From Caldilineaceae bacterium (GTDB lineage: Bacteria > Chloroflexota > Anaerolineae > Caldilineales > Caldilineaceae), in assembly GCA_965208365.1 (NCBI GenBank), contig OZ242330.1, forward strand, positions 3,431,031 to 3,495,030: a stretch of DNA of 64,000 bases, written 5' to 3'. This document shows positions 1-64,000 of the stretch, piece after piece; positions within the stretch are counted from its first letter, which is position 1; each line of letters starts with the position of its first letter. The position numbers and the translations under genes are program-made. The notes below the pieces were generated by a model that was given only the letters and a program-made list of their open reading frames with translations, had not been told where the DNA came from and searched no databases.

Positions 1-706
1 AGGCCCCCAGCGACCATCCCTGATGTACCGCGACCCGCCGATCCTGGGGGTAGTGCGGAGCATCCCCAAAACGCATCCATTCCGCCAGACGCCAGATAAG
101 CACGGCTGCCGCGGCGACTATCAGGTTGTCGTTGTTGGCGGAGGCCCCGATGAACACAAACTGCGGCACGAACGCGAGCACAGCTGTGGCCGGCAGGGCC
201 AGGGAAGGGGCAAGAAACAACCGGACGAAACGGTAGGTTGCCCACAGGGCGATACAACACAGAAGGATGGACCACAGGCGCAGGATGTGTAGGGCCAGGA
301 AAGTGCCTGACCACGGCCAACCGTCGTCGTCGTGCGCTAGGAAGTAGTTCCGGTTCTCCGTGGCCGTTTCCTGACCCAGACGGGCATACGGGTTGATGCG
401 GTCGGCCAAAACCGGGAAGTCCGACATGTCGATCCACCCCGTAAGGATCGCGCCTGCGATGTAGTAGAGGGGGGCCTGGGTGCCCTGTTGTTGCCAGAGA
501 CCCGGCGTGTTCGGTTCCGAACGCGGCAGGTCGTACCAGGTCACGATATGCTGGACAAACGCGAGGTGCTGAAACTCGTCGGGGGTTTCAAAGGCGGGCA
601 CTACGACGCTGAAGTACGCGGCCAGCAGCGCGAAGAGCAACAGCAGGCCGGCAATCCAGAGTCGTTCACGACCCTCGGGCCAAGGCTTCGGGCCGGTGGC
701 GTGCAT
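1..706 (-). CDS. GT-C fold membrane glycosyltransferase (ArnT/PMT, GT39/83-like), N-terminal part; gene runs off the window edge
   Basis: My translation of the minus strand from the ATG (rc of 704-706) stays open to position 1. It is absent from the ORF track because it has no stop in the window. Sequence begins MHATGPKPWPEGRERLWIAGLLLLFALLAAYFSVVVPAFETPDEFQHLAFVQHIV... It has several hydrophobic helices and an acidic first-loop motif (ETPDEFQH) typical of GT-C transferases. It lies directly downstream of a GT2 polyprenol-phosphate sugar synthase. Confidence 0.6.
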   Translation of the reverse strand, partial: MHATGPKPWPEGRERLWIAGLLLLFALLAAYFSVVVPAFETPDEFQHLAFVQHIVTWYDLPRSEPNTPGLWQQQGTQAPLYYIAGAILTGWIDMSDFPVLADRINPYARLGQETATENRNYFLAHDDDGWPWSGTFLALHILRLWSILLCCIALWATYRFVRLFLAPSLALPATAVLAFVPQFVFIGASANNDNLIVAAAAVLIWRLAEWMRFGDAPHYPQDRRVAVHQGWSLGA

Positions 707-758
707 GGCGTGCGACAGGAACTGCGCGCCGCGGGTTTCCCGGGCAAGGCTTCGGCCG

Positions 759-1538
759 TCAGACCGTCGTCGGGCTACGCTTGGCTGGGGACCACCAGAA
801 CAGGAAGTAGAGCAGGGTCAGCCCAAAGCGCAGCCAAACGTCGCGAATGCGGAAGGTGGAATCGCCGTTGGCCCTCGGGAATTCATGACTGGGTACTTCG
901 CACAGACGGTATCCGCAACGGATCGTCTTGATGATCATCTCCTGCTCGATGGTGTGGATGTCCTCCGTCAGCCCCAGGTCCAGGGCCACCGAGCGCCGAA
1001 TGGCCCTGAAGCCGTTCTGGCAGTCGGTCATGCGGACCCCTTGACTGTAGTTGATGATCAACGTAATGACCTGGCTGCCAAACAGGCGGATGGACTGCTT
1101 GACGGTAGCGTGCAGTTCATCACTGCCGCCAATCATGCGGGAGCCCGATACATGGTCGGCCTCATTGCGCACGATGGAGCCGATCAGGCGGGGGATTTCG
1201 GTGGGGTCGTGGGAGCCGTCCGCATCCATCAGGACGACGATTTCGTTGCGCGCCGCCAGCAGACCCTGGCGCACGGCTGCGCCCTTGCCCATGCCGTTGT
1301 CGCGCAGGACGGTCGCCCCGGCGGCGGTGGCCACCTGCTCCGTCCCGTCCGTGCTGTTCCCGTCAATCACCAGTACCTCATCGGCCATTTGCCGGGCGAC
1401 GTGCAGAATCGGCAGCAAGGAATCCGCTTCGTTGAGCGTAGGGATTACCACGGTGAAGGGAGGCAGGGCCGTGGAACCGTCTTCGGTGTCGCGGACCAGG
1501 CTGTAGTTGTCGAGATACCACTGGGGGATAACGGCCAT
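759..1538 (-). CDS. Family 2 glycosyltransferase (polyprenol/dolichol-phosphate sugar synthase-like)
   Basis: 259 aa with an ATG start. VVIPTLNEADSLLPIL ... VLVIDGNSTDGT ... VVLMDADGSHDP are classic GT2 (Dpm1/ArnC-type) motifs. A C-terminal hydrophobic tail is present. Confidence 0.85.
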   Translation of the reverse strand: MAVIPQWYLDNYSLVRDTEDGSTALPPFTVVIPTLNEADSLLPILHVARQMADEVLVIDGNSTDGTEQVATAAGATVLRDNGMGKGAAVRQGLLAARNEIVVLMDADGSHDPTEIPRLIGSIVRNEADHVSGSRMIGGSDELHATVKQSIRLFGSQVITLIINYSQGVRMTDCQNGFRAIRRSVALDLGLTEDIHTIEQEMIIKTIRCGYRLCEVPSHEFPRANGDSTFRIRDVWLRFGLTLLYFLFWWSPAKRSPTTV

Positions 1539-1575
1539 GTCGAGTAAACCGGATGCAGGGGTTCAGTTTGGGCGG

Positions 1576-2385
1576 CTAAGCCCGTAGGCAGCAGAGGACG
1601 GATATCGGGAGTCCGTGCGACCTGCACCACAGTTCGCGATGGGTCGGCTGATAGGGTTGCAATCGGCAAGCCAGGGACCTGTCGGGCGGCTGGAAGTCCG
1701 GGGACTGTTCCACGAGCCAACCTGTCCAGGCCATGAATTCCGGTACATCGCTCCTTACGTGCAAAAGGCTTCCCGGTGCCATATGTTCGGCCAGCATGGA
1801 CAGGAACGGCGGAGACATCAGCCTTCGATGCTGGTGCCTGCGTTTCCACCACGGATCGGGGAACAGCACGTGCACCGCCGCCAGGGATCGCCTTGTGCAG
1901 AGCCTCGGCAAGGCGAATCGTACATCGTCATCGCAGAACCAAACATTGGCCAGTTTCTGCCTGGCGACCCGCATCAGTGCGCGTCGGACGGCTGCGGTCA
2001 AGACTTCCACTCCCAAAAAGAGGGTGTCCGGTTCGTGGCGGGCCCGGTTCAGGATGAAGTCGGCTCGGGCGGGTCCGATTTCCAGCTCGATGGCTCGGGC
2101 AGCTCCCCGGCTCTCCAGAAATTGAGCGGCGGCTTTCGATTCCGGTGTGTCAAGCATCAGGGAACGGATGAATCGCTGACCCTCGGCCCATACGGGCTCA
2201 AGCGAATCGGATGGCCGCAGGCGCGGATCGCCGCCCAGCAGGCCTTTGCCGCGTTGCCAATCCCGCAGGATGCGTCGATGGTCTTCCGCGGTCAGGGGTT
2301 CCCACGGGAAGTCCATGCGCCCTTGGCTGAACGGTGTGTTCCCGGTGTTCACCGAGGATTGCCGGACCGAACCGTCAGTGTCCAC
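1576..2385 (-). CDS. trmB: tRNA (guanine-N7)-methyltransferase
   Basis: [19 protein letters not shown] matches the TrmB signature FPDPWxKxRHxKRR. The start is uncertain: 2385 overlaps the thrC stop, and the alternative ATG is at 2316. Confidence 0.75.
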
Positions 2386-3736
2386 CGGCGGTGTTCAGAA
2401 TACGGTGGATTTCCTCCTGCACCACATCCACGCTTGCCGGCAACTCCCGCAGAGGGTTGACCAGCGTGCTTTCCACTTCCTCCAGGCCTGCGAAGTGATA
2501 GTCCGTCTTGAACTTGGTGAACTTCAGGCCATGGGCTGTGCTTACAACCACGGCGCGGTCGTGTTCTCGGATTTGTTTCTGCTCCACGAGCTGCATCACG
2601 GCGGCCAGGGCAACTCCGGTGTGGGGACAGGTATACATGCCGGACCGATCCGCCAGGGCCGCGGCATTGGCCAGTTCGTGTTCGGTTACCGACACCACCA
2701 GGCCATCGGATTCCCGGATCGCCTTCACGGCCTTGTCATAGCTGACCGGATTGCCAATCTGAATGGCCGAGGCCAGCGTGGACTTGGCGGTCATGGGTTC
2801 GTATCCCACAAATCCGTTCAGGAAGTTCCGGTACAGCGGATTTGCCTTCTCCGCTTGGGCCGCCACCAAACGCGGCATCCTGTCGATTACACCCAATGTT
2901 CGCATCAGTTGGAAACCTTTGTACACGGCACTGATGTTGCCTAGGTTGCCCGCAGGCACGATCACCCAGTCGGGCACCTCCCATTCGAACTGCTGGACAA
3001 TCTCCATGGCCACGGTCTGTTGTCCTTCGATCCGCAGGCTGTTCATCGAGTTGGCCAGGTAAATGGACTGGTCGGCGGTGACGGCCTGCACCACCTGCAT
3101 GCAACCGTCGAAGTCCGTGTCCAGGGCCAGGACGTGGGCGCCGTTGGCAATCGGTTGAATGAGCTGGGCAGGACTGATTTTGCCCAAGGGCAGAAAGATG
3201 ATGGCGGGAATGCCGGCGGCGGCGGCATAGGCGGCCAAAGCCGCACTCGTGTCTCCGGTACTGGCGCAGGCCACGGCTCGGATGCCACTGCCACCGCGTT
3301 GGACGATGCGGTTGACCACACTTACCAGGACCGTCATGCCAAGATCCTTGAAGCTGCCCGTGTGGCTGTTACCGCACATCTTGACCCACAGATCCCCCAA
3401 CCCCAGATGCCGGCCCAGGGCATGGGCCCGAAACAGGTTGGTGTTGCCTTCGTACATGCTGACGATGTGATTGTCGGCCAGATCCGGCATGACCCACTCG
3501 CGGTAGCGCCATACACCGCTGCCTACGGGGTAGGTGCTGGATCCGTTGCGGCCGTCCAACAGGGTTCTCCACTCCCGGCCGGAACGGCTGGCCAGCCGTT
3601 GCAGATCGTGTTGAACCTCAAGCAGCCCATCGCAAGCCGGGCATCGGTACACGACCTCGTCGACGGAGTACGCGGCCGTGTTCCCGCAGCGATTGAAACA
3701 ACGCAGGGCGCTATGTTGGGTATCGTTTGCGAACAT
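2375..3736 (-). CDS. thrC: Threonine synthase
   Basis: PLP-lysine motif [15 protein letters not shown]. An N-terminal Cys pair resembles a zinc ribbon (CFNRCGN...YRCPACDG). I chose the ATG at 3736 because the track's first codon at 3787 is TTG. Confidence 0.9.
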
Positions 3737-3877
3737 CGCCCAGCATTCTGCCAGTTGTCGGTAGCTGGCGGCACAAGCCCCTTGCAATCGGGCCCGAATT
3801 GCCCACCTCCCCTAGAGGGGGGGATCCTGTCAGAAGCGGTGTGGATGGGACGGCGCGCGCACCATGCCCCGTGCCGC

Positions 3878-4357
3878 TCACTGAGCGGCGGGGACTGGAC
3901 GAATGCCCAGAAACACCTGTTTGCCGTTGAGGATCCGGAGGATTTCCTTCGGGGTCCACTGACTGCGGCGGGATGCCCCGGACTGCTCGAATATGCCGCT
4001 TAGCTCGATGGGCGACAAGGGTCTGTTGTCGTTGGACAGAAAGACCCTGAAACATGCAGCCGTCAGGGGCAGCGTGTCGTCAATGAAATCCGGTTGATGG
4101 GTGCAGTTGATCCGCAGGCACTCCGTCAGGGCATCCACCCGGCGGACCTCGCCGGTTTCCGCGTCCACCCAGTCGACCTCCTCCGTGTCCACATGGGTGC
4201 GAAACCGCTGTTGGCATTCGTCGCACAACTGCTGGTACAGGTGAAAGCGGTAGTCGAGGCTGCTGTTGGCCCACCACTCGTGGTCGATGTGGAACTCCGT
4301 GTCCTCACCCGGACCAAAGCGGTGGGATGCGTGGACGCGGGTTGACTGTTCTGACAT
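3878..4357 (-). CDS. Hypothetical protein (159 aa, several Cys/His, acidic)
   Basis: Long ORF with an ATG start, 52 nt downstream of the 544-aa ORF on the same strand. I recognise no motif. Confidence 0.5.
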   Translation of the reverse strand: MSEQSTRVHASHRFGPGEDTEFHIDHEWWANSSLDYRFHLYQQLCDECQQRFRTHVDTEEVDWVDAETGEVRRVDALTECLRINCTHQPDFIDDTLPLTAACFRVFLSNDNRPLSPIELSGIFEQSGASRRSQWTPKEILRILNGKQVFLGIRPVPAAQ

Positions 4358-4409
4358 CTTGCGGACGTATCTCCCTGAGGTCTCGGTCGGTGCCTTTCGT
4401 TGTGTGTGG

Positions 4410-6044
4410 TCAGTTGGTCAGTCCGAATTCACGGGGGTCGGACAGGCTGCGCAGGCGCGAATTGGAGGTCAGGGCGTGGATCACCAGACCGGGCGCATAG
4501 CGTTGGATGGCATTGACGACGCTGTACACGGTACTGGCGTGGACGGTGCTGTCCGGTTTCTTGAGGAGCTCCATCGCGACCTCCTCCACCAGGTTGAATA
4601 TGGAATTGCCGCTCTCGCGATTTCGGAAATGGGTTCTGTACTCGGCAAGTTTCTCCTCGTCCGTACAGGCAACGGCCTGATGCAAGTCCAGTTCGCAGCC
4701 GATGGTCATGATGGACTTGGTCCGGTCAATTTCAAGCCTGAGTGGCGCCGTTTCGCCGGGGGCCCCGTCCAGCAGGGGATCCTCAACCGCGTTCAGGGTC
4801 CAGAACCACTCCTGTTTTGGCCTACGCGTATTGAAGTTGAGGGTTATCGTCCCGTCCGAACGACGCTCGACATACAGGTTGGCACCGGCCGGGATGTTGT
4901 GGCTCAGGTAGTACTCCTCCAACCCGCAAATATAGCGGCCTTCGGGAACATACCAGCATTCCATCACCCCTCCGTGCACCGGATCGCGCATCTCGATCCG
5001 GGTCTTGAAGTCCGGATCAAGATCCAGGAGCTCCTCCATGGGACCGGTGACGGGCAATGTGCCGTGCAGCCTGTGGGGGTACAGGAGCACCAAATGAACC
5101 TGTCCCAGCGTGTCGAGTTGCGGCTGACGCTCCGACCACTCGTCCGCCAGGTTCGCCTCCAGGCTGAGTAGATCGTTGGTGAAAGTCGAATAGACGTAGT
5201 TGACCCTGACCGGCTGGAGCGCCATGGGTACGGAGCGGGCCGCCGCGGGAAGGCCGCTGGCTCGGTGCCAACAGGCAACGCCACCAGCCATGACTTCCTC
5301 GAACCGGGGATCCTGTGACAGTCCAATGTCGAGGCTCAGTTGCAGGAGTTCCGGGCTGAGTTCGTCGGCCTTCAAATCGAGGACGCCAAGGATTTCCGAG
5401 GACAAGACAGGTCGTTCCTCGTCGTAAATCTTGGCTTCCGCCATGTTCAGGCTGAATTCGTCCACTTCGACAAGCTGGTCGCGCAACAGCCATCCACCGT
5501 TCCATTCGATGAATTCTTCGGATCTCGGGCCCGCTTCCAGGGCATACCGAAGTGCATCCTCAATCTCTTCCTCGTGCTGTTCGAAGATTTCTTCCGAGGT
5601 GAGCATGCCAGCCGCACTGAAGTCCTCCTCGCCCAGGTCGTTGAGCGGATGCTTGGTTCTGAGCTGTGCGGCAAATTCACAGATTTCCTCGGGGTCGGAC
5701 ATCAGAACCTCAAGTACGGAGAACTTGCCGTGTTCGGGGTTGTAGCCGTTCCGAATGTCCATGACCATGCCGGTGCGGTAGTCCATGGCCGTGAACACAA
5801 GGGTTTGGTCCTTGGCGAATTTCTTGCCGGGCTGGTACATGGTGCCCAACTTCAGCATTTTTTCGATCTGACTGTTTTCGCGGGCCTGATAGTGTTCAAT
5901 CAGGCGGATGGCAAGCTTCTCGAACGGTGCAGGGGTGCCTAGTTGGCCGGTTGCCAGTTGCTCGTACAGAAAGTCAAGATCCCCGTCGGTGGCCGTAAAC
6001 TCGGATGTCCAGAAGTGGGGGTCCAACGTCTTGCGCAACATCAA
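4410..6044 (-). CDS. Hypothetical protein (544 aa, acidic, no TM segments)
   Basis: Uninterrupted 1.6-kb ORF. The first codon is TTG at 6044 and an ATG follows at 6041, with GGAG upstream. No recognisable catalytic motif. Confidence 0.6.
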   Translation of the reverse strand: MMLRKTLDPHFWTSEFTATDGDLDFLYEQLATGQLGTPAPFEKLAIRLIEHYQARENSQIEKMLKLGTMYQPGKKFAKDQTLVFTAMDYRTGMVMDIRNGYNPEHGKFSVLEVLMSDPEEICEFAAQLRTKHPLNDLGEEDFSAAGMLTSEEIFEQHEEEIEDALRYALEAGPRSEEFIEWNGGWLLRDQLVEVDEFSLNMAEAKIYDEERPVLSSEILGVLDLKADELSPELLQLSLDIGLSQDPRFEEVMAGGVACWHRASGLPAAARSVPMALQPVRVNYVYSTFTNDLLSLEANLADEWSERQPQLDTLGQVHLVLLYPHRLHGTLPVTGPMEELLDLDPDFKTRIEMRDPVHGGVMECWYVPEGRYICGLEEYYLSHNIPAGANLYVERRSDGTITLNFNTRRPKQEWFWTLNAVEDPLLDGAPGETAPLRLEIDRTKSIMTIGCELDLHQAVACTDEEKLAEYRTHFRNRESGNSIFNLVEEVAMELLKKPDSTVHASTVYSVVNAIQRYAPGLVIHALTSNSRLRSLSDPREFGLTN

Positions 6045-6355
6045 TCAGGAACTCCGAGTCGGCAGGGCGGAATCACGGGGAATCACAAGCTCGCTTTACA
6101 AAGCGTCGACCTGCCGCGGCAGGTCGACGCATACTGATAATTATACCATTGGATAGACTTGATGCCAGCACCAACCGAAATGCTTTACGCCGTTTCCGTC
6201 GCCCGGATGTCGGCCCTGAACCGCGCGCGATAACGGGAACGTTGCGGCACCTGCTGCCGGGACAACCGGTCTGGAACGGCTTTAACTCAAGCCACCTGGC
6301 CCTGTACGATTGGGCAGCCTTTCGTTCATAATGTCATCCGGCGTTCCAAGTCGAC

Positions 6356-7633
6356 TTGCAGGGAGCTGTTGACATCAAGACCTTGGCGATGATCCTGGCC
6401 GGAGGTGCCGGGACCCGGTTGATGTCCCTGACGGAGCAACGAGCCAAGCCCGCGGTTCCTTTCGCGGGCAAGTTTCGCATCATTGATTTCGCACTCAGCA
6501 ACTGCGTACATTCCGGCATTTCCACGGTCGGGGTCCTGACCCAGTATCAGCCGCACAGCCTTCAGGACCACTTGGGCATCGGCAAACCGTGGGATCTGGA
6601 CCGCGCGCAGGGCGGAATCCGCGTACTCCAGCCCTATACCGCGCCGGACGCTCAGGCTTGGTATACCGGTACTGCCGACGCCATCCTGCGCAACCTTTTT
6701 TTTATTGAGGATCATGATCCGGATGCTGTTCTCATCCTGTCGGGCGATCACATCTACAAGATGGACTATATGCCCATGCTAGAGCAGCATCGGCGCACTG
6801 AGGCCGACCTGACGGTCGCCGTCATGCCGGTGCCGCTGGAGGAAACGCCTCGGTTCGGCATTATGGAGACCGATGACGACAACCGGGTGGTGGAGTTCCA
6901 CGAAAAGCCGCCCGGCATGGACAAGGGCAACTTGGCCTCGATGGGGATTTACATCTTTTCGACGAACCGGTTGGTGCAACGTTTGCGGGAGGGCACGGAC
7001 GAGGATCCCCGCGACGATTTCGGCCAGCATGTCATTCCGGCCATGATCGAATGCAACGATCGGGTCTATGCCTTCAACTTCGATGGCTACTGGGTGGACG
7101 TGGGTACGTTGGACTCCTACTGGTCCACGAATCTGGACCTGCTGAAACCGGATCCGCCACTGGACATGTACACGCGGGAATGGCCCGTCCTGACCCGGTC
7201 CACCGAACACCCGCCGGCCAAGGTGTCGGCCCAGGCCCAGATTTCACGGTCGCTGGTCTGCAACGGGTCGGTGATCAAGGGCAAGGTCCACGACTCGGTA
7301 CTGAGCCCCGGGGTTCAGGTGAGCGTGGGCGCCGAGGTCGTCCGCAGTGTGCTCATGAGCGACACGTGGATTGGACCCGGGGTACGCATTGAGAACGCGA
7401 TCCTCGACAAGTCGGTTGTGGTCGCTGCCGGTGCTCGCATCGGTATGTCCGGTGACTGCGATCCCAACCAGGTTCATCCGGACCGGCTCCACACCGGACT
7501 AACCGTGGTGGGCAAGGGAGCCTTCATTCCCGATCACTGCGTCATCGGCGGCAACGTTCACATTGCAGCGGATGCCGACGCGTCGCACTTTCCGCCGGAC
7601 GGGGTCGTGGCGGACGGCTCCACCATCGGTTGA
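6356..7633 (+). CDS. glgC: Glucose-1-phosphate adenylyltransferase (catalytic-type subunit)
   Basis: [43 protein letters not shown] is the canonical GlgC N-terminal G-loop. A C-terminal left-handed beta-helix-type region follows. The start is uncertain: TTG at 6356, with an in-frame ATG at 6389. Confidence 0.9.
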
Positions 7634-7647
7634 AGAACGGCAAGGTT

Positions 7648-8952
7648 ATGAAGTCAGCTGCCTCAGACCGCATCCTGTCCCTCATCATGGCGGGGGGCGC
7701 CAGCGAAACCCTGGGCGCGCTCACGGAGGCCAGGGCCGAGCCGGCCCTGCACATCGGCGGCAAGTTCCGGCTGATCGACTTTCCGCTGAGCAATCTCACC
7801 AACAGCGAGCTGTACAACATTGGGGTTCTGACCCAGTACATGCCCCGTTCCCTGAACGACCACATCGGCGTGGGCAAACCCTGGGATCTGGATCGCGCTA
7901 CCGGCGGCATGCGCCTGCTGCAACCCTACATGGGGGGAATGTGGGGTGGCTGGCAGAGCGGTAACGCCGATGCGGTGCGGCGCAATCTCGACTTCATCCG
8001 CAATCAGGGCGCTACGGACGTATTGATCCTGGCGGGAGATCACATGTACCTGATGGACTACCGTCCCATGCTGCGGCAACACATGGAACGGGGCAGCGAA
8101 GCCACTGTGGGGACACGCCACATCACGTCGCCGCACGATGCCTTTCGCTACGGGATGCTGGTGTCGGACCAGGAGCAGCGACTGCTGGCTTTTGAGGAAA
8201 AGCCGGGCCGCAGCCGCCGGTCCATGTCAAGTATGGGCATCTACGTTTTTGACGTGGACGCTCTGGCTGACGCCCTGATTTCGCATCCGGAACTGAACGA
8301 CTTCGGCCGTGACGTGATTCCGTGGTTCCTGGAACGGAAAGCCCGGATTCACACCTACGAGTACAAGGGCTACTGGGCGGACGTGGGCACGGTCCAGGCC
8401 TACTGGGAAGCCAACATGGGACTGATTGCCGACGAGCCGGCGCTGAACCTGTACAACCGCCAATGGGTTGTGCGGACCCGCAGCGAAACGCAGGCGGCCG
8501 CACGCATCGAACCGAATTCCGACGTGTCCGACAGCCTGGTGTCCAATGGCTGCCGGGTGGGCGGAACGGTAAGGCACAGTGTGCTGTCACCCGGGGTGGT
8601 GGTCGAGGCCGGAGCCCGCGTGACCAACTCCGTGGTCTTGCGGAACGTGCACATTGGCGCCGATGCCGTGGTGGACCGGTGCGTTATCGACGACGACACC
8701 GTGATCGGCGCGGGTGCCCTGGTCGGGTACGGAGAGGACGAGGCTCCAAACCGACAACTGCCCGACGTGCTCAACACGGGCCTGACATTGATTGGTCTCG
8801 ATTCCCATGTGCCGTCCGGCTACAGAATCGGACGCAACGTCCAGGTTCACTCTCGAACTGGTGCAGATGCGTTTCCATCCGAGGGAGAAGTAGCGTCCGG
8901 TGACATCATCGGTCAGGATCCCCGTCGTAGGGGCGAGCCGACAGGGGATTGA
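7648..8952 (+). CDS. glgD: Glucose-1-phosphate adenylyltransferase paralogue with a degenerate G-loop (GlgD-like)
   Basis: Same fold signature (PALHIGGKFRLIDFPLSNLTNS, GDHMYLMDY), but the GGxGxRL loop reads GGASETL. It directly abuts glgC. The track start at 7630 is TTG; I chose the ATG at 7648. Confidence 0.75.
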   Translation: MKSAASDRILSLIMAGGASETLGALTEARAEPALHIGGKFRLIDFPLSNLTNSELYNIGVLTQYMPRSLNDHIGVGKPWDLDRATGGMRLLQPYMGGMWGGWQSGNADAVRRNLDFIRNQGATDVLILAGDHMYLMDYRPMLRQHMERGSEATVGTRHITSPHDAFRYGMLVSDQEQRLLAFEEKPGRSRRSMSSMGIYVFDVDALADALISHPELNDFGRDVIPWFLERKARIHTYEYKGYWADVGTVQAYWEANMGLIADEPALNLYNRQWVVRTRSETQAAARIEPNSDVSDSLVSNGCRVGGTVRHSVLSPGVVVEAGARVTNSVVLRNVHIGADAVVDRCVIDDDTVIGAGALVGYGEDEAPNRQLPDVLNTGLTLIGLDSHVPSGYRIGRNVQVHSRTGADAFPSEGEVASGDIIGQDPRRRGEPTGD

Positions 8953-9243
8953 TCTCCGTGTGTGGTTGGCCTCGTCTGCGAAACAGCGTGTCTGCGGTCC
9001 AATGCATGGGGAGAGGATGACAGCCACAACCGTTGGCGGGTCCAGCGAAGGGAGTCGGTTCCCCGATTGTGCTTCCTGGAGGACGCTGGCTTCGGACATG
9101 CGTTCACAACTGGTGCCCCGGTGCTTGCGTCGCAAAGTTGGAGTACCGGTCGGTTTGCCGGTCCGGCAACTGCAACTCAATTTTCCCGAACTTGGTGCGG
9201 ATGTGGCTGTTGCTTTGCCCGCACTGCGACTTGAAGGACGCCT

Positions 9244-10656
9244 ATGCCTACAGCTGACATTGGATTGATTGGTCTCGCTGTGATGGGCCAGAACCTGGTC
9301 CTGAACATGGCGCGCAACGGGTACCGCGTGGCGGTCTACAACCGAACCACTGCGCGCATGACGGAGTTCGTAAACGCCCATGCGGGGGTTTCCGTTGCGG
9401 GATGGGAAACACTCTCCGAGTTCGTGGCCGATCTCAAATCGCCCCGCAAAGTCATGGTGATGGTGCAGGCCGGCGGTGCCGTGGACGCGGTGATTGGAGA
9501 GCTTGTTCCATTGCTGGATCAAGGGGACTTGATCATTGACGGCGGCAACAGCCATTACACCGACTCCGAGCGGCGCAGCCGAGAGGTGGCTGCCGCCGGC
9601 TTGGAGTTTATGGGAATAGGCGTCAGCGGTGGTGAGGAAGGTGCCTTGTGGGGACCGTCCATCATGCCCGGCGGATCGAGGGAATCGTGGGCTGGAGTCG
9701 AGCCCATACTGACCGCGATCAGCGCCAAGGCCGAGCAGGACGGCAAACCCTGTGTCGCCTACATGGGACCGAGGGGTGCCGGGCACTACGTCAAGATGGT
9801 CCACAACGCCATCGAATACGGAGACATGCAGCTGATCGCGGAGGCCTATCAAATCCTGTGCAATCTGGGGGGATTGAACAATCGGGAGCTGGCTGCCACG
9901 TTCAGCAAGTGGAACTCCGCGGAACTGGACAGTTTTCTGATTGACATAACAGCCACCATTTTCGAAACCCGCGATGAGGAAACCGGCAACGATCTGGTGG
10001 ACATGGTCCTGGACAAGGCTGCCCAGAAGGGCACGGGCAAGTGGGCCAGCCAGGACGCCCTGGACTTGGGGGCTCCGATTCCGACCATCAACGCGGCGGT
10101 GGTGGGCCGCATCGTGTCGAGTTTCAAGGACCAGCGGGTGGCAGCATCAAGAGTTTTGCCCGGCCCTGTCGCGCCTCCGAGGAATGTGGACCGGACAACC
10201 CTGGTTGAAGGAGTGCGCGCCGCTCTCTATGCCGCCAAAATCAGCGCCTACGCACAGGGCATGGCACTGCTGGGCCTGGCCAGCGACGAATACGGTTACG
10301 CACTGAACCTGGGGGAGGTCGCCCGTATCTGGCGCGGTGGATGCATCATTCGGGCTCGGTTCCTGGATCGCATCACGGAGGCCTACGAGCGGGATTCGCA
10401 CCTGCCCAACTTGATGCTGGACGGGGAATTTCGAGCTGCCTTGACACAGCGTCTGCCGGCTTGGCGCACCACGGTGGCGGAGGCGGTCAAGACCGGTATT
10501 CCCGTGCCGGGACTGTCGGCCAGTCTCGCCTACTACGACTCCTACCGGAGCGCACGGTTGCCCGCCAATCTCATTCAGGCTCAGCGGGACCTGTTCGGGG
10601 CCCATACCTACGAGCGCACCGATCGGCCCGGAACCTTTCATTCAACATGGTCGTAA
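9244..10656 (+). CDS. gnd: 6-phosphogluconate dehydrogenase, decarboxylating
   Basis: IGLIGLAVMGQNLVLNMARNG Rossmann N-terminus, GAGHYVKMVHNAIEYGDMQLIAEAY, and full length of 470 aa. Confidence 0.95.
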   Translation: MPTADIGLIGLAVMGQNLVLNMARNGYRVAVYNRTTARMTEFVNAHAGVSVAGWETLSEFVADLKSPRKVMVMVQAGGAVDAVIGELVPLLDQGDLIIDGGNSHYTDSERRSREVAAAGLEFMGIGVSGGEEGALWGPSIMPGGSRESWAGVEPILTAISAKAEQDGKPCVAYMGPRGAGHYVKMVHNAIEYGDMQLIAEAYQILCNLGGLNNRELAATFSKWNSAELDSFLIDITATIFETRDEETGNDLVDMVLDKAAQKGTGKWASQDALDLGAPIPTINAAVVGRIVSSFKDQRVAASRVLPGPVAPPRNVDRTTLVEGVRAALYAAKISAYAQGMALLGLASDEYGYALNLGEVARIWRGGCIIRARFLDRITEAYERDSHLPNLMLDGEFRAALTQRLPAWRTTVAEAVKTGIPVPGLSASLAYYDSYRSARLPANLIQAQRDLFGAHTYERTDRPGTFHSTWS

Positions 10657-10660
10657 GCCC

Positions 10661-11242
10661 ATGTCCACCCAGGCCCACCCGACCACCAGTCCCGTGCCGA
10701 CAACGTCCCCGGCACGATTCTGGCTCGCGGCCACGCTTCTGACGCTGGTTCTCGGTTTGGCATGGATCTGGGTGTCGGCACCCGGACGCACATCTGCGGT
10801 GCTGGAGGACTCGGCCGGTCCGTTCATCGGCCATGCAGCACCGCCAATTCAGCTGGTGTCACTGGAGGATCCAACCGTTGCGAATGTTGTCAACGGAGTG
10901 GAGGTGCCCGTGGTCCTCAACTTCTGGGCGTCCTGGTGCAACCCGTGCCGCCGTGAGATCCCGGAACTGGTGGAGGCCACCCAGCGCTTTGGGCAAGAAG
11001 TGCGTGTGGTGGGGATTGTGATGCCATCCGACGCGGACGGGGCCAGGACCATGGCGGACGAGTTCGGCATCAACTACGAACTCTCGGTGGATGCTTCGGG
11101 AGGTCGGGGGCACGCGGACTACGACGTGCGCAGCATTCCAACCACCTACTTCATAGACCGCAGCGGTGTCATCAGGGCCAAGGTGACGGGGGAAATGAGT
11201 GCCGCGGTCCTGACGGAAGGCATCTCGCGCATCCTGAATTGA
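10661..11242 (+). CDS. TlpA/ResA-like thiol:disulfide oxidoreductase (thioredoxin fold, membrane-anchored)
   Basis: N-terminal TM helix (FWLAATLLTLVLGLAWIWV). CxxC active site in FWASWCNPCRREIPEL. Confidence 0.8.
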   Translation: MSTQAHPTTSPVPTTSPARFWLAATLLTLVLGLAWIWVSAPGRTSAVLEDSAGPFIGHAAPPIQLVSLEDPTVANVVNGVEVPVVLNFWASWCNPCRREIPELVEATQRFGQEVRVVGIVMPSDADGARTMADEFGINYELSVDASGGRGHADYDVRSIPTTYFIDRSGVIRAKVTGEMSAAVLTEGISRILN

Positions 11243-11299
11243 CAGCCCTCAGGCCAGGGCGATTGCATCTAAATTGGGTGGCGCGACCGTGTGGTTGGC

Positions 11300-11640
11300 G
11301 CGTGGCCACAATGGGTTGCAAGAGTTGGACTGTCTCAACAGACGCGAAATGGCCGCGCGGGTCGGCATTGCCCTCCTGACCGGGCATCGGCTGGTACCGG
11401 GGCCAGCGTCGCGTCTGGGATGGTTGTGCCTCCGTGCGCACGATCCCCTGCACGACCACCGTGACTATTACCCGCCACAACCCCACCATCCGCGACTTCG
11501 ACACCCACTTGTGCCGACGGGGCAAGTCTAGAAAGGTGGCACTCGTCGCGGCCATGCGCTAGCTGCTCCTCACCCTGAACGCGGTGATCTGGGATACAGG
11601 TTCCTTGGCAGCAGGAACCTGTGTCCACGGCTGTTGAGGC
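11300..11640 (+). pseudogene. IS110-family transposase relic (C-terminal third only; frameshifted, in-frame stop)
   Basis: Two frames together read ...ELDCLNRREMAARVGIA... and ...GQRRVWDGCASVRT...ITRHNPTIRDFDTHLCRRGKSRKVALVAAMR*LLLTLNAVIWD. This matches the conserved IS110 C-terminus (..RRxIAAxxGxAP..GGRxxxR..RHNPxxRxFYxRLxxxGKxxKVALxAxMRKLLxxLNA). The catalytic N-terminal domain is absent. Boundaries are approximate. Confidence 0.6.
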
Positions 11641-12017
11641 TTGACCTTCAACACAGTATCTGTGTTCCATGTCAAGTTATTGAAGGTCCAGATGACCACT
11701 CCTCCTGTGGCAACCAAGATGTCCCTCGGCGGGCCACCGCACCCAGTTGCTTAACGGCGCGCCCCTCTCACCTAACCTCACAGATTCCCTAATCTGCAGG
11801 TCGAATACAACATACAAATTGCTAAACGGTTACTCAACGAGATTGAAACGGTACTGCGGTGAGGAGCGTTCTCAATGGGGAACTCCCGCGACCCGCTCAC
11901 ATGTCTACATTGTTATTTCAGAGCTGGGATTGTGTATTTGTTCCATAACATGGTTATCCTGCCCGCTACATCTAACTACTGGGCCACACAACCCAACACG
12001 CCGGAGGGTGTGCACAA

Positions 12018-13208
12018 ATGCTCCGTATTGACCTCAAACGACTGCTGGATGGCTGCTCCGACGACTCCTTCGACGCGGGCATCAAGATGGCTACAGTCCT
12101 GCAACCGCTGTCGGGGCCGGCTGGGCCTGTCAAACCGGCCGTGTACGCAGGTGGCCAGTACCAACTGGACAAGCGGTTCGCCGACACGTCCGATGCAGAA
12201 CCGACGCCGGTGATCGTCATTGACAACGTGCCTTCCCAAGCCAATCGCTTGGAAGATGCCCTACGTCGCAACCGGGAACAGCTTGGCCTCCCGGAGTTCC
12301 TCCTGGATTTGGCCGAGTTGGGAGCGTTGCCGTCGCATGTGCTCCGCTCGCTGTCCTCGTTCCAGTTTCCGCATCGCAATGCCGACGCCTACCTGCGTGA
12401 TTCGACTTGGGACGGCACCGATTTCCTCAAAACAGAGATTGGACAGTCCATTTTCGGGGCAACCGCCGGTGAGTGCGGCCCACTGATGTCATGGTTCCCG
12501 CAGGCCCTGCTGTACGGGTTCTGGCAATCCCATCTTGGCAAGAAACGGCACAACAGCAAGCATGCCCGCGCTTGGGTCTCGGAGATCATCGGCTGGAACC
12601 CCGCCGACACCGAGACCAGGACCTTTGGGCTGAAGGGCGATCCCCTGAACCTGAACATAGACGAGGAGGTGAGAGTCAACTCCAATGATCTGGGCGACTG
12701 GAGCATCGGCAAAGAGAACGGTACCAAGGCGGACAAACGTTCATCTTCAAAGCTTTCAGGCATCGGACATGGTCAAACACCGTTCACAGGCACCGATTCC
12801 GCGCTTGCTGCTGTGTCGTTCCAGCGCGTGACCCAGTTGGCCACCGTGTCGTTTGCCCAGCTTCGGCGTGTCAGTCTGGGGCGTGGCACCCCGCCCGCAA
12901 CCGACGCGGCCGCTCGTGCCCTGCTGGTGGCCATGGGCCTGCATGCCCATCGCATCGCCTTTGAGCGTGCGTTCTCGCTTCGATCAGGTGCGGACCTTCG
13001 CCCCCGGTCCACAATCAAGACATGGCTGGGCGTAGAGGACGAACCTTGTGAAGTCGAGTCAACAGGTTCGCTCCTGCAGGAAGCAAAGGCTCACGCCCTT
13101 GAAGTTGGTGTGCCATTGGCCGGATGGGACCAACCATCAACGGTGTTGAAACCCAAACCCAATTTGGCTAATGTCATCCGTTCCACTTGGCCAAAGAGCA
13201 CAGACTGA
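12018..13208 (+). CDS. csb1: CRISPR-associated Cas7u (Csb1 / GSU0053-family RAMP)
   Basis: 396 aa. The motifs PVKPAVYAGG, VPSQANRLEDAL and FPHRNADAYLRDS match my recollection of the Csb1 family. It is the first gene of an overlap-coupled cas operon, preceded by GGAGG 10 nt upstream of the ATG. Confidence 0.75.
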   Translation: MLRIDLKRLLDGCSDDSFDAGIKMATVLQPLSGPAGPVKPAVYAGGQYQLDKRFADTSDAEPTPVIVIDNVPSQANRLEDALRRNREQLGLPEFLLDLAELGALPSHVLRSLSSFQFPHRNADAYLRDSTWDGTDFLKTEIGQSIFGATAGECGPLMSWFPQALLYGFWQSHLGKKRHNSKHARAWVSEIIGWNPADTETRTFGLKGDPLNLNIDEEVRVNSNDLGDWSIGKENGTKADKRSSSKLSGIGHGQTPFTGTDSALAAVSFQRVTQLATVSFAQLRRVSLGRGTPPATDAAARALLVAMGLHAHRIAFERAFSLRSGADLRPRSTIKTWLGVEDEPCEVESTGSLLQEAKAHALEVGVPLAGWDQPSTVLKPKPNLANVIRSTWPKSTD

Positions 13209-14650
13209 TGTTCTCTGTTTCCGTAGAACTGTTGCATGGCGTGTTTCGGGGCGATGCGGACGGGACAGCCAACACCGGGCATCTGAGCAAGGGTGAGTGG
13301 CCGCCGTCACCCGCCCGTCTATTTGCTGCCTTTGTGGCGGCCGATGGCACCGGAATTGCGTGTCGCTTGACCGACGGATCGGAACTGGAATGGCTGGAAG
13401 GGCTGCAACCGCCCATCATCTACGCGGATCCTCAACCAACACATACGCCGATCCTTCCGCGGTACGTCGTTGAGCAACGCAAATCCGGCATCAAAAACCA
13501 ACACCAGGAATACCCGGCCCGCAAAGGGACACGCGTTTGGCCGGGCGTGCGTGTCTGCCCGCGCACACCCATGATCCACTACACATGGGACACACCAATC
13601 CCGCCAGCCGACATCTTCGCTGCGCTTCAACGACGTGCAGCGCGCATTGGCTACCTTGGTACGGCAGATTCCCCGGCGCGCGTACAGGTCCTGACGGACG
13701 ACAGATTGCTAGACCTGCCGGAATGCCAAGGGTTTGCCGCGTGCCCGGATGGTCAAATGCTGGTCAACGTCCCGCAACCCGGCGATCTTGCCATCTGGGA
13801 TCGGATGTACGAGCAATGGACCGAACGGGGGGCGGCTTTGAGTCGAACACAGTTTCATGCCCTGAAACACGAGGTCCGTTACCGCAACCCGGCAATGGAA
13901 GTGCAACCTCCGCTGGACCGCGGTCAGGTGGTGGTCTGGCTACGGGTGGAACCTGCAGTGTCCGGGCGGCGCGTCGCGGCCATGACTGAACTGTTCAAAA
14001 AGGCTTTGCTGGCCAAGTACCAGTTCACATATGGTGGACCGCCGGCGGTGTTGCACGGCCACGGCATCAACGGGAAGGGGCATGACGACCTTGCCCGGTA
14101 CTTGGCCCTTCCCGATGTCGGCTTCCAGTGGTCCAAAGGACTGATCCACGGACTGGCCTTGTGGATGCCACCGGGTTCCGAGTCGTTGGACCGTAGGCGA
14201 GCGCGTGACGCGGCCCTTTCAATTCGCACTCTGACGGGACGCGGCATCCAAGTCTCGGTAGTGTGCCAAGACAGTGCAATCCATCCACGGGCGACCCATC
14301 CCGATCGCTGGGAACGGAAGTCTCGCACATGGGCAACTGCTGTTCCTGCTATCCACGAACGTTGGCGAAGTCTCTCGTTGACCAACCTCGCGGTTTGGTG
14401 CGCTCATGCCGGATTGCCGGAACCGGTTGACTTCCGTGCCGCCCGCACCCCGCTCGTTCCTGGAGGGATTGATCTTGCACCTTCCGAGGTTCATCGCCCG
14501 GGAAGGCCCGTGCGACCCTACTCGCACATTGAAATCCGGTTTGAGGAACCCATACCGGGACCGGTTGTGTTCGGTGCAGGCCGCCAGCGAGGATTTGGGC
14601 TCTGTATCCCGATGGACGATTCCATACGCTCCTCAACCAGGACACAATGA
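13208..14650 (+). CDS. csb2: CRISPR-associated Cas5u/Cas6u fusion (Csb2 / GSU0054 family)
   Basis: N-terminus MFSVSVELLHGVFRGDADG....EWPPSPARLFAAFVAA is the family signature. The ATG at 13208 shares one base with the csb1 stop (TGATG). The track's upstream start at 13187 lies inside csb1. Confidence 0.75.
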   Translation: MFSVSVELLHGVFRGDADGTANTGHLSKGEWPPSPARLFAAFVAADGTGIACRLTDGSELEWLEGLQPPIIYADPQPTHTPILPRYVVEQRKSGIKNQHQEYPARKGTRVWPGVRVCPRTPMIHYTWDTPIPPADIFAALQRRAARIGYLGTADSPARVQVLTDDRLLDLPECQGFAACPDGQMLVNVPQPGDLAIWDRMYEQWTERGAALSRTQFHALKHEVRYRNPAMEVQPPLDRGQVVVWLRVEPAVSGRRVAAMTELFKKALLAKYQFTYGGPPAVLHGHGINGKGHDDLARYLALPDVGFQWSKGLIHGLALWMPPGSESLDRRRARDAALSIRTLTGRGIQVSVVCQDSAIHPRATHPDRWERKSRTWATAVPAIHERWRSLSLTNLAVWCAHAGLPEPVDFRAARTPLVPGGIDLAPSEVHRPGRPVRPYSHIEIRFEEPIPGPVVFGAGRQRGFGLCIPMDDSIRSSTRTQ

Positions 14651-17406
14651 TGCTCAAGCCGACATTCGCAGAGTTCTACCAGGCCTGCAACGGATACGAA
14701 CCTTTCCCCTGGCAGGACCGCTTAGCCAACAGCGTTGCTGAAACCGGTGCCTGGCCTGCGGAAATCGGAGTTCCGACCGGACTGGGCAAGACCTCGTGCC
14801 TTGACATTGCCGTGTGGTGGCTTGCTTCGCAAGCAGATCGGGAACCGGTTGCCCGCACTGCGCCGACGCGTATCTGGTGGGTTGTCAACCGCCGGTTGCT
14901 GGTGGATGCCACTGCGGATCACGCCCAACGCATAGCGGATATCCTTGAGGATCCGTGGAAAAAAGATGTTACCGGGCGGGAGTTGCAGACTGTGTTGGCG
15001 GTCCAGCAGCAACTCAGATTTCTCTCTGCCGGACGTGCACCGGCCTTGGATGTCATTCGGCTCCGCGGCGGCATTGCCGGGCGCACTCCAATCAATCCAT
15101 CTTGCCCTACCATCATCCTTTGCACCTTGCCCATGTACGGCTCGCGTTTGCTCTTTCGCACATACGGCTCACGGTTGCGTTCCGTCGATGCAGCAATGGC
15201 TGGGACAGACAGTTTGATCCTGCTGGATGAAGCACACCTCGCTCCCCACTTGCAGAACCTGATCCCGGCCCTCAATGAATGCATGCCGGGCACCGTATCG
15301 ATTCTCGGCGAACGTCGCTCCAGGCCTCAGTTGACATCCCTGACGGCAACTGGACGGGCGCAACCCGGACAACGGTTCGACCTGGACGACCGCGACAAGG
15401 CACATCCAATTGTCAAACAGCGCATCCATGCTGCAAAGCCGCTGGAAATCCGAGAGTGCAAGGGCGAGGCCGGAAAACATCTTGCCGAGGCGTGCTCCGA
15501 CCTACTCAAGGGCAGACCGCCCTCCGCTGTCATCGTTTTCGCTAACACGCCGGACACTGCCCGCAAAACCTTCGAGCGGGTTCGGAAACGGCATAGCCGG
15601 GAAGCCGAAGTCCTGCTGCTCACTGGCCGCCAGCGCGAGTGGGAAGCGGAACGGCTGCGGAAACGCATCCTAGACCCGCAGGAAGGCATGGTCGATACAT
15701 TCACCGTCCAACGCCGGCGGCATCTCATTGTCGTCGCAACGCAAACGTTGGAAGTGGGCGCAGACATCGATGCCGAGTACATGGTGTCCGAAGCGTGCGG
15801 AGTCCGGGCCCTTACGCAGAGACTGGGCCGCCTGAACCGCTTCGGACACCATGCCCATGCGCGTGCGGTGTATGTCCATATCCCGCCCAAAGGCAATAAG
15901 CCGAAAATATCCTGGCCGGTCTATGGTGTGGAGCCCTTGCAGGTTCTCGAGCGACTTCAGGGGGCTATTACAGAAGGCGGGACCAGCACGGTGGACCTGT
16001 CTCCTGCCAGGGCAGCCAAGGTCTTGGGAGATCCGGCCGACGGCATCGGACGCGCCTCGGAAATCATGCAGGGCATTTTGTGGGAGTGGGTGAAAACGAC
16101 CACCCCGCCCGAGGGCGAAGCCCCGGTAGAACCCTACTTCGCCGGCATCAGCGGAGCGCAGTACTCGGTGTCCTTGATCTGGCGGGCACATGTTCCGGAT
16201 CCGGAAGACGAAAACATACTCCGTCTCTGGCCTCGGACCACGGACAGGGAAGCGATGGAAGTCCCCATCCACGAAGTTCGGAGTGTGTTGGACCCCGCGG
16301 AAACCGTCTGTCGACTGGCCCTTGACAACCTCACAATCCAAGCAGCCACACCTGCGGATTTGCGACCGGGAGACCGCATTGTGTTGGCCATGGACCGCGG
16401 CCTGATGGACGATTTCGGTTGGAATCCCGAAGCATTCGATCCGGTCAGAGACATGTCTCTGACCGGGCAGGGATTGCCGCTTGACGCACAAGCAATTCAG
16501 CGTCTGTGTGGCATTGACGTTGGGCGATACATCGACACTTGCAACCAAGCGTTCAAGGCCGAGGGTGCAGACCAAGACGCTGGCGACAAGGCGGTTTCGG
16601 CACTCTTGGATGCAGTCCGGGCTGCTCCCGCACCGGCCGGATGGGAGTGGTCGGAGTGGGAGGATTTCCTCGATTCCTTGCAGCCGGATCCCAAGCGGTC
16701 ACGACGCAGCGTCCTGCGCTTGCACACGAACGACAACGACGGCACCTGGAATAGCAGCGACCTGGATGAAACATCGCTGGCTGTTGACGCAACCGGTTTG
16801 GATGCCCACGGCGAGGCGGTAGCAAACCTAGCCGCGCGGATCGCCGAGAGGATTGGTATTCCTCCGCCATTGGCCTGTGTGGCAGAGGCGGCGGGAAAAC
16901 TCCACGACATCGGCAAAGCCGATCATCGGTTTCAACGCTGGCTGCAATCCAGCTTCGAGCCGGGGCAGCTGCTGCGAGCCAAATCCAACACGCCCCGCCA
17001 TCGTTGGGATGCGACACGCGAGGCAGCAGGGTGGCCCAGCGGTGGGCGTCACGAAGAATTGTCTGCCCGTTTGGTCCTTGCCTGGCTGCAACAAGGCAAA
17101 CCCCCATTCAACCGGCGGGAACAAGACTTGCTCGTCCACCTGATCGCCAGCCATCATGGAAAAGCCCGTCCGTTCACGATGCCGGTTCCTGACGACAGCC
17201 CCGCGCAAGTGTCCAGTCTGATTGACGGCGTGCAGGTCCAGGTTTCCGCCAATCTTGCCGATCCGGACTGGGAGCAACCTACCCGGTTTTATCGGCTCAA
17301 CCAGTGGCTGGGACCCTGGGGGCTGTCCCTCATGGAAGCCATCGTCACACTTGCCGACCATACGGTATCTGCGGGGGAATACACCAATGAGGAACGCGAA
17401 CCATGA
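14647..17406 (+). CDS. cas3: Cas3 helicase-nuclease with C-terminal HD domain
   Basis: Walker A VPTGLGKTSCL and DEAH box LILLDEAHL. The HD domain sits at the C-terminus (GKLHDIGKADHRFQ ... HEELSARL ... LIASHHGKARP), the arrangement reported for type I-G/I-U Cas3. ATGA overlap with csb2. Confidence 0.9.
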   Translation: MMLKPTFAEFYQACNGYEPFPWQDRLANSVAETGAWPAEIGVPTGLGKTSCLDIAVWWLASQADREPVARTAPTRIWWVVNRRLLVDATADHAQRIADILEDPWKKDVTGRELQTVLAVQQQLRFLSAGRAPALDVIRLRGGIAGRTPINPSCPTIILCTLPMYGSRLLFRTYGSRLRSVDAAMAGTDSLILLDEAHLAPHLQNLIPALNECMPGTVSILGERRSRPQLTSLTATGRAQPGQRFDLDDRDKAHPIVKQRIHAAKPLEIRECKGEAGKHLAEACSDLLKGRPPSAVIVFANTPDTARKTFERVRKRHSREAEVLLLTGRQREWEAERLRKRILDPQEGMVDTFTVQRRRHLIVVATQTLEVGADIDAEYMVSEACGVRALTQRLGRLNRFGHHAHARAVYVHIPPKGNKPKISWPVYGVEPLQVLERLQGAITEGGTSTVDLSPARAAKVLGDPADGIGRASEIMQGILWEWVKTTTPPEGEAPVEPYFAGISGAQYSVSLIWRAHVPDPEDENILRLWPRTTDREAMEVPIHEVRSVLDPAETVCRLALDNLTIQAATPADLRPGDRIVLAMDRGLMDDFGWNPEAFDPVRDMSLTGQGLPLDAQAIQRLCGIDVGRYIDTCNQAFKAEGADQDAGDKAVSALLDAVRAAPAPAGWEWSEWEDFLDSLQPDPKRSRRSVLRLHTNDNDGTWNSSDLDETSLAVDATGLDAHGEAVANLAARIAERIGIPPPLACVAEAAGKLHDIGKADHRFQRWLQSSFEPGQLLRAKSNTPRHRWDATREAAGWPSGGRHEELSARLVLAWLQQGKPPFNRREQDLLVHLIASHHGKARPFTMPVPDDSPAQVSSLIDGVQVQVSANLADPDWEQPTRFYRLNQWLGPWGLSLMEAIVTLADHTVSAGEYTNEEREP

Positions 17407-18296
17407 TCCAAGTGCAATGTCCGGGCCTACCTGCGGATTGGGTGAATGCCTGGCTCGCAGCAATTGGCGCAACCCTGTTGGATCACCGCATTCGGTTGCA
17501 CTGGACATCCCAGGGTTCGCCTGTGGCCGTACTCTCTGCACAGGGCACCGACCCAGTTGAGTGCCTGATTGAGTCGTGGCCTGATGCGGGGTTTCTGGCC
17601 GATCTGCCCGTCGCGGAGACGTGGAGCGGAACTGCTGCAGTCAAGCGCAAAGTTCCAGTTGAGGCTTTCAGGGAGCGTGTCCAGGCAGCCCGCGGCCATC
17701 GCCACGCATGGACGCTGTCATCCACGATGACAGACCTCTGTGTCGATCAAGACGGGTATGTGGCGCACGCACCTTTCGACCCGCCCGCGCCGAAGGGTGC
17801 CTACCTCCATCAGAGATTGGTGAGAGTCCACGAGCATGTGGATCCAAACGCAAACCACATTCAAGATGCGCTGAGGGGGCAACCGCTTCTCGTGAAGAAC
17901 AACGGACTGGGGTTCGATCAAGGTCGCCTCGCCTCTTCGTCCGACGCAACATCCCCTCTGGTCAATCCCGTCGTCGAAGTGCTTGCCTTCTTTGGTCTTT
18001 GCCTACTGCCGGTAAGGGGACCAGGAACCGACAGACGTTTGGACGGCCGTGCCAACATCGCTGAGCAACAGAGGGGTTTTATGCCGTTGAAGGTTGGAGT
18101 GCGTCGCAACTTTCACTGGCCCGCATGGACCCCGCCGCTTGGTCGAGACGGCATCGACGCGCTCCTAGACTCTTGGGATCCCGCCCAGCAGGCCAGATGG
18201 CCCCTGCTGGGTATCCATTCAGCGTGGCAGAGTGTCCAGTACCAACATCAAGGTGCGCTGGATGCCACACGCGCATTTGGATCTGCACGCCTATGA
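17403..18296 (+). CDS. Candidate Cas8u-type large subunit, unusually short (Csx17/Csb3-like by position)
   Basis: 297 aa, embedded in the operon with ATGA overlaps on both sides. The N-terminal GLPADWVNAWLAAIGATLL and the internal NPVVEVLAFFGLCLLP resemble Csx17-type motifs as I remember them. The assignment is mainly positional. Confidence 0.45.
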   Translation: MIQVQCPGLPADWVNAWLAAIGATLLDHRIRLHWTSQGSPVAVLSAQGTDPVECLIESWPDAGFLADLPVAETWSGTAAVKRKVPVEAFRERVQAARGHRHAWTLSSTMTDLCVDQDGYVAHAPFDPPAPKGAYLHQRLVRVHEHVDPNANHIQDALRGQPLLVKNNGLGFDQGRLASSSDATSPLVNPVVEVLAFFGLCLLPVRGPGTDRRLDGRANIAEQQRGFMPLKVGVRRNFHWPAWTPPLGRDGIDALLDSWDPAQQARWPLLGIHSAWQSVQYQHQGALDATRAFGSARL

Positions 18297-18910
18297 CACC
18301 CGAACCTGTCGTTCTGATCTCCGCTATCGAGCACTTTATCTACTGCCCGCGGCAATGCGCGTTGATCCATTGCGACGGTGTGTGGAGTGACAATGCCCAC
18401 ATCGTTCGGGGAACACGCGCACATCGGCGTGTAGATAGTGGGAAGCACCGGCAGGAACGAGGCTGGAAGGTTCTGCGTTCCATACCCCTCTGGTCAGATA
18501 CTCTGGGATTGTCCGGCCGCGCCGATGCCATCGAGATGAGAGGTGGGGAAGTTCGCCCCGTCGAATACAAGTCGGGTGTACGGCACGGTTCAGCAGCGGA
18601 TTTCCAAGTTTGCGCCCAAGCCCTTTGCCTGGAGGAAATGCTGGGTGTACATATTCCCTACGGGTTTGTCTGGTACGGGGGGCCCCGGCGTCGCGAGAAG
18701 GTTGAATTCTCTCCAGTGTTGCGTCGAGACGTGTGCGATGTCATTGAGCAAATCAGGACACAGTTGCTGACGACTGCACTGCCGGATGCACCCAACGACG
18801 CCCGTTGTACGGAGTGCCAGCTGTTGCACCACTGTCTGCCCCAACTCACAAGTGCTCCACACACTGTGACCGACTACATGACATCCGTGGTGTTCCAATG
18901 CGACTCTTGA
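18293..18910 (+). CDS. cas4: Cas4 (RecB-like nuclease with 4-Cys Fe-S cluster)
   Basis: N-terminal CPRQC plus C-terminal CTECQLLHHC. Nuclease core DAIEMRGGEVRPVEYKSG. The ATG at 18293 overlaps the upstream stop (ATGA) and is in frame with track ORF 18125..18910. Confidence 0.9.
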   Translation: MTPEPVVLISAIEHFIYCPRQCALIHCDGVWSDNAHIVRGTRAHRRVDSGKHRQERGWKVLRSIPLWSDTLGLSGRADAIEMRGGEVRPVEYKSGVRHGSAADFQVCAQALCLEEMLGVHIPYGFVWYGGPRRREKVEFSPVLRRDVCDVIEQIRTQLLTTALPDAPNDARCTECQLLHHCLPQLTSAPHTVTDYMTSVVFQCDS

Positions 18911-19917
18911 GCACCGTCTATATTCGGGATCATCGAGCCCGCGTGCGTCACAGCCAGGGTTCTCTGATCGTCGACGCGCCAGCCGGCAAGCAGCGCATCC
19001 CATTGGAATCCGTGGATACCCTTGTCATTCTGGGCAACGCACAAATTACATCGCAGGCCCTTGGTGTCTGCGCGCAACGAGGAGTCACTGTCGCCGCCTT
19101 GCACATGGGCGGGAGCGTCCGGTTCACCGTGTCGGGAGCCAAAAGCGGGAACATCAACTTGCGCCTGGCCCAGTTCGATGCGGCCACGGACGACAGGAAG
19201 TCTGTGGTCATCGCCAAGTCCATTGTTGCGGCCAAAGTCCAAAACAGCGCGATGGTGGTCGACAGATGGGCACGGGACGAGAAGGATGCAGGGCATGCGG
19301 AGCAACTTGCTGAGCGTGCCTCCCAGATCAAGAACCGCGTTGCACGGTTGGCGGATGCTGATTCCGCCAACCTGGTAAGGGGCATTGAGGGGGATGTTGC
19401 ACGAATCTACTTCCGTGCGCTTGGACAGGCAGTATCAAACACGGGGTTTGAGTTCACGGCCAGGACAAGACGGCCACCCAGGGATCCGGTCAACGCTCTG
19501 CTGGGATTTTGCTACGCCCTACTCGTGACAGAATGTACCGGAGCTGCAGAAAGCGTCGGCCTTGACTTCCAGTTGGGCTTTCTGCATCGACCTCGTTCGG
19601 GGCGGCCATCGCTTGCGCTGGACATCACCGAAGAGTTTCGGGCACTCACGGATCGGTTTGCCGTGTCGCTGATGCGCCGGAAGCAGATTAGCGCAGACAA
19701 CTTCGAGCACACACCCGGCGGTGCGGTCTACCTCACCAACGAAGGAAAAAAGCGGTTGCTCCAAGCGTGGGAGGCGCACAAGGACAAAGACATTCGCCAC
19801 CGTCTACTGGGGCGTCCAGTGGGCCGGTGGGCACTGCCCGCGGTTCAAGCTACACTTTTGGCCAGACACTTGCGCGGAGATATCCCTGCGTACCCGCCTT
19901 TCATCCTACCGTGGTGA
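18898..19917 (+). CDS. cas1: Cas1 integrase
   Basis: GIEGDVARIYF, RRPPRDPVNALLGFCYALL and GFLHRPRSGRPSLALDITEEFR. The ATG at 18898 overlaps the cas4 3' end by 13 nt, in a different frame, so the two are not fused. Confidence 0.95.
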   Translation: MRLLSTVYIRDHRARVRHSQGSLIVDAPAGKQRIPLESVDTLVILGNAQITSQALGVCAQRGVTVAALHMGGSVRFTVSGAKSGNINLRLAQFDAATDDRKSVVIAKSIVAAKVQNSAMVVDRWARDEKDAGHAEQLAERASQIKNRVARLADADSANLVRGIEGDVARIYFRALGQAVSNTGFEFTARTRRPPRDPVNALLGFCYALLVTECTGAAESVGLDFQLGFLHRPRSGRPSLALDITEEFRALTDRFAVSLMRRKQISADNFEHTPGGAVYLTNEGKKRLLQAWEAHKDKDIRHRLLGRPVGRWALPAVQATLLARHLRGDIPAYPPFILPW

Positions 19918-19920
19918 TCA

Positions 19921-20217
19921 ATGGACGTGCTGGTTACCTACGACATCGCCGATACCGACGAGGAAGAAGGAGCGAAACGCTTGAGGCGCATCGCCAAGGT
20001 CTGCCAGAAGTACGGGCAACGTGTCCAGTTCTCGGTGTTCGAGTGCCGCGTATCCAACACACAACTGGAACGAATGATCGGCGAGGTTGAGGATGTCTTC
20101 GACAAGTCCTGTGACTCTGTCATCATCTACCGCTTCCCCGGTGAGATGGAGAGTGCTACACTGCGTCTTGGTTGCGACAAACAGGAACGGAAACTCGGCG
20201 AACCGTGGATCCTGTGA
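19921..20217 (+). CDS. cas2: Cas2
   Basis: 98 aa. MDVLVTYDI...RLRRIAKVCQKYGQRVQFSVFECRV is the typical Cas2 ferredoxin fold. It begins 3 nt after the cas1 stop. Confidence 0.9.
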   Translation: MDVLVTYDIADTDEEEGAKRLRRIAKVCQKYGQRVQFSVFECRVSNTQLERMIGEVEDVFDKSCDSVIIYRFPGEMESATLRLGCDKQERKLGEPWIL

Positions 20218-20347
20218 GAGGCTTGCGAACCTCCAGTGATGTCGTATCTCCGGTGACATAATCGGATTTCATTGGGGTGGAGAGACTTGAAATGCGCCCT
20301 GAACTGCTGAATTTCACTCTCCAATGGCTTGATTTGGCCTTTTAGCC
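20218..20347 (+). promoter_or_regulatory. CRISPR leader (cas2-proximal), with a candidate extended -10 (TGaCATAAT at 20254-20262)
   Basis: 130-nt non-coding stretch, relatively AT-richer, between cas2 and the first perfect repeat. The degenerate repeats lie at the opposite end of the array, which places the leader here. The promoter call rests on sequence resemblance only. Confidence 0.55.
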
Positions 20348-21340
20348 CTGTCTCTGGGGTTCATGCCCCAGACTTCGTTGAGCGGGAGCAGATCGTGTCG
20401 GCGACGCGTGCCCTGGCCCACTGTCTCTGGGGTTCATGCCCCAGACTTCGTTGAGCGAGGCCTGCCGGCCGGAACCCACGGCCGACACCGTCTGTCTCTG
20501 GGGTTCATGCCCCAGACTTCGTTGAGCGCGTACACAACAAGCTGTACTGCAAGACCGTCTGCAACTGTCTCTGGGGTTCATGCCCCAGACTTCGTTGAGC
20601 GCGCACCCGAACTGCCTGTGCTTCCTTACGCCAAGGCCTGTCTCTGGGGTTCATGCCCCAGACTTCGTTGAGCGCTAGTCCTTTGGAGAGAACCACGCCG
20701 CCTCCGGGTCTGTCTCTGGGGTTCATGCCCCAGACTTCGTTGAGCGATCCCGTCACCGTCCAAACCATCGGACCGCGGGAAACAACTGTCTCTGGGGTTC
20801 ATGCCCCAGACTTCGTTGAGCGGATCACTCTCGCATCCGACGCCCTCGACGTAACCACCACTGTCTCTGGGGTTCATGCCCCAGACTTCGTTGAGCGGTG
20901 GAACCATCTGGCCGTACCGACGGGGTCCGGCAACTCTGTCTCTGGGGTTCATGCCCCAGACTTCGTTGAGCGGGGAAACATAGGCACTGCCACTGTTCGA
21001 TCCCGTCTCTGTCTCTGGGGTTCATGCCCCAGACTTCGTTGAGCGGTCTATCCGACCTGGATCCCGCAGGGCACGGACCAGGACTGTCTCTGGGGTTCAT
21101 GCCCCAGACTTCGTTGAGCGGACAATTGCGAGAGCTGGACCCTGCGGCTGTGCAATACTGTCTCTGGGGTACATACCCCAGACTTCGTTGAGCGCAGCCT
21201 TCGTTGCGGAACACGGCCGCGCCGATGCCCTGTCTCTGGGGGTTCATGCCCCAGACTTCGTTGAGCGGGCGGATATGCCGGCAGGGCTGCGCCTGATCGT
21301 TGACTGTCTCTGGGGTACATACCCCAGACTTCATTGAACG
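20348..21340 (+). CRISPR. CRISPR array: 14 repeats of 37 bp, 13 spacers of 34-39 bp
   Basis: Repeat consensus is CTGTCTCTGGGGTTCATGCCCCAGACTTCGTTGAGCG. It has an internal 7-bp stem TCTGGGG/CCCCAGA, a loop TTCATG and a 12-nt 3' tail. Repeat starts: 20348, 20421, 20492, 20565, 20638, 20710, 20786, 20861, 20936, 21009, 21084, 21158, 21230, 21304. Repeats 1-11 are identical. R12 has 2 loop substitutions, R13 has one extra G (38 bp) and R14 has 4 substitutions. Confidence 0.97.
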
Positions 21341-21820
21341 CACCAAATCCCGCGCCCTCCCAATTGCCCAACAAATCTGTTGTTGGTCCCCCCCCCAATT
21401 TCTCGACTCTGACCGCGAGTGGTGCGATCTGGCCAGTCTGATCTGGGTCAAATACGAACGTCGCTGTGGTGATCGGGTCGAGATGAACGTCTGCTGCTTT
21501 ATTTCCAGCCTGTCCCCAAGGCCAAGCTCCTATGGCAAGCCGCCGCCGGGCATCGAATACGAACACCACAGGGTACTGGCTGTCGTCTCTGGTGAGGACG
21601 ACAGCCGCATCCGCACGGGCCACGCGGTTCACAACATGGCCATCCCAAGCACATCGCCTACAATCTGCCGCCGCAAGCGTCCATCAAAGTAGGCATCGCC
21701 AACAAGCGGCTGGCAGCGGCTTGGAACCAGGGCTGCCTGTGTTGGCTGGCTGGTCTCAAGCCCAAACCTATTTGGCTCGACTTTATGCAAAGTCGAGTTT
21801 ACATGCAATCGTCCTGTCCC

Positions 21821-24016
21821 TCAGGCTGCTTCTGTGCTCTGTCGGTGCACTAATCCCATAGTCAGCAGCAGGATCCAAACTAACCACAGTTCCGGCAGTG
21901 CATAGCTGGCATCCACCATGCCGTGCGCGATGCCCGCGGCGGAAGCGCCCAGCGCGCCCACGGCAATTGGGCGGGGTCGCGCGGACAACAACTGCTGCAG
22001 AAGTCCACCTGCAACCACCCGCGCCAAGGCCAAACCGGTCAGGAAGCCTGGCAGGCCCAGACGGGTCAACAGGTCCAGAACGATGTTGTGCGGATGATTC
22101 AGGCCGGGTTCGTTCCATACCACAGACGCAATGTGGAATCCGCGGTACCAGTAAAGAAAGTTGTCGGGCCCAACACCCGACCACCAGTGAGCCGCGAACA
22201 TGGCCAGTGCGCTGCGCCAAAGGTGGATGCGAACCACTGATGTAAAGCTTTCACGCGGGTTCAGAACACCCGACATCCGCGGAGTGTCAAGGAAAGGGAC
22301 CAGCACCGCCAGTCCCACTGCGGCAGTCCCCGCCAAAATCCAGATGAACGACCTGGCCTGTGGCCAGCGTCGACTCACGACGATGGTCGCCAGCAGGATC
22401 GTCAGGCCGCCTGCAGGCAGCCCCAGGAACAGTGCACCCTTGCTGAATGTGAGGAGCACCGTGCCTGCGGTCAGGGCCGCGGACAAGCCCCAGGTCAGTC
22501 GCCATTTCCACGACTCCGCAAATCCCAGCATGGCTAGGGCAACCAGCATGCATCGTTCCAAGTACAGCGCAAGGTTGTTGGGCGAGCCGAACAGCCCCCG
22601 CGCCCGCCTGACACCCTCAACGTCCGTCACCTGAATGCCCTGGGTCCAAGCGATGATGCTGAACAGCGAAATCGCGACGGCCCCTGCCATCCACAGGACA
22701 ATCAGGGCTTGGGCCGCGCGTTCGGGTTCCGGTGTATGTTGAAGGAGCAGGAGCAGCGACGCCAGGAACATCCCTCCGGCAAGGAAAACGGTGCGCCACT
22801 CCCGGATCGCCTGGGGGAAGTAAGACGCGGCCAAGGCCGAGACAAGCGCGAGTCCGATTGTCAGGAACAGGAGTTTCGCGACCACTCTCATGCAATTCTG
22901 GAACGGATACTCCCGTGCCGTGGGTTCGTAAATCAGAACATGCACCAAGGTAACGGCGAAACCACCCCAAGTACCGATTTCGACCAGATTTAGTGCTAGG
23001 CCTGGAGCCAGCGGCACGGGGTGAAGATGGAATGGTAGGCCGGCTAGGGTCAGTCCCAACCACAGGATTGGCTGCCTAACACCCGTCAGTGTCAAAAGGC
23101 AGAGACTGGGTAAGGCCAGCCACCAGGTGCGGGTCGCGATACCGACTCCGATACCTACCGCGGCTACCGCGGCAACCCCAACCTGCATCGAAGACGTGGA
23201 GGGCGACAGCCTGTTCAAAGCGGCTTTCAGCCCCCAGTTCGCTAGTGCGCCCGTGGACTTGCGCCAAGCGGGAGCTAAGGGTCTCCAGGGGGCGAGCGTC
23301 CAGCAGGCCAGACCCAACAGGGACAAACCGACTCCTGGCCACGCCGGCACCCCCTGATGGTCGGCTTTTCCGTAGTCATGGCTTACTGGGCTACCTCCCG
23401 GCCACGCCCGCAGTTCCCAAGTTGGCTCCGGATCCGATGCAGCTCCTGACAGAAAATCCTGCAATTGAAACGGTTCGTCTACCCAGGGGGCCTGCCGAAT
23501 GGCCAAGGACGTGGAATGAAGTCCGGATCGGGAACTTCTGTGGGCCAGCACCCACTCGGTCCGCGGCCGCATCCGCGGGTGCTCCCAGGGAGACAGGAGC
23601 GGTAATGTGCCCAGCAGAGATTCGGAATCTAGGAACCGGCGCAACTGGCTGGCGGGCACTTTATCGACAACCAGTTGCAACTGCGCAGGCACATCCGCTC
23701 TGTCCAGTGCCAACCACAGGTCCGTTCCATGCCAGGTGAAGTCAAGTTCCAATACGTCATTCGCCCGACATGGTGGGTTTGTGGGGATCGATTCCGGTTG
23801 TGGCGAGCGACAGATCGCACCAGACAGTACCGCACTGTCGGCTGACACGATGGTTCCGGCTGCAAGGGTTTCCGCGGTCGCAACCAATGCGTCCTCAGGG
23901 AATACAACGGTCCAAGTGCGGTGACCCGAAAGGGTCAGCCAAATCAGGCCGGTCAGCAGACATGCAGCACCGAGCGCTGTGGCAACACCGGTACGCAGCT
24001 TGAAGCGTGTAGTCAC
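21821..24016 (-). CDS. O-antigen ligase/polymerase (Wzy_C)-family polytopic membrane protein with a large N-terminal extracytoplasmic region
   Basis: 731 aa with many TM helices. LLTFSKGALFLGLPAG, GPDNFLYWY and HPHNIVLDLLTRLGLPG resemble the O-antigen ligase family signature. Confidence 0.7.
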   Translation of the reverse strand: MTTRFKLRTGVATALGAACLLTGLIWLTLSGHRTWTVVFPEDALVATAETLAAGTIVSADSAVLSGAICRSPQPESIPTNPPCRANDVLELDFTWHGTDLWLALDRADVPAQLQLVVDKVPASQLRRFLDSESLLGTLPLLSPWEHPRMRPRTEWVLAHRSSRSGLHSTSLAIRQAPWVDEPFQLQDFLSGAASDPEPTWELRAWPGGSPVSHDYGKADHQGVPAWPGVGLSLLGLACWTLAPWRPLAPAWRKSTGALANWGLKAALNRLSPSTSSMQVGVAAVAAVGIGVGIATRTWWLALPSLCLLTLTGVRQPILWLGLTLAGLPFHLHPVPLAPGLALNLVEIGTWGGFAVTLVHVLIYEPTAREYPFQNCMRVVAKLLFLTIGLALVSALAASYFPQAIREWRTVFLAGGMFLASLLLLLQHTPEPERAAQALIVLWMAGAVAISLFSIIAWTQGIQVTDVEGVRRARGLFGSPNNLALYLERCMLVALAMLGFAESWKWRLTWGLSAALTAGTVLLTFSKGALFLGLPAGGLTILLATIVVSRRWPQARSFIWILAGTAAVGLAVLVPFLDTPRMSGVLNPRESFTSVVRIHLWRSALAMFAAHWWSGVGPDNFLYWYRGFHIASVVWNEPGLNHPHNIVLDLLTRLGLPGFLTGLALARVVAGGLLQQLLSARPRPIAVGALGASAAGIAHGMVDASYALPELWLVWILLLTMGLVHRQSTEAA

Positions 24017-24145
24017 GACAGCCGGGCGGCTTTGTGGTCTGCCCAGGATTGGAAACAGTCAAGCCTGCTGGTACGGTTGTAGGCTTGGCTGTAGGCGTTG
24101 TCGGTCGCAACCGCCGCAAACGACCGAATTGAAAAGACGTCGACG

Positions 24146-24856
24146 TCAGTCGAGGCTGCGCAGAACCGCAAGAACTTTGCCTTGGATCTCCACCTGCGAT
24201 GCGTGGCGTCGGACGGGCTGGTGCATGTGGTTGGGACTGGACGGCTGGAGACGCACAAAATCCCCTTCGCGGTAAAACTGTTTCAGGGTCATGGCGTTGT
24301 CGTCCGCGATCCAGGCAGCCACCAAGTCTCCGTTGCGTACCGATCCTTCCTGGGGCGGGGACATGACGACAATGTCGTTGTCGAGAATCCCGGAGTCAAT
24401 CATGGAATCGCCCTGGACGCGCAAGGCGTAAACATTGGCGCGGTATCCAATCATTTCCTGGGATACATGAACATGTTCGTCCGCGGTCAGCCAGGTGCGG
24501 GTTTCTCCCACATCCACCGGATTGCTGGCGACGATATTGCCCAGCACCGGTACCATCTGGTGGTTCTGCCGATCCGTTTCCTCGATATCAAACCCCTTTT
24601 CCTCTGCCTTGGAGTAGTTGAGTTTGATGGCGCGGCTGGCATGCCGTTCCCTTGAAATGAGACCGTGCTCAACCAACTTGCCAAGGTTATAGTTGACCAC
24701 GGAGGAGCTGGGCACGCCGATTGCGTCGCAAATTTCCCGGATGGACGGGGGGTATTGTCTTTGCGCAATGTATTCGTGAATGAACTGGAACATCTTGCGT
24801 TGGCGATCTGTCAGTTCACGCAGTTTGTACTTTCCGCGTTTACCTGTGCGTGGCAT
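24146..24856 (-). CDS. lexA: LexA repressor
   Basis: N-terminal wHTH (REICDAIGVPSSSVVNYNLGKLVEHGLISR). S24 peptidase core VQGDSMIDSGILDNDIVVM ... LKQFYREGDFVRLQPSSPN. ATG at 24856 is preceded by AGGAG with a 7-nt spacer. Confidence 0.9.
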   Translation of the reverse strand: MPRTGKRGKYKLRELTDRQRKMFQFIHEYIAQRQYPPSIREICDAIGVPSSSVVNYNLGKLVEHGLISRERHASRAIKLNYSKAEEKGFDIEETDRQNHQMVPVLGNIVASNPVDVGETRTWLTADEHVHVSQEMIGYRANVYALRVQGDSMIDSGILDNDIVVMSPPQEGSVRNGDLVAAWIADDNAMTLKQFYREGDFVRLQPSSPNHMHQPVRRHASQVEIQGKVLAVLRSLD

Positions 24857-24900
24857 TGCTATGCTCCTGATCGGAATCTGTGCAGTTTGCAACAACTTTG

Positions 24901-24929
24901 ATTATACGACAACAACCGCATATTCCTAA
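24901..24929 (-). promoter_or_regulatory. Candidate sigma70-type promoter of lexA (-10 TATAAT, -35 TTAGGA, 17-nt spacer)
   Basis: The minus strand reads TTAGGA-N17-TATAAT, about 40 nt upstream of the lexA ATG. A perfect -10 hexamer stands out in this GC-rich context. This is sequence resemblance only. Confidence 0.4.
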
Positions 24930-25029
24930 CAGAGTTTCAAACTTTCGATCAACCCGGCGACAGACCGATAACCTGCCGAGGGGCAGGCACGCAACGGTGC
25001 AATTGCTCTGCCGTCGCCGCGAACGACCT

Positions 25030-26067
25030 TCAATTTGCCGATCGCAACGGCAGGATCCACATCGGTTCCATACCGACGGCAAACCGATTTCGGAAATCCA
25101 GCCGACCCGTATGAGAACAAATTTCGTAGACAGTCATACAGCCTGTGGCAAGGCCGGCGCAAAACAGGAACCGATCGTCGGACGAAATGCCGAAGGCGCG
25201 GGGGATTTCCTCAGTTGACTGCCAACCCAGCTGCCGGAGGTTACCGGATTGCCGATCAACCCCAAACAAGGCCAGGCTGTTGTGTCCGCGGTTGCTGACA
25301 TACAGGAACCGGGCATCGTTCGTGAGCCGAATTTGGGCACAGGTGTTGGCCAATCCCCATGGATGGGGCAGCGTTGAAACGGAACCAAGGCAAGGGCCCA
25401 GTCGTCCGTCGGCGGTCAGGCGCCGGTGCCCCACTGTGGAGCTGTGTTCGTTGGAGACGAAGAGGCTTGAGCTGTCCGGATAAACCTCGAAGTGACGCGG
25501 CCCTGCCGGCCCGATCCACGGATCGGACTCCGCTGTGACCTTGCCGTATGCCCTTAGTGCCCCGGTGTGCCGGTCAAGTTCGAACTCGTGAATTGCGTTT
25601 TCCTCGCCGGTATGCGCGACCAGGAGACGACCGGTTGCACCGATTTCCCTGATGCAATGGGCTTTCGGACCGGTGGCGGTAGTCCAAACCGGCATCGTGG
25701 ACAGGCCTTTGCCCGCCTGCGTGGAATGGACCGAGATACATCCGGCTCCGTAATAGGCGGCCAGGAGCCATTTCCCTCGGCTGTCTAAGTCCAGATAACA
25801 GGGATCGGAGTCCAACTGAACGGTTTGCACCGGATCAGACGTGGCCCAGGCATCTCCCGCCAACTTCCATGTTGCCAGTTGGCAGGAGCCCCTAAGGCCA
25901 CCGTACAGAGTGGAGCCGTCCCGGGACTGGACCAAGGGACCGGGACGGGAGTGGGCGAGCAGGCGGGTTACCCGAAGCAGGCGGCCTTCTTCCGGCACAT
26001 AGTCCAGGATGTCGACGCAATCCTCACCGGACAGCGAGACTGCGATGCGGATTTCCGGGCCGGCCAC
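25030..26067 (-). CDS. Lactonase-family 7-bladed beta-propeller (6-phosphogluconolactonase-type)
   Basis: Repeated propeller-like segments (e.g. PRHFEVYPDSSSLFVSNEHSS; ARFLYVSNRGHNSLALFGVD; DRFLFCAGLATGCMTVYEI). The track ORF extends to 26736 but overlaps fabI. I chose GTG at 26067, which is in frame and has GGAG 6 nt upstream. Confidence 0.65.
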   Translation of the reverse strand: MAGPEIRIAVSLSGEDCVDILDYVPEEGRLLRVTRLLAHSRPGPLVQSRDGSTLYGGLRGSCQLATWKLAGDAWATSDPVQTVQLDSDPCYLDLDSRGKWLLAAYYGAGCISVHSTQAGKGLSTMPVWTTATGPKAHCIREIGATGRLLVAHTGEENAIHEFELDRHTGALRAYGKVTAESDPWIGPAGPRHFEVYPDSSSLFVSNEHSSTVGHRRLTADGRLGPCLGSVSTLPHPWGLANTCAQIRLTNDARFLYVSNRGHNSLALFGVDRQSGNLRQLGWQSTEEIPRAFGISSDDRFLFCAGLATGCMTVYEICSHTGRLDFRNRFAVGMEPMWILPLRSAN

Positions 26068-26111
26068 GCCGCGCTCCGTGTGGTTATCCCTGCCGGTTCG
26101 CCAGACGCGAA

Positions 26112-26918
26112 TCAGCCGTCCGGCTTCAGCGTAAGGGAACCGATTACGGAGTCGTCGGGGGCACCCATGATGTTGTATCCACCGTCCACGTGCATGACCT
26201 CGCCCGTGATGCCGGTGGACAGGTCGGAGACCAGGAACCGGGCTGCATTGCCGATGTCGGTCTGAGTTACCGTACCCCCCGGGGCAACGTGGCCGATGTA
26301 GTCCAGGCTCTTGCGGAACCCGGCAATGCCGGAGGCCGAGAGCGTCCGGATGGGACCTGCCGAAATGGCGTTGACCCTGATGTTGTCCTGCCCCAGGTCC
26401 CAGGCCAAGTACCGAACGGACGCTTCCAGAGCGGCCTTGGCTACTCCCATTACGTTGTAGTTGGGGGTTACTTTCTCGGAACCGAAGTAGGTCATGGCGA
26501 TGATGCTGCCGCCGTTCGGCATCAGGGCGGCCGCGTGCCTCGACATCGCGATCAGGCTGTAGCAACTGACATCGAGCGCGATCTGGAACCCTTCCCTGGA
26601 CGTGTCCTGGAAGCGTCCGCTCAAATCCTCGCGCGGCGCGTAGGCGATGCAGTGGGCCAAAAAGTCGATTGTTCCGAACGTTGTCTTGGCATGCTCGAAG
26701 GTTCGGGCCAGGGCCGCCTCGTCGGTCACGTCGCATTCCTCAATGAACCGGCTGTCGACGCTCTCGGCTAGGGGTCGCACGCGGCGTTCGAGTCTTTCGT
26801 TGGCGTAGGTGAATCCCAACTCGGCTCCCTGGTCATGGAGAGCCTGTGCGATGCCCCAGGCAATGGAGTTTTTGTTGGCAACGCCGAATATCAGGCCTTG
26901 CTTTCCTTCTAGCGACAT
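26112..26918 (-). CDS. fabI: Enoyl-[acyl-carrier-protein] reductase (NADH)
   Basis: [53 protein letters not shown] and [20 protein letters not shown] at 26918. Confidence 0.9.
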
Positions 26919-27013
26919 GTGTGACCTTCTTCGACTGGAGTTTTGCTTGTGAGGAGGGGGCTCATCCAAAACTGTATCCGAGGCTCCCAACCCGCAATTC
27001 GGACAGGTCCGTT

Positions 27014-28318
27014 TCAGCCGGTCCTTTGTTCTTTCGGCATCGGATGGGCAAGACGCAGGAATCTTGTCTTGCCTGCCTGCAACACCTGTTCCTGCCCAGG
27101 GTGGGGGTGTACCTTCAGCATCGGATTCGACACGGTTTCGCCGTTGAGGCGCACACCGCCTTGGGCTACCAAGCGGCGGCCCTCTCCTCTGCTCTTAACC
27201 AAGGAGGTGTCCGCCAGCAGGTCCAGGATCGACATCGGTTCCAATACGTCTACAACGGGTGCCGAACTGGGTGCGTCACCACCGTGCATGCGGGCTGCGT
27301 CGGTGGCGGCCTGCCCGGCCAGGTCGTCGCCGTGGAAGGTACTGACAATTTCCTTCGCCAAGTCCCGCTTGACACCCGCGATGTCATCCTTCCCCCTGTG
27401 TTGAGCCGCGTCCAGGGTGGCCTGGTCCCATCGCGTGGCGAGATCGCAGTAGAGGGGAACCACTTCGTCGGGAAGGTTCAGGACCTTGGTAAACATCAGG
27501 CCCGGTTCGTCATCGATGTTGATTGTGTTGCCGGAGGACTTGCTCATACGGAGGACCCCGTCCGTGCCCGGAAGGATGGGATAGGTCAGCACGGTCTGGG
27601 GTTTCATGCCCCGCGCTTCCATCAGCTTGCGTCCCGCCATGAGGTTGAACAACTGGTCGGTGCCGCCGATTTGGACATCGGTTTCGAGGGCGACAGCGTC
27701 CTGGGCCTGCATCAATGCATAGAAGAATTCGTGCAGCCAGATTGCGTCGCCGCGTTCCTGGCGCTGCCGGAAATTGTGTCTGGCCAGAAACTGCTGGACC
27801 GTGAACAGGCTGGCGATGTCAATCACATCGCCAAAGGTCAGCTTCTCAAGCCAGCGGTGGTTGTAGTCGATGATGGTGGTGTCGCGATCCAGAATGCGAA
27901 AGGCCTGGGTCGCAAACGTTTCCGCCTTGTCCAGGGCTTCCGCCAGGGTCTGCTGGGCACGCGCCGAATCCTGGTGGCTGGGGTCTCCGATGGTTCCGGT
28001 GAACGATCCGATCAGGAACACGACCTGATGACCCAATTCCTGAAACTGGCGCAGCTTGCGCATGGGGATCGTGTGGCCAAGGTGAAGATCCGACCGCGAC
28101 GGATCGAATCCACAGTAGACGCGCAGGGGCTTGCCTGAGGCCTTGGAGCCGGCCAAGCGGGCCCGGAGCTCTTTCTCCATGTTGTCGCGGGTCTGGGGAT
28201 CGCCGCAGTCCACGCCGCGCATCAGGATGGCCAGTTGTTCGTCAACCGGCCGGAATTTGTTCGAGTTGGGTTCGTTCTGCACGTCTGAATTGTTCGATGG
28301 AAGTTGACGTCCGCCCAT
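27014..28318 (-). CDS. tyrS: Tyrosine--tRNA ligase
   Basis: HIGH-type [21 protein letters not shown] and KMSKS-type LRMSKSSGN, with a C-terminal S4-like domain. ATG at 28318; the longer track ORF has an implausible N-terminus. Confidence 0.9.
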
Positions 28319-28635
28319 TATAGACAGGAAGCCGCAGGCCGGCCTTCCCCCACCGGGTCTTGCTCCTCGATGCCGAATGTACACGCAGACAACATTCAGG
28401 TTCCGCTTGTCCACGGCCAGGGGCATGCTTCCTTGGCCGCGCGGAGACGGTCGGGAAACGGGTACCGCTGTGAGTGCCCGCCGCATGATCGGAAACCTGC
28501 AACGACGGAACGCGATCCACCTGTGCGCCTTCGGTTCGCTTCGTTATTGGCGGTGCAGGATGTATTCTGCGATCCGCGGACGCGAGGAACGGTTTCGTCC
28601 CGCACAACAAAGACGGAACAAGGATCACTGGAATA

Positions 28636-29547
28636 ATGGCATTCACGGTCAGGGATTGCTGGACAGGCAATATGCCCGGTGCAAACGGTACTTCAAGTCA
28701 TGGCCTGGATGAGGTGCGGGAAGCCACCGGGGCCATCAAGGCCGTTCTGCTCGACATGGATGGAGTGGTGTATCGCGGTGAGACCATCCTTGACGGAGTC
28801 TTGGATTTCCTTGCCTGGTCGGAGGGCATGGGGATTCGCCTCCTGTATGTAACCAACAACGCTACCAAGACGCCCTCCATGTTCGTCGACAAGTTGGCGG
28901 CCATGGGCATTGAGGCGCTGCCTGACCAAATCATCACCAGCGCCGAAGCCACCGCTGGCTGGATGGCGCGCAATGTTCAGCCTGGCAGCAAGGTACAGAT
29001 TGTGGGGGGACCCGGTGTCTGGAACGCGATGATCACGCGGGGATTCCAGCCGGCCAATTCGCCGCAGGCCGCTGATTTCGTGGTGGTCGGCATGGACTTC
29101 AACCTGGATTACCGCAAATGTGCTGAGGCAACTCTGGCAATCGCGGCGGGAGCCGACTTCATTGCCACGAATGTTGACGCCACGTTTCCGTCCGAAGAGG
29201 GCAACATCCCCGGTGCCGGTGCCATCGTGTCGCTCTTGAAGACGGCCTCGGGCGTGGAGCCAACCGTCATCGGCAAACCGAGTCCGGGCATGTTTGAGGA
29301 GGCCATGGCCAGGCTGGCGCTGCAGCCTCACGAATGCCTGATGGTGGGTGACCGCTACGAAACAGATATTGAAGGTGCCCAGAAAATCGGCATCTGGACC
29401 CTGGGCATCGGGACCGGGGTGACATCGGTTGCGGAATTCCGGGGCAAGGACCAACCGCCGAACTTCGTGGTGCAGGACATGGCGGAGTTCCTGGACCTGT
29501 TCCGTGGATCGAATCTCCTGGGATGCCGCCGGACCGGCCCGCATTGA
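28636..29547 (+). CDS. HAD-superfamily subfamily IIA hydrolase (NagD-like sugar phosphatase)
   Basis: VLLDMDGVVYRG ... LLYVTNNATKT ... GKPSPGMFEEA ... MVGDRYETDIEGA. Alternative ATG at 28672. Confidence 0.8.
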   Translation: MAFTVRDCWTGNMPGANGTSSHGLDEVREATGAIKAVLLDMDGVVYRGETILDGVLDFLAWSEGMGIRLLYVTNNATKTPSMFVDKLAAMGIEALPDQIITSAEATAGWMARNVQPGSKVQIVGGPGVWNAMITRGFQPANSPQAADFVVVGMDFNLDYRKCAEATLAIAAGADFIATNVDATFPSEEGNIPGAGAIVSLLKTASGVEPTVIGKPSPGMFEEAMARLALQPHECLMVGDRYETDIEGAQKIGIWTLGIGTGVTSVAEFRGKDQPPNFVVQDMAEFLDLFRGSNLLGCRRTGPH

Positions 29548-29723
29548 ACCGGTCTGGTGGACCCGTCCGGCCTGCAGCGCCGGTGGCAGGTCCACCGGCC
29601 GGCGCGCTACCGCTCTGATATGATCCATCTCCGGCGGCCTTTCGCTGTTGGGGTTGCAGGCTGACCAAACCCTGTGACCAGTCAACCCCGTATACCTGCA
29701 GGATTTTCTCGGAAACCAACTCC

Positions 29724-30071
29724 ATGCGCAGACTCATCAAAATCCTACTCTTCCTGGCGATTGCTTATTTTGTGGTGAAGTACGCCCGGAAGCTGCTGGA
29801 ACCGGCGGACATGTCAGCCGCCAACATCCCGGAGCAGGATGTCGAGCCCTACGATGAAGCACCGTTGGGGGGTGAGGTAAGTCCCGATTTGCTGGAAATT
29901 CTGGTATGTCCGGAAGACAAGGGCAGCCTTGAACTGGTGGACGAGGGACGATTTCTGTTGAATCCCCGCAATGGCTATCGGTATCCGATCCGCTCCGGCG
30001 TACCGGTAATGCTAATTGACGAGGGTCGCAAGTACCGGGAAAGTCCCGCGGACACTGCGGAACCATCCTGA
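29724..30071 (+). CDS. Trm112/UPF0434-family small protein fused to an N-terminal TM helix
   Basis: LLEILVCPEDKGSLELVDEGRFLLNPRNGYRYPIRSGVPVMLIDE is the Trm112p-like signature. The N-terminus IKILLFLAIAYFVVKY is hydrophobic. Confidence 0.6.
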   Translation: MRRLIKILLFLAIAYFVVKYARKLLEPADMSAANIPEQDVEPYDEAPLGGEVSPDLLEILVCPEDKGSLELVDEGRFLLNPRNGYRYPIRSGVPVMLIDEGRKYRESPADTAEPS

Positions 30072-30143
30072 GCAAGTCGGCGGGTCGCTCCGCCGGGCCG
30101 GCCGGTCCACATTTTGGGCCGAGGACGCAGTAGGAAATCAGGA

Positions 30144-31958
30144 ATGTTGTATCCCCAATCCAACCGTTTTCGATGTTTCTTGTCTTTGGACGGCTTTTGG
30201 TCGTTCCAAGTCGATCCTGAAGGGGTGGGGGAGCGGGAGGAGTGGTGGAACGGCCTGCCTGCCGGCCGGCAGATTGCAGTCCCTGGCAGTTGGAACGAAC
30301 TGTTCCCTGAGCACCGCGACTACCTTGGGGATGCCTGGCATGTCACGGAGTTCGATGCCTTTGCTCCCGGTCCCGGCTCGGTGTTGAGCCTGCGTTTCGA
30401 TTCTGTCAACTACAGCGCGCGGGTGTGGCTCAACGGGACCGAAGTCGGATCCCATGATGGCGGCCATCTGCCGTTCGAGTTCGACATTTCGGATTTGGCA
30501 AGGGACGGGCGCAACCGGCTGGCCGTGCTTGTCAACAACGATCTCATGCCGGACCGCGTGCCCCCGGGCAATGCGTCTGATTCGCCCTTCTCGTCGATGA
30601 TGTCGTCGTTCCCTCCGACCAGCTTTGATTTCTTTCCCTACGGGGGCATCCAACGCCCGGTGTGGGTTTCAATGCTGGACGCGGTGCACATCGTCTCCGC
30701 GGGCGTCAAGACGGAATTCGATCGCAACGACGACCTTACCGGATACGTCAATCTGCGGGCCGAAGTAGCCGGCGCGGCTGCTGCGCGGCTGGCTTGCCAG
30801 GTGCTCGATGCCGACGGCGGGATTGTGGCCGAGGGAACATGCGACGTGAAGGACGGTACGGTGGAGTGCCGCTTTGAGTTGCCTGGGGTCCGCCTGTGGT
30901 CCCCTGCCGATCCGCACCTGTACACGGTTGCGATGGAACTCCGGGACGACGAGGGCAAGGCTCGCGATGCCTACAGACTGGAAACAGGTGTACGGACCAT
31001 TGAGGTGCGGGACAGTCGGATTTTGCTCAACGGCGAGCCGATTCATCTGAAGGGTTTTGGCAAGCACGAGGACTTCCCCGTGCACGGCCGGGCCCTGAAC
31101 CTGCCGCTGATCGTGAAGGACGGGGAACTGTTCAGGTGGATTGGTGCCAACTCCTATCGCACGTCCCACTACCCGTACGCGGAGGAAGCACTTCGGTACG
31201 CGGACCGGGCCGGCCTGCTGATCATCGACGAAATCCCGGCGGTCGGGCTCATGTTCGGGGACAACGGCGACCGGATCGCCGGTTGGCTTGAGGTTTGCAA
31301 GAGCCAGTTGCACGACTTGATTCGGCGCGACCTGAACCATCCCAGCGTCATCATGTGGAGTGTGGCCAACGAACCGATGACCGCCGACTTCATGGCCCGG
31401 TTCCGGGGTGCCGACGCCAATCCGGCCTTTGTGGATGCCGGAACCGAATTCTTCGCTGCCCTAGTGGACGCGGGTAGAGAACTGGACCGCAGCCGACCGT
31501 TTTCACTGGCCGGGGTGATGGGAGGACCGGTTGAATGGCTGGAGCTCTGCGATGCCGTGATGATCAACCGGTATTGGGGCTGGTATCGACTGGGCGGGCA
31601 AATCGAGCAGGCACGGGCCGGGATGGAAGAGGAACTGGATGAGTTGCACGAGCGGCTGGCAAAGCCCATCATCATTGCCGAGTTCGGGGCGGACACGATT
31701 GCGGGCCATCACAGCGAGCCGGCGGAAATGTTCTCTGAGGAGTACCAGGTTGAAGTGCTGAGGATGACGCTCGATATCGCGGCGGAGCGACCGTGGATTG
31801 CGGGCCTGCACGTCTGGAACTTCGCCGACTTCAAGACGGGACAGGGAGTTATGCGACCGGCATCGCTCAACCACAAGGGGGTGTTCACCCGTGAACGCCG
31901 GCCCAAGATGGCCGCCCACTTCCTGCGATCCCGATGGCGGGAGGACGCTGCTGCGTAG
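30144..31958 (+). CDS. uidA: Beta-glucuronidase (glycoside hydrolase family 2)
   Basis: Close motif parallels to E. coli GUS: NSYRTSHYPYAEEALRYADRAGLLIIDEIPAVG, WSVANEP (acid/base) and IIIAEFGADT (nucleophile). The N-terminus MLYPQSNRF..LDGFWSF supports the ATG at 30144. Confidence 0.9.
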   Translation: MLYPQSNRFRCFLSLDGFWSFQVDPEGVGEREEWWNGLPAGRQIAVPGSWNELFPEHRDYLGDAWHVTEFDAFAPGPGSVLSLRFDSVNYSARVWLNGTEVGSHDGGHLPFEFDISDLARDGRNRLAVLVNNDLMPDRVPPGNASDSPFSSMMSSFPPTSFDFFPYGGIQRPVWVSMLDAVHIVSAGVKTEFDRNDDLTGYVNLRAEVAGAAAARLACQVLDADGGIVAEGTCDVKDGTVECRFELPGVRLWSPADPHLYTVAMELRDDEGKARDAYRLETGVRTIEVRDSRILLNGEPIHLKGFGKHEDFPVHGRALNLPLIVKDGELFRWIGANSYRTSHYPYAEEALRYADRAGLLIIDEIPAVGLMFGDNGDRIAGWLEVCKSQLHDLIRRDLNHPSVIMWSVANEPMTADFMARFRGADANPAFVDAGTEFFAALVDAGRELDRSRPFSLAGVMGGPVEWLELCDAVMINRYWGWYRLGGQIEQARAGMEEELDELHERLAKPIIIAEFGADTIAGHHSEPAEMFSEEYQVEVLRMTLDIAAERPWIAGLHVWNFADFKTGQGVMRPASLNHKGVFTRERRPKMAAHFLRSRWREDAAA

Positions 31959-32074
31959 GGCCTTGCTGGTCGCTTGGCGGACCGGCAGCTTGGATATGCT
32001 TGACCGGAGGCAGGTCGGCGGGATCCGGCATCCTTCCCGGGAACGGCCTATCTGACCACACCAAGCCATTTGGA

Positions 32075-32131
32075 GGACACTTGCAAACCCTTCGGCTGCA
32101 AGTGTCCATGGGCTGGGCCGGGCGGTATAAT
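32075..32131 (+). promoter_or_regulatory. Perfect 11-bp inverted repeat (GGACACTTGCA-N11-TGCAAGTGTCC) followed by TATAAT; candidate operator/promoter of the downstream sugar operon
   Basis: IR arms at 32075-32085 and 32097-32107. TATAAT at 32126-32131, about 70 nt upstream of the ATG at 32205 (RBS GGGGAGG). No U-tract follows, so it is not a typical intrinsic terminator. Confidence 0.35.
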
Positions 32132-32204
32132 CGGAGGTGCAACTGACGCGTATGCCGCGCCCGCAAATCCAAACCCATCTTGATGTTCCAACGGGGAGGA
32201 ATCC

Positions 32205-33200
<996 letters not shown>

Positions 33201-33260
33201 GCCAGAACCCCAGCCGGGGTGTGTCAATCCTTACCAACCATTCCAAGGAACCCCATAGCC

Positions 33261-34451
33261 ATGAGTGACGGAAGCGGCTTTACCGCCATGGCCGGTGCGC
33301 GAGCCACCGGCGAAGCACCCGAGATTGGAATCGGCATGCTGGGCTACGCCTTCATGGGCAAGGCCCATTCCAATGCCATGCTCAAGATTCCGCACATGAT
33401 GTATCCACCGCCGGCCATTCCGGTATTGGAGGCCATTTGCGGACGCGACCAGGAGGCGACCGCCGAGGCTGCCCGACGGTTCGGCTACCGCAATACCTAC
33501 AGTTCGTGGGAGGAGATGCTCGGCAACGACAACGTTCAGGTGTTGGACAATGGCGGGCCGAACAACGTGCATGCTGCCCCGTCCATCGCTGCCGCGGAGG
33601 CTGGCAAGCACATCATCTGCGAAAAGCCCCTGGCCCGCACCGGAGAGGAAGCCAAGACCATGTTGGATGCTGTCAACAAGGCCGGCGTCAAGGGTTTGGT
33701 GGCGTACAACTACCGTTTCGTGCCCGCCATCCGACAGATTCGGCTACTCATTGATCAGGGACTGTTGGGACAGGTCTACCACTTCCGCGCGGTCTACCTG
33801 CAGGAGTGGATCATGCCCCACTACAACCTGCCGATGATCTGGCGGCTGCAAAAAGACGTGGCCGGCAGCGGAGCCTTGGGGGACCTGGGTGCCCACATCA
33901 TCGACCTGGGCCGCTACCTGGTCGGCGATGTCAAGAGTGTGTCCGGCATGACCCGAACCTTCATCGAGGAACGGCCGTGGGACGATGGCACCATGGGCAA
34001 GGTGGATGTGGACGATGCCTTCGCCGCGCTGCTGGAGTTCGAGAACGGTGCCTTGGGTACCGTGGAAGCCACGAGGTTCGCCGGGGGCCGCAAAAACGGC
34101 CAGCGCATTGAGATCAATGCCGAAAAGGGTTCGGTGGTCTTCAACCTGGAGCGCCTCAACGAACTGCAGATTTTCTGGAACGACGGAGACCCGAATACCA
34201 GCGGCTTCACCAACGTTCTTGTGTCCGAGCCCACCCATCCCTGGTGGGAGAACTGGTGGCCGCAAGGACACATCATCGGGTGGGAGCACACGTTCGTGCA
34301 CGAAATCACCCATCTGCTGGACTGCATTGTGAACGACCGGGATGTGGCTCCGATCGGGGCGGACTTCGAGGACGGCTACCGGAATGCGGTCATCTGCGAT
34401 GCCATTCTGAAGTCGGCCGAGACCCGGCGGCAGGTGGACTGCGTCTACTAG
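33261..34451 (+). CDS. Gfo/Idh/MocA-family NAD(P)-dependent oxidoreductase
   Basis: IGIGMLGYAFMGKAHS Rossmann N-terminus and HIICEKPLARTGEEAKTM (EKP motif). ATG at 33261. Confidence 0.85.
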   Translation: MSDGSGFTAMAGARATGEAPEIGIGMLGYAFMGKAHSNAMLKIPHMMYPPPAIPVLEAICGRDQEATAEAARRFGYRNTYSSWEEMLGNDNVQVLDNGGPNNVHAAPSIAAAEAGKHIICEKPLARTGEEAKTMLDAVNKAGVKGLVAYNYRFVPAIRQIRLLIDQGLLGQVYHFRAVYLQEWIMPHYNLPMIWRLQKDVAGSGALGDLGAHIIDLGRYLVGDVKSVSGMTRTFIEERPWDDGTMGKVDVDDAFAALLEFENGALGTVEATRFAGGRKNGQRIEINAEKGSVVFNLERLNELQIFWNDGDPNTSGFTNVLVSEPTHPWWENWWPQGHIIGWEHTFVHEITHLLDCIVNDRDVAPIGADFEDGYRNAVICDAILKSAETRRQVDCVY

Positions 34452-34501
34452 GCCGACCGCCGCGGGCGGCCACGGTCGCGGATCAGTTGCATTGTGAGAA
34501 C

Positions 34502-34529
34502 GGCCAGGCTTCGGTCTGGCCGGCTTTTT
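34502..34529 (+). terminator. Candidate intrinsic terminator/attenuator between the oxidoreductase gene and xylA
   Basis: GGCCAGGC-TTCG-GTCTGGCC (UUCG tetraloop, one G-U pair), followed by GGCTTTTT. Confidence 0.45.
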
Positions 34530-34550
34530 GAAGGAGGCGTACAGCAGAAC

Positions 34551-35723
34551 ATGAGCAACCAGTACATTCCCCGGGCGGAGGACAAGTTCACTTTTGGTTT
34601 GTGGACTGTGGGCAACATCGGCCGCGATCCGTTCGGCGATCCGGTCCGCGGGGTGGTGACACCGGTCGAAATCGTCCACATGCTGGCCGAGGTTGGTGCC
34701 TGGGGCGTCAACTTCCACGACAACGACCTGGTGCCCATCGATGCCACGGCCGCCGAACGGGATCGCATCGTGCGGGACTTCCGCAAGGCCATGGACGATA
34801 CTGGGATTGTGGTGCCCATGGCCACCACCAACCTGTTCACGCATCCGGTTTTTCGGGACGGCGCTTTCACGAGCAGCGATCCCGAGGTGCGCGCCTATGC
34901 ATTGCAAAAGACCATGGCGGCCATCGACCTTGGTGTCGAACTAGGGGCGGAAACCTACGTGTTCTGGGGTGGTCGCGAAGGGACGGAAACCGATGTGGGC
35001 AAGTGTGCGGTCGATTCGGGACGGCACTTCCGCTATGCCATCAACTATCTGTGCGACTACGTGCTCGACCAGGGATACAACCTGCGTTTTGCACTGGAAC
35101 CCAAGCCGAACGAGCCGCGTGGCGACATCTACCTGCCCACGGTGGGATCGATGCTCGGGTTCATTGCAACCCTGGATCATCCGGCGATGGTCGGAGTCAA
35201 CCCGGAAATGGCCCACGAACAGATGGCGGGGCTCAATTTCATGCATGCCATTGCCCAGGCCTGGGAAGCCGGCAAGCTGTTCCACATTGATCTCAACGAT
35301 CAGAACATGGACCGGTACGATCAGGACTTCAGGTTCGGCTCCCACAGCATTAAGCAGGCGTTCAATGTGGTTCACTTCCTCGAGTCCGTTGGGTATGACA
35401 ACCCGCGCCACTTTGATGCCCATGCCTATCGTTCCAGCGATCTCGATGATGTCAAGGAATTTGCGCGGGGCTGCATGCGTACCTACCTGATCCTGAAGGA
35501 CAAGAGCCAACGGTTCACGGCGGACAGCGAGATTCAGGCATTGATTGCGGAGTGTACGGCTGACGACGGATCTATGTCCATGTGGCTTGAAGGGGGATAT
35601 GCTCCCGACCGCAACAGCAAGCTCCAGCAACACGACTTTGACCGGGAGGCATTGGGCCACCGCAGCAAGCCATACGAACGGCTGGACCAGTTGTTGATTG
35701 ATCTGCTGCTCGGCGTGCGTTGA
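34551..35723 (+). CDS. xylA: Xylose isomerase (class I, short type)
   Basis: [45 protein letters not shown] and [18 protein letters not shown] at 34551 with GAAGGAGG upstream. Confidence 0.92.
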
Positions 35724-35831
35724 ACTGCGTTGCAGTCGGGACGGTAATGCCAGGCAAACCCTAAGAAGTTACTTCCTCCATGGATGTGTCCGCTGCCGCG
35801 CCCCCGCGCGGCAAATCCACAGGCTTGGACT

Positions 35832-35862
35832 AGGCCCGCCTCATTCGGCGGGCCTGTTTTTT
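35832..35862 (+). terminator. Rho-independent terminator after xylA
   Basis: AGGCCCGCC-TCATTC-GGCGGGCCT followed by GTTTTTT. Confidence 0.7.
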
Positions 35863-35964
35863 GTACGGAAATGTTGCGTTTGGAGGGCGGCTTTGGTATA
35901 CCTCCCGGTCCGTTACGCGGCGGGATGCCCGTCTCCCGCCAGTTTGGCAGCTCGGTTTGCAGGA

Positions 35965-37941
35965 ATGACGATGTCGGATACATCATTCGGAGTAGGCGTG
36001 ACAGAAGCCCCAAGGCTACTGCGCGCCAACGACTTCGATCTCAGGGAGACTGCACACTCCCGCCGCGTCGTGGCCTTGTGGCGCCTAATCACGGGCTATC
36101 AGTCCGCGTACGGGGTCGCCATTCTGAGTTTGGGGCTGGCGGCGTTGGCGCGCGCCGGCAGCCAGTTTCTGCTGCGGGACTTCGTGGACCACGGTCTGAT
36201 GGGTGGCGGAGGCTGGCCGCTTCCAGCCTATGCAACCGGGTTCGTGTTGTTGGGGGTGGTGACCGGTGCGTGCAGTTTCGGCGCGGGTCGCTTGGCAGCG
36301 CAGACTGCCGAGGGTGTCTGTTTCCGCATTCGCAGCTACCTCTACGACCACATGCAGGCCCTGCCGTTCCTGTTCCACGACAACAACGCGACCGGGGACC
36401 TGCTTCAACGGGCCACGTCCGATGTGGAGGCGGTACGCAAGCTGTTTGCCAACACCTTGTTGGGTATCGGTCGCTCTGTCCTTCTGATTGCCGTGTTCAT
36501 AACTGGAATGATCCTGCTGGATGTGCGTTTGGCCCTGTGGTCCACGGTTACCGTCCCGTTCATCCTGGCGGCTTCGTTCCGGTTTTTCCCCATGATCAGG
36601 AACCGGTACGACCTGGCACAGCAGCAGGAGGCCCGTCTCTCAACCCGCTTGCAGGAAAACCTCAGTGGCATCCGGGTTGTGCGCGCCTTTGTGCGTCAGG
36701 CCTACGAAATCCGGATGACCGAACGGGACAATCGCGGGCTCAAGGACCAAGGCATGAAGCTCACCAACCTGCATGCGGTGTTCTGGTCCGGGACCGACCT
36801 GCTGGTGGCTGCCCAGATGGTGCTGTCGGTGTACCTGGGTGCGCGCGCGGTGCTGGCGGGCGAGTTGACGCTTGGCTCCTATCTTGCGATCGTTGCCATG
36901 CTGGGCCAGTTCATGTGGCCTGTGCGCAACTTGGGACAGGTGATTACCAGGGTGTCCACCGGTTGGGTGTCCTATACCCGTATCATGGCCGTGGTGCGCC
37001 AGGAACGCGAGGCGGCTGATGAACGAACCAGTCTTCCACCGTCGGGCATGGAGGGCGAGATTCGCTTTGAGCGCGTTGGGTTTGCCTACGACGCAACCGC
37101 CAAGGTGGACGACTTGGAACCCGCCGAAGTGGCCCAGTCCCCCGCGGTGCTCGAAGACGTATCGTTCACGGTCCGGCCCGGCCAAGTCGTTGCACTGCTG
37201 GGACCCACGGGTTCCGGCAAGTCGACGCTCGTATCCCTGATTCCGCGGTTCTATGAGTTCACACAGGGCCGCATCACGATCGACGGACACGACCTGAAAA
37301 CGCTTCCGCGCGGTTGGCTGCGGAGGCACATCGGCATTGTTCAGCAGGATCCTTTTCTTTTTTCCACCACCATTCGCCGCAACATACTCATGGGCGTCCA
37401 GGGTGAAGTCGATGACGAGACCCTTTACACCGCGGCGCGGGTTGCACACATCCACGATGTGGTCCAGGAGTTTCCGGACGGGTACGAAACCATCGTGGGG
37501 GAAAAGGGGGTCACCCTTTCGGGTGGCCAGAAGCAGCGTGTGACGATTGCCCGCACGCTGCTCAAGAATCCCCGCATCCTGATCTTGGACGACGCCCTTT
37601 CGTCGGTGGATGTTGCGACGGAAGGACATATCAGGACAGCCCTGAAGGCGTTGATGAAGGATCGGACCACCTTCATCATCGGCCACCGCATCCAGTCGAT
37701 CATGCACGCGGATCAGATTCTGGTTCTGGACAAGGGCCGCATTGTCCAACGCGGACGCCATCACGACCTCAAGGACCGGGATGGCCTATACCGGGACGTG
37801 TTCCGCATCCAGTCCGACATTGAGAGCGAGTTGCAGAACGAGTTGCGGAGGGCGGCAGCCACTGCCGATCCGCTACTGCACACCGGAATAAACGGGTCCG
37901 GGCATGCCGGACCCGCCGAGCCCTATGGTCGAATGCCATGA
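35965..37941 (+). CDS. ABC exporter, fused permease/ATPase (heterodimer partner 1)
   Basis: Six-TM N-domain. Walker A GPTGSGKST, signature LSGGQKQR and Walker B ILILDDALS. The start is ATG at 35965 or 35971; the track ORF start at 35698 lies inside xylA. Confidence 0.85.
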   Translation: MTMSDTSFGVGVTEAPRLLRANDFDLRETAHSRRVVALWRLITGYQSAYGVAILSLGLAALARAGSQFLLRDFVDHGLMGGGGWPLPAYATGFVLLGVVTGACSFGAGRLAAQTAEGVCFRIRSYLYDHMQALPFLFHDNNATGDLLQRATSDVEAVRKLFANTLLGIGRSVLLIAVFITGMILLDVRLALWSTVTVPFILAASFRFFPMIRNRYDLAQQQEARLSTRLQENLSGIRVVRAFVRQAYEIRMTERDNRGLKDQGMKLTNLHAVFWSGTDLLVAAQMVLSVYLGARAVLAGELTLGSYLAIVAMLGQFMWPVRNLGQVITRVSTGWVSYTRIMAVVRQEREAADERTSLPPSGMEGEIRFERVGFAYDATAKVDDLEPAEVAQSPAVLEDVSFTVRPGQVVALLGPTGSGKSTLVSLIPRFYEFTQGRITIDGHDLKTLPRGWLRRHIGIVQQDPFLFSTTIRRNILMGVQGEVDDETLYTAARVAHIHDVVQEFPDGYETIVGEKGVTLSGGQKQRVTIARTLLKNPRILILDDALSSVDVATEGHIRTALKALMKDRTTFIIGHRIQSIMHADQILVLDKGRIVQRGRHHDLKDRDGLYRDVFRIQSDIESELQNELRRAAATADPLLHTGINGSGHAGPAEPYGRMP

Positions 37942-39764
37942 CCCACCAGTACTTCGAGGAAGAGGAATTCGAAACCGCGTTCGACGGCCGAACCCTGATC
38001 CGGTTGTTGCGGCTGAAACTGCGCCATAAGCGGTGGGTGGCGGTCTATCTGGTGTCCAATCTGGCGATTGCGGTGCAGGAGGCCTATCTGACCTTCCTGA
38101 CCAAGCGCATTGTGGACGAAGGGCTGTTGGCGGGGGATTGGCCGCACGTGGTGGGGTTGGTAGCCCACTACGGAGCGGTGTTTGCAGCGTTCAGCATTCC
38201 GGTGGTGGGTTTCATCCTGGGGGCCGGATACCTTGGCGAGTTGATCCGGTACGACCTGTGCCGGGACATGTTCGCCAGATTGCAACAGTTGTCGTTGTCC
38301 TATTTCGACAGGACGCCAGTGGGTTGGCTCATGGCGCGCCTGACCGCCGATGCCAAGCGGATTGGCGAAATGATCTCGTGGGGTTTCATGGATTTGTTCT
38401 GGGGCCTGTCCAGCATTTGCGTGTCCTTGGGCTTCATGGTGGCCATCAGCTGGAAGCTGGCCCTGATCATGGCGGCAATCATTCCGCTGCTGTTTTTCGT
38501 GGCGCTGCGGTTCCAGACGCGCATCATACGCGCGTATCGGCATGTCCGCAGCACCAACAGCCGCTTGACCGGCGAATACAACGAGATGTTGACCGGGGTC
38601 AGGGTGGTCAAGTCCCTGGCGCGCGAGCAACTGAATTCGGATCGGTTCAACGAACTCAACCTGGAGATGTTCGGATCCAGTTTCCGCGCCGCGTTCCTGT
38701 CCGCGCTGTTCTTGCCTTCCGTCCAGCTTGTGGCAGCCCTGGCCGTTGGCACCATCATCGGGTACGGCGGATGGCAGTTTCAGCTTGGCGACATCACCAT
38801 CGGAGGGATTCAAGCCTTCGTTGCCTACATCGCGTTCATGCTGATGCCGATCGAGGAGATGTCAAGGGTGTTTGCCGAAATGCAGCAGGCCGTGGCTTGC
38901 GGTGAGAGGGTCTTCAGCCTGCTTGGGGCCAAGCCGGAAATCGTCGATGCACCGGACGCCGCCAACGCGACATCGATGCGGGGAGACATCGAGTTCAGCC
39001 ACGTGGATTTCGCCTACGACAGCGATGTGCCGGTGTTCACCGACCTGTGCCTAACCATCGGGAATGGCGAAACGGTTGCCCTGGTGGGACCGACCGGGGC
39101 CGGCAAGTCAACACTGGTCAACCTGATTTGCCGATTCTACGAGCCGCAGCGCGGCCGGATTTCGATTGGCGGCTGGGATGTGGCCACGTTGTCACAACGC
39201 TCGGTCCAGTCCCGTGTCGGGATGGTGCTTCAGGTGCCGCACCTGTTCTCAGGAACGATCCAGGAAAACATCCGCTATGGCCGCTTGGATGCAAGCGACG
39301 AGGAAGTTCTGGCCGCTTCGCGTTTGGCCGGCTCACATGCCTTCATTTCCACGCTTCCAGATGCATATCGGAGTGTTGTGGGGGAAGAAGGTGTCAAGCT
39401 CAGCGTCGGCCAACGGCAGTTGGTGAGTATCGCCCGGGCCATTCTGGCACAGCCGGACATCTTCATCATGGATGAAGCCACGAGTTCGGTCGACACCCTT
39501 ACCGAGGCGCTCATCCAACAAGGCATGAACGAAGTCCTGCGCGACCGCACGAGTCTGGTGATAGCACACCGACTGTCCACGATCCGCCTGGCGGATCGGA
39601 TTCTGGTGGTACGTGGTGGTGGGATTGAGGAGATGGGCACGCACAGTGAATTGCTGGCGGCCGGGGGCTACTACCACCATCTGTACACAAGCCAGTTCCG
39701 GGAGGAAAAGGGGCGGGCCCTCGATCCCTTCCACAACAGTCGGTCGGTGGTGGCTTCGGCATAA
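37938..39764 (+). CDS. ABC exporter, fused permease/ATPase (heterodimer partner 2)
   Basis: ATGA overlap with the upstream gene. GPTGAGKST, LSVGQRQL and IFIMDEATS. Confidence 0.9.
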   Translation: MTHQYFEEEEFETAFDGRTLIRLLRLKLRHKRWVAVYLVSNLAIAVQEAYLTFLTKRIVDEGLLAGDWPHVVGLVAHYGAVFAAFSIPVVGFILGAGYLGELIRYDLCRDMFARLQQLSLSYFDRTPVGWLMARLTADAKRIGEMISWGFMDLFWGLSSICVSLGFMVAISWKLALIMAAIIPLLFFVALRFQTRIIRAYRHVRSTNSRLTGEYNEMLTGVRVVKSLAREQLNSDRFNELNLEMFGSSFRAAFLSALFLPSVQLVAALAVGTIIGYGGWQFQLGDITIGGIQAFVAYIAFMLMPIEEMSRVFAEMQQAVACGERVFSLLGAKPEIVDAPDAANATSMRGDIEFSHVDFAYDSDVPVFTDLCLTIGNGETVALVGPTGAGKSTLVNLICRFYEPQRGRISIGGWDVATLSQRSVQSRVGMVLQVPHLFSGTIQENIRYGRLDASDEEVLAASRLAGSHAFISTLPDAYRSVVGEEGVKLSVGQRQLVSIARAILAQPDIFIMDEATSSVDTLTEALIQQGMNEVLRDRTSLVIAHRLSTIRLADRILVVRGGGIEEMGTHSELLAAGGYYHHLYTSQFREEKGRALDPFHNSRSVVASA

Positions 39765-40278
39765 GGGTGTGTCCCAATGTTCAACTGCGGACCGGACCGA
39801 TTGTTACGTCGGTGGCGGGTCTTCCGTTAGGATTACCCGTGCAAGTTGGTGAACTGGAGCTTGAACAAGCCGCCTGTTGCGTTGCCCCTTGTGGCAACCT
39901 GATGATGAAGAGGAGGGCCAATGCCATCAAGGGGTTCGCTGTGAACCCACCGTCACAGCATGCGCGGCTTGGATGTGCCAAGCCGGTAGCGAATGTTCCG
40001 CTACTATCACACGGCAGGAAGGTTTCCTGCCGCGGGCACATGACCTTGACCATGCTCATGCATCGCAATCGATCGAACGACGGACGCACGGTAGCGGGTC
40101 GTCAGGTTCGTCGGTTAACCGCAAGGGGAGCGCAAGGCATGGGGTTGTCTGTCGCCGGTTTCGACCCGGCCGCGGTGGGGACTGCTCCACCCGGACTCGA
40201 GTTGCAAGGGACCGCAAACCCTTATCAACCGAGAGCGAATTACCTGAAAACCAACAAGTTTTAAGGAACAGTCAGTGC

Positions 40279-41124
40279 ATGTATCGATCGCTCAATCCCA
40301 ACATGCTTGGGCACCGCCTTGGTTTCGCGGAATCCTGTGCCGCGGCCCGGAAACATGGTTTTGAAGGTGTGGACATCGCAGGCTCCGAACTGAAGGAACT
40401 GGGTGCGTCCCAGGTGCAGGACATCCTCGAGAGCCACAATCTGGTGCCCGGCATCGTCATGTTGCCGATCCGGTATACCGGCCCCGAGGCGGTTCTGGCA
40501 GGGGACTTGACCAGGGATTTCGCGGACACGGCCGATGCGGCCTACGCTGCCGGCTACACCCGCACGACGACGGTGGTCATGCCGGGCAGCAACGACAGGG
40601 ACTTCAAGACCAACTGGGACTTTCACGTGGTCCGGCTCGGTTCGGTTGCCGCAGCCCTGGAGTTCCACGGACTGAGACTGGGCCTGGAATTCATTGGTCC
40701 CCGCACCCTGAGGGATACGTTCCGCCATCCGTTCCTGCACACCATGGACTCGGTGCTGGGACTGGCGGCAGCCCTCGACTGTTCGAATGTGGGGCTGCTG
40801 GTGGACCTGTTTCACCTGTACACGTCGCACACGCAGCTGGAGGACGTGGGCGGTCTTACAAGCCGGGACATCGTTCTCGTGCACTTGAACGATGGGCAGG
40901 CCGGCCTGGGGCCGGATGAACAACTGGATCTGGTCAGGGATTTGCCGGGCGCGAACGGAGTCACCGACTGTGCCGGATTGCTGAGGCAGCTGAAGTCGAT
41001 TGACTACGACGGCCCCTGCTCGGTGGAGCCGTTCCTGCAACGCCTGCGGGACGCGACGGCCGACGAAGCCATTGCCGAGACAAGCACAGCCTTGGGAGCC
41101 TGCTGGACGGAAGCGGGACTTTAA
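40279..41124 (+). CDS. Sugar phosphate isomerase/epimerase-family TIM-barrel protein
   Basis: From MYRSLNPNMLGHRLGF..HGFEGVDI ... GLEFIGPRT ... VHLNDG. This resembles the xylose-isomerase-like TIM family. The longer track ORF (from 39877) has an implausible N-terminus. Confidence 0.65.
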   Translation: MYRSLNPNMLGHRLGFAESCAAARKHGFEGVDIAGSELKELGASQVQDILESHNLVPGIVMLPIRYTGPEAVLAGDLTRDFADTADAAYAAGYTRTTTVVMPGSNDRDFKTNWDFHVVRLGSVAAALEFHGLRLGLEFIGPRTLRDTFRHPFLHTMDSVLGLAAALDCSNVGLLVDLFHLYTSHTQLEDVGGLTSRDIVLVHLNDGQAGLGPDEQLDLVRDLPGANGVTDCAGLLRQLKSIDYDGPCSVEPFLQRLRDATADEAIAETSTALGACWTEAGL

Positions 41125-41209
41125 AGGGCTCGGTCCACCGAGACGGTCCCGAGTGTCGCCGATCCCTTTGGTGCCGGACGCCGGTCTTCATGCAGGCAAT
41201 CCGGGAATC

Positions 41210-41238
41210 AAAAAGTGGGGTGTATCCTCACCTTTTTT
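41210..41238. terminator. Bidirectional intrinsic terminator between convergent genes
   Basis: AAAAA-GTGGGG-TGTAT-CCTCAC-C-TTTTTT. An A-run and a T-run flank the hairpin, so it could serve both the plus-strand isomerase gene and minus-strand acpP. Confidence 0.6.
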
Positions 41239-41255
41239 CGATGTCCGGATTGGGT

Positions 41256-41489
41256 TCAGCTTTGATTGTCGAGGTAGTTCACGACATCGCCCACTGACTG
41301 CAACGCCTGTGCCTCTTCGTCGCTGATCTCGCTTTCGAACTCTTCCTCGAAAGCCATGATTAGTTCGACCAGGTCCAGACTGTCGGCATTCAGGTCGTCC
41401 CTGAAGTTGGAATCCATCTGAATCTCATCGGAATCGACATCCAGATGATCAACGATGATTTCCTTGACCCGGTCAAGTGTAGAGCTCAT
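41256..41489 (-). CDS. acpP: Acyl carrier protein
   Basis: 77 aa. The phosphopantetheine site is in [28 protein letters not shown] upstream. Confidence 0.9.
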
Positions 41490-41747
41490 CGGTCAGTCTC
41501 CCGGCTTCAGCGGCGTTGTAGGGCATCCTTGGGCCCGACCGGGTCCAAGGGGCAAGGGCAAAGCATGCGGGACGCCTGACTTCAGGTCCCTGCACAGTGC
41601 CGAATCCTATAGGAGTGCCGGAGCCGAAGTCAACAATAACCGAGGGCTTTGTGCCCCTACGGACGGGGTTGGTCAATGCACGCGGCAACACCGCTGGCCA
41701 GGCCCTGCAACCGTTCGTCCGGCCTGGATTGCCGATGGACAAACCCG

Positions 41748-42809
41748 ATGAGTTCCCAGAACCGGAAAGACGATCACATCCGCATCAACCTCGCCGAGGA
41801 CGTGGAATCGGAACGGGTGCACAACGGTTTCGAACGGTATCGGATTCGACACTGCCCTTTGCCGGAAGGCGATCTCGAACGCGTGGACACTGGGACCCAA
41901 TTCCTGGGACGGCGCTTGACGCTGCCATTGCTGATTAGCTCCATGACCGGCGGCACGGACACCGCCAGTCGGGTAAACCGGAACTTGGCCGAGGCGGCGC
42001 AGCACCGGCGCGTTGCGATGGGGGTTGGCAGCCAGCGCATCATGGTGGAAGAACGCCAAGCCGCTCGCAACTGGCGGGAATTGCGGCGCGTGGCGCCGGA
42101 TGTGCCACTACTGGCCAATCTGGGTTTGGTGCAACTGAACAAGGGGTTCGGACTTGCGGATTGCATTCAGGTGGTGGAGGTGATCGAGGCCGAGGCCCTG
42201 ATCCTGCATCTCAATGTTCTGCAGGAATGCGTGCAGCCCGAAGGCGACACCGACTGGACAGGCCTGCTGGCGAAACTCGAGCAGGTGTGTCGGGAGTTGC
42301 CGGTACCCGTGATCGTGAAGGAAGTCGGGTGGGGCATCGATGGCCGCACCGCCCAACGCCTGCTTGAGGCAGGCGTCGCCGGCATCGATGTGGCCGGCGC
42401 CGGTGGTACGTCTTGGAGCGAGGTTGAAATGCACCGGGCCGGGACGCGGCGGCAACAAAGGATTGCGGCTGCATTCCGGCATTGGGGCACGCCGACCGCC
42501 GAATGTCTGCAGGAAGTCGGTGCCATCGTCGGCGACCGTTCCGCAGGATTGGACAGGCCGATCGTGATTGCGTCCGGCGGGGTGCGTTCGCCGTTGGATA
42601 TTCTAAAGTCCTTGGCCTTGGGTGCGGATCTGGCGGGAGTGGCCGGGCCGCTCCTGCGCAAGGCGGTGGAGTCCGCGGAGGCTGTCGTCGAGGAACTGGA
42701 GATATGGGACTCGGTACTGCGCATAGCCATGTTCTGCAGTGGATGCTTCGCCGTGTCGGATGTGGACCGGCGGATTGTGGTTCCCGCCGAACCGCCATTC
42801 ATTGGATAG
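41748..42809 (+). CDS. fni: Isopentenyl-diphosphate delta-isomerase, type 2 (FMN-dependent)
   Basis: RKDDHIRINL, SSMTGGT, MGVGSQR, LHLNVLQECVQPEGD, VIVKEVGWG and IASGGVRSPLD parallel B. subtilis Fni. ATG at 41748. Confidence 0.9.
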   Translation: MSSQNRKDDHIRINLAEDVESERVHNGFERYRIRHCPLPEGDLERVDTGTQFLGRRLTLPLLISSMTGGTDTASRVNRNLAEAAQHRRVAMGVGSQRIMVEERQAARNWRELRRVAPDVPLLANLGLVQLNKGFGLADCIQVVEVIEAEALILHLNVLQECVQPEGDTDWTGLLAKLEQVCRELPVPVIVKEVGWGIDGRTAQRLLEAGVAGIDVAGAGGTSWSEVEMHRAGTRRQQRIAAAFRHWGTPTAECLQEVGAIVGDRSAGLDRPIVIASGGVRSPLDILKSLALGADLAGVAGPLLRKAVESAEAVVEELEIWDSVLRIAMFCSGCFAVSDVDRRIVVPAEPPFIG

Positions 42810-43071
42810 CGGATTTCGCCTTTGGTGGTCTGTCAATCCTGGTTGGCGGAAAGCCCGGCGCCATCGGGGTTCCGGGGCAACATTGACGGTACAGGGTGGC
42901 CGCGGTTCCGGAAACAAAGGCGACAGTCATGGTTCAACACCCGATGCCCTTTCCTGCCGGAACTTGGGAAGAGACAAGACATTGCTCCCGATTGGAGCGC
43001 GGTCACCGAGGGGAGAACTCCCAATCATCGACGGCCCAGCCATAGACATCGAAGAGTGCAAAGGGACGAAA

Positions 43072-44124
43072 ATGGCAAACACCACTCTCGAAGCATTGCT
43101 CGCTGACTGGCGCATCATGGTGGAAACCTCATTGCGGGAACACCTCGCGAGCCCGGAACCCGTCCTGGATCCGTACATGGGCATGATGCACTACCACATG
43201 GGTTGGGTGGACAGGGAGTTCCGGCCGATTGCTCGTTCCGTTGGCAAACGTTCAAGGCCCTTGCTCCTTCTGTTGGCGTGCAGGACCTTGGGACTTGACG
43301 CGGAGAAGGCTCTGCCGGCAGCGGTCAGTGTGGAACTCCTGCACGCTTATTCCCTGTTGCACGACGACATCGAGGATGGGGACGAATACAGACGGCACTC
43401 CCCGACTGTCTGGAAGATTTGGGGAATACCCCAGGCCATCAACGTGGGAGATGGCCTGTTTGGCTGTACATTCCGAGCCATGGCCGGGTTGCATGGCACC
43501 GGATTCGGATCGGATACCGTGGCTGTTGCCATGTCCATGCTGATTGACACCAGCATTGCCCTGACGGAGGGCCAGTTCCTGGACATTGACTTCGAACAGC
43601 GCACCCGCCTGTCACTGGATGACTACACGCGCATGGTTCAGGGCAAGACCGCAGCCCTGTTCGGAACCTGCTTGGCGTGCGGCGCGCATCTCAGCACCAA
43701 CGATGGGCCGATGCGCGAGCGTTTCAGGCAACTGGGTGAACAGACCGGAATCGCTTATCAAATGCTTGATGACATAAATGGTATCTGGGCCGATGAAGAC
43801 GATACCGGCAAGGCACCCCATCAAGATATCCGACGCCGCAAGAAATCGTTTCCGATCGCGCTTGCGTTCGCCGATCGGGATATTGGCGAACGCATGGTCG
43901 CGTTGTACAGCAGGGACATGACGGCCGAGAACGTGGAGGCAACCCTGGTGCTGCTGGCCGCGGCCGGTATCAAGGAACGATGTCTGCACTTGTACGGACG
44001 CCAACTGGATGCGATCCGCCAGACTCAGGAAGAGATTGAACACGCGCTTCACTTGGAAGGCAGGCCCGTTGACCTGCTAGAGGAATTCATCGGCAGACTG
44101 TTGTCCGTGCCCGACTTGAAGTGA
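43072..44124 (+). CDS. Polyprenyl diphosphate synthase (GGPP/FPP synthase family)
   Basis: First Asp-rich motif is LLHDDIEDGD. The second motif region reads YQMLDDINGIW (DDxxG rather than DDxxD). GKAPHQDIRRRKKSFPI follows. ATG at 43072. Confidence 0.8.
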   Translation: MANTTLEALLADWRIMVETSLREHLASPEPVLDPYMGMMHYHMGWVDREFRPIARSVGKRSRPLLLLLACRTLGLDAEKALPAAVSVELLHAYSLLHDDIEDGDEYRRHSPTVWKIWGIPQAINVGDGLFGCTFRAMAGLHGTGFGSDTVAVAMSMLIDTSIALTEGQFLDIDFEQRTRLSLDDYTRMVQGKTAALFGTCLACGAHLSTNDGPMRERFRQLGEQTGIAYQMLDDINGIWADEDDTGKAPHQDIRRRKKSFPIALAFADRDIGERMVALYSRDMTAENVEATLVLLAAAGIKERCLHLYGRQLDAIRQTQEEIEHALHLEGRPVDLLEEFIGRLLSVPDLK

Positions 44125-44336
44125 GGACATGCCGGTATAGGCGAAGCATCCGGGTTGTCGCGTCCACCGGATGGCTCAGGCGTGTTTCCACCTGCGCTCG
44201 GTTATGGCGGTTGTTCGCTTGGTTCAATCTCAGGATTGGCACGCCCCGAAGCCATCTGGCAGTCGTCCGAAGGGGAATTTCAGTGCCAGCCGCACGGCAA
44301 CAAGCCAACTCGCCGGGTGCAAGTTGGCCGAACATC

Positions 44337-44364
44337 AAAAAGGGCTGGCATTGCCAGCCCTTTG
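44337..44364. terminator. Hairpin terminator between convergent polyprenyl synthase and por genes
   Basis: AAAAA-GGGCTGGC-ATT-GCCAGCCC-TTT. On the minus strand the stem is followed by TTTTT, just downstream of the por operon stop. Confidence 0.55.
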
Positions 44365-44387
44365 GACTTGATTGACGAGAGGGGGGG

Positions 44388-46010
44388 TCAGCGCACGCCG
44401 GCCATTTCCTGGAGCATGCGCCAGTTGGCAAGACGGTCGGCCTGGGAATCCATCAACGTTTCCGACGGGTTTCCCTCGCGGTCGAACTGCTTGGCGAAGC
44501 GACCCTCCGAACGGGCGAAGGTGATGAAGTCAATTGTCTCGCCGGTCTTCGGAATGGTGTACCAATCCTCTTTGGCCGCGGGGTTGCCCTGCAGGCTCAA
44601 CCGCTCCTTGATGGTATCTCCCTTGCGCGGGTCGTAGACGAACACGGGGAATGCCCGGCTGTCAACTGCCAGCTTGGCTTGGTGGCGAGCCATGTCGTCG
44701 GCCACACCGTGTTCCGGCTGACACGTGGTGAAGGTGTTTACGATGGCCGGACCGTCAAAGGATGCCGCGTCCAGGATGCACTTGTAGAAGTGGTTGGGAA
44801 TGGAGGCTACCGTCTGCGACACGAAGGTGTTGGGATGCATCATGGCGATGCGGCCAATTTCCTTGCGCAATTCCGTTTTGCCGGGCTTCTCCTTGCCGTA
44901 GGAGTACATCTTGGAGTCCTGGCCCGTATAGGACCCGGTGCTGGTCTGTCCTCCGGTGTTGGAGTAGACCTGTGTGTCCAGGATCAGGACCTTGATGTTC
45001 ATGCCGCTGGACAGCATTCGGCTCAGCGATTGGAAGCCGATGTCCAGCATGGCCCCGTCGCCGCCCATGACCCAGAGCTGCTTGTTCTCCCATCCCTGCT
45101 GATCCCACTTCATGCGAATGCCCATGGCAAAGGCGGGACCGTTCTCGAAGAGCGAATTGCTCCACGGAACAATGTAGGGGTTGTAGGGATAGGTGCTGCC
45201 ATAGACCGTGTTGCAGCCGGTGCTGGCGGCGATGCCGATGTTGTCGGCTCCGTACACGTATCCCAGGGCCGCCAGCCACATCCGGATGACGGTGGCTTCG
45301 CCGCAGCCGGCACAGGATCCCGCACCGCCCACGTAGAGCATGCTCTGCTCCGCCAGCATCATGTCGACGGCAATGCGCTCGTTGATGAATTCGTCCGGCG
45401 TTGCGGGCAGGGACCGGAAGAAGTCGATGCTCTTCTGGTAGATCGGCACCGTCGTGTCTTCCTTCTGGATCATCTTCAGGGCGTTGTAGCCCAGATCCGC
45501 GCAGGCTTCGACGCACTCGGCGCAGCCTTTGCACTTGGTGGGATCGATGAAGATGCCGAACTTGCCCGGATCCTTTTTGCGTTTCTGGGGCACCTTGAAG
45601 AACTTGTTGGTTTCGGCAAACTGGTTGGCCATGAAGCCGCGTTCGGCTTCATCGGTCAATTCGGCCAGGGCATTGTCCAGGACGTCCACCTTCACAACCT
45701 TGCCAAGGATGGCCGTGTCGGGGCACTGGTTGACACAGCTCATGCAGCCGGTGCAACTGCTTTCGATGTACTCTGGAATCTCGGGGGCGATGTAGCTGAA
45801 GTCGCGGGCTGCGCCGGTGCCGGCCGGGATCACGGATCGCGCGACGCCTACATCCGCCGGGAGATGCAGTTCCCCGGAGCCGTCGTTGTAACCCTGGACG
45901 ATGCGGTCGAAGAAATCGTTGACGTCCACAATTGTGGCGTCGAGACCTTCGCCGGAACCGTTCTTGGTCTTGCTAATGGAGGCAACGTCGATTTCGTTAG
46001 TGGTTACCAT
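44388..46010 (-). CDS. Pyruvate/2-oxoacid:ferredoxin oxidoreductase, fused delta (2x[4Fe-4S]) + beta (TPP-binding) subunit
   Basis: Ferredoxin motifs CTGCMSCVNQCPDTA and CKGCAECVEACADLG. TPP motif MGGDGAMLDIGFQSL...LDTQVYSNTGGQ. ATG with GGGAG RBS. Confidence 0.85.
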   Translation of the reverse strand: MVTTNEIDVASISKTKNGSGEGLDATIVDVNDFFDRIVQGYNDGSGELHLPADVGVARSVIPAGTGAARDFSYIAPEIPEYIESSCTGCMSCVNQCPDTAILGKVVKVDVLDNALAELTDEAERGFMANQFAETNKFFKVPQKRKKDPGKFGIFIDPTKCKGCAECVEACADLGYNALKMIQKEDTTVPIYQKSIDFFRSLPATPDEFINERIAVDMMLAEQSMLYVGGAGSCAGCGEATVIRMWLAALGYVYGADNIGIAASTGCNTVYGSTYPYNPYIVPWSNSLFENGPAFAMGIRMKWDQQGWENKQLWVMGGDGAMLDIGFQSLSRMLSSGMNIKVLILDTQVYSNTGGQTSTGSYTGQDSKMYSYGKEKPGKTELRKEIGRIAMMHPNTFVSQTVASIPNHFYKCILDAASFDGPAIVNTFTTCQPEHGVADDMARHQAKLAVDSRAFPVFVYDPRKGDTIKERLSLQGNPAAKEDWYTIPKTGETIDFITFARSEGRFAKQFDREGNPSETLMDSQADRLANWRMLQEMAGVR

Positions 46011-46067
46011 GAAAACTCCCTGACGCCGGGCGCCGGGTGGCAGTGGCGGCGGTCTGTCAACAGCAGC

Positions 46068-48125
46068 CTAAACGAACAATTCAATTTGGGCGGAAGGATC
46101 GAACTTGGGTGCCGTGACCTCAAGGGCCTTGGTCTCCGCAGACAGTTCGATAACCGAGTCGTAGCCGCGCTTCACGGCTTTGAGGTTGGCCTGCACAACC
46201 GCTTCGCCGCGCTTGCCGAAGTATTTGCGCAATGCACTCTCGGCCCTTTCCATCACCTGCGGGTAAGTCAGATCGGCTTCCTCGGAGAATGGGGTCACCT
46301 TTAGGAAAATGCCCAGTAGCACAATGCCCTGCATGCGCACCGACAAGTCCGGAATGGGCGCTTCTTCGCGGGCAATCAAGGCAGCATCCGCCGCGAACAC
46401 ACGAATGTCCAAGTCGCGTATCTTGGTCTGCGAATCAGGTGGAATGTCCGCCCAAATCTCAACCGGGTCCGTCTTCGAGGTCTGGACAAAGATGGCCCCG
46501 CCTTTCAGGATGCCACTGAGCGGATTGCCGGACACGAAGGCGTTGATGTCGTTCATGGGAACGAAATCAACGTGGTTGAGCTCGCAGTGCGTCAGGATCT
46601 GGTCGTTCGCCACCGTCAGGTAATAGGTGGTGGGCAGACCCTTCTTCTCGGATCCGTACTTCGGATAGGCCTGCACCTTCTTGTTGAAGACGTCGCCGGC
46701 AATCGTGGCAATCACCTTGTTGGTGGTCACGGAGCCGAAACCGCCGACGGAGTGGCCGCGCATCGAAAAGGCTCCCGGAGGCCGCAAGTCAGGATCGTGC
46801 TCCGGTGGCAGGGTCAAGTCATGGTCCACACCCAGGACAAAGAAGCGCTGGTGCCCTTCAAGCATGTTGCGGACGGTGGCCGCAAAGTCGGCCGGCCGCA
46901 CATCGCGGCTGCCCAAACCCGCAATCCCGCAGAAGATCTGTGGAATCCGCGTAATCTGTGGGAAGTCGGGATGTCCCATCATGGCGTCGCCGAACGCAGC
47001 CTTGATGTCGTTGGCCAGCGGATTGTTGGGGGCCAGCGCGTCGTCCATGCGTTCAATGATGCTGAAGGCCTTGAGGCCGGCCAGGGCCTCGACCAGTTGA
47101 CGGCCGGGGAATGGCCGGTAGCAGGTGACGTGCACGATGCCCAGCTTGATGCCGAATGTCTCGCGCAGGTAGTCGATGCTGGCGCGGGCGGTCTCGATGT
47201 AGCAGCCGATGCCCACGATGGCGTAGTCGGCGTCTTCCATCCGGTACTGTTCGATCACGTCGTACGGCCGACCGGTGAGTGCGGAGTACTCCGCGAACAC
47301 GTCGTCAATGATGCCGGGCAGACGGTCGTAGTAGTTGCGCTGGGCTACGATGCCCTTCATGTAGCTGTCCTGGTTCTGGACAACTCCGGTCATGATGGGG
47401 TTCATGGGATCGAAAAGGTTGGGTATCTTGTCCCCCGGAGGCCCCACAAACTCCTCGAGGAGTTCGGACTCGGGCAACAGAACGTCTTCCACCGTGTGGG
47501 TGGTCAGGAAGCCGTCCTGCACGTTCATGATGGGGGTAAAGCCGTCTTCGGCGATACGACGGCTCATCACCGCCAGGTCGCCGGCATCCTGTGCGTTTTT
47601 GGCAAAGAGGATGCCCCAGCCGCAGTCCGCCACGCACATCACATCGTCATGCCCGGCATGCACGTTCAGGCCCTGGCGTGTGATGGCCCGCGAACCGATG
47701 TGGAACACCACGGGCAGGCGCTTGCCGCTAATGGTGTAGAGCACCTCCTTCATTAGGACCAGGCCCTGGCCTGAGGTGAAGTTGCTGACGCGCCCTCCCG
47801 CCACGGCAAAGCCCTCGCAGGCAGTGGCCGCGCTGTGTTCGGATTCGGGTTCAAGGAACTTTAGCGGCTGGCCCCACAGGTTGCGGGCACCGTTGGCCAC
47901 GGACGCGCCGTAGCCGCCGCCCATGGTCGTGGTTGGGGTAATCGGATAGGCGCAGGCTCCCTGCGTGATTTGGGTTTCAACCCACGTGACCGTCCCGGAA
48001 CCATCGGAGGTGGTCTGAATGCCGGGGAAACGCGGTTTGGGCTCCGCACCGTTCAGGTTTCCGCTGCCATGGGATCGCCCGTTGGCCGACAGATGGCCGT
48101 TGCTGGAAATCTTTCGCATAGCCAT
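46068..48125 (-). CDS. Pyruvate/2-oxoacid:ferredoxin oxidoreductase, fused alpha + gamma subunit
   Basis: 685 aa. The N-terminal region resembles the POR alpha pyrimidine-binding domain (GACAYPITPTT..., EHSAATACEGFAVAGGR). A C-terminal gamma-like domain is present. It sits immediately upstream of the beta-type subunit. Confidence 0.85.
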   Translation of the reverse strand: MAMRKISSNGHLSANGRSHGSGNLNGAEPKPRFPGIQTTSDGSGTVTWVETQITQGACAYPITPTTTMGGGYGASVANGARNLWGQPLKFLEPESEHSAATACEGFAVAGGRVSNFTSGQGLVLMKEVLYTISGKRLPVVFHIGSRAITRQGLNVHAGHDDVMCVADCGWGILFAKNAQDAGDLAVMSRRIAEDGFTPIMNVQDGFLTTHTVEDVLLPESELLEEFVGPPGDKIPNLFDPMNPIMTGVVQNQDSYMKGIVAQRNYYDRLPGIIDDVFAEYSALTGRPYDVIEQYRMEDADYAIVGIGCYIETARASIDYLRETFGIKLGIVHVTCYRPFPGRQLVEALAGLKAFSIIERMDDALAPNNPLANDIKAAFGDAMMGHPDFPQITRIPQIFCGIAGLGSRDVRPADFAATVRNMLEGHQRFFVLGVDHDLTLPPEHDPDLRPPGAFSMRGHSVGGFGSVTTNKVIATIAGDVFNKKVQAYPKYGSEKKGLPTTYYLTVANDQILTHCELNHVDFVPMNDINAFVSGNPLSGILKGGAIFVQTSKTDPVEIWADIPPDSQTKIRDLDIRVFAADAALIAREEAPIPDLSVRMQGIVLLGIFLKVTPFSEEADLTYPQVMERAESALRKYFGKRGEAVVQANLKAVKRGYDSVIELSAETKALEVTAPKFDPSAQIELFV

Positions 48126-48298
48126 TGCTGCGTTTACCCCTTGTTACTACTCCGACAACGAACGCGCGCGGGCGCGCGTCACGGAACCAATCCGACCCGA
48201 TTCAATCCTTGAATCCAGGCTGTTCAGCCATGTTTGATGATAACACAACAAACAGTGCCGTCTTGGGCAAAATCCGTGGCCGAAACAGTGACCAAATA

Positions 48299-48682
48299 TC
48301 AGCCTCGGGGAGCGCACCGGATGTTGGAGGTATGCCGATCATCCAAAAACCGTCGAACTGTCTGGACTACTTCCTGTTTTGTCATCGGCGAGGTTTCTAT
48401 GACAAGGTCCGCATGCGCCAGAGCATGGGCCAGCCTCGCTAACTCCTCCCGGTGGCCGGCCTCCGTATACCGCCCCCACGGGCGTCTGGACAACTGGGTT
48501 CCCAGGTCCGCATGCAGGTATATCAGAATGTCGGGTGGATGCAGTCTTCGCCACATGTCCTTGACATAACTGTGTTCCTGGCCGGTGCATCGGGCGCGCA
48601 TGCCCAACTGCTCCAGGGTCGCCACCAAGGTGGACTTCCCGGCCGCGCTGACCCCTACAACCTTGATGAGCGGATGCTGCAT
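48299..48682 (-). CDS. Small P-loop NTPase (127 aa), function unknown
   Basis: Walker A VGVSAAGKST at the N-terminus and a candidate Walker B ILIYLHAD. ATG start. Confidence 0.55.
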   Translation of the reverse strand: MQHPLIKVVGVSAAGKSTLVATLEQLGMRARCTGQEHSYVKDMWRRLHPPDILIYLHADLGTQLSRRPWGRYTEAGHREELARLAHALAHADLVIETSPMTKQEVVQTVRRFLDDRHTSNIRCAPRG

Positions 48683-48720
48683 CCCAACTCCAGTCTTCCG
48701 GCCCCCAGCCGGATCGGCTC

Positions 48721-49440
48721 CTATCCCAAGGGAAAACTGACTGTCATATGCCGCGCGTCATCCCGTTCGCTACGGCCCAGGACCTTCACGACCAGCACCG
48801 TCAGGTCGTCCCGGGCGCGGCCTTCCTCAAGGATCAGGGCGGTGTCGAGAAGCAGTTGGGCGAGACGGTCCGCCGGCAGACTGCCGTCGGGGTCCGCTTC
48901 ACAGACCAAGGCCGGCAGATTCATGCGGTCCTGCGGATGGCGGCCGGCTTCCCACACCCCGTCCGAGGCCGCCACCACCATGCTGCCGGCCTCGATCGGC
49001 AGCTCGGTGATGTCCGGCCGTGTATTGCGGTGGATGCCAATGGCCTGACTATGGGCCTGCAGCAGTCCCTGGCTGTGGCTAGTCCGGAACCAGGCCGGGC
49101 AGTGGCAGTTGCGGGAGACGACAAGCGTCCAGGAGTCCATGTCGATGCTGACGATTTGCAATTCGGCGCTCACCTGGCCCCGTCTATACGTGCGAAGGTA
49201 GTCGTGCGCCGCCCGCGCCGTGGCTCCGTCGCGCACGCCTTCGGCCAACAGGGAGATGGCCTTGCGCACCACGAGGTTGCTGATGTTCTTGGCGCTGCGG
49301 CCGCTGCGCTGGCCGTCGGCCAGGACCGCGCTCAAACCGCCGTGCGGCCTTTCGACCACCTCGACCGTGTCCCCGCTTTCGCGCGTGGCGTATTTCGGGA
49401 TTTTGGAGACTGCGAGCTGGACGACGGGAGCTGGGGCCAC
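48721..49440 (-). CDS. PP2C-family (SpoIIE-like) serine phosphatase, stand-alone catalytic domain
   Basis: GDTVEVVERPHGGLSAVLADG..G, MVVAASDGVWEAG and ARDDLTVLVVKV resemble the SpoIIE/PP2C motif order. GTG start at 49440. Confidence 0.6.
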   Translation of the reverse strand: MAPAPVVQLAVSKIPKYATRESGDTVEVVERPHGGLSAVLADGQRSGRSAKNISNLVVRKAISLLAEGVRDGATARAAHDYLRTYRRGQVSAELQIVSIDMDSWTLVVSRNCHCPAWFRTSHSQGLLQAHSQAIGIHRNTRPDITELPIEAGSMVVAASDGVWEAGRHPQDRMNLPALVCEADPDGSLPADRLAQLLLDTALILEEGRARDDLTVLVVKVLGRSERDDARHMTVSFPLG

Positions 49441-49454
49441 AGCGGAGAATCGGT

Positions 49455-52400
49455 TCAGGGAAGGATGTTGGAGTCGCTCTCCAGGCCGGGCGGGGACGGT
49501 TCCATGGCCACCGGACGATTGCGGAAAATGTCCTGCGACATGAATTGCGCCGGGTTGCAGAACCCGCCCCAGCCATCGGGCCTGCGATACGGCAGAATCC
49601 GTATGCCAAAGTGCAGGTGGGGTCCCGTACTGGCACCCGTGTTGCCCGAAAGTCCCAGGGTGGCACCACGTCCGACGGTCTGCCCGACACTGACCGAGAA
49701 CTCGCTCATGTGCGCGTATACCGATTCCCCCCAGTCGTGTTCCATGAGCACGAACTTGCCGAAACCGCCCACACCGAAATCGGTTCGGGTGATCTTGCCG
49801 GCATCGGTCGCCAGCAACGGTGTGCCTACCGGCAAGGCGAAGTCAAGGCCGTTGTGGCCCCGCATGGGGACCCCGCCGTAGGTAAATCGACTGTAAAACT
49901 GCGGGTTGGTGCCCCAGCCCTGGGACATCGGGAAACGGCCCGGAAACGGAGTGGCGATGTCGATGTGGTCGGCCAGGAAGTCGTAGGCCAGCAGGCGCAG
50001 TCCGCTCTGCGAACCTTCGGTAACCCAGCCCGACGGCTGGTTCGAAGGTGGGATCACCATGTCCGTCCACCACCAGCGGAGATTGTCCCTGATCTCCGGC
50101 CCGCCATTGACGAGCAGGGTGCTGCGGGACGGTGCACGTCCGATGATGTCCGAATCCGGCTTGCCGACCTGGCCAGGAGTCCTGCGCATCCGCAGGACAT
50201 CCGATTGGATGTTCATGACGCGGTCACCGTTGGCAAAGGTCCGACGTTCCCGGGCGCTGGGTGCACGGCGCGGGACGGGAGGACTGACCTCGGGCAGCGG
50301 ATTGGTTCCCATCTGCGGTGTGCCGTCAGGTGCACTCTGGGCCACCCATCCCCACATCCGGTCCTGTTCATCCGTGGCCACTGCCAGCAGCCACCAAGCG
50401 ATTCCGCCCACGCCCTGTGGATGGCCCAGGACCGTACACAACGTGTTGCGGGACACTTCACCAAGTACATCGTAGCCCGCATCCCCGTCCAGCCCCGGGG
50501 TGCGTCGCATCGGGCTTGCGGCAATCACCCAGATGCTGTCGCCCGGTTGGAGCGCTTGCCTGTCCCGACCGGGTAGGTTCGGGGCAGAGTCCTGAAGGAG
50601 GTCGTAGCCGGTCGACGTCATGTCCGAGACCCATCCGCGCAGCACGGGCTCAACCGCCGGATGAGTGACTACCTGCCACCACACCAGTCTGTCTTCCATC
50701 CGCGGGCCGCCTTCCACGGTCAATGACATGCCGGGAGCCAGTTGCATGACGATGTCGTCGATTGCCTGGGTGGAGGTTCCAGGCAAACGGCGCAGGAGGG
50801 CATTGCGCCATACCCAAACTGTGTCGCCAACTGCAAACCTGGGTTCGGGGATGGCCGGGGTTCCGGGCACGGCGATGACCTGCAGGTTGCGCTTGTTGCG
50901 GTCGGTTTCCTCTCGAAGCCACCCTGTCGAGTCGCTGCCTTCCGGCCAGGCCGCGCGCACGCGCCACCAGATACTGTCCTCTACGTACAAGGGTCCTTCC
51001 TGTACGAGACCCGGAGTCCCTGTGGGGACGGTGCCCAACAGGTCGTCCGCCTCCTTGGCCCGGATGCCTGGCGTGCGCCGCAGTTCGGTGGGTCGCTGGA
51101 CAAGGAAGTAGGTACCCGGTGCCATGGCGTCCGTGTCCGGGATTGGCACCGGATCGAACGGGGCCGCCAAGTCCGGGGCGCCGGATACCCTGGCGATGAA
51201 CGGTTGCGCATCCACGCCGGCTTGCGCCAGCCAGCCGTCAACCTGGGTACGGTCGGACACCGTGACCGCGACGCGCCACCAAATCAGCCGGTCCACCTGT
51301 TCGGGTCCGTCGACAATCAGGCACTGCTGGCCCGACGGAAGCTTCGTCACGATGGCGTCCGGGGGCGAACCCACGAATCCGGGAACGGCTCGCAGATTGA
51401 TGTCGCCGATGGTCCTAATTACGTTGCCGGGGGACAGGCTGGCGGAGGCATCGGGCTGTTCGGGGTTGAGCAGGGGAGCCTTTTGCGGATCCCATGCATA
51501 GTGTTGGTTGAGGGCCGCGGCGGTGTCCGCCAAGACAGCCGCGGATGCGGAGAGTTGCCAGCGGCCGCCGGGACTGGTTGCCCACCGGAACAGGGCGGCA
51601 CAACGGATTTGCTGGTGCCCCGGACCTTCGTTCCAACCGTTGATTTCGCGGTAGACCGCCTGCACCCATCCGTTTTGCCGTGGGCTCCAGGACTGGAATT
51701 GGTCCGCCTCCACGATGTATACGGGCAGTTGGCGCATGTGGTACGGAATTCCGCGCATAAAGTCGCGGTAGGCCCTGAAGCCGCTGCGGCGGCGTGGCGA
51801 GCGTTCGGGAATCCAGGCATCGGCGGTAACGTCGGCGGGATCGTCCGTGACCGTGAAGGCATGCAGCGCAATGCCATCGCAACCCTGGGGCCCAAGACGG
51901 TTCAGGATGTCGCTGAAATAGGTGATCCAGTCACCGCTCTCGTTGCCCGCATAGCGGGTGTGGGTGTTCCATGGAGTAACGGCCCCCGTAATGACGAGTG
52001 CATCCGGGTCGGCTTGGTGGATGGCCTCCCTGCACTGCCTGAAACAGGCGACATAGCGATCCGGGTGCATGGCTTCACCGACGGTGGCCAGGTTGGTCGC
52101 GGTCCCATCGGGATGGAGCGCGTCAAAGCGCTCGGGCAGGGCCCGCAGCACGGCCTGTACCTGTGCCGGGTCCTTCACGTCCTTGAGCAGGGATATCCGG
52201 GCGCGTGCGTCGGCGCCAGGGCGCGCGACCCAATTGTTGAACTCGTTCCCAATCACCCAGTGACTACAGCCACGGGAGACCTTGACGAACCGGCCGCATC
52301 GCCGGGCGAATTTCAGGTGGTTGTCGACCGCCGGAAGCGTGCCGTCCGGATTGAAACCCAATTGCAGTTTGACAATGACGCCATAGCCGCGTTCCGACCA

Positions 52401-52574
52401 GGCACTGTAGTCCACGCCGGAACGGTCGGCGTCGTCCATACCGATGAATTCGTTGAACACCACCCAGCCGTGTACGTCGGCCTCTTCGAAGAGATGCTCG
52501 CCGCCCGCGTCGTGCAGACCGTAGATGTTCAGCGGTTCGTTGGGTACGGGAGGCATGGCGATGGAGTGCGGCAC
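49455..52574 (-). CDS. Multidomain cell-wall hydrolase candidate: N-terminal clan GH-A-like TIM domain + five SH3b-like repeats + C-terminal M23 metallopeptidase
   Basis: M23 domain: HNGLDFALPVGTPL...GNTGASTGPHLHFGI (about 49575-49952). Five repeats each carry [LI]xWWxV...GW[LV] (about 50016-51428). The N-domain has IGNEFN and YIVEAD, which resemble the acid/base and nucleophile strands (about 51570-52574). The start is GTG at 52574 or ATG at 52556. Confidence 0.75.
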   Translation of the reverse strand: MPHSIAMPPVPNEPLNIYGLHDAGGEHLFEEADVHGWVVFNEFIGMDDADRSGVDYSAWSERGYGVIVKLQLGFNPDGTLPAVDNHLKFARRCGRFVKVSRGCSHWVIGNEFNNWVARPGADARARISLLKDVKDPAQVQAVLRALPERFDALHPDGTATNLATVGEAMHPDRYVACFRQCREAIHQADPDALVITGAVTPWNTHTRYAGNESGDWITYFSDILNRLGPQGCDGIALHAFTVTDDPADVTADAWIPERSPRRRSGFRAYRDFMRGIPYHMRQLPVYIVEADQFQSWSPRQNGWVQAVYREINGWNEGPGHQQIRCAALFRWATSPGGRWQLSASAAVLADTAAALNQHYAWDPQKAPLLNPEQPDASASLSPGNVIRTIGDINLRAVPGFVGSPPDAIVTKLPSGQQCLIVDGPEQVDRLIWWRVAVTVSDRTQVDGWLAQAGVDAQPFIARVSGAPDLAAPFDPVPIPDTDAMAPGTYFLVQRPTELRRTPGIRAKEADDLLGTVPTGTPGLVQEGPLYVEDSIWWRVRAAWPEGSDSTGWLREETDRNKRNLQVIAVPGTPAIPEPRFAVGDTVWVWRNALLRRLPGTSTQAIDDIVMQLAPGMSLTVEGGPRMEDRLVWWQVVTHPAVEPVLRGWVSDMTSTGYDLLQDSAPNLPGRDRQALQPGDSIWVIAASPMRRTPGLDGDAGYDVLGEVSRNTLCTVLGHPQGVGGIAWWLLAVATDEQDRMWGWVAQSAPDGTPQMGTNPLPEVSPPVPRRAPSARERRTFANGDRVMNIQSDVLRMRRTPGQVGKPDSDIIGRAPSRSTLLVNGGPEIRDNLRWWWTDMVIPPSNQPSGWVTEGSQSGLRLLAYDFLADHIDIATPFPGRFPMSQGWGTNPQFYSRFTYGGVPMRGHNGLDFALPVGTPLLATDAGKITRTDFGVGGFGKFVLMEHDWGESVYAHMSEFSVSVGQTVGRGATLGLSGNTGASTGPHLHFGIRILPYRRPDGWGGFCNPAQFMSQDIFRNRPVAMEPSPPGLESDSNILP

Positions 52575-52625
52575 GAGTGATCCGGTCGGACAAAGGCGGG
52601 GACCGATGTTGGAGAATGCGTGGCG

Positions 52626-54023
52626 TCAGTTGGTGGCAACGGGATCGTTCCTGCGGCGCTCCGCGAGTTCCGCCAGGAGTTCCTGATGGCGATCGCGCGT
52701 GATCGGGTATTTGCGAATGACGAAGATGCCCACTGCCACCAACAATGTCGGCAGCACGCCAGACAGGAGCCGCAGGGCTGTCACCACCGATTGGGGCTGC
52801 TCGATGCCGGTGCCGTAGGTGGCCTCAATGAAGCCGGCTTGGGCCAGGATAAGATTGGCGACGAATACCGCCACGGCACCGCCCAACTTGCGGAAAAAGA
52901 CCATGTACGCCGTGAACAGTCCTTCGCTGCGGTTACCGGTTTGCAGTTCGTCGTACTCGAGAACGTCGGGCAGCATGGCCCACGGAATGGTGATGCCCGC
53001 TGCGTATGTGAAACCCAGCCAGACACAAAAATAGAGAAATGTGTCGGCGGCTCCCTGCGGATACAGGGCGTATGCCGGCAGCGTTGCAATCCAAAGGAAG
53101 CCGCAGAATATGTATGCCTTGAGCTTGCCCAGTTTCCTGACCAGCAGGTTGACCAGGGGCAGGGCCAGCAGGGACGAACCTAGCAGCACCGCCGGCAACA
53201 GTGACTCTAGGAGCGGTGTCGCCCTCAAGACGATCTGCAAGTACCAGACAAACGTGGCGATGACAACTTCAAGTCCCGTCAATGCGAGGAAATAGGCGGT
53301 CGACAGCAGGACGAAGGGACGATTGCGGTAGGCGGTTCTGAGCCCCCCCATCACGCTGATGGGGACCTCGGATACTACATTGGCTGGCTCCTTTACCGTG
53401 ATGAAGTTGAGGACCGGTGCCACCAGCAGTGAAGCGCCGAACAGCCACCCGGCCAGCATGTAGCCGCGGAAAACGTTGGACTCCCCGCCCAGCATGCCCA
53501 GCCAGTCTTCCGCCAACATTTTGAACAGGGCCGCGATGACGAGGGCGCCCAGGATAAAGAAAGCGTTGCGCCAAACGCTTAGGTCAATCCGCTCTTCGTA
53601 GTCGCTGGACAATTCCGCCACCAAGGCCGTGTGGGGTACCGAGAACACGGTGATGGCTGTATCGAGCACCACGGAAATCACGACAAACCAAGCAAACAGG
53701 CTCCATTGATTGTCGAAGGGTTTTGTCCACAACAGGGCGAACAGCACCATCATGGGCACGGCGGCCGCCAGCATCAGGGGACGCCGCCGGCCCCACCGGG
53801 TCTGCAGCCGATCGCTGATGAGACCCACCAGCGGATCGTTGACCGCGTCCCAGATGCGGCCAATCATCAGGATTACGCCCACAATACCCGGCCTGAGGCC
53901 AACCACGGTCACCAGAAAGTAGTTCAGGATCAGGGAGCGGCTGGTTGAGGTGATGGCCGGAATCCACTCTCCTGACCCGTAGATCAGTTTGAAGAGCGTC
54001 GACATGCGGCGGTTTGGGGCCAT
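52626..54023 (-). CDS. GPH-family (glycoside-pentoside-hexuronide:cation symporter) MFS transporter
   Basis: GRIWDAVNDPLVGLISDR is the GPH signature, with about 12 hydrophobic segments. The start is ATG at 54023 or 54005; the track's first codon at 54038 is GTG. Confidence 0.8.
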   Translation of the reverse strand: MAPNRRMSTLFKLIYGSGEWIPAITSTSRSLILNYFLVTVVGLRPGIVGVILMIGRIWDAVNDPLVGLISDRLQTRWGRRRPLMLAAAVPMMVLFALLWTKPFDNQWSLFAWFVVISVVLDTAITVFSVPHTALVAELSSDYEERIDLSVWRNAFFILGALVIAALFKMLAEDWLGMLGGESNVFRGYMLAGWLFGASLLVAPVLNFITVKEPANVVSEVPISVMGGLRTAYRNRPFVLLSTAYFLALTGLEVVIATFVWYLQIVLRATPLLESLLPAVLLGSSLLALPLVNLLVRKLGKLKAYIFCGFLWIATLPAYALYPQGAADTFLYFCVWLGFTYAAGITIPWAMLPDVLEYDELQTGNRSEGLFTAYMVFFRKLGGAVAVFVANLILAQAGFIEATYGTGIEQPQSVVTALRLLSGVLPTLLVAVGIFVIRKYPITRDRHQELLAELAERRRNDPVATN

Positions 54024-54105
54024 GTGGGGATCCTGCACGGATGTGGAAGGTGTAGGCGGAGCACAGGTTTCCCTGTGCTCCGCCTACTCGGGTTCTCGTC
54101 GGCCG

Positions 54106-55473
54106 TCAGTTGCCCGAAGTCTTGGATGGTGACAGCTTCAGCAAGGCCAACAATTCCGGCGGTTCGCCCTCCACACGTACGAAGACCTTCCCCAGGCGGG
54201 TTTCGTCTCCCCTCGCCGGAACCCTGTCGATCGCGTTCATGATCATCCCGCTTATGGTTTCCGCCTCGCCTTTGGTCTCTCCCAGTGCTTCCGCGAAATC
54301 CTCGGGGAGTTCGTTCACTGGAACGTCGAGCCGGGCCACCACGGTGGTCCGGGACCGGACCTCGAGCCGGGGTGCCTCCCGAACGCGGCTTGCCTCGAGG
54401 TCTGATTCGTCTTCGATTTCGCCGAAGATTTCCTCCATCAGGTCTTCCAGGGTCACCAATCCCGCCGTTCCTTGGAATTCGTCCTGCACCACCGCCATGT
54501 AGGCTCCCCGCGACTGGAACAGCTTCAGCATTTGGGGCAGCGGTGTGGAGCCTGGGACCACCAAGGCGCCTGTCCCCTGGTCCTGATCCCCGTCCGGCAC
54601 CCTGGTGATGATATCGACGAGACGAAACTCGGCGCTGCGGTCCAGCCGCGCCAGCTGCTTGAAGTGGAGTATCCCCTTGATGTCGTCCAGGTTGCTTCCG
54701 TAGATGGGATAGCGGGACTGGCCGGCTTCCCGCATCACCGCGATCACATCCGCGTAGGTTGCATCCTCCTGGATGCCCACAACCCGCGTTCGGGGAGTCA
54801 TCACTTCGTTGACGGTGCGATCGTCGAAGTTCCCAATCCGTTCCAGGTAGCCGAACTCGTCCTCCTCGATGTGATCGGCGTGGTAGCTCTCCTCGATCAG
54901 GATCTGGATTTCCTCCTTCGAATAGGCCAGTCCGTCATCCTGGTCCACGGGGATTGGAGACCTGACGATGAGAAATTCGGCCGCGCGGTTCAACTGGTGT
55001 GCCAAGGGTCCCAATATCATTTCGCAGAGCCGCATGGTGCCGGCCACTGCCAGCACCACCGTTTCCGGCATCTGGACGGCAATGGTCTGGGGAACCATCT
55101 CGCCTACGACGACATGCAGGAACGACAGACCGCAAACCGCGATGAGCAGCGCGGCCGTGGATACGGCTTGCTCCGACAACCATGGCAGGTGAAGTACCTC
55201 GTGCAGCCAATGTGCCACGCGCTCCTCGGCATACATGCCAAGAGCCAGGCTAGCCAGCGTGATGCCAATCTGGGAGGTGGCGATGAAGTCGTTGCGGCGC
55301 TCCTTGTCCCGGAGAATGGTCAGGACATAGGGTGCCTGACGGTGCCCGGCCTCCTCCCTACTTTCGATTCGGGGATAGGGCGCCAGCATCACGGAGAATT
55401 CCGCCGCGACGAAGAAGCCGTTGGCGGCCACAAACAAGGCGATCAGCGCAATAGGAACCAAGGCTTCCATCAT
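54106..55473 (-). CDS. CNNM/hemolysin-family protein (DUF21 TM domain + CBS pair + CorC_HlyC)
   Basis: N-terminal DUF21-like helices (FFVAAEFSV), a CBS region (VNEVMTPRTRVVGI...) and a C-terminal transporter-associated domain. Confidence 0.85.
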   Translation of the reverse strand: MMEALVPIALIALFVAANGFFVAAEFSVMLAPYPRIESREEAGHRQAPYVLTILRDKERRNDFIATSQIGITLASLALGMYAEERVAHWLHEVLHLPWLSEQAVSTAALLIAVCGLSFLHVVVGEMVPQTIAVQMPETVVLAVAGTMRLCEMILGPLAHQLNRAAEFLIVRSPIPVDQDDGLAYSKEEIQILIEESYHADHIEEDEFGYLERIGNFDDRTVNEVMTPRTRVVGIQEDATYADVIAVMREAGQSRYPIYGSNLDDIKGILHFKQLARLDRSAEFRLVDIITRVPDGDQDQGTGALVVPGSTPLPQMLKLFQSRGAYMAVVQDEFQGTAGLVTLEDLMEEIFGEIEDESDLEASRVREAPRLEVRSRTTVVARLDVPVNELPEDFAEALGETKGEAETISGMIMNAIDRVPARGDETRLGKVFVRVEGEPPELLALLKLSPSKTSGN

Positions 55474-56810
55474 GGGTCGCCGTGTCCGGACGGATCCTGG
55501 CTGGCGGAGACCGTCCGCAGTTGCAGTGCCAGCCTGACTGTCTTCTCGGTGGCGTTCACAAAAAAGCCGTCCGCCACATTGGGTCCGGCACGGCGGAGGC
55601 CCTCGTGCGGGATGCCCGTCATGTGGGCCGGGGCTTGCGGGGACGGTTCAAGTGGGAGTGCGTTGGGATCCAGGGCTTGATGTTCGGGATCGAAGACGGC
55701 CGAGAGTGCTTTCGGAGCCACCGATCCTTCAATGAACAGAACGTCGTTGTTGACGAATCGAAAGGGTGGCGGTGCTTCTTGATCGAACTCGTCCCGTATG
55801 TCCCCTACGACGGCTTCCACCAACTGTTCCAGAGTGATGATTCCGGAGGTTGCTCCCGCATCGTCCCGCACCATCGCCAAGTGCACCTTATTGTGCAGCA
55901 TGTCCGCCAGCGCGTCGTCCACGTTGATGTCTTCTGCAAACGCCGGGAAAGGGTCCGCATCAGCGCCGGACCGCGGTGCTGCTTCGCAGATTAGATCCCG
56001 CAGATGAACGGTGCGGGTCAGATTGTCCAAGGAGCCGTCGAAGACGGGCATGCGGGAGTAGGGGGAGTTGGCCAGAAGGTCTCGCTGTAGGTCCTGGGTC
56101 GTCCATTCGGGGGCCGCGAAAATGTGTTCCCGAGCCACCATCTTCGCCGAAACCGGTTCCTTGTCGATGTTGAGGGTGCGGTCGATGGCACCTCCTTCGT
56201 CCCAGTCGAACTGGCCCTGCTCCTGACTCTCCCTGGAAATCCGCCGGATCTCCTGGTCGGTCAGTACTAGGCCGTGCTGGTGTGTGACTTCGACCCGGGC
56301 AAGGAACAGGATTGCCCGGTTGAACAGATTGAAGACCCACAGGAAAGGTTGGAACAGGAAGTGGTAGGCCCGCAGGTAGGTTACGGTGGACATGGCCAAC
56401 CGCTCTGGAATGCGGATGCCCAGGTTCTTGGGCACCAGTTCGCCGATGAACACCTGGCCCGTGGACAAGACCAAGAGCGTGGAACCCACCGCCAGCGAGG
56501 TGGCAGTGGTCGGGTTCAGGCCCAGTTGCAGGAGCAGTGGCTCAATGCGGGGCGCCACCCCGGCTTGGCCCACGAAGCCAAGGACGATGCTGCAAATCGT
56601 GATGCTGATTTGGCAGCTTGAAATGTAGGCACTGAGTTGGCTGGGGTCGTGAATGATGCCGCCCACCTTGTCGGCGAGGGAGTTGCCATCATCCTGCAGC
56701 TGTTGGATCCGGGAACGCCGCGAACCTGCAAGAGAGATTTCGGCAGCGACGTAAAAGGCAGTCAACAGGATAATCGCGACAACCGAACCCAGGATCGCGA
56801 TTAGTCCCAT
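55470..56810 (-). CDS. CNNM/hemolysin-family paralogue (DUF21 + CBS pair)
   Basis: FYVAAEISLAGSRRSRIQQL and GELVPKNLGIR, followed by a CBS-like region. ATGA overlap with the downstream paralogue. Confidence 0.8.
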   Translation of the reverse strand: MGLIAILGSVVAIILLTAFYVAAEISLAGSRRSRIQQLQDDGNSLADKVGGIIHDPSQLSAYISSCQISITICSIVLGFVGQAGVAPRIEPLLLQLGLNPTTATSLAVGSTLLVLSTGQVFIGELVPKNLGIRIPERLAMSTVTYLRAYHFLFQPFLWVFNLFNRAILFLARVEVTHQHGLVLTDQEIRRISRESQEQGQFDWDEGGAIDRTLNIDKEPVSAKMVAREHIFAAPEWTTQDLQRDLLANSPYSRMPVFDGSLDNLTRTVHLRDLICEAAPRSGADADPFPAFAEDINVDDALADMLHNKVHLAMVRDDAGATSGIITLEQLVEAVVGDIRDEFDQEAPPPFRFVNNDVLFIEGSVAPKALSAVFDPEHQALDPNALPLEPSPQAPAHMTGIPHEGLRRAGPNVADGFFVNATEKTVRLALQLRTVSASQDPSGHGDP

Positions 56811-56885
56811 GAACTAGCTAGTGCCATTGCAGGTCCGACGTTGTGGCCGGGAAGTGTCGGGTCCTTGAAAAGGATCGGTTGCACT

Positions 56886-58352
56886 TCAATGGTACAGCAA
56901 ACCATCAAGAAACTCCCGCGCTTCAGCGGGCGAGGTGACGCGGCCCATCACCTGAGCCTCAACGAGGAGGGTCAGCAATCGTCCGACTTTCGGGCCCGGC
57001 GCCAGGGCATACCGGGTCAGGAGATCCCGCCCCGTTGCCAGCGGCCGCACTGGTCCACCTTGACCAAGTCTCCACAGATGATTGACGGCATGCTGGATTG
57101 CCGTCAGGCGGGAGTGCGCCCCGGCTTCGGTTGCCCTGGCCAACGGCGCTGTGATTGCGCATGCATCCTGCAACGCAGGCAGGCCAATGTGCCAGCCGGT
57201 CTTCTCCATCAAACGGTGGCACTCAATCACCGTCGGCTCTCGGGCATGGCAACGATTGGGCGGATGTACCCACCGTCTCCACACATGGTCGAGGGCCGCG
57301 CCGACAGAACCCAGCCACCGCTGCTCCGTAGTGGCAAAGGCGCATCGTCTACCCCAGCGCTTCATGCCGACACCTGGACTAGCCGTAGTCGTGTCCGGGA
57401 GGATCAGCCAAAGGAGGGCGGCCAAGACCCACCAGTCACCGCGCAGGCGCCCCGGACCCAGATACCCGCGAGCCATCTGCTGAAGGTCGATCACCGCATC
57501 GATGTCCGGTTCCATAGGATTCGGGTTCCGTTCGCCCTGGCTCCGGTCCGATTTCGTTGACCTTGTCCACGCCTGCAAACGAGAAAGCCAGCGCACATCG
57601 TTCTCGGACAGGATGAACGTTCCGCCTTCCCTGTCGGCAACCAGCGGCCAGAGGTTCAGCTCGTTCAGGTCGTGTGCGACATCACGAATGGACGAGGCGG
57701 AACTGGTTACCAGCTTCCACACTTCCGGCCCTATCCGTTCTCGCGCAGCCTGTCCAGCGAGGTGGCCATGTTGCCCTATGAACAACCGCAATTCCGCCGA
57801 CAGCTTCAGCCCGAGGCCGTGGGATAGCCGGACGCCTCTGAGCATGCGCAAGGGATCGGACAACAGGTTGTGTTCGGAGACGGGGACTACTGTGCGTTGG
57901 GCAAGGTCAATCCGCCCCCCGAAGGGATCGACCAGCGTGCCAGTCACGTGCGTGCCGTCGACCGACTTGACCTGGACCGCCATGGCATTCACGCGAAAGT
58001 CGCGTTGTCCAAGATCGGTTTCAATGCCACTGCCTCCCAAGACGACCAAATCGATTGTTCCAACCGGCTCCCGCTCGGACGGCGGGTGCGATGCCAATCG
58101 CCAGATTTGCCTGCGGGGGTCCAGGCAAAAGGCGTGCCAGTCGCCGGGGACCCAGCGTTGGTCCTCCAATGGGTTCGAGCGCGGTACCGCCAAGTCAAGG
58201 TCGTGTCCGGGTGCAATTCCCAGGAGGTGGTCGCGAACCATGCCACCCACAATCCAAACCGGAGGCCCCCATGTCTCCAGGAACTGGTCCAGAACCCGGG
58301 ACTGCTCGGGGCGGAGCGTCAGATGGATTTCACAGGAATTGAGAGTTGTCAT
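56886..58352 (-). CDS. tRNA nucleotidyltransferase/poly(A) polymerase-family protein (CCA-adding enzyme-like)
   Basis: WIVGGMVRDHLLGIAPGHDLDLAV and RDFRVNAMAV are the PolyA_pol head-domain motifs. I chose ATG at 58352 with GGAG 6 nt upstream; the track's first codon at 58388 is GTG. Confidence 0.75.
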   Translation of the reverse strand: MTTLNSCEIHLTLRPEQSRVLDQFLETWGPPVWIVGGMVRDHLLGIAPGHDLDLAVPRSNPLEDQRWVPGDWHAFCLDPRRQIWRLASHPPSEREPVGTIDLVVLGGSGIETDLGQRDFRVNAMAVQVKSVDGTHVTGTLVDPFGGRIDLAQRTVVPVSEHNLLSDPLRMLRGVRLSHGLGLKLSAELRLFIGQHGHLAGQAARERIGPEVWKLVTSSASSIRDVAHDLNELNLWPLVADREGGTFILSENDVRWLSRLQAWTRSTKSDRSQGERNPNPMEPDIDAVIDLQQMARGYLGPGRLRGDWWVLAALLWLILPDTTTASPGVGMKRWGRRCAFATTEQRWLGSVGAALDHVWRRWVHPPNRCHAREPTVIECHRLMEKTGWHIGLPALQDACAITAPLARATEAGAHSRLTAIQHAVNHLWRLGQGGPVRPLATGRDLLTRYALAPGPKVGRLLTLLVEAQVMGRVTSPAEAREFLDGLLYH

Positions 58353-58517
58353 GGCAGGCTCCGCCCGGACATCAATTGCATTTGCCACACCCGGTCATGA
58401 TCTCCGGAAACGGCCCATTGAGGCGGAAGTGGGGCAGGATGGCTTCCGGTTTGCAATCGAAACTGGCAAACTGCACCGGCCGGTGCAGTCCCGCGATTCC
58501 CGGCGGTCCGAGCCATT

Positions 58518-58931
58518 ATGCAGGCAAGTGCGAGTACATTCATCCAAGCCAGCCGCAATCGGGCATGGTCGGTTTTCGCGGATACGTCTGCCTGGCCGGC
58601 GTGGTACGACGGCATCCGGGACGCGGCGTGGGTTGAAGGGAAGCCGTGGACGGATGGCTCCATGCTTCGGCTTGACAGCCGATGGGGAGTGCTTGGGGCA
58701 TGCGTGCGGCTGGCGGCAGAGCCGAGCATGGCGATCATCGAGGTGCAGATTTGGTCTTCGACTGCCGTGCTTGTTTTTGAAGTCGAGGATTCTGTTGGGG
58801 GCTGCCAGGTGAAGGTGAGGGAAACCTGGCATGGCCCTGCAGCTTGGCTAGGACCGCTCACCCGTCCGGCCAGAACGCAAAAACTGACACGGGCCATGGT
58901 TGCCTTTCGACACTGTGCAGAGGCCCTGTGA
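58518..58931 (+). CDS. SRPBCC-superfamily (polyketide cyclase/START-like) small protein
   Basis: 137 aa. The N-terminal I.AS...AWSVFAD.S.WP.W pattern is typical of SRPBCC proteins. This is a weak, pattern-level call. Confidence 0.45.
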   Translation: MQASASTFIQASRNRAWSVFADTSAWPAWYDGIRDAAWVEGKPWTDGSMLRLDSRWGVLGACVRLAAEPSMAIIEVQIWSSTAVLVFEVEDSVGGCQVKVRETWHGPAAWLGPLTRPARTQKLTRAMVAFRHCAEAL

Positions 58932-59737
58932 GCACTGCTGCCAATTCGATCCGCGATGGCCAGTGGCCGGAGTACAACCGGGATGCCTTGGCCGTTTGGG
59001 AACGGATCGCCGACTGTTGGGATGCCTACATGGGCGACCACGGCAATGAGTTTCACAACGTTCTGGTTCGACCCGTTGCCATGCAACTGCTGGAGCCGGT
59101 GCGCGGCCGCAAGATCCTGGAGTTGGGATGCGGCGCGGGTCTGTACACCCGTGACCTGCTGCGGGCGGGAGCGGACGTTGTGGCCACGGATGGGGCGGAA
59201 TCGTTTGTGAACATTGCCTCCCGACGTAATCCTGGTTGCGAGATTCTGCGCCTGGACGTCACCAGCGAAGAGGATTGGGCGGAACTGCATCGGCGCCACA
59301 CATGGTTCGACGCAGTGGTCTGCAACATGTTGTTCATGGATGTGGCCGTCGTGGACCTGATGTGCCGGCAAGTGGCCTCATTGTTGCGCTCTGGAGGAGT
59401 CTGGGTGATTTCCCAACAGCATCCCTGTTTTGTCACTCCCGACTCGGAACTCGTGGCTGCGCAGGGCATCACCGGACAACGGAACAGTGTCATGGTGCAC
59501 CGCTACCTGAATGTGGAACCATACAAGGCCACCGGAATCCGTACGCAACCGGAAACCCACTACTACTTCCATCGGTCCCTACAGGCCATCGTGAGCCACC
59601 TCACGGCTGTGGGCTTGGTTGTCAACGGTTTGGTGGAGCCGTCCTTTCCGCCGACCGAAGAACCGTTCCAACCCCTGTCGTACGGTTCGATGCCGGATAT
59701 CCCCCCGGTTCTGTTCGTGCGCGCTCTGAAACTGTAG
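58928..59737 (+). CDS. Class I SAM-dependent methyltransferase
   Basis: Motif I ILELGCGAGLYTRDLL..GADVVATD. GTG at 58928 overlaps the upstream stop (GTGA). Confidence 0.8.
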   Translation: MSTAANSIRDGQWPEYNRDALAVWERIADCWDAYMGDHGNEFHNVLVRPVAMQLLEPVRGRKILELGCGAGLYTRDLLRAGADVVATDGAESFVNIASRRNPGCEILRLDVTSEEDWAELHRRHTWFDAVVCNMLFMDVAVVDLMCRQVASLLRSGGVWVISQQHPCFVTPDSELVAAQGITGQRNSVMVHRYLNVEPYKATGIRTQPETHYYFHRSLQAIVSHLTAVGLVVNGLVEPSFPPTEEPFQPLSYGSMPDIPPVLFVRALKL

Positions 59738-59846
59738 GCCGGCCCGGCCCGGCCCGACCGTGCTATTCTGGCCGCAGGCCGAACCGGCAGGTTATGCCGA
59801 TTTCGGTTGCCCAGAACTCATCGCCAGTGCACATCGAGGAGCAACC

Positions 59847-60638
59847 ATGGATCTGAACCTCAAGGGCCGGGCCGCGGCTGTGGCGGCCGCCAGTGCCGGA
59901 TTGGGCTTCGCGTCAGCTTTGACCTTGGCGCAGGAAGGCTGCCGCGTCGCCATCTGCGCCCGCAACGAAGACCGCCTGCAGGCTGCTGCGGATCGGATAC
60001 GGGAGGAGACCGGTTCCGAGGTACTGGCCTTGGTGGCGGACATGTCCGACGCGGAGGCTCCCGGCGCCTTCATCGAGGCCACCGCCGATCGGTTCGGCGG
60101 CCTCGATATTGTGGTGGCCAACGCCGGGGGGCCGCCCAGCGGGGAGTTCGCGGACAAGACCGACACCGAGTGGGCCTTGGCGCTGCAACTGAACCTCATG
60201 AGTGCCGTCAGACTCTTCCGGTCCGCCCTGCCGCATGTCACCGCCAGTGATCAGGGCCGCTTGGTGGCCATCACCAGCGTTAGCGCCAAGCACCCGATGG
60301 AAAGCATGGTGTTGAGCAATGCCACGCGTACCGGAGTTCACGGCGTGATCAAGACCCTGAGCATGGAACTTGCTGCAACCGGCACGACCGTGAATGCCGT
60401 GTGCCCGGGTGTGACCAAGACGGATCGGCTTGATGAATTGGCCCAACAGGCTGCCGACCAGAAAGGCATCACCGTGGAGGAGGCGTTTGCCGAACGGGCA
60501 GCCACGGTACCGCTGGGACGCCTCGGGGATCCCATGGAGTTTGGCGCGGCGGTCACATTTTTGTGCAGTAGGCAGGCAGGCTTCATCACCGGCATCGGTT
60601 TGGCCGCGGACGGAGGCTTTATGGGAGCCCTTCCCTAA
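59847..60638 (+). CDS. Short-chain dehydrogenase/reductase (FabG-like)
   Basis: AAAVAAASAGLGFASAL (TGxxxGxG variant), NAGG, a catalytic-region S...Y/K context, and VNAVCPGVTKTD. ATG at 59847 with GAGGAG upstream. Confidence 0.8.
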   Translation: MDLNLKGRAAAVAAASAGLGFASALTLAQEGCRVAICARNEDRLQAAADRIREETGSEVLALVADMSDAEAPGAFIEATADRFGGLDIVVANAGGPPSGEFADKTDTEWALALQLNLMSAVRLFRSALPHVTASDQGRLVAITSVSAKHPMESMVLSNATRTGVHGVIKTLSMELAATGTTVNAVCPGVTKTDRLDELAQQAADQKGITVEEAFAERAATVPLGRLGDPMEFGAAVTFLCSRQAGFITGIGLAADGGFMGALP

Positions 60639-60750
60639 TTCGAATTCGGTGTCCTGCCCCCTCCCGAGTCTCCGCGGGTCGGCCGCGTTGACCACGGGGC
60701 AGGTGGATTGATCATTTGATGGCGATGCGGTTCCCGGATGGACGGCTACG

Positions 60751-62439
60751 ATGAAGGAAAGGGTCCTGTCGTTCAACCAAGTGACGGCGGCCTACTTTGA
60801 CGAACCCGTCCTGGAGGACGTGACTCTGGCTGTTTACAGCCAGGAGACTGTCGGCGTCGTGGGACGCAATGGTTCGGGCAAGAGCACGTTGCTCAAGTGC
60901 CTTACGGGGATTCACGGCGTCGATGCCGGCAGCATGGTCCGCGACCGTTCGGTCCGGTTCGGCTATCTGCCGCAGGAGGCCGAACTGCCTCGGTCCGCGA
61001 CCGTGTTGGAGGCGATGCAGGGAGCCCTCCCGGAATTGGACCGGGTTGAGGCGGAACTCCAAGAGGTCGAGGCCAGCATGGGACTGGAGGAGGTGTACGG
61101 GGATCCGGCCAGATTGGAGGCGGCCATCGCTCGCCAGGCCTCACTGGTTGCCCGGTATACCGAACTGGGCGGTCCCAGTTTCCAACGGACCATCGAAGCG
61201 ACCCTGAGGCAGGTCGGCTTGGCGGAGGACAGCTTCGGCCTGCGGGTCTCCGACCTAAGCGGGGGGCAAAAGAAGCTGTTGGCCCTGGCGCGCATCCTGG
61301 TCGGACGGCCCGATTTCCTGGTGCTGGATGAACCCGACAATCATCTCGACCTGCGCGGCAAGCAGTTGCTGGAACGGATTATCGGTGCCTTCGGCGGTGG
61401 CGTGGCGATTGTGTCCCACGATCGCTACCTGCTGGACCTGATCGTCGATTCCATCATTGAACTGGAACGACGCAAGGTATTCGCGTGGCCGGGCAACTAT
61501 TCGGAGTACGTGATCCAGAAGGAGGTTGCGGTTGCCAGTCAGGCCCGTCACTACCAGGCACAACAAAAGGAAATCAAACGGCTGGAGGAGTCGGCCAAGC
61601 GCCTTTTGACCTGGGGCGCCGTCTTCGACAATCCCAAGTTCATCACCCGCGGCAAGAGTATTCTCAAGCGCATCGACCGTATTGACCGCATCGATGCACC
61701 GGTCACCGACTCCGAAACCATGGACCTGACCCTGCAATACCGGAGGGGGAGCGAGAAGGTCTTGGAGTTGACTAACGTCTCCTTCACCTTTCCTGATACG
61801 GGTGTCCGGCTGTTCGACCGCGCGGATCTTCTGGTCTGGAAGGGCGAACGGGTGGCGATCGTGGGCCCCAACGGCGCGGGCAAGTCCCTGTTGCTCAACT
61901 TGATCCGCGGCCAACTACAACCCACCGGTGGCACGATAAAGCTGGGTCCCAGCCTGAAGCTGGGTTTCTATGACCAGGAACACGGCAACCTCGACTACCG
62001 GCTGAACCTGGTTGACACGGTGCGCCGCGACCACTCCATGACTGAGGCCACCGCCGTGTCTTTCCTACGGAAATTCCAGTTTGGCTACCGCCAGTGCCTG
62101 GATCCCGTGGGGGCGTTGTCGGGCGGCGAGCGGAGCCGGTTGCAGATGGCCCTGATGATGCTTCAGCAACCCAACTTCCTGATCCTGGACGAACCGACCA
62201 ACAATCTGGATATCCAGTCGGCCGAAATCTTGGAGGAGGTCCTGTTGGGATTCGGCGGTGCCATCCTGATGGTGTCGCACGACCGCTACTTCCTGGATCG
62301 CCTGGCAGACCGGGTTGTGGTCCTGCAGAACGGTGTCCTGAGGGAATTCCCAGGCACGTTCGGCGACTACCTCACCAATCTGGCAGGAAGCCGGAAACGA
62401 AACCCCGGTCCGCGCCAGCAGCCGGTCAGAACATCCTGA
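60751..62439 (+). CDS. ABC-F family ATPase (two tandem ABC domains, no TM domain)
   Basis: GRNGSGKST ... LSGGQKKLLALA ... LVLDEPDNHLD, then GPNGAGKSLL ... LSGGERSRLQMA ... LILDEPTNNLD, with a linker between the two domains. Confidence 0.9.
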   Translation: MKERVLSFNQVTAAYFDEPVLEDVTLAVYSQETVGVVGRNGSGKSTLLKCLTGIHGVDAGSMVRDRSVRFGYLPQEAELPRSATVLEAMQGALPELDRVEAELQEVEASMGLEEVYGDPARLEAAIARQASLVARYTELGGPSFQRTIEATLRQVGLAEDSFGLRVSDLSGGQKKLLALARILVGRPDFLVLDEPDNHLDLRGKQLLERIIGAFGGGVAIVSHDRYLLDLIVDSIIELERRKVFAWPGNYSEYVIQKEVAVASQARHYQAQQKEIKRLEESAKRLLTWGAVFDNPKFITRGKSILKRIDRIDRIDAPVTDSETMDLTLQYRRGSEKVLELTNVSFTFPDTGVRLFDRADLLVWKGERVAIVGPNGAGKSLLLNLIRGQLQPTGGTIKLGPSLKLGFYDQEHGNLDYRLNLVDTVRRDHSMTEATAVSFLRKFQFGYRQCLDPVGALSGGERSRLQMALMMLQQPNFLILDEPTNNLDIQSAEILEEVLLGFGGAILMVSHDRYFLDRLADRVVVLQNGVLREFPGTFGDYLTNLAGSRKRNPGPRQQPVRTS

Positions 62440-62478
62440 CCAGGGCACCCAACGAGTCCGTTAGAGGGTGTCGGAAAA

Positions 62479-63141
62479 TTAATTTTGTGCTAGGTGACGC
62501 AGCGTGAGGCCAGTCATGGCAGCATGGATCCAGGCTATGGCGGCTTCCAGAAGTACTTCGTAGTTCTTGCTCAGGTGCCGGTGCCGTCCCAGCCAGGCAA
62601 AGGTGCGGTCCACGGCCCAGCGCCGGGGCAGGAGCTGGAAGTCGGTGCCGGGTTCCGGGGGACGGACGATTTCCAGGTTCCAGGGCAGGGTTGCCTGCAC
62701 CCGGTCCCCGGGTATGGGGCCGGCGTAGCCGGCATCCTCCCAGACGACCTGCAGCCGCGTCAGAGCCAGCAGCAGGCTCTGGGTGTCCACGGCCAGGTGG
62801 CGCTTGCGTCCTTTCACCTCCTTGTCCGCACCGTAGCCACGGGGCCCCCTTTTTCCGTCGTTTCCACTGATTAGCTGTCGAGGATCGCTGTCCAGGGACT
62901 GGACTGGTGCCCCCGGGCGCGGCCGGACTTGGGGCAGCATCCGCCAGGCACAGCCGGTGCTCAGCACATGGCGGATGCCGAACGCCGTGGCGGGCGGAGT
63001 GCGGGACTTGGCAGCTGGGTTGATTGGGCGCGACCCTTGGTCATCGAACAGCGATGGCAAGACATGCACAGGTAGTCGGTCCAGGGCCCTGGCAGGGTAA
63101 TCCAAGGGTCGATTGGCGTGATTGTGCTCCCTTCCGGACAT
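62479..63141 (-). pseudogene. IS5-family (DDE_Tnp_1) transposase relic with internal deletions
   Basis: HVLSTGCAWRMLP ... GYGADKEVKGRKRHLAVDTQSLLLAL|TRLQVVWEDAGYAG ... FQLLPRRWAVDRTFAWLGRHRHLSKNYE. The order of conserved blocks matches IS5-family transposases. The segments between the wHTH block and GRKRH, and between VDT and WxDxGY, are much shorter than normal. The usual ...VERTF... Glu is Asp here. No convincing inverted repeats were found. Confidence 0.65.
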
Positions 63142-63274
63142 CGCGGAAAGCCTTTGGGATCCCAGTGCATCAATTGCTAGATGGCATCGAATCTTAGTTA
63201 TAATCCCCAATATTTGTTGGAGGTTCTGGATGTAGCGCGGGGGCGAGCGGTTTGACGGTGCGGGAGGCCTTATC

Positions 63275-64000
63275 TTGCCTCTACTAACAGTCGAAGAACT
63301 TTCGATCCAGTTCGGGGGTATCTTGGCGTTGGACGGGGTCGGTTTCTCTGTGAACGAAGCGGAGATTGTGTCGATCATCGGTCCCAACGGCGCGGGGAAG
63401 ACGACGGTGTTCAACTGCCTCACCCGCGTTTACGATCCCATGAAGGGTTCCATTCGGTTCATGGGCCGGGATCTGCTCAAAATGCGGCCACACCAGGTTG
63501 TTGCCAACGGCGTGGCGCGCACCTTTCAGAATTTGGAACTGTTTTCCTCGATGTCCGTGTTGGATAACCTGCTGGTGGGTCAACACTCGAAAATACGGTA
63601 CAGTGCTCTGGATGCGTTTTTCCGCCTTCCCAGGCAAATGCGCGAGGAGCAGAAGGCTCGTTCGCGGGCAGAAGACACTTTGGAGCTGATGGAGCTGACG
63701 CAGGTCCGGGACATAGCCGTTCACGCACTGTCTTACGACTTAAAAAAGCGTGTGGAGATAGCCAGGGCCCTGGTTTCCCGGCCCAAGCTGGCCCTGCTCG
63801 ACGAGCCTGCGGGCGGCCTGACCCACGAACAAGTGGACTCCATAGCCCGCATTGTCCGGGGAATCCGAGACGAGTTGGGAGTTGCGGTATTGCTGGTGGA
63901 GCACCGCATGGGATTGGTGATGGACATCTCCGACAGGGTGTGCGTACTCGATTTCGGTAGAAAGATTGCCGACGGGACGCCGACCGAAGTGCGTCGTGAT
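63275..64000 (+). CDS. livG: Branched-chain amino acid ABC transporter ATP-binding protein (LivG-like), 3' end outside the window
   Basis: My own translation from TTG at 63275 (GGGAGG 7 nt upstream): (M)PLLTVEELSIQFGGILALDGVGFSVNEAEIVSIIGPNGAGKTTVFNCLTRVYDP...FQNLELFSSMSVLDNL...LSYDLKKRVEIARAL...LALLDEPAGGL. It is absent from the ORF track because no stop lies in the window. Confidence 0.85.
   Translation, partial: MPLLTVEELSIQFGGILALDGVGFSVNEAEIVSIIGPNGAGKTTVFNCLTRVYDPMKGSIRFMGRDLLKMRPHQVVANGVARTFQNLELFSSMSVLDNLLVGQHSKIRYSALDAFFRLPRQMREEQKARSRAEDTLELMELTQVRDIAVHALSYDLKKRVEIARALVSRPKLALLDEPAGGLTHEQVDSIARIVRGIRDELGVAVLLVEHRMGLVMDISDRVCVLDFGRKIADGTPTEVRRD

What the first reader, a model, noticed from the sequence alone, without database searches (positions are those of the whole stretch)
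12018..21340. Complete type I-G/I-U-like CRISPR-Cas locus with non-canonical architecture and an almost fully overlap-coupled operon
Gene order is csb1(cas7u)-csb2(cas5/6u)-cas3-[297-aa ORF]-cas4-cas1-cas2-leader-array. The reference I-G layout, as I remember it from Geobacter, is cas3-cas8u2(csx17)-cas7u-cas5/6u-cas4::cas1 fusion-cas2. Three things differ here:
- The effector backbone genes precede cas3.
- The large-subunit slot is half-size and sits after cas3.
- Cas4 and Cas1 are separate proteins whose genes overlap by 13 nt in different frames.

Every junction from csb1 to cas1 has overlapping stop/start codons: TGATG, ATGA, ATGA, ATGA and the 13-nt overlap. This implies tight translational coupling. 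Cas3 carries its HD domain at the C-terminus, consistent with I-G. The 37-bp repeat does not end in the common ATTGAAAC-type handle.
Basis: partly seen in the sequence, partly recalled or inferred. Interest (0 to 1): 0.7.

Follow-up and report, generated by a model that had tools for sequence, protein, structure and literature searches.

The report
This is an intact bacterial CRISPR-Cas immune locus of the known type I-G kind, in a gene layout that looks odd next to the textbook Geobacter example but is in fact published, catalogued and very common, so it is ordinary.

Summary
Seven co-directional cas genes (12018-20217) with overlapping stop/start codons are followed by a 130-nt leader and a CRISPR array of 14 repeats (20348-21340).

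HMMs assign Csb1/Cas7g, Csb2/Cas5-6g and Cas3g (HD domain at the C-terminus) to type I-G. The 297-aa ORF belongs to NCBIfam NF049934 ("type I-G CRISPR-associated protein, Cas3-extension family"). A confident AlphaFold model of it has one significant PDB match, the 649-residue chain of the solved I-G effector entry 8b2x. I read it as a short Cas8g with no Cas11-like helical tail.

The "non-canonical" order is not new:
- csb1-csb2-cas3-cas8u1 is published for myxobacteria, and the same order for a mycobacterium.
- It occurs on Azotobacter and Streptomyces plasmids (Rhodothermus at least as far as cas3).
- It occurs, with unfused cas4 and cas1, in essentially all of 80 related loci from species-representative genomes, many titled as sponge-derived MAGs of at least ten phyla.

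The repeat is typical of I-G: a covarying hairpin, then CTTC, then a predicted 8-nt handle GTTGAGCG.

What is particular to this clade is an unfused adaptation module that scores best against type I-C models.

Verdict: a new member of a known kind, of low interest.

The parts
12018..13208 (+). csb1 / cas7g, the Cascade backbone subunit (396 aa)
   Evidence: TIGR02570 62.6 bits (cut-off 38). PF09617 111.6 bits. PADLOC Cas7g 103 bits.
13208..14650 (+). csb2 / cas5-cas6 fusion, the type I-G signature gene and predicted pre-crRNA endonuclease (480 aa)
   Evidence: TIGR02165 193.5 bits (cut-off 45), full length. PADLOC Cas56g 261 bits. His440 in YSHIEIRF is conserved in 8 of 9 diverse Csb2 proteins, and a C-terminal G-rich loop GAGRQRGFG is present. 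TGATG overlap with csb1.
14647..17406 (+). cas3g helicase-nuclease, with the helicase N-terminal and the HD domain C-terminal (919 aa)
   Evidence: TIGR02621 580.7 bits (cut-off 400). The cas3_HD model matches residues 718-843. Motifs present: Walker A GLGKT at 45, DEAH at 194, HD at 753, SHHG at 835.
17403..18296 (+). short cas8g (cas8u1-type large subunit, NF049934 family), 297 aa
   Evidence: NF049934 69.9 bits (cut-off 65). Homologues after cas3 in Azotobacter, Streptomyces and L088 score 152-171 bits, and the Azotobacter one matches PADLOC Cas8g 'CAS-I-U effector_LS' over its full length. AlphaFold model pLDDT 96.3. [quoted passage not shown]
18293..18910 (+). cas4, stand-alone PD-(D/E)xK Fe-S nuclease (205 aa)
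   Evidence: TIGR00372 122 bits. PF01930 81 bits. Best PADLOC model is Cas4c at 217.5 bits. Cys18 plus Cys172/175/181, and D78...E91-x-K93, are present.
18898..19917 (+). cas1 integrase, stand-alone (339 aa); overlaps cas4 by 13 nt in another frame
   Evidence: PF01867 294.5 bits. TIGR00287 255 bits. The best subtype model is Cas1c, TIGR03640, at 346.9 bits (below its cut-off of 385), against 279 bits on the Cas4g/Cas1g fusion model.
19921..20217 (+). cas2 (98 aa)
   Evidence: TIGR01573 67.9 bits. PF09827 81.5 bits. Best PADLOC model is Cas2c.
20218..20347 (+). CRISPR leader (130 nt, 49% GC)
   Evidence: It lies between the cas2 stop and the first repeat. The degenerate repeat is at the opposite end of the array.
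20348..21340 (+). CRISPR array: 14 repeats of 37 nt and 13 spacers of 34-39 nt
   Evidence: The repeat folds into a hairpin of 8 pairs at -14.5 kcal/mol. The hairpin covaries across 20 related repeats: 6 of 8 pairs change on both sides and 98.8% of cells are paired. The 3' CTTCGTTGAGCG is conserved in most related loci.

Best explanation

How it most likely works, inferred from characterised I-G systems:
1. The array is transcribed from the leader at the cas2 end.
2. The Cas6-like C-terminal domain of Csb2 cuts each repeat 4 nt 3' of the hairpin base. This would give crRNAs of the form 5'-GTTGAGCG-spacer-CUGUCUCUGGGGUUCAUGCCCCAGACUUC-3'.
3. About seven Csb1 (Cas7g) subunits coat the guide, and Csb2 stays on the 3' hairpin.
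4. The 297-aa protein plays the Cas8g large-subunit role. It sits near the 5' end and PAM side and tethers Cas3g, which nicks and then unwinds and degrades the target DNA.
5. Cas4, Cas1 and Cas2 act as separate proteins to select PAM-proximal prespacers and integrate them at the leader-proximal repeat.

The overlapping stop/start codons give translational coupling of the subunits.

Shown here: gene content, family membership, intact catalytic motifs, the fold similarity of ORF297 to the 649-residue chain of 8b2x, repeat structure and covariation, and conservation of the layout.

Inferred: the cleavage site, the stoichiometry, the role of ORF297 in the complex, and activity.
For: - Curated HMM hits above cut-off for Csb1, Csb2, Cas3g, NF049934, Cas4, Cas1 and Cas2, with concordant Pfam and PADLOC hits.
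- Intact motifs in Cas3, Cas4, Cas1 and Csb2.
- ORF297: the AlphaFold model has pLDDT 96.3, and the only significant PDB match is 8b2x, the type I-G effector entry, through a 649-residue chain that I take to be Cas8g because Cas8g is its large subunit. Family members occupy the same post-cas3 slot in Azotobacter, Streptomyces and the metagenomic locus L088.
- The seven-gene order is conserved in nearly all of 80 loci from GTDB species-representative genomes; 137 relatives were confirmed. Cas4 and Cas1 are unfused in 61 of 62.
- No other gene is conserved in the flanks.
- The repeat hairpin covaries.
- The 3' CTTC + GTTGAGCG fits the reported Csb2 cleavage 4 nt 3' of the hairpin base with an 8-nt handle (PMC9638904), and the 8-nt handle seen in B. 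lactis (PMC9335239).
- Published descriptions of the layout: PMC11237760, PMC10333696, PMC4223832, PMC3150331.
Against: - No expression or activity data exist for this locus.
- No protospacer was found, so neither PAM nor targets are known.
- ORF297 passes NF049934 only narrowly (69.9 bits against a cut-off of 65).
- Its link to Cas8g rests on one Foldseek hit with a moderate TM-score (0.54 normalised to the query). That PDB model was itself built from an AlphaFold prediction docked into a map of about 8 Å (PMC9638904).
- ORF297 has no Cas11-like helical domain, so its functional equivalence to the full-length Cas8g is not guaranteed.
- The Cas4-Cas1 fusion that some authors call a distinguishing feature of I-G is absent.
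Confidence: 0.85

Rival explanations
1. ORF297 is not a Cascade large subunit. It is instead a Cas3 accessory or 'extension' that acts with, or as a detached part of, Cas3g, for example in loading or regulating the helicase-nuclease. Cascade would then be only Csb1 plus Csb2.
For: - NCBI names the family 'Cas3-extension family', with model name adjac_Cas3_IG.
- The gene always follows cas3, and the two overlap by ATGA or by 1 nt in 65 of 74 loci.
- The protein lacks the Cas11-like C-terminal domain of full-length Cas8g.
- In T. sulfidiphilus, Csb2, Cas7 and crRNA assemble without Cas8g (PMC9638904).
Against: - The only significant structural match is the 649-residue chain of the I-G effector entry 8b2x, which I take to be Cas8g.
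- PADLOC files the family's profile as Cas8g 'effector_LS'.
- In T. sulfidiphilus it is Cas8g that bridges Cas3 to the backbone, so 'Cas3 partner' and 'large subunit' are not mutually exclusive (PMC9638904).
- None of the best 150 of 238 family representatives is long enough to be a fusion with Cas3; the longest is 403 aa.
Confidence: 0.12
2. The locus represents a new subtype or hybrid system: an I-G effector recombined with a type I-C adaptation module. It would deserve separate classification rather than being a plain I-G member.
For: - Cas4, Cas1 and Cas2 score best against I-C models: Cas4c 217 bits, Cas1c 347-353 bits, Cas2c 95 bits. They score well below the Cas4g/Cas1g fusion model (127 and 279 bits against a cut-off of 560).
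- Cas4 and Cas1 are unfused in 61 of 62 loci of this clade, but fused in 35 of 38 loci carrying CTTCATTGAGG-type repeats.
Against: - Subtypes are defined by the effector module, and I-G is typified by csb2 (PMC9638904).
- I-G systems were first described as I-C variants (PMC3150331), so adaptation genes that resemble I-C are expected.
- Variable adaptation modules in I-G are already reported (PMC11237760).
- Cas1 falls below the curated I-C cut-off (346.9 against 385).
- The repeat is of the I-G kind, not the I-C kind (PMC7264901).
Confidence: 0.1
3. The locus is a decaying, non-functional remnant.
For: - A transposase-like remnant abuts the trailer end of the array.
- Repeats 12-14 are variant.
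- No spacer target was found.
Against: - All seven ORFs are full length with intact catalytic motifs.
- Eleven consecutive repeats are identical, and all 13 spacers are unique.
- A near-identical locus exists in an independent assembly, L204.
- Degenerate trailer repeats are normal in CRISPR arrays.
Confidence: 0.05

Closest known systems
Type I-G systems with the csb1-csb2-cas3-cas8u1 layout (myxobacteria, PMC11237760; M. heckeshornense csb1-csb2-cas3-hypothetical-<IS1380>-cas1-cas2, PMC10333696; Azotobacter pAcX50e and a Streptomyces plasmid; Rhodothermus pRMAR01 as far as cas3, where the fetched stretch ends)
   Same: - Same gene order for the effector module.
- Same family (NF049934, PADLOC Cas8g 'effector_LS') in the slot after cas3 in the Azotobacter and Streptomyces loci.
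- Cas3g with a C-terminal HD domain.
- Repeat of 36-37 nt with a hairpin and a TTGA-type tail.
   Different: - Only 24-27% identity in Csb2 to the three plasmid examples.
- The Azotobacter and Streptomyces loci show no adaptation module nearby.
- Here a complete unfused cas4-cas1-cas2 module and an array are attached.
Thioalkalivibrio sulfidiphilus and Geobacter sulfurreducens type I-G (Csx17/Cas8g layout; PMC9638904)
   Same: - Csb2 signature gene, Cas7g backbone and Cas3g.
- Repeat geometry compatible with cleavage 4 nt 3' of the hairpin and an 8-nt handle.
- ORF297 has fold similarity to the 649-residue chain of 8b2x, which I take to be Cas8g.
   Different: - Different gene order (cas3-cas8g-cas7-csb2 there).
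- The large subunit there is 649 aa with a Cas11-like helical C-terminal domain. Here it is 297 aa, mixed alpha/beta throughout, with no helical tail.
- Cas4-Cas1 is fused there and separate here.
Bifidobacterium type I-G/I-U (Csb1-Csb2-Csb3; PMC9335239, bioRxiv 10.1101/2022.08.19.504415, PMC7264901)
   Same: - Related repeat: hairpin, then ACTTCaTTGAG.
- 8-nt handle.
- In gut-metagenome loci with this repeat type the order is also csb2-cas3-X-cas4/cas1-cas2-array.
- A small protein of about 300-360 aa sits in the slot after cas3.
   Different: - The protein in that slot there (L095) is a different PADLOC family (PDLC01374, 423 bits). It has no NF049934 hit and no hhalign similarity to the ORF297 family.
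- Cas4-Cas1 is fused there (NF049935, 487 bits).
Type I-C adaptation module (Cas4c-Cas1c-Cas2c)
   Same: Best-scoring HMMs for all three adaptation proteins. The genes are unfused and in the order cas4-cas1-cas2.
   Different: - Cas1 is below the curated I-C cut-off.
- No Cas5c, Cas8c or Cas7c is present.
- The repeat is not the I-C type, which is 33 nt ending ATTGAAAT in Bifidobacterium (PMC7264901).

Membership tests
Type I-G (formerly I-U) CRISPR-Cas | csb2 (Cas5-Cas6 fusion) signature gene | tested here: met
   TIGR02165 193.5 bits against a cut-off of 45, full length. PADLOC Cas56g 261 bits. PMC9638904 states that I-G is typified by csb2.
Type I-G (formerly I-U) CRISPR-Cas | Csb1/Cas7g backbone protein | tested here: met
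   TIGR02570 62.6 bits against a cut-off of 38. PF09617 111.6 bits.
Type I-G (formerly I-U) CRISPR-Cas | Cas3g helicase-nuclease with a C-terminal HD domain | tested here: met
   TIGR02621 580.7 bits against a cut-off of 400. HD domain at residues 718-843, helicase motifs at 45 and 194.
Type I-G (formerly I-U) CRISPR-Cas | Cas8g/Cas8u-type large subunit | tested here: met
   Met in a short form. NF049934 69.9 bits against a cut-off of 65. Foldseek hit to the 649-residue chain of 8b2x, E 4e-4. No Cas11-like C-terminal domain in the model.
Type I-G (formerly I-U) CRISPR-Cas | Cas4-Cas1 fusion protein (called a distinguishing feature in PMC10333696) | tested here: not met
   Separate ORFs overlapping by 13 nt in different frames. 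NF049935 scores 127 and 279 bits against a cut-off of 560. Unfused in 61 of 62 related loci. PMC11237760 shows that the adaptation module is variable within I-G, so I treat this feature as typical rather than defining.
Type I-G (formerly I-U) CRISPR-Cas | Repeat of 36-37 nt with a hairpin, processed by Csb2 to an 8-nt 5' handle | tested here: inconclusive
   Length, hairpin, covariation and the conserved CTTC + GTTGAGCG tail fit. The processing itself cannot be tested with these tools.
I-G 'csb1-csb2-cas3-cas8u1' layout (PMC11237760) | Gene order csb1, csb2, cas3, then a short large-subunit gene | tested here: met
   The same order is seen in 80 related loci and in the Azotobacter and Streptomyces plasmid loci. 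I could not test whether the paper's 'cas8u1' label corresponds to NF049934 or PDLC01514; I infer it from position and size.
Bifidobacterium Csb3 family (PADLOC PDLC01374) | Sequence or profile similarity of the post-cas3 protein | tested here: not met
   ORF297 has no PDLC01374 hit. hhalign of the ORF297 family against the L095 protein gives probability 0.3%. That L095 is from Bifidobacterium is inferred from the repeat type and the human-gut source.
Type I-C CRISPR-Cas | Cas5c-Cas8c-Cas7c effector, and Cas1c above the curated cut-off | tested here: not met
   No I-C effector gene is present. TIGR03640 scores 346.9 bits, below its cut-off of 385.

The most novel reading that the evidence does not exclude
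This clade could be a mechanistically distinct 'minimal' I-G. Its Cascade would have a large subunit that consists only of the Cas8g N-terminal-like domain and would have no Cas11-like module at all. R-loop stabilisation and Cas3 tethering would then have to work differently from the T. sulfidiphilus effector. In addition, the whole seven-gene cassette appears to have spread horizontally among at least ten phyla, many of them MAGs whose record titles point to marine sponges. Proteins in these loci are mostly 50-65% identical to those of the window, the repeat tail is conserved, and some arrays exceed 100 repeats.
Probability: 0.25. Interest if true: 0.4.

Novelty: new member of a known kind. 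Interest (0 to 1): 0.2.

Why it matters
It matters little for discovery. The locus is a well-preserved example of a published and catalogued type I-G layout.

It has some practical value:
- It shows that the Geobacter/Thioalkalivibrio order should not be treated as the only 'canonical' I-G architecture.
- The short Cas8g family (NF049934) is widespread: 238 clusters at 50% identity. No study I found characterises this family experimentally, although a similarly small Csb3 was co-purified in a Bifidobacterium Cascade (bioRxiv 10.1101/2022.08.19.504415). Its confident predicted structure and compact effector (four proteins, about 230 kDa of unique sequence) could interest people developing type I editing tools.
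- The apparent cross-phylum spread among MAGs that look sponge-derived is an ecological observation worth a proper phylogenetic test.

Tried and rejected
- **Shallow AlphaFold run.** ORF297 with a 20-sequence alignment failed (pLDDT 38). A 112-sequence alignment succeeded.
- **Sequence searches against PDB.** Profile searches with ORF297 and a search with Csb1 found nothing meaningful. The link to the I-G effector structure is visible only by structure comparison.
- **Plasmid search with ORF297.** tblastn found no match. The plasmid homologues were reached through Csb2 and then confirmed by HMM.
- **Spacer targets.** The whole array against INPHARED phages gave no hit. Spacers 1, 3 and 5, with every sixth base wild-carded, gave no hit in IMG/VR. 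There are no self-targets in the window. The PAM therefore stays unknown.
- **RNA families.** Rfam and tRNA scans of the window found nothing.
- **Promoters and terminators.** Hits in the locus were no more frequent than in shuffled sequence.
- **Extra conserved genes.** A search of the flanks of 59 loci found only spurious ORFs running through the arrays.
- **Equating ORF297 with Bifidobacterium Csb3.** Rejected: different PADLOC family and no hhalign similarity.
- **Classification papers.** Makarova 2015 and 2020 are not held in the library.
- **Sponge literature.** No paper linking sponge symbionts with I-G/I-U was found.

Full report
**1. Observation**

The ORF list, the translations and the junction sequences confirm seven co-directional genes on the + strand:
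- csb1: 12018-13208
- csb2: 13208-14650
- cas3: 14647-17406
- a 297-aa ORF: 17403-18296
- cas4: 18293-18910
- cas1: 18898-19917
- cas2: 19921-20217

The junctions are TGATG, ATGA, ATGA, ATGA, a 13-nt overlap in another frame, and a 3-nt gap.

A 130-nt leader (49% GC) follows, then a CRISPR array at 20348-21340. The array has 14 repeats of 37 nt, CTGTCTCTGGGGTTCATGCCCCAGACTTCGTTGAGCG, and 13 unique spacers of 34-39 nt. Repeat 13 has a 1-nt insertion. The terminal repeat is degenerate, which places the leader at the cas2 end.

The flanks are ordinary chromosomal genes: sugar-nucleotide transferases, 6-phosphogluconate dehydrogenase and a thioredoxin-like protein upstream, and an O-antigen-ligase-domain protein and LexA downstream. 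GC content is flat across the region.

**2. Identity of the genes**

NCBIfam gives the following:

| Protein | Model | Bits | Cut-off |
|---|---|---|---|
| Csb1/Cas7g | TIGR02570 | 62.6 | 38 |
| Csb2 | TIGR02165 | 193.5 | 45 |
| Cas3g | TIGR02621 | 580.7 | 400 |
| ORF297 | NF049934, 'type I-G CRISPR-associated protein, Cas3-extension family' | 69.9 | 65 |
| Cas4 | TIGR00372 | 122.3 | 65 |
| Cas1 | TIGR00287 | 255.3 | 71.7 |
| Cas2 | TIGR01573 | 67.9 | 24.5 |

Pfam and PADLOC agree.

The HD domain of Cas3 lies at residues 718-843, after the helicase. Catalytic motifs are intact:
- Cas3: GLGKT at 45, DEAH at 194, HD at 753, SHHG at 835.
- Cas4: four cluster cysteines and D...ExK.
- Cas1: E, H and D/E residues.
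- Csb2: a conserved His440 ahead of the G-rich loop.

The adaptation proteins score best on type I-C models: Cas4c 217 bits, Cas1c 347-353 bits, Cas2c 95 bits. They score far below the Cas4g/Cas1g fusion model NF049935 (127 and 279 bits against a cut-off of 560). Cas1 is nevertheless below the curated I-C cut-off of 385.

**3. The 297-aa protein**

- It has no Pfam domain.
- Its family is large and uniform. There are 1077 clusters at 90% identity and 238 representatives at 50% identity. Nearly all of the listed members that look full-length are 270-330 aa, and none is long enough to be a fusion with Cas3.
- The proteins encoded directly after cas3u on the Azotobacter chroococcum plasmid pAcX50e and on a Streptomyces plasmid are annotated 'hypothetical'. 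They score 152 and 167 bits on NF049934. The Azotobacter protein matches the PADLOC profile PDLC01514 (Cas8g, 'CAS-I-U effector_LS') over its full length at 134 bits.
- With a 112-sequence alignment, AlphaFold gives pLDDT 96.3 and pTM 0.94. The fold is mixed alpha/beta along its whole length and ends in beta-strands.
[quoted passage not shown] Next, far weaker, is a type I-A Cascade chain. I take the 649-residue chain to be Cas8g, the large subunit of that effector.
- Shangguan et al. describe Cas8g as an alpha+beta N-terminal domain resembling Cas8a2 plus a Cas11-like helical C-terminal domain (PMC9638904).

I therefore read ORF297 as a short Cas8g that corresponds to the N-terminal domain only. 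The domain assignment is an inference, because the tool does not show the residue alignment.

**4. How common is the layout**

A scan of one genome per GTDB species with two peptide motifs of ORF297 confirmed 137 relatives; 80 loci were fetched.

- tblastn with the seven window proteins shows the order csb1-csb2-cas3-ORF297-cas4-cas1-cas2 in essentially every locus long enough to hold it.
- Cas4 and Cas1 are unfused in 61 of 62 of these loci.
- The same junction classes recur: -1 at csb1/csb2 in 59 of 66; -4 or -1 at cas3/ORF297 in 65 of 74; -4 at ORF297/cas4 in 57 of 61; -13 or -4 at cas4/cas1 in 35 of 58.
- No further conserved flanking gene exists.
- The hosts are MAGs of Chloroflexota, Acidobacteriota (Vicinamibacterales), Rhodothermales, Alpha- and Gammaproteobacteria, Gemmatimonadota, Latescibacterota, Spirochaetia and others. 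Many record titles look like sponge-metagenome bins; I infer this from the titles and did not verify it.
- The nearest locus among the 80, L001, is from a Caldilineaceae MAG. Its proteins are 70-98% identical to those of the window.
- A separate ENA contig, L204, carries the same seven-gene order and an ORF297 that is 98% identical.

**5. Literature**

- Makarova et al. 2011 already drew three variants of the GSU0053/GSU0054 systems, then called I-C variants (PMC3150331).
- The Salinispora study named I-U_csb3 and I-U_csx17 arrays (PMC4223832).
- The myxobacterial survey states that csb1-csb2 is followed by cas3-cas8u1 in some cases and by cas3-csx17 in others. It also states that the I-G adaptation module may be Cas1-Cas2, a Cas4/1 fusion with Cas2, or absent (PMC11237760).
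- M. heckeshornense carries csb1-csb2-cas3-hypothetical-<IS1380>-cas1-cas2 (PMC10333696).

**6. The repeat**

- Most related loci carry a 37-nt repeat of the form GTGTCGCCGGGG-N6-CCCCGGCCTTCGTTGAGCG.
- On an alignment of 20 distinct repeats, the stem of 8 pairs is 98.8% paired. Six of the 8 pairs change on both sides, which exceeds all 500 shuffles and all slid controls.
- The window repeat folds at -14.5 kcal/mol.
- The Bifidobacterium pseudocatenulatum I-U repeat, ATTCCTGAGCTAATCAGCTCAGGACTTCATTGAGGA (PMC7264901), has the same plan and shares ACTTCnTTGAG.
- T. sulfidiphilus Csb2 cuts 4 nt 3' of the hairpin base and leaves an 8-nt handle (PMC9638904). B. lactis crRNAs have an 8-nt handle (PMC9335239).
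- Applied here, this predicts cleavage after CTTC and the handle GTTGAGCG. That is a relative of ATTGAAAC, ATTGAGGA and the myxobacterial tail motif -TTGAAGC, not an exception to the type.

**7. Relation to the Bifidobacterium Csb3 variant**

A metagenome scan for arrays with CTTCATTGAGG tails returned 120 loci.

- These loci also run csb1-csb2-cas3-X-cas4/cas1-cas2-array.
- Cas4-Cas1 is fused in 35 of 38. In L095 the fusion scores 487 bits on NF049935.
- X is NF049934 in some loci (L088, 171 bits).
- In the human-gut, Bifidobacterium-like locus L095, X is a different PADLOC Cas8g family (PDLC01374, 423 bits). It has no profile similarity to the ORF297 family.

So placing the large-subunit gene after cas3 is the general rule outside the Csx17 branch. 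ORF297 is not Csb3.

**8. Verdict**

This is a complete and apparently functional type I-G locus in the known csb1-csb2-cas3-short-cas8g layout.

The one feature particular to its clade is the unfused cas4-cas1-cas2 module, which resembles type I-C. That is within the variability already reported for I-G.

Not known: targets and PAM, and whether a Cas8g without a Cas11-like domain changes the mechanism.

Novelty: a new member of a known kind. Interest: low.

Noticed in passing
window 21400-21760 (+ strand, frameshifted): Just past the trailer end of the array, the three-frame translation reads ...CCFISSLSP...GIEYEHHRVLAVVSGEDDSRIRTGHAVHNMAI... and ...HIAYNLPPQASIKVGIANKRLAAAWNQGCL... By eye this looks like the C-terminal part of an ISAs1-family transposase broken by frameshifts. 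The longest ORF here (21300-21689) has no Pfam hit. It may mark an old IS insertion that truncated the array.
   Followed up: partly
window 14647-20217 compared with L001 838-6407: Nucleotide identity to L001 (a Caldilineaceae MAG) is uneven. It is about 80-85% across cas3, falls to 62-77% in the 3' half of ORF297, and rises to 88-94% across cas4-cas1-cas2. At protein level the figures are 83%, 70%, 96%, 92% and 98%. Either the short Cas8g evolves fastest or the modules have been exchanged.
   Followed up: partly
loci L001-L080: The same seven-gene cassette occurs in MAGs of at least ten phyla, many of whose record titles look like sponge-metagenome bins. Proteins are mostly 50-65% identical to those of the window, the repeat tail CTTCGTTGAGCG is conserved in most loci, and several arrays have more than 100 repeats and run off the fetched 20 kb. 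This suggests cross-phylum horizontal spread in one habitat. I found no paper describing it.
   Followed up: partly
L002/L012 (OZ253578.1), L031/L032 (OZ244976.1), L015/L017 (CATQHX01), L006/L009 (CBDHCM01): Several single MAGs carry two copies of the cassette or of ORF297. In OZ244976.1 the two copies lie about 26 kb apart, and one of them retains only ORF297 next to a short array.
   Followed up: no
L039, L040, L045, L054, L058 (about 10900-11400): In a Rhodothermales and Roseobacter-group subset, ORF297 is followed within 200-300 nt by a cas2-like hit. tblastn found no full-length cas4 or cas1 there, and the array finder found no array. This may be an adaptation-less derivative.
   Followed up: no
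window 21158-21340: Repeats 12 and 14 share the loop variant GGGGTACATACCCC, and repeat 13 (21230-21267) has an extra G. The trailer-end repeats are therefore older variants, while the 11 leader-proximal repeats are identical.
   Followed up: yes
window 24149-24895 (- strand): A LexA-type repressor gene (Peptidase_S24 plus the LexA DNA-binding domain) lies about 3 kb downstream of the array, beyond a 731-aa protein with an O-antigen-ligase domain. There is no evidence that it is linked to the CRISPR locus.
   Followed up: no

What the first reader, a model, noticed from the sequence alone, without database searches (positions are those of the whole stretch)
17403..18296. 297-aa protein occupying the large-subunit (Cas8) position: a miniature or novel Cas8u?
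The locus has no other candidate large subunit. This ORF is locked into the operon by ATGA overlaps with cas3 upstream and cas4 downstream. As far as I recall, Cas8u2/Csx17 proteins are roughly twice this size. Only short stretches (GLPADWVNAWLAAIGATLL; NPVVEVLAFFGLCLLP) are reminiscent of Csx17. It may be a truncated or minimal Cas8u, a Csb3-type protein, or an unrelated accessory protein. Any of these bears on how PAM recognition and Cas3 recruitment work in this system.
Basis: inference. Interest (0 to 1): 0.7.

Follow-up and report, generated by a model that had tools for sequence, protein, structure and literature searches.

The report
Short Cas8g-type large subunit, type I-G
The 297-residue gene between cas3 and cas4 is a real, conserved member of an already catalogued family of half-size large subunits in one variant of type I-G CRISPR systems, so it is ordinary as a find even though nobody has shown how such a small subunit works.

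Summary
The ORF at 17403-18296 (+) is real.

It is not a new kind of protein:
- It matches NCBIfam NF049934 ("type I-G CRISPR-associated protein, Cas3-extension family") over its full length, at 69.9 bits against a cutoff of 65.
- It gives a partial match to the short PADLOC "Cas8g, large subunit" profile PDLC01514.
- More than 1000 homologues of about 300 aa exist.
- In about 80 genomes from at least 10 phyla the operon csb1-csb2-cas3-ORF-cas4-cas1-cas2 keeps the same order. The ORF stays with the effector genes in loci where no adaptation genes were detected.

A confident AlphaFold model (pLDDT 96) is a single alpha/beta domain. Its only significant PDB match is Cas8g in the type I-G effector 8b2x (Foldseek E 1e-4, probability 1.0, TM 0.56). 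No Cas11-like helical bundle is present.

Bifidobacterium Csb3 sits in the same position and co-purifies with Csb1, Csb2 and crRNA. It is only a remote relative, linked through the actinobacterial branch of the family.

Best reading: a minimal Cas8g, equivalent to the N-terminal domain only. It most likely docks on the Csb1/Csb2-crRNA backbone and holds Cas3. This is a new member of a known kind, of modest interest.

The parts
17403..18296 (+). ORF297: short Cas8g-type large subunit (NF049934 / PADLOC PDLC01514 family). It corresponds to the N-terminal domain of Cas8g and has no Cas11-like C-terminal bundle.
   Evidence: ORF; profiles; homologues; AF2 pLDDT 96.3; Foldseek top hit 8b2x Cas8g
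17389..17406 (+). Coupling junction between cas3g and ORF297: GAGGA 9 nt upstream of the start, and ATGA holding the start and stop overlap.
   Evidence: sequence. The same kind of junction (TGATG/ATGA/GTGA with GGAG upstream) is seen in most related loci.
18293..18296 (+). Coupling junction between ORF297 and cas4: ATGA overlap.
   Evidence: GTGA or ATGA sits at the same junction in most related loci.
12018..13208 (+). csb1 / cas7g (backbone subunit)
   Evidence: TIGR02570 62.6 bits; PF09617; Cas7g
13187..14650 (+). csb2 (Cas5-Cas6 fusion)
   Evidence: TIGR02165 193 bits full length; Cas56g
14647..17406 (+). cas3g (helicase with C-terminal HD nuclease)
   Evidence: TIGR02621 580.7 bits full length; HD domain at residues 718-843
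18293..18910 (+). cas4 (stand-alone, not fused to cas1)
   Evidence: TIGR00372 122 bits; PF01930
18895..19917 (+). cas1 (start approximate)
   Evidence: PF01867 294 bits
19921..20217 (+). cas2
   Evidence: PF09827 81.5 bits
20348..21340 (+). CRISPR array: 14 repeats of about 37 nt (CTGTCTCTGGGGTTCATGCCCCAGACTTCGTTGAGCG). Two of the three copies furthest from cas2 are degenerate.

Best explanation
ORF297 is the large-subunit equivalent of a known type I-G variant whose operon runs csb1-csb2-cas3-X-cas4-cas1-cas2. It is a single alpha/beta domain homologous to the N-terminal domain of Cas8g (Csx17). It lacks the Cas11-like helical C-terminal domain.

Proposed mechanism:
1. It is translated in step with Cas3g through the overlapping stop and start. 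The overlap is shown in the sequence. The equal dosage is inferred.
2. It docks on the Csb1 (Cas7g) / Csb2-crRNA backbone near the 5' handle. This is inferred from the position of the Cas8g N-terminal domain in the T. sulfidiphilus effector.
3. It is the adaptor that keeps Cas3g bound to the complex. This is inferred from three results: Cas3 joins the T. sulfidiphilus complex only when Cas8g is present; Bifidobacterium Csb3 co-purifies with Csb1, Csb2 and crRNA; and cell-free expression (TXTL) data indicate Cas3 in complex with the B. lactis I-G Cascade.
4. It probably takes part in PAM reading, perhaps together with the Cas5-like half of Csb2. This step is speculative.
5. How the displaced strand is held without any Cas11-like module is not explained.
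For: Family membership:
- NF049934 matched over the full length, above its cutoff. 116 of 118 family members match it.
- 101 of 118 members match PADLOC PDLC01514 'Cas8g; effector_LS'. 4 match the 'Cas8u2 large subunit' profile.
- The Azotobacter homologue matches PDLC01514 at 134 bits over its full length.
- hhalign gives 99.6% probability, E 3e-24, between this clade (A2) and the actinobacterial 'Cas3-extension' branch (A3).

Structure:
- The AF2 model has pLDDT 96.3 and is one mixed alpha/beta domain. Its longest helix is 13 residues.
- Foldseek against the PDB gives one significant hit, the 649-residue chain of 8b2x (type I-G effector): E 1.1e-4, probability 1.00, TM 0.56 normalised by the query.
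- The next hit is a chain of the I-B Cascade (8ip0_J) whose size fits only Cas8b.

Genomic context:
- The gene follows cas3 in essentially all 80 related loci. This also holds in Thermus, Azotobacter, Streptomyces and Rhodothermus plasmids and in B. animalis.
- It stays with csb1-csb2-cas3 where no adaptation-gene homologues were detected (L004, L031, L045, L074) or none are annotated downstream (Azotobacter and Thermus plasmids).
- Its divergence across the clade (50-61% identity) tracks that of cas3 and csb2.

Literature:
- Cas8g is needed for Cas3 to co-purify with the I-G complex, and its N-terminal domain contacts Cas7.1/7.2 and crRNA (PMC9638904).
- I-G large subunits vary in size, and Csb3 is presumed to be the large subunit.
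- Csb3 co-purifies with Csb1, Csb2 and crRNA and has no RNase activity (bioRxiv 10.1101/2022.08.19.504415).
- CRISPRone labels the Thermus gene after cas3 as cas8U1 (PMC5529391).
Against: - No sequence-level link to Csx17 was found for the window protein. NCBIfam at E<=1 returns only NF049934. HMM searches of PDB sequences do not find the 8b2x chain.
- The Cas8g coordinates in 8b2x are themselves an AlphaFold model docked into a map of about 8 A. The fold match is therefore model against model.
- I could not see which residues of Cas8g were aligned. 'N-terminal domain' is inferred from the secondary-structure type and from size.
- The window protein's own match to the PADLOC Cas8g profile is partial (29 bits, best stretch 232-280).
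- The experimental evidence comes from Csx17 and from Csb3. Csb3 is only a remote relative (A2 vs A4 probability 9%; A3 vs A4 82%).
- NCBI's curators named the family as an adjunct of Cas3, not as Cas8.
Confidence: 0.75

Rival explanations
1. It is a Cas3 cofactor only, a detached 'extension' of Cas3g that modulates the helicase or nuclease. It is not a Cascade subunit. In that case this variant has no large subunit and recruits Cas3 without Cas8, as type I-F2 does.
For: NCBIfam names the family 'Cas3-extension', model adjac_Cas3_IG. The gene always follows cas3 and is translationally coupled to it. Cas8-independent Cas3 recruitment exists in I-F2 (PMC12956352, listed).
Against: The predicted fold matches Cas8g, a Cascade subunit. 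The remote relative Csb3 co-purifies with Csb1, Csb2 and crRNA in a construct without Cas3. No Cas3 fusion appeared among the 150 listed cluster representatives or in 80 loci. In canonical I-G, Cas8g also follows cas3 and binds both partners. The two readings are therefore not exclusive.
Confidence: 0.13
2. It is a RAMP (Cas6-like) RNA-binding protein. This was first proposed for the Csb3 family from secondary-structure prediction.
For: Makarova et al. [quoted passage not shown] The model begins with a beta-alpha-beta-beta-alpha unit. Weak, non-significant Foldseek hits include proteins that I recall, without testing, as built on RRM or palm-type folds: primase catalytic subunits, a cyclase and mCpol.
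Against: No Cas5, Cas6 or Cas7 structure appears among the 50 Foldseek hits shown. The only significant hit is Cas8g. Purified Csb3 has no RNase activity. Csb2 already supplies Cas5 and Cas6 domains. No RAMP profile matched in Pfam, NCBIfam or PADLOC.
Confidence: 0.05
3. It is an adaptation-module accessory that works with Cas4-Cas1-Cas2, for example in PAM-aware spacer selection, since it is also coupled to cas4.
For: ATGA or GTGA overlap with the cas4 start is conserved across the clade.
Against: In loci where no cas4, cas1 or cas2 homologues were detected (L004, L031, L045, L074), or where none are annotated downstream (Azotobacter and Thermus plasmids), the gene stays next to cas3 with csb1 and csb2. 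Between the window and its nearest relative L001 it is 70% identical, whereas cas4, cas1 and cas2 are 92-98% identical, so it does not travel with them.
Confidence: 0.04

Closest known systems
NCBIfam NF049934 (adjac_Cas3_IG), 'type I-G CRISPR-associated protein, Cas3-extension family'. The same proteins match PADLOC PDLC01514 'Cas8g; CAS-I-U effector_LS', and CRISPRone labels the Thermus member cas8U1.
   Same: Full-length match above the curated cutoff. Same size, about 300 aa. Same position directly after cas3g. Homology to the actinobacterial members that carry this name is 99.6% by hhalign. Members occur in Streptomyces, Azotobacter, Thermus and Rhodothermus plasmids.
   Different: The window protein belongs to a divergent clade. 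It scores 69.9 bits against a cutoff of 65, and the best E-value in the clade is 5e-25. Streptomyces and Azotobacter members score 150-167 bits. In this clade cas4 and cas1 are separate genes, whereas Rhodothermus and Bifidobacterium have the fusion.
Cas8g1 / Csx17, the large subunit of canonical type I-G (Thioalkalivibrio sulfidiphilus, PDB 8b2x; Geobacter sulfurreducens Cas8u2)
   Same: It is the only significant structural match: Foldseek E 1.1e-4, probability 1.00, TM 0.56. Both are encoded right after cas3g (for the Mycobacterium locus). Four family members also match the PADLOC Cas8u2 profile.
   Different: It is half the size, 297 aa against 649-698 aa. It has no Cas11-like helical C-terminal domain. 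No HMM-level similarity was found for the window protein. The gene order differs: cas3-cas8g-cas7-csb2 in canonical I-G against csb1-csb2-cas3-X here.
Csb3 of Bifidobacterium animalis type I-G (PADLOC PDLC01374 'Cas8g; effector_UNK')
   Same: Same slot, csb1-csb2-cas3-csb3. Similar size: 348 aa, 39 kDa. It is a remote collinear relative of the actinobacterial branch of the family (hhalign 82%, E 1e-5). It is experimentally a crRNA-complex subunit without RNase activity.
   Different: It is a separate, narrow family of 38 proteins, mostly Bifidobacterium. It has no NF049934 hit. The direct comparison with the window clade is not significant (probability 9%, E 0.004).
Type I-F2 (Cas8-less and Cas11-less Cascade)
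   Same: Both are pared-down type I effectors without a Cas11 module (abstract).
   Different: I-F2 has no large subunit at all. This system keeps a Cas8g-like domain.

Membership tests
NCBIfam NF049934 (type I-G Cas3-extension family) | Score at or above the curated whole-protein cutoff (65 bits), with near full-length coverage of the 299-position model | tested here: met
   69.9 bits, residues 7-284 against profile positions 2-290. 116 of 118 clade members also match.
NCBIfam NF049934 (type I-G Cas3-extension family) | Encoded immediately next to cas3g in a type I-G locus | tested here: met
   ATGA overlap with the cas3g stop. Same adjacency in 80 related loci.
Type I-G large subunit (Cas8g, broad sense) | Match to a profile curated as the I-G (I-U) large subunit | tested here: met
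   PADLOC PDLC01514 'Cas8g; effector_LS' at E 1.8e-7, but only 29 bits and partial for the window protein. 101 of 118 relatives match, with best E 3.5e-15. The Azotobacter relative scores 134 bits over its full length.
Type I-G large subunit (Cas8g, broad sense) | Fold of the Cas8g N-terminal alpha/beta domain | tested here: met
   Foldseek top and only significant PDB hit is the 649-residue chain of 8b2x: E 1.1e-4, probability 1.00, TMq 0.56. Caveat: that chain is a docked AlphaFold model.
Type I-G large subunit (Cas8g, broad sense) | Physical subunit of the crRNA complex; needed for PAM-dependent DNA binding and Cas3 association | not testable with these tools
   Shown only for Csx17 (PMC9638904) and, for complex formation, for Csb3.
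Cas8g1 / Csx17 (canonical I-G large subunit) | Two-domain protein of about 650-700 aa with a C-terminal Cas11-like helical bundle | tested here: not met
   297 aa. One compact mixed alpha/beta domain with pTM 0.93, longest helix 13 residues, and beta strands up to residue 296.
Cas8g1 / Csx17 (canonical I-G large subunit) | Sequence match to Csx17 / Cas8u2 profiles | tested here: not met
   At E<=1, neither NCBIfam nor PADLOC returned a second family for the window protein. 4 of 118 relatives touch PADLOC PDLC01103 'Cas8u2'. I did not confirm that NCBIfam holds a Csx17 model.
Csb3 (Bifidobacterium I-G) | Match to the Csb3 profile (PADLOC PDLC01374) or significant similarity to Csb3 sequences | tested here: not met
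   The window protein matches only PDLC01514. hhalign of A2 against the Csb3 alignment A4 gives probability 8.9%, E 0.0037. The link is remote and runs through the actinobacterial branch (81.8%, E 1.1e-5).
Csb3 (Bifidobacterium I-G) | Position directly after cas3 in a csb1-csb2-cas3 operon | tested here: met
   B. animalis contig L087: csb2 767-2404, cas3 2356-5448, csb3 5452-6498. The window has the same order.
Cas11 (small subunit), as an internal product of the gene | Helical bundle of about 100-150 aa encoded at the 3' end, with an internal start | tested here: not met
   The C-terminal third is beta-rich and is part of the single domain. I made no explicit scan for internal start sites.

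The most novel reading that the evidence does not exclude
In this widespread I-G variant the half-size protein and Cas3g form a pre-assembled module, made together through translational coupling. That module would replace the Cas8 C-terminal domain and Cas11 altogether. Cas3 itself, rather than a 'belly' of small subunits, would handle the displaced strand. This would be a distinct and very compact architecture for a Cas3-integral type I effector: four proteins and no Cas11 module.
Probability: 0.25. Interest if true: 0.55.

Novelty: new member of a known kind. Interest (0 to 1): 0.3.

Why it matters
The protein family is already in annotation libraries, so the gene itself is not a discovery. 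Two points remain useful.

First, NCBI names the family only as an adjunct of Cas3, while the Makarova-derived profiles in PADLOC call it a large subunit. The confident model and its match to Cas8g reported here favour the large-subunit reading. I did not find this fold match described in the papers I read.

Second, this variant lacks any Cas11-like module, and no structure or biochemistry exists for this short family itself. How it reads the PAM, stabilises the R-loop and holds Cas3 is therefore open.

The variant is compact, with four effector proteins. It is found in cultured organisms (Thermus, Rhodothermus, Azotobacter, Streptomyces), so the questions can be tested. It may also interest people who build Cas3-based editing tools.

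Tried and rejected
1. The first AlphaFold run used 26 close homologues (A1) and gave pLDDT 44.7. I discarded it. The 118-sequence alignment (A2) gave pLDDT 96.3.
2. Sequence searches of the PDB with the single protein, A2 and A3 found nothing related. The ubiquitin-conjugating enzyme (E2), lipase-chaperone and other hits at E 0.1-1 are noise.
3. Pfam has no model for the protein.
4. tblastn of the protein against plasmids found nothing. Using Csb2 as the probe located plasmid-borne relatives of the system.
5. hhalign of A2 against the single Thermus or single Csb3 sequence was uninformative. Profile-against-profile comparisons were needed.
6. I looked for Cas3 fusions that would explain the name 'Cas3-extension'. 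None appeared among the 150 listed representatives, whose longest member is 403 aa, nor in 80 loci. The long upstream open frames seen in some loci are a GC-content effect, because cas3 is in another frame.
7. I looked for a hidden small-subunit or large-subunit gene upstream of csb1. There was no tblastx or blastn conservation, and no conserved ORF other than the start of csb1 itself.
8. Foldseek against viral proteins (BFVD) gave nothing significant.
9. Makarova et al. 2020 (PMC8905525) is not held, so I could not read the Cas8g variant nomenclature at source.
10. Considered and dropped: the idea that the long Cas3g compensates for the missing Cas8 C-terminal domain. The full-length match to the 854-position model named after Geobacter GSU0051 shows the long form is not peculiar to this variant. 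My recollection, untested, is that Geobacter has a full-size Csx17.
Full report
**Observation**

The cas3g ORF ends at 17406, so the tetranucleotide ATGA at 17403-17406 carries both the ORF's start and the cas3 stop. A GAGGA lies 9 nt upstream. The ORF's TGA at 18294-18296 overlaps the ATG at 18293, from which Cas4 homology runs.

The surrounding operon is:

| Gene | Window coordinates |
|---|---|
| csb1/cas7g | 12018-13208 |
| csb2 | 13187-14650 |
| cas3g, with C-terminal HD domain | 14647-17406 |
| ORF297 | 17403-18296 |
| cas4 | 18293-18910 |
| cas1 | about 18895-19917 |
| cas2 | 19921-20217 |
| CRISPR array, 14 repeats of about 37 nt | 20348-21340 |

These assignments rest. There is no other large-subunit candidate. 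The 775 bp upstream of csb1 contain no ORF with a family hit, and nothing there is conserved in related loci. The 731-aa ORF beyond the array is an O-antigen-ligase-type membrane protein.

**Is it a real, conserved gene?**

Yes. A search of 5.8 billion proteins gave 1077 homologues at E<=1e-3, and the best 120 are all about 299 aa. An exhaustive profile search of 1.84 billion cluster representatives gave 263 clusters at 50% identity. Among the 150 listed, most complete members are 270-330 aa and none is longer than 403 aa.

A scan of one genome per species returned 80 loci. tblastn with the window's seven Cas proteins shows the same order, csb1-csb2-cas3-ORF-cas4-cas1-cas2, in essentially all of them. 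The junctions are conserved too. The cas3 stop and ORF start form TGATG, ATGA or GTGA, with GGAG about 8 nt upstream. The ORF stop and cas4 start form GTGA or ATGA.

In several loci no cas4, cas1 or cas2 homologue was detected (L004, L031, L045, L074), yet the ORF remains beside cas3 with csb1 and csb2. The Azotobacter and Thermus plasmids likewise show no annotated adaptation genes downstream of it. This places the gene in the effector module rather than the adaptation module. Its divergence across the clade (50-61% identity) is like that of cas3 (49-59%) and csb2 (51-61%).

**What family is it?**

- Pfam has nothing.
- NCBIfam gives one hit: NF049934, model name adjac_Cas3_IG, 'type I-G CRISPR-associated protein, Cas3-extension family'. 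The score is 69.9 bits against a curated cutoff of 65, covering residues 7-284 against positions 2-290 of a 299-position model.
- PADLOC gives one hit: PDLC01514, 'Cas8g; CAS-I-U; effector_LS', a 287-position profile, at E 1.8e-7, but partial.
- Across a 118-sequence alignment of the family (A2), 116 members match NF049934 and 101 match PDLC01514. Four also touch PDLC01103, 'Cas8u2, new large subunit family'.

Using Csb2 as a probe I found the same operon on plasmids of Rhodothermus marinus, Thermus thermophilus, Streptomyces and Azotobacter chroococcum. Each has an unnamed protein of about 320-356 aa directly after cas3u. Their profile matches are:

| Plasmid homologue | NF049934 | PDLC01514 |
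|---|---|---|
| Azotobacter chroococcum | 152 bits | 134 bits, full length |
| Streptomyces | 167 bits | 57 bits |
| Thermus thermophilus | 59 bits | 53 bits |

The Rhodothermus protein, which spans the plasmid origin, matches HMMs built from A2 and A3 (E 1.7e-12 and 2.5e-17). NCBI and UniRef name the Streptomyces branch 'type I-G CRISPR-associated protein, Cas3-extension family'. A profile-profile comparison of that branch (A3) with the window's clade (A2) gives 99.6% probability, E 3e-24, over the full length. A comparative paper on Thermus lists the gene after cas3 as cas8U1 (PMC5529391).

**Structure**

A first model built from 26 close homologues was useless, with pLDDT 44.7. With the 118-sequence alignment the model has pLDDT 96.3 and pTM 0.93. 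It is one compact mixed alpha/beta domain. The longest helix is 13 residues, and beta strands run up to residue 296, so no Cas11-like helical bundle is present.

[quoted passage not shown] The figures are E 1.1e-4, probability 1.00, and TM 0.56 normalised by the query. According to the paper, that entry contains seven Cas7 subunits, crRNA and Cas8g, so the 649-residue chain is Cas8g.

The next hit (E 0.22) is a 467-residue chain of the I-B Cascade. By subunit sizes it can only be Cas8b. A 333-residue chain of the I-A Cascade is tenth, and I did not verify its identity. No Cas5, Cas6 or Cas7 structure appears among the 50 hits shown. The viral structure library gave nothing.

Two caveats apply. 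The Cas8g coordinates in 8b2x are an AlphaFold model docked as rigid bodies into a map of about 8 A. I also could not see the residue ranges aligned. That ORF297 corresponds to the N-terminal domain is inferred from its alpha/beta character and its size.

**Relation to Csb3**

The literature calls the third Cascade subunit of Bifidobacterium type I-G 'Csb3' and presumes it is the large subunit. To test the relation directly, I took the csb3 cloning primer from the supplement of bioRxiv 10.1101/2022.08.19.504415 and searched metagenome contigs with it.

On contig L087 the order is csb1 (partial), csb2 (545 aa, the length given in that preprint), cas3g, then csb3 at 5452-6498 (348 aa), three bases after the cas3 stop. 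This is the same slot as ORF297.

Csb3 is a separate family, however. It has no NCBIfam hit. It matches a different PADLOC profile, PDLC01374 'Cas8g; effector_UNK', at 469 bits. It has only 38 homologues, mostly Bifidobacterium.

Profile-profile comparison of a Csb3 alignment (A4) with the actinobacterial branch A3 gives 81.8% probability, E 1.1e-5, collinear over the full length. Against the window's clade A2 it gives only 8.9%, E 0.0037, over one segment. ORF297 is thus a positional equivalent of Csb3 and probably a remote relative, but not a Csb3-family member.

**How it most likely works**

Shown:
- the coupling to cas3;
- retention with the effector genes;
- the Cas8g-like predicted fold;
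- the absence of a helical C-terminal domain.

Taken from experiments on relatives:
- In T. sulfidiphilus the backbone (Csb2, Cas7, crRNA) assembles without Cas8g, and Cas8g then binds it. Cas3 co-purifies only when Cas8g is present. The Cas8g N-terminal domain contacts Cas7.1, Cas7.2 and crRNA (PMC9638904).
- In B. animalis, Csb3 co-purifies with Csb1, Csb2 and crRNA and has no RNase activity.
- Cell-free expression (TXTL) data suggested that Cas3 is in complex with the B. lactis I-G Cascade (PMC9335239).

Inferred: ORF297 docks on the Csb1/Csb2-crRNA backbone and tethers Cas3g. It probably contributes to PAM reading, perhaps together with the Cas5-like half of Csb2, as Cas5b and Cas8b do in type I-B.

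Not explained: what stabilises the displaced strand without a Cas11-like module. I put 0.75 on the large-subunit reading.

**Rivals**

- A pure Cas3 cofactor, with the effector lacking a large subunit as in I-F2, is possible (0.13). The fold match and the Csb3 pull-down, which was done without Cas3, argue against it.
- The early idea that Csb3 is a Cas6-like RAMP (PMC3150331) finds no support in the fold search or the profiles (0.05).
- An adaptation accessory is unlikely, because the gene stays with cas3 in loci without detectable adaptation genes (0.04).

**Novelty and verdict**

Short large-subunit variants of type I-G are acknowledged in print, and the family has curated profiles in two libraries. 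This ORF is a divergent member of that family. The fold-level link to Cas8g, the remote link to Csb3 and the conserved coupling to cas3 clarify the family, but they do not define a new kind of system. I rate it a new member of a known kind, with interest 0.3.

Noticed in passing
window 12018-20217; loci L001-L080: The whole operon recurs with identical gene order at only 50-70% protein identity in metagenome-assembled genomes labelled as at least ten phyla. These include Chloroflexota, Acidobacteriota/Vicinamibacterales, Rhodothermales, Rhodobacterales, Gammaproteobacteria, Spirochaetia, Gemmatimonadota, Latescibacterota and Candidatus Synechococcus spongiarum. The Candidatus Synechococcus spongiarum record points to marine-sponge symbionts, and I recall, without checking, that other bins come from sponge-microbiome studies. 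This suggests the system spreads horizontally within one habitat. The nearest relative is an uncultured Caldilineaceae contig (L001).
   Followed up: partly
window 17620-18216 against L001: Between the window and its closest relative L001, nucleotide identity falls to 61-74% in the middle and 3' part of ORF297, while the flanking cas3 3' end and cas4/cas1/cas2 are 85-95% identical. At protein level ORF297 is 70% identical, against 96%, 92% and 98% for Cas4, Cas1 and Cas2. This is a local hot spot of divergence or a recombination patch inside the large-subunit gene.
   Followed up: partly
window 18293-19917: cas4 and cas1 are separate, slightly overlapping genes here and throughout the clade. 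A Cas4-Cas1 fusion is usually quoted as a hallmark of type I-G and is present in the Rhodothermus and Bifidobacterium versions. The Cas1 scores higher against the I-C Cas1 model (347 bits) than against the Cas4g/Cas1g fusion model (280 bits).
   Followed up: no
window 20348-21340: Two of the three array copies furthest from cas2 carry substitutions (GGGGTACATACCCC instead of GGGGTTCATGCCCC, plus two more changes in the last copy). This suggests that the leader and the active end lie on the cas2 side. The long minus-strand ORFs 20825-21451 and 21048-21632 are artefacts of the repeats.
   Followed up: no
L082 13247-14317 (Streptomyces sp. NBC_00513 plasmid NZ_CP107846.1): The homologue is annotated as a 253-aa protein starting at 13556, with a probably spurious 82-aa gene on the opposite strand covering its true 5' part. 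The open frame is 356 aa and starts 3 nt after the cas3u stop.
   Followed up: yes
L081/L083 (Rhodothermus marinus pRMAR01, NC_013502.1, across the record origin): A homologue of about 320 aa lies across the start of the circular record, between cas3u and the cas4-cas1 fusion. It is therefore missing from the gene table. It matches HMMs built from A2 and A3 (E 1.7e-12 and 2.5e-17).
   Followed up: yes
PADLOC profiles PDLC01514, PDLC01374, PDLC01103: Three unrelated-looking profiles are all named 'Cas8g', with role tags LS, UNK and 'Cas8u2 new large subunit family'. They correspond to the short family found here, to Bifidobacterium Csb3 and to a longer Cas8u2 large-subunit family, presumably Csx17. 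NCBI calls the first one 'Cas3-extension family' and has no model for Csb3. The naming of I-G large subunits is inconsistent across resources.
   Followed up: partly
window 12018-13208 and related loci: Csb1/Cas7g in this variant is about 390-410 aa (window 396, Streptomyces 396, Azotobacter 392, Rhodothermus 410; B. animalis 43 kDa). The Cas7 of a canonical I-G locus with a long Cas8g (Mycobacterium) is about 319 aa. Whether the extra length relates to the missing Cas8 C-terminal domain was not examined.
   Followed up: no
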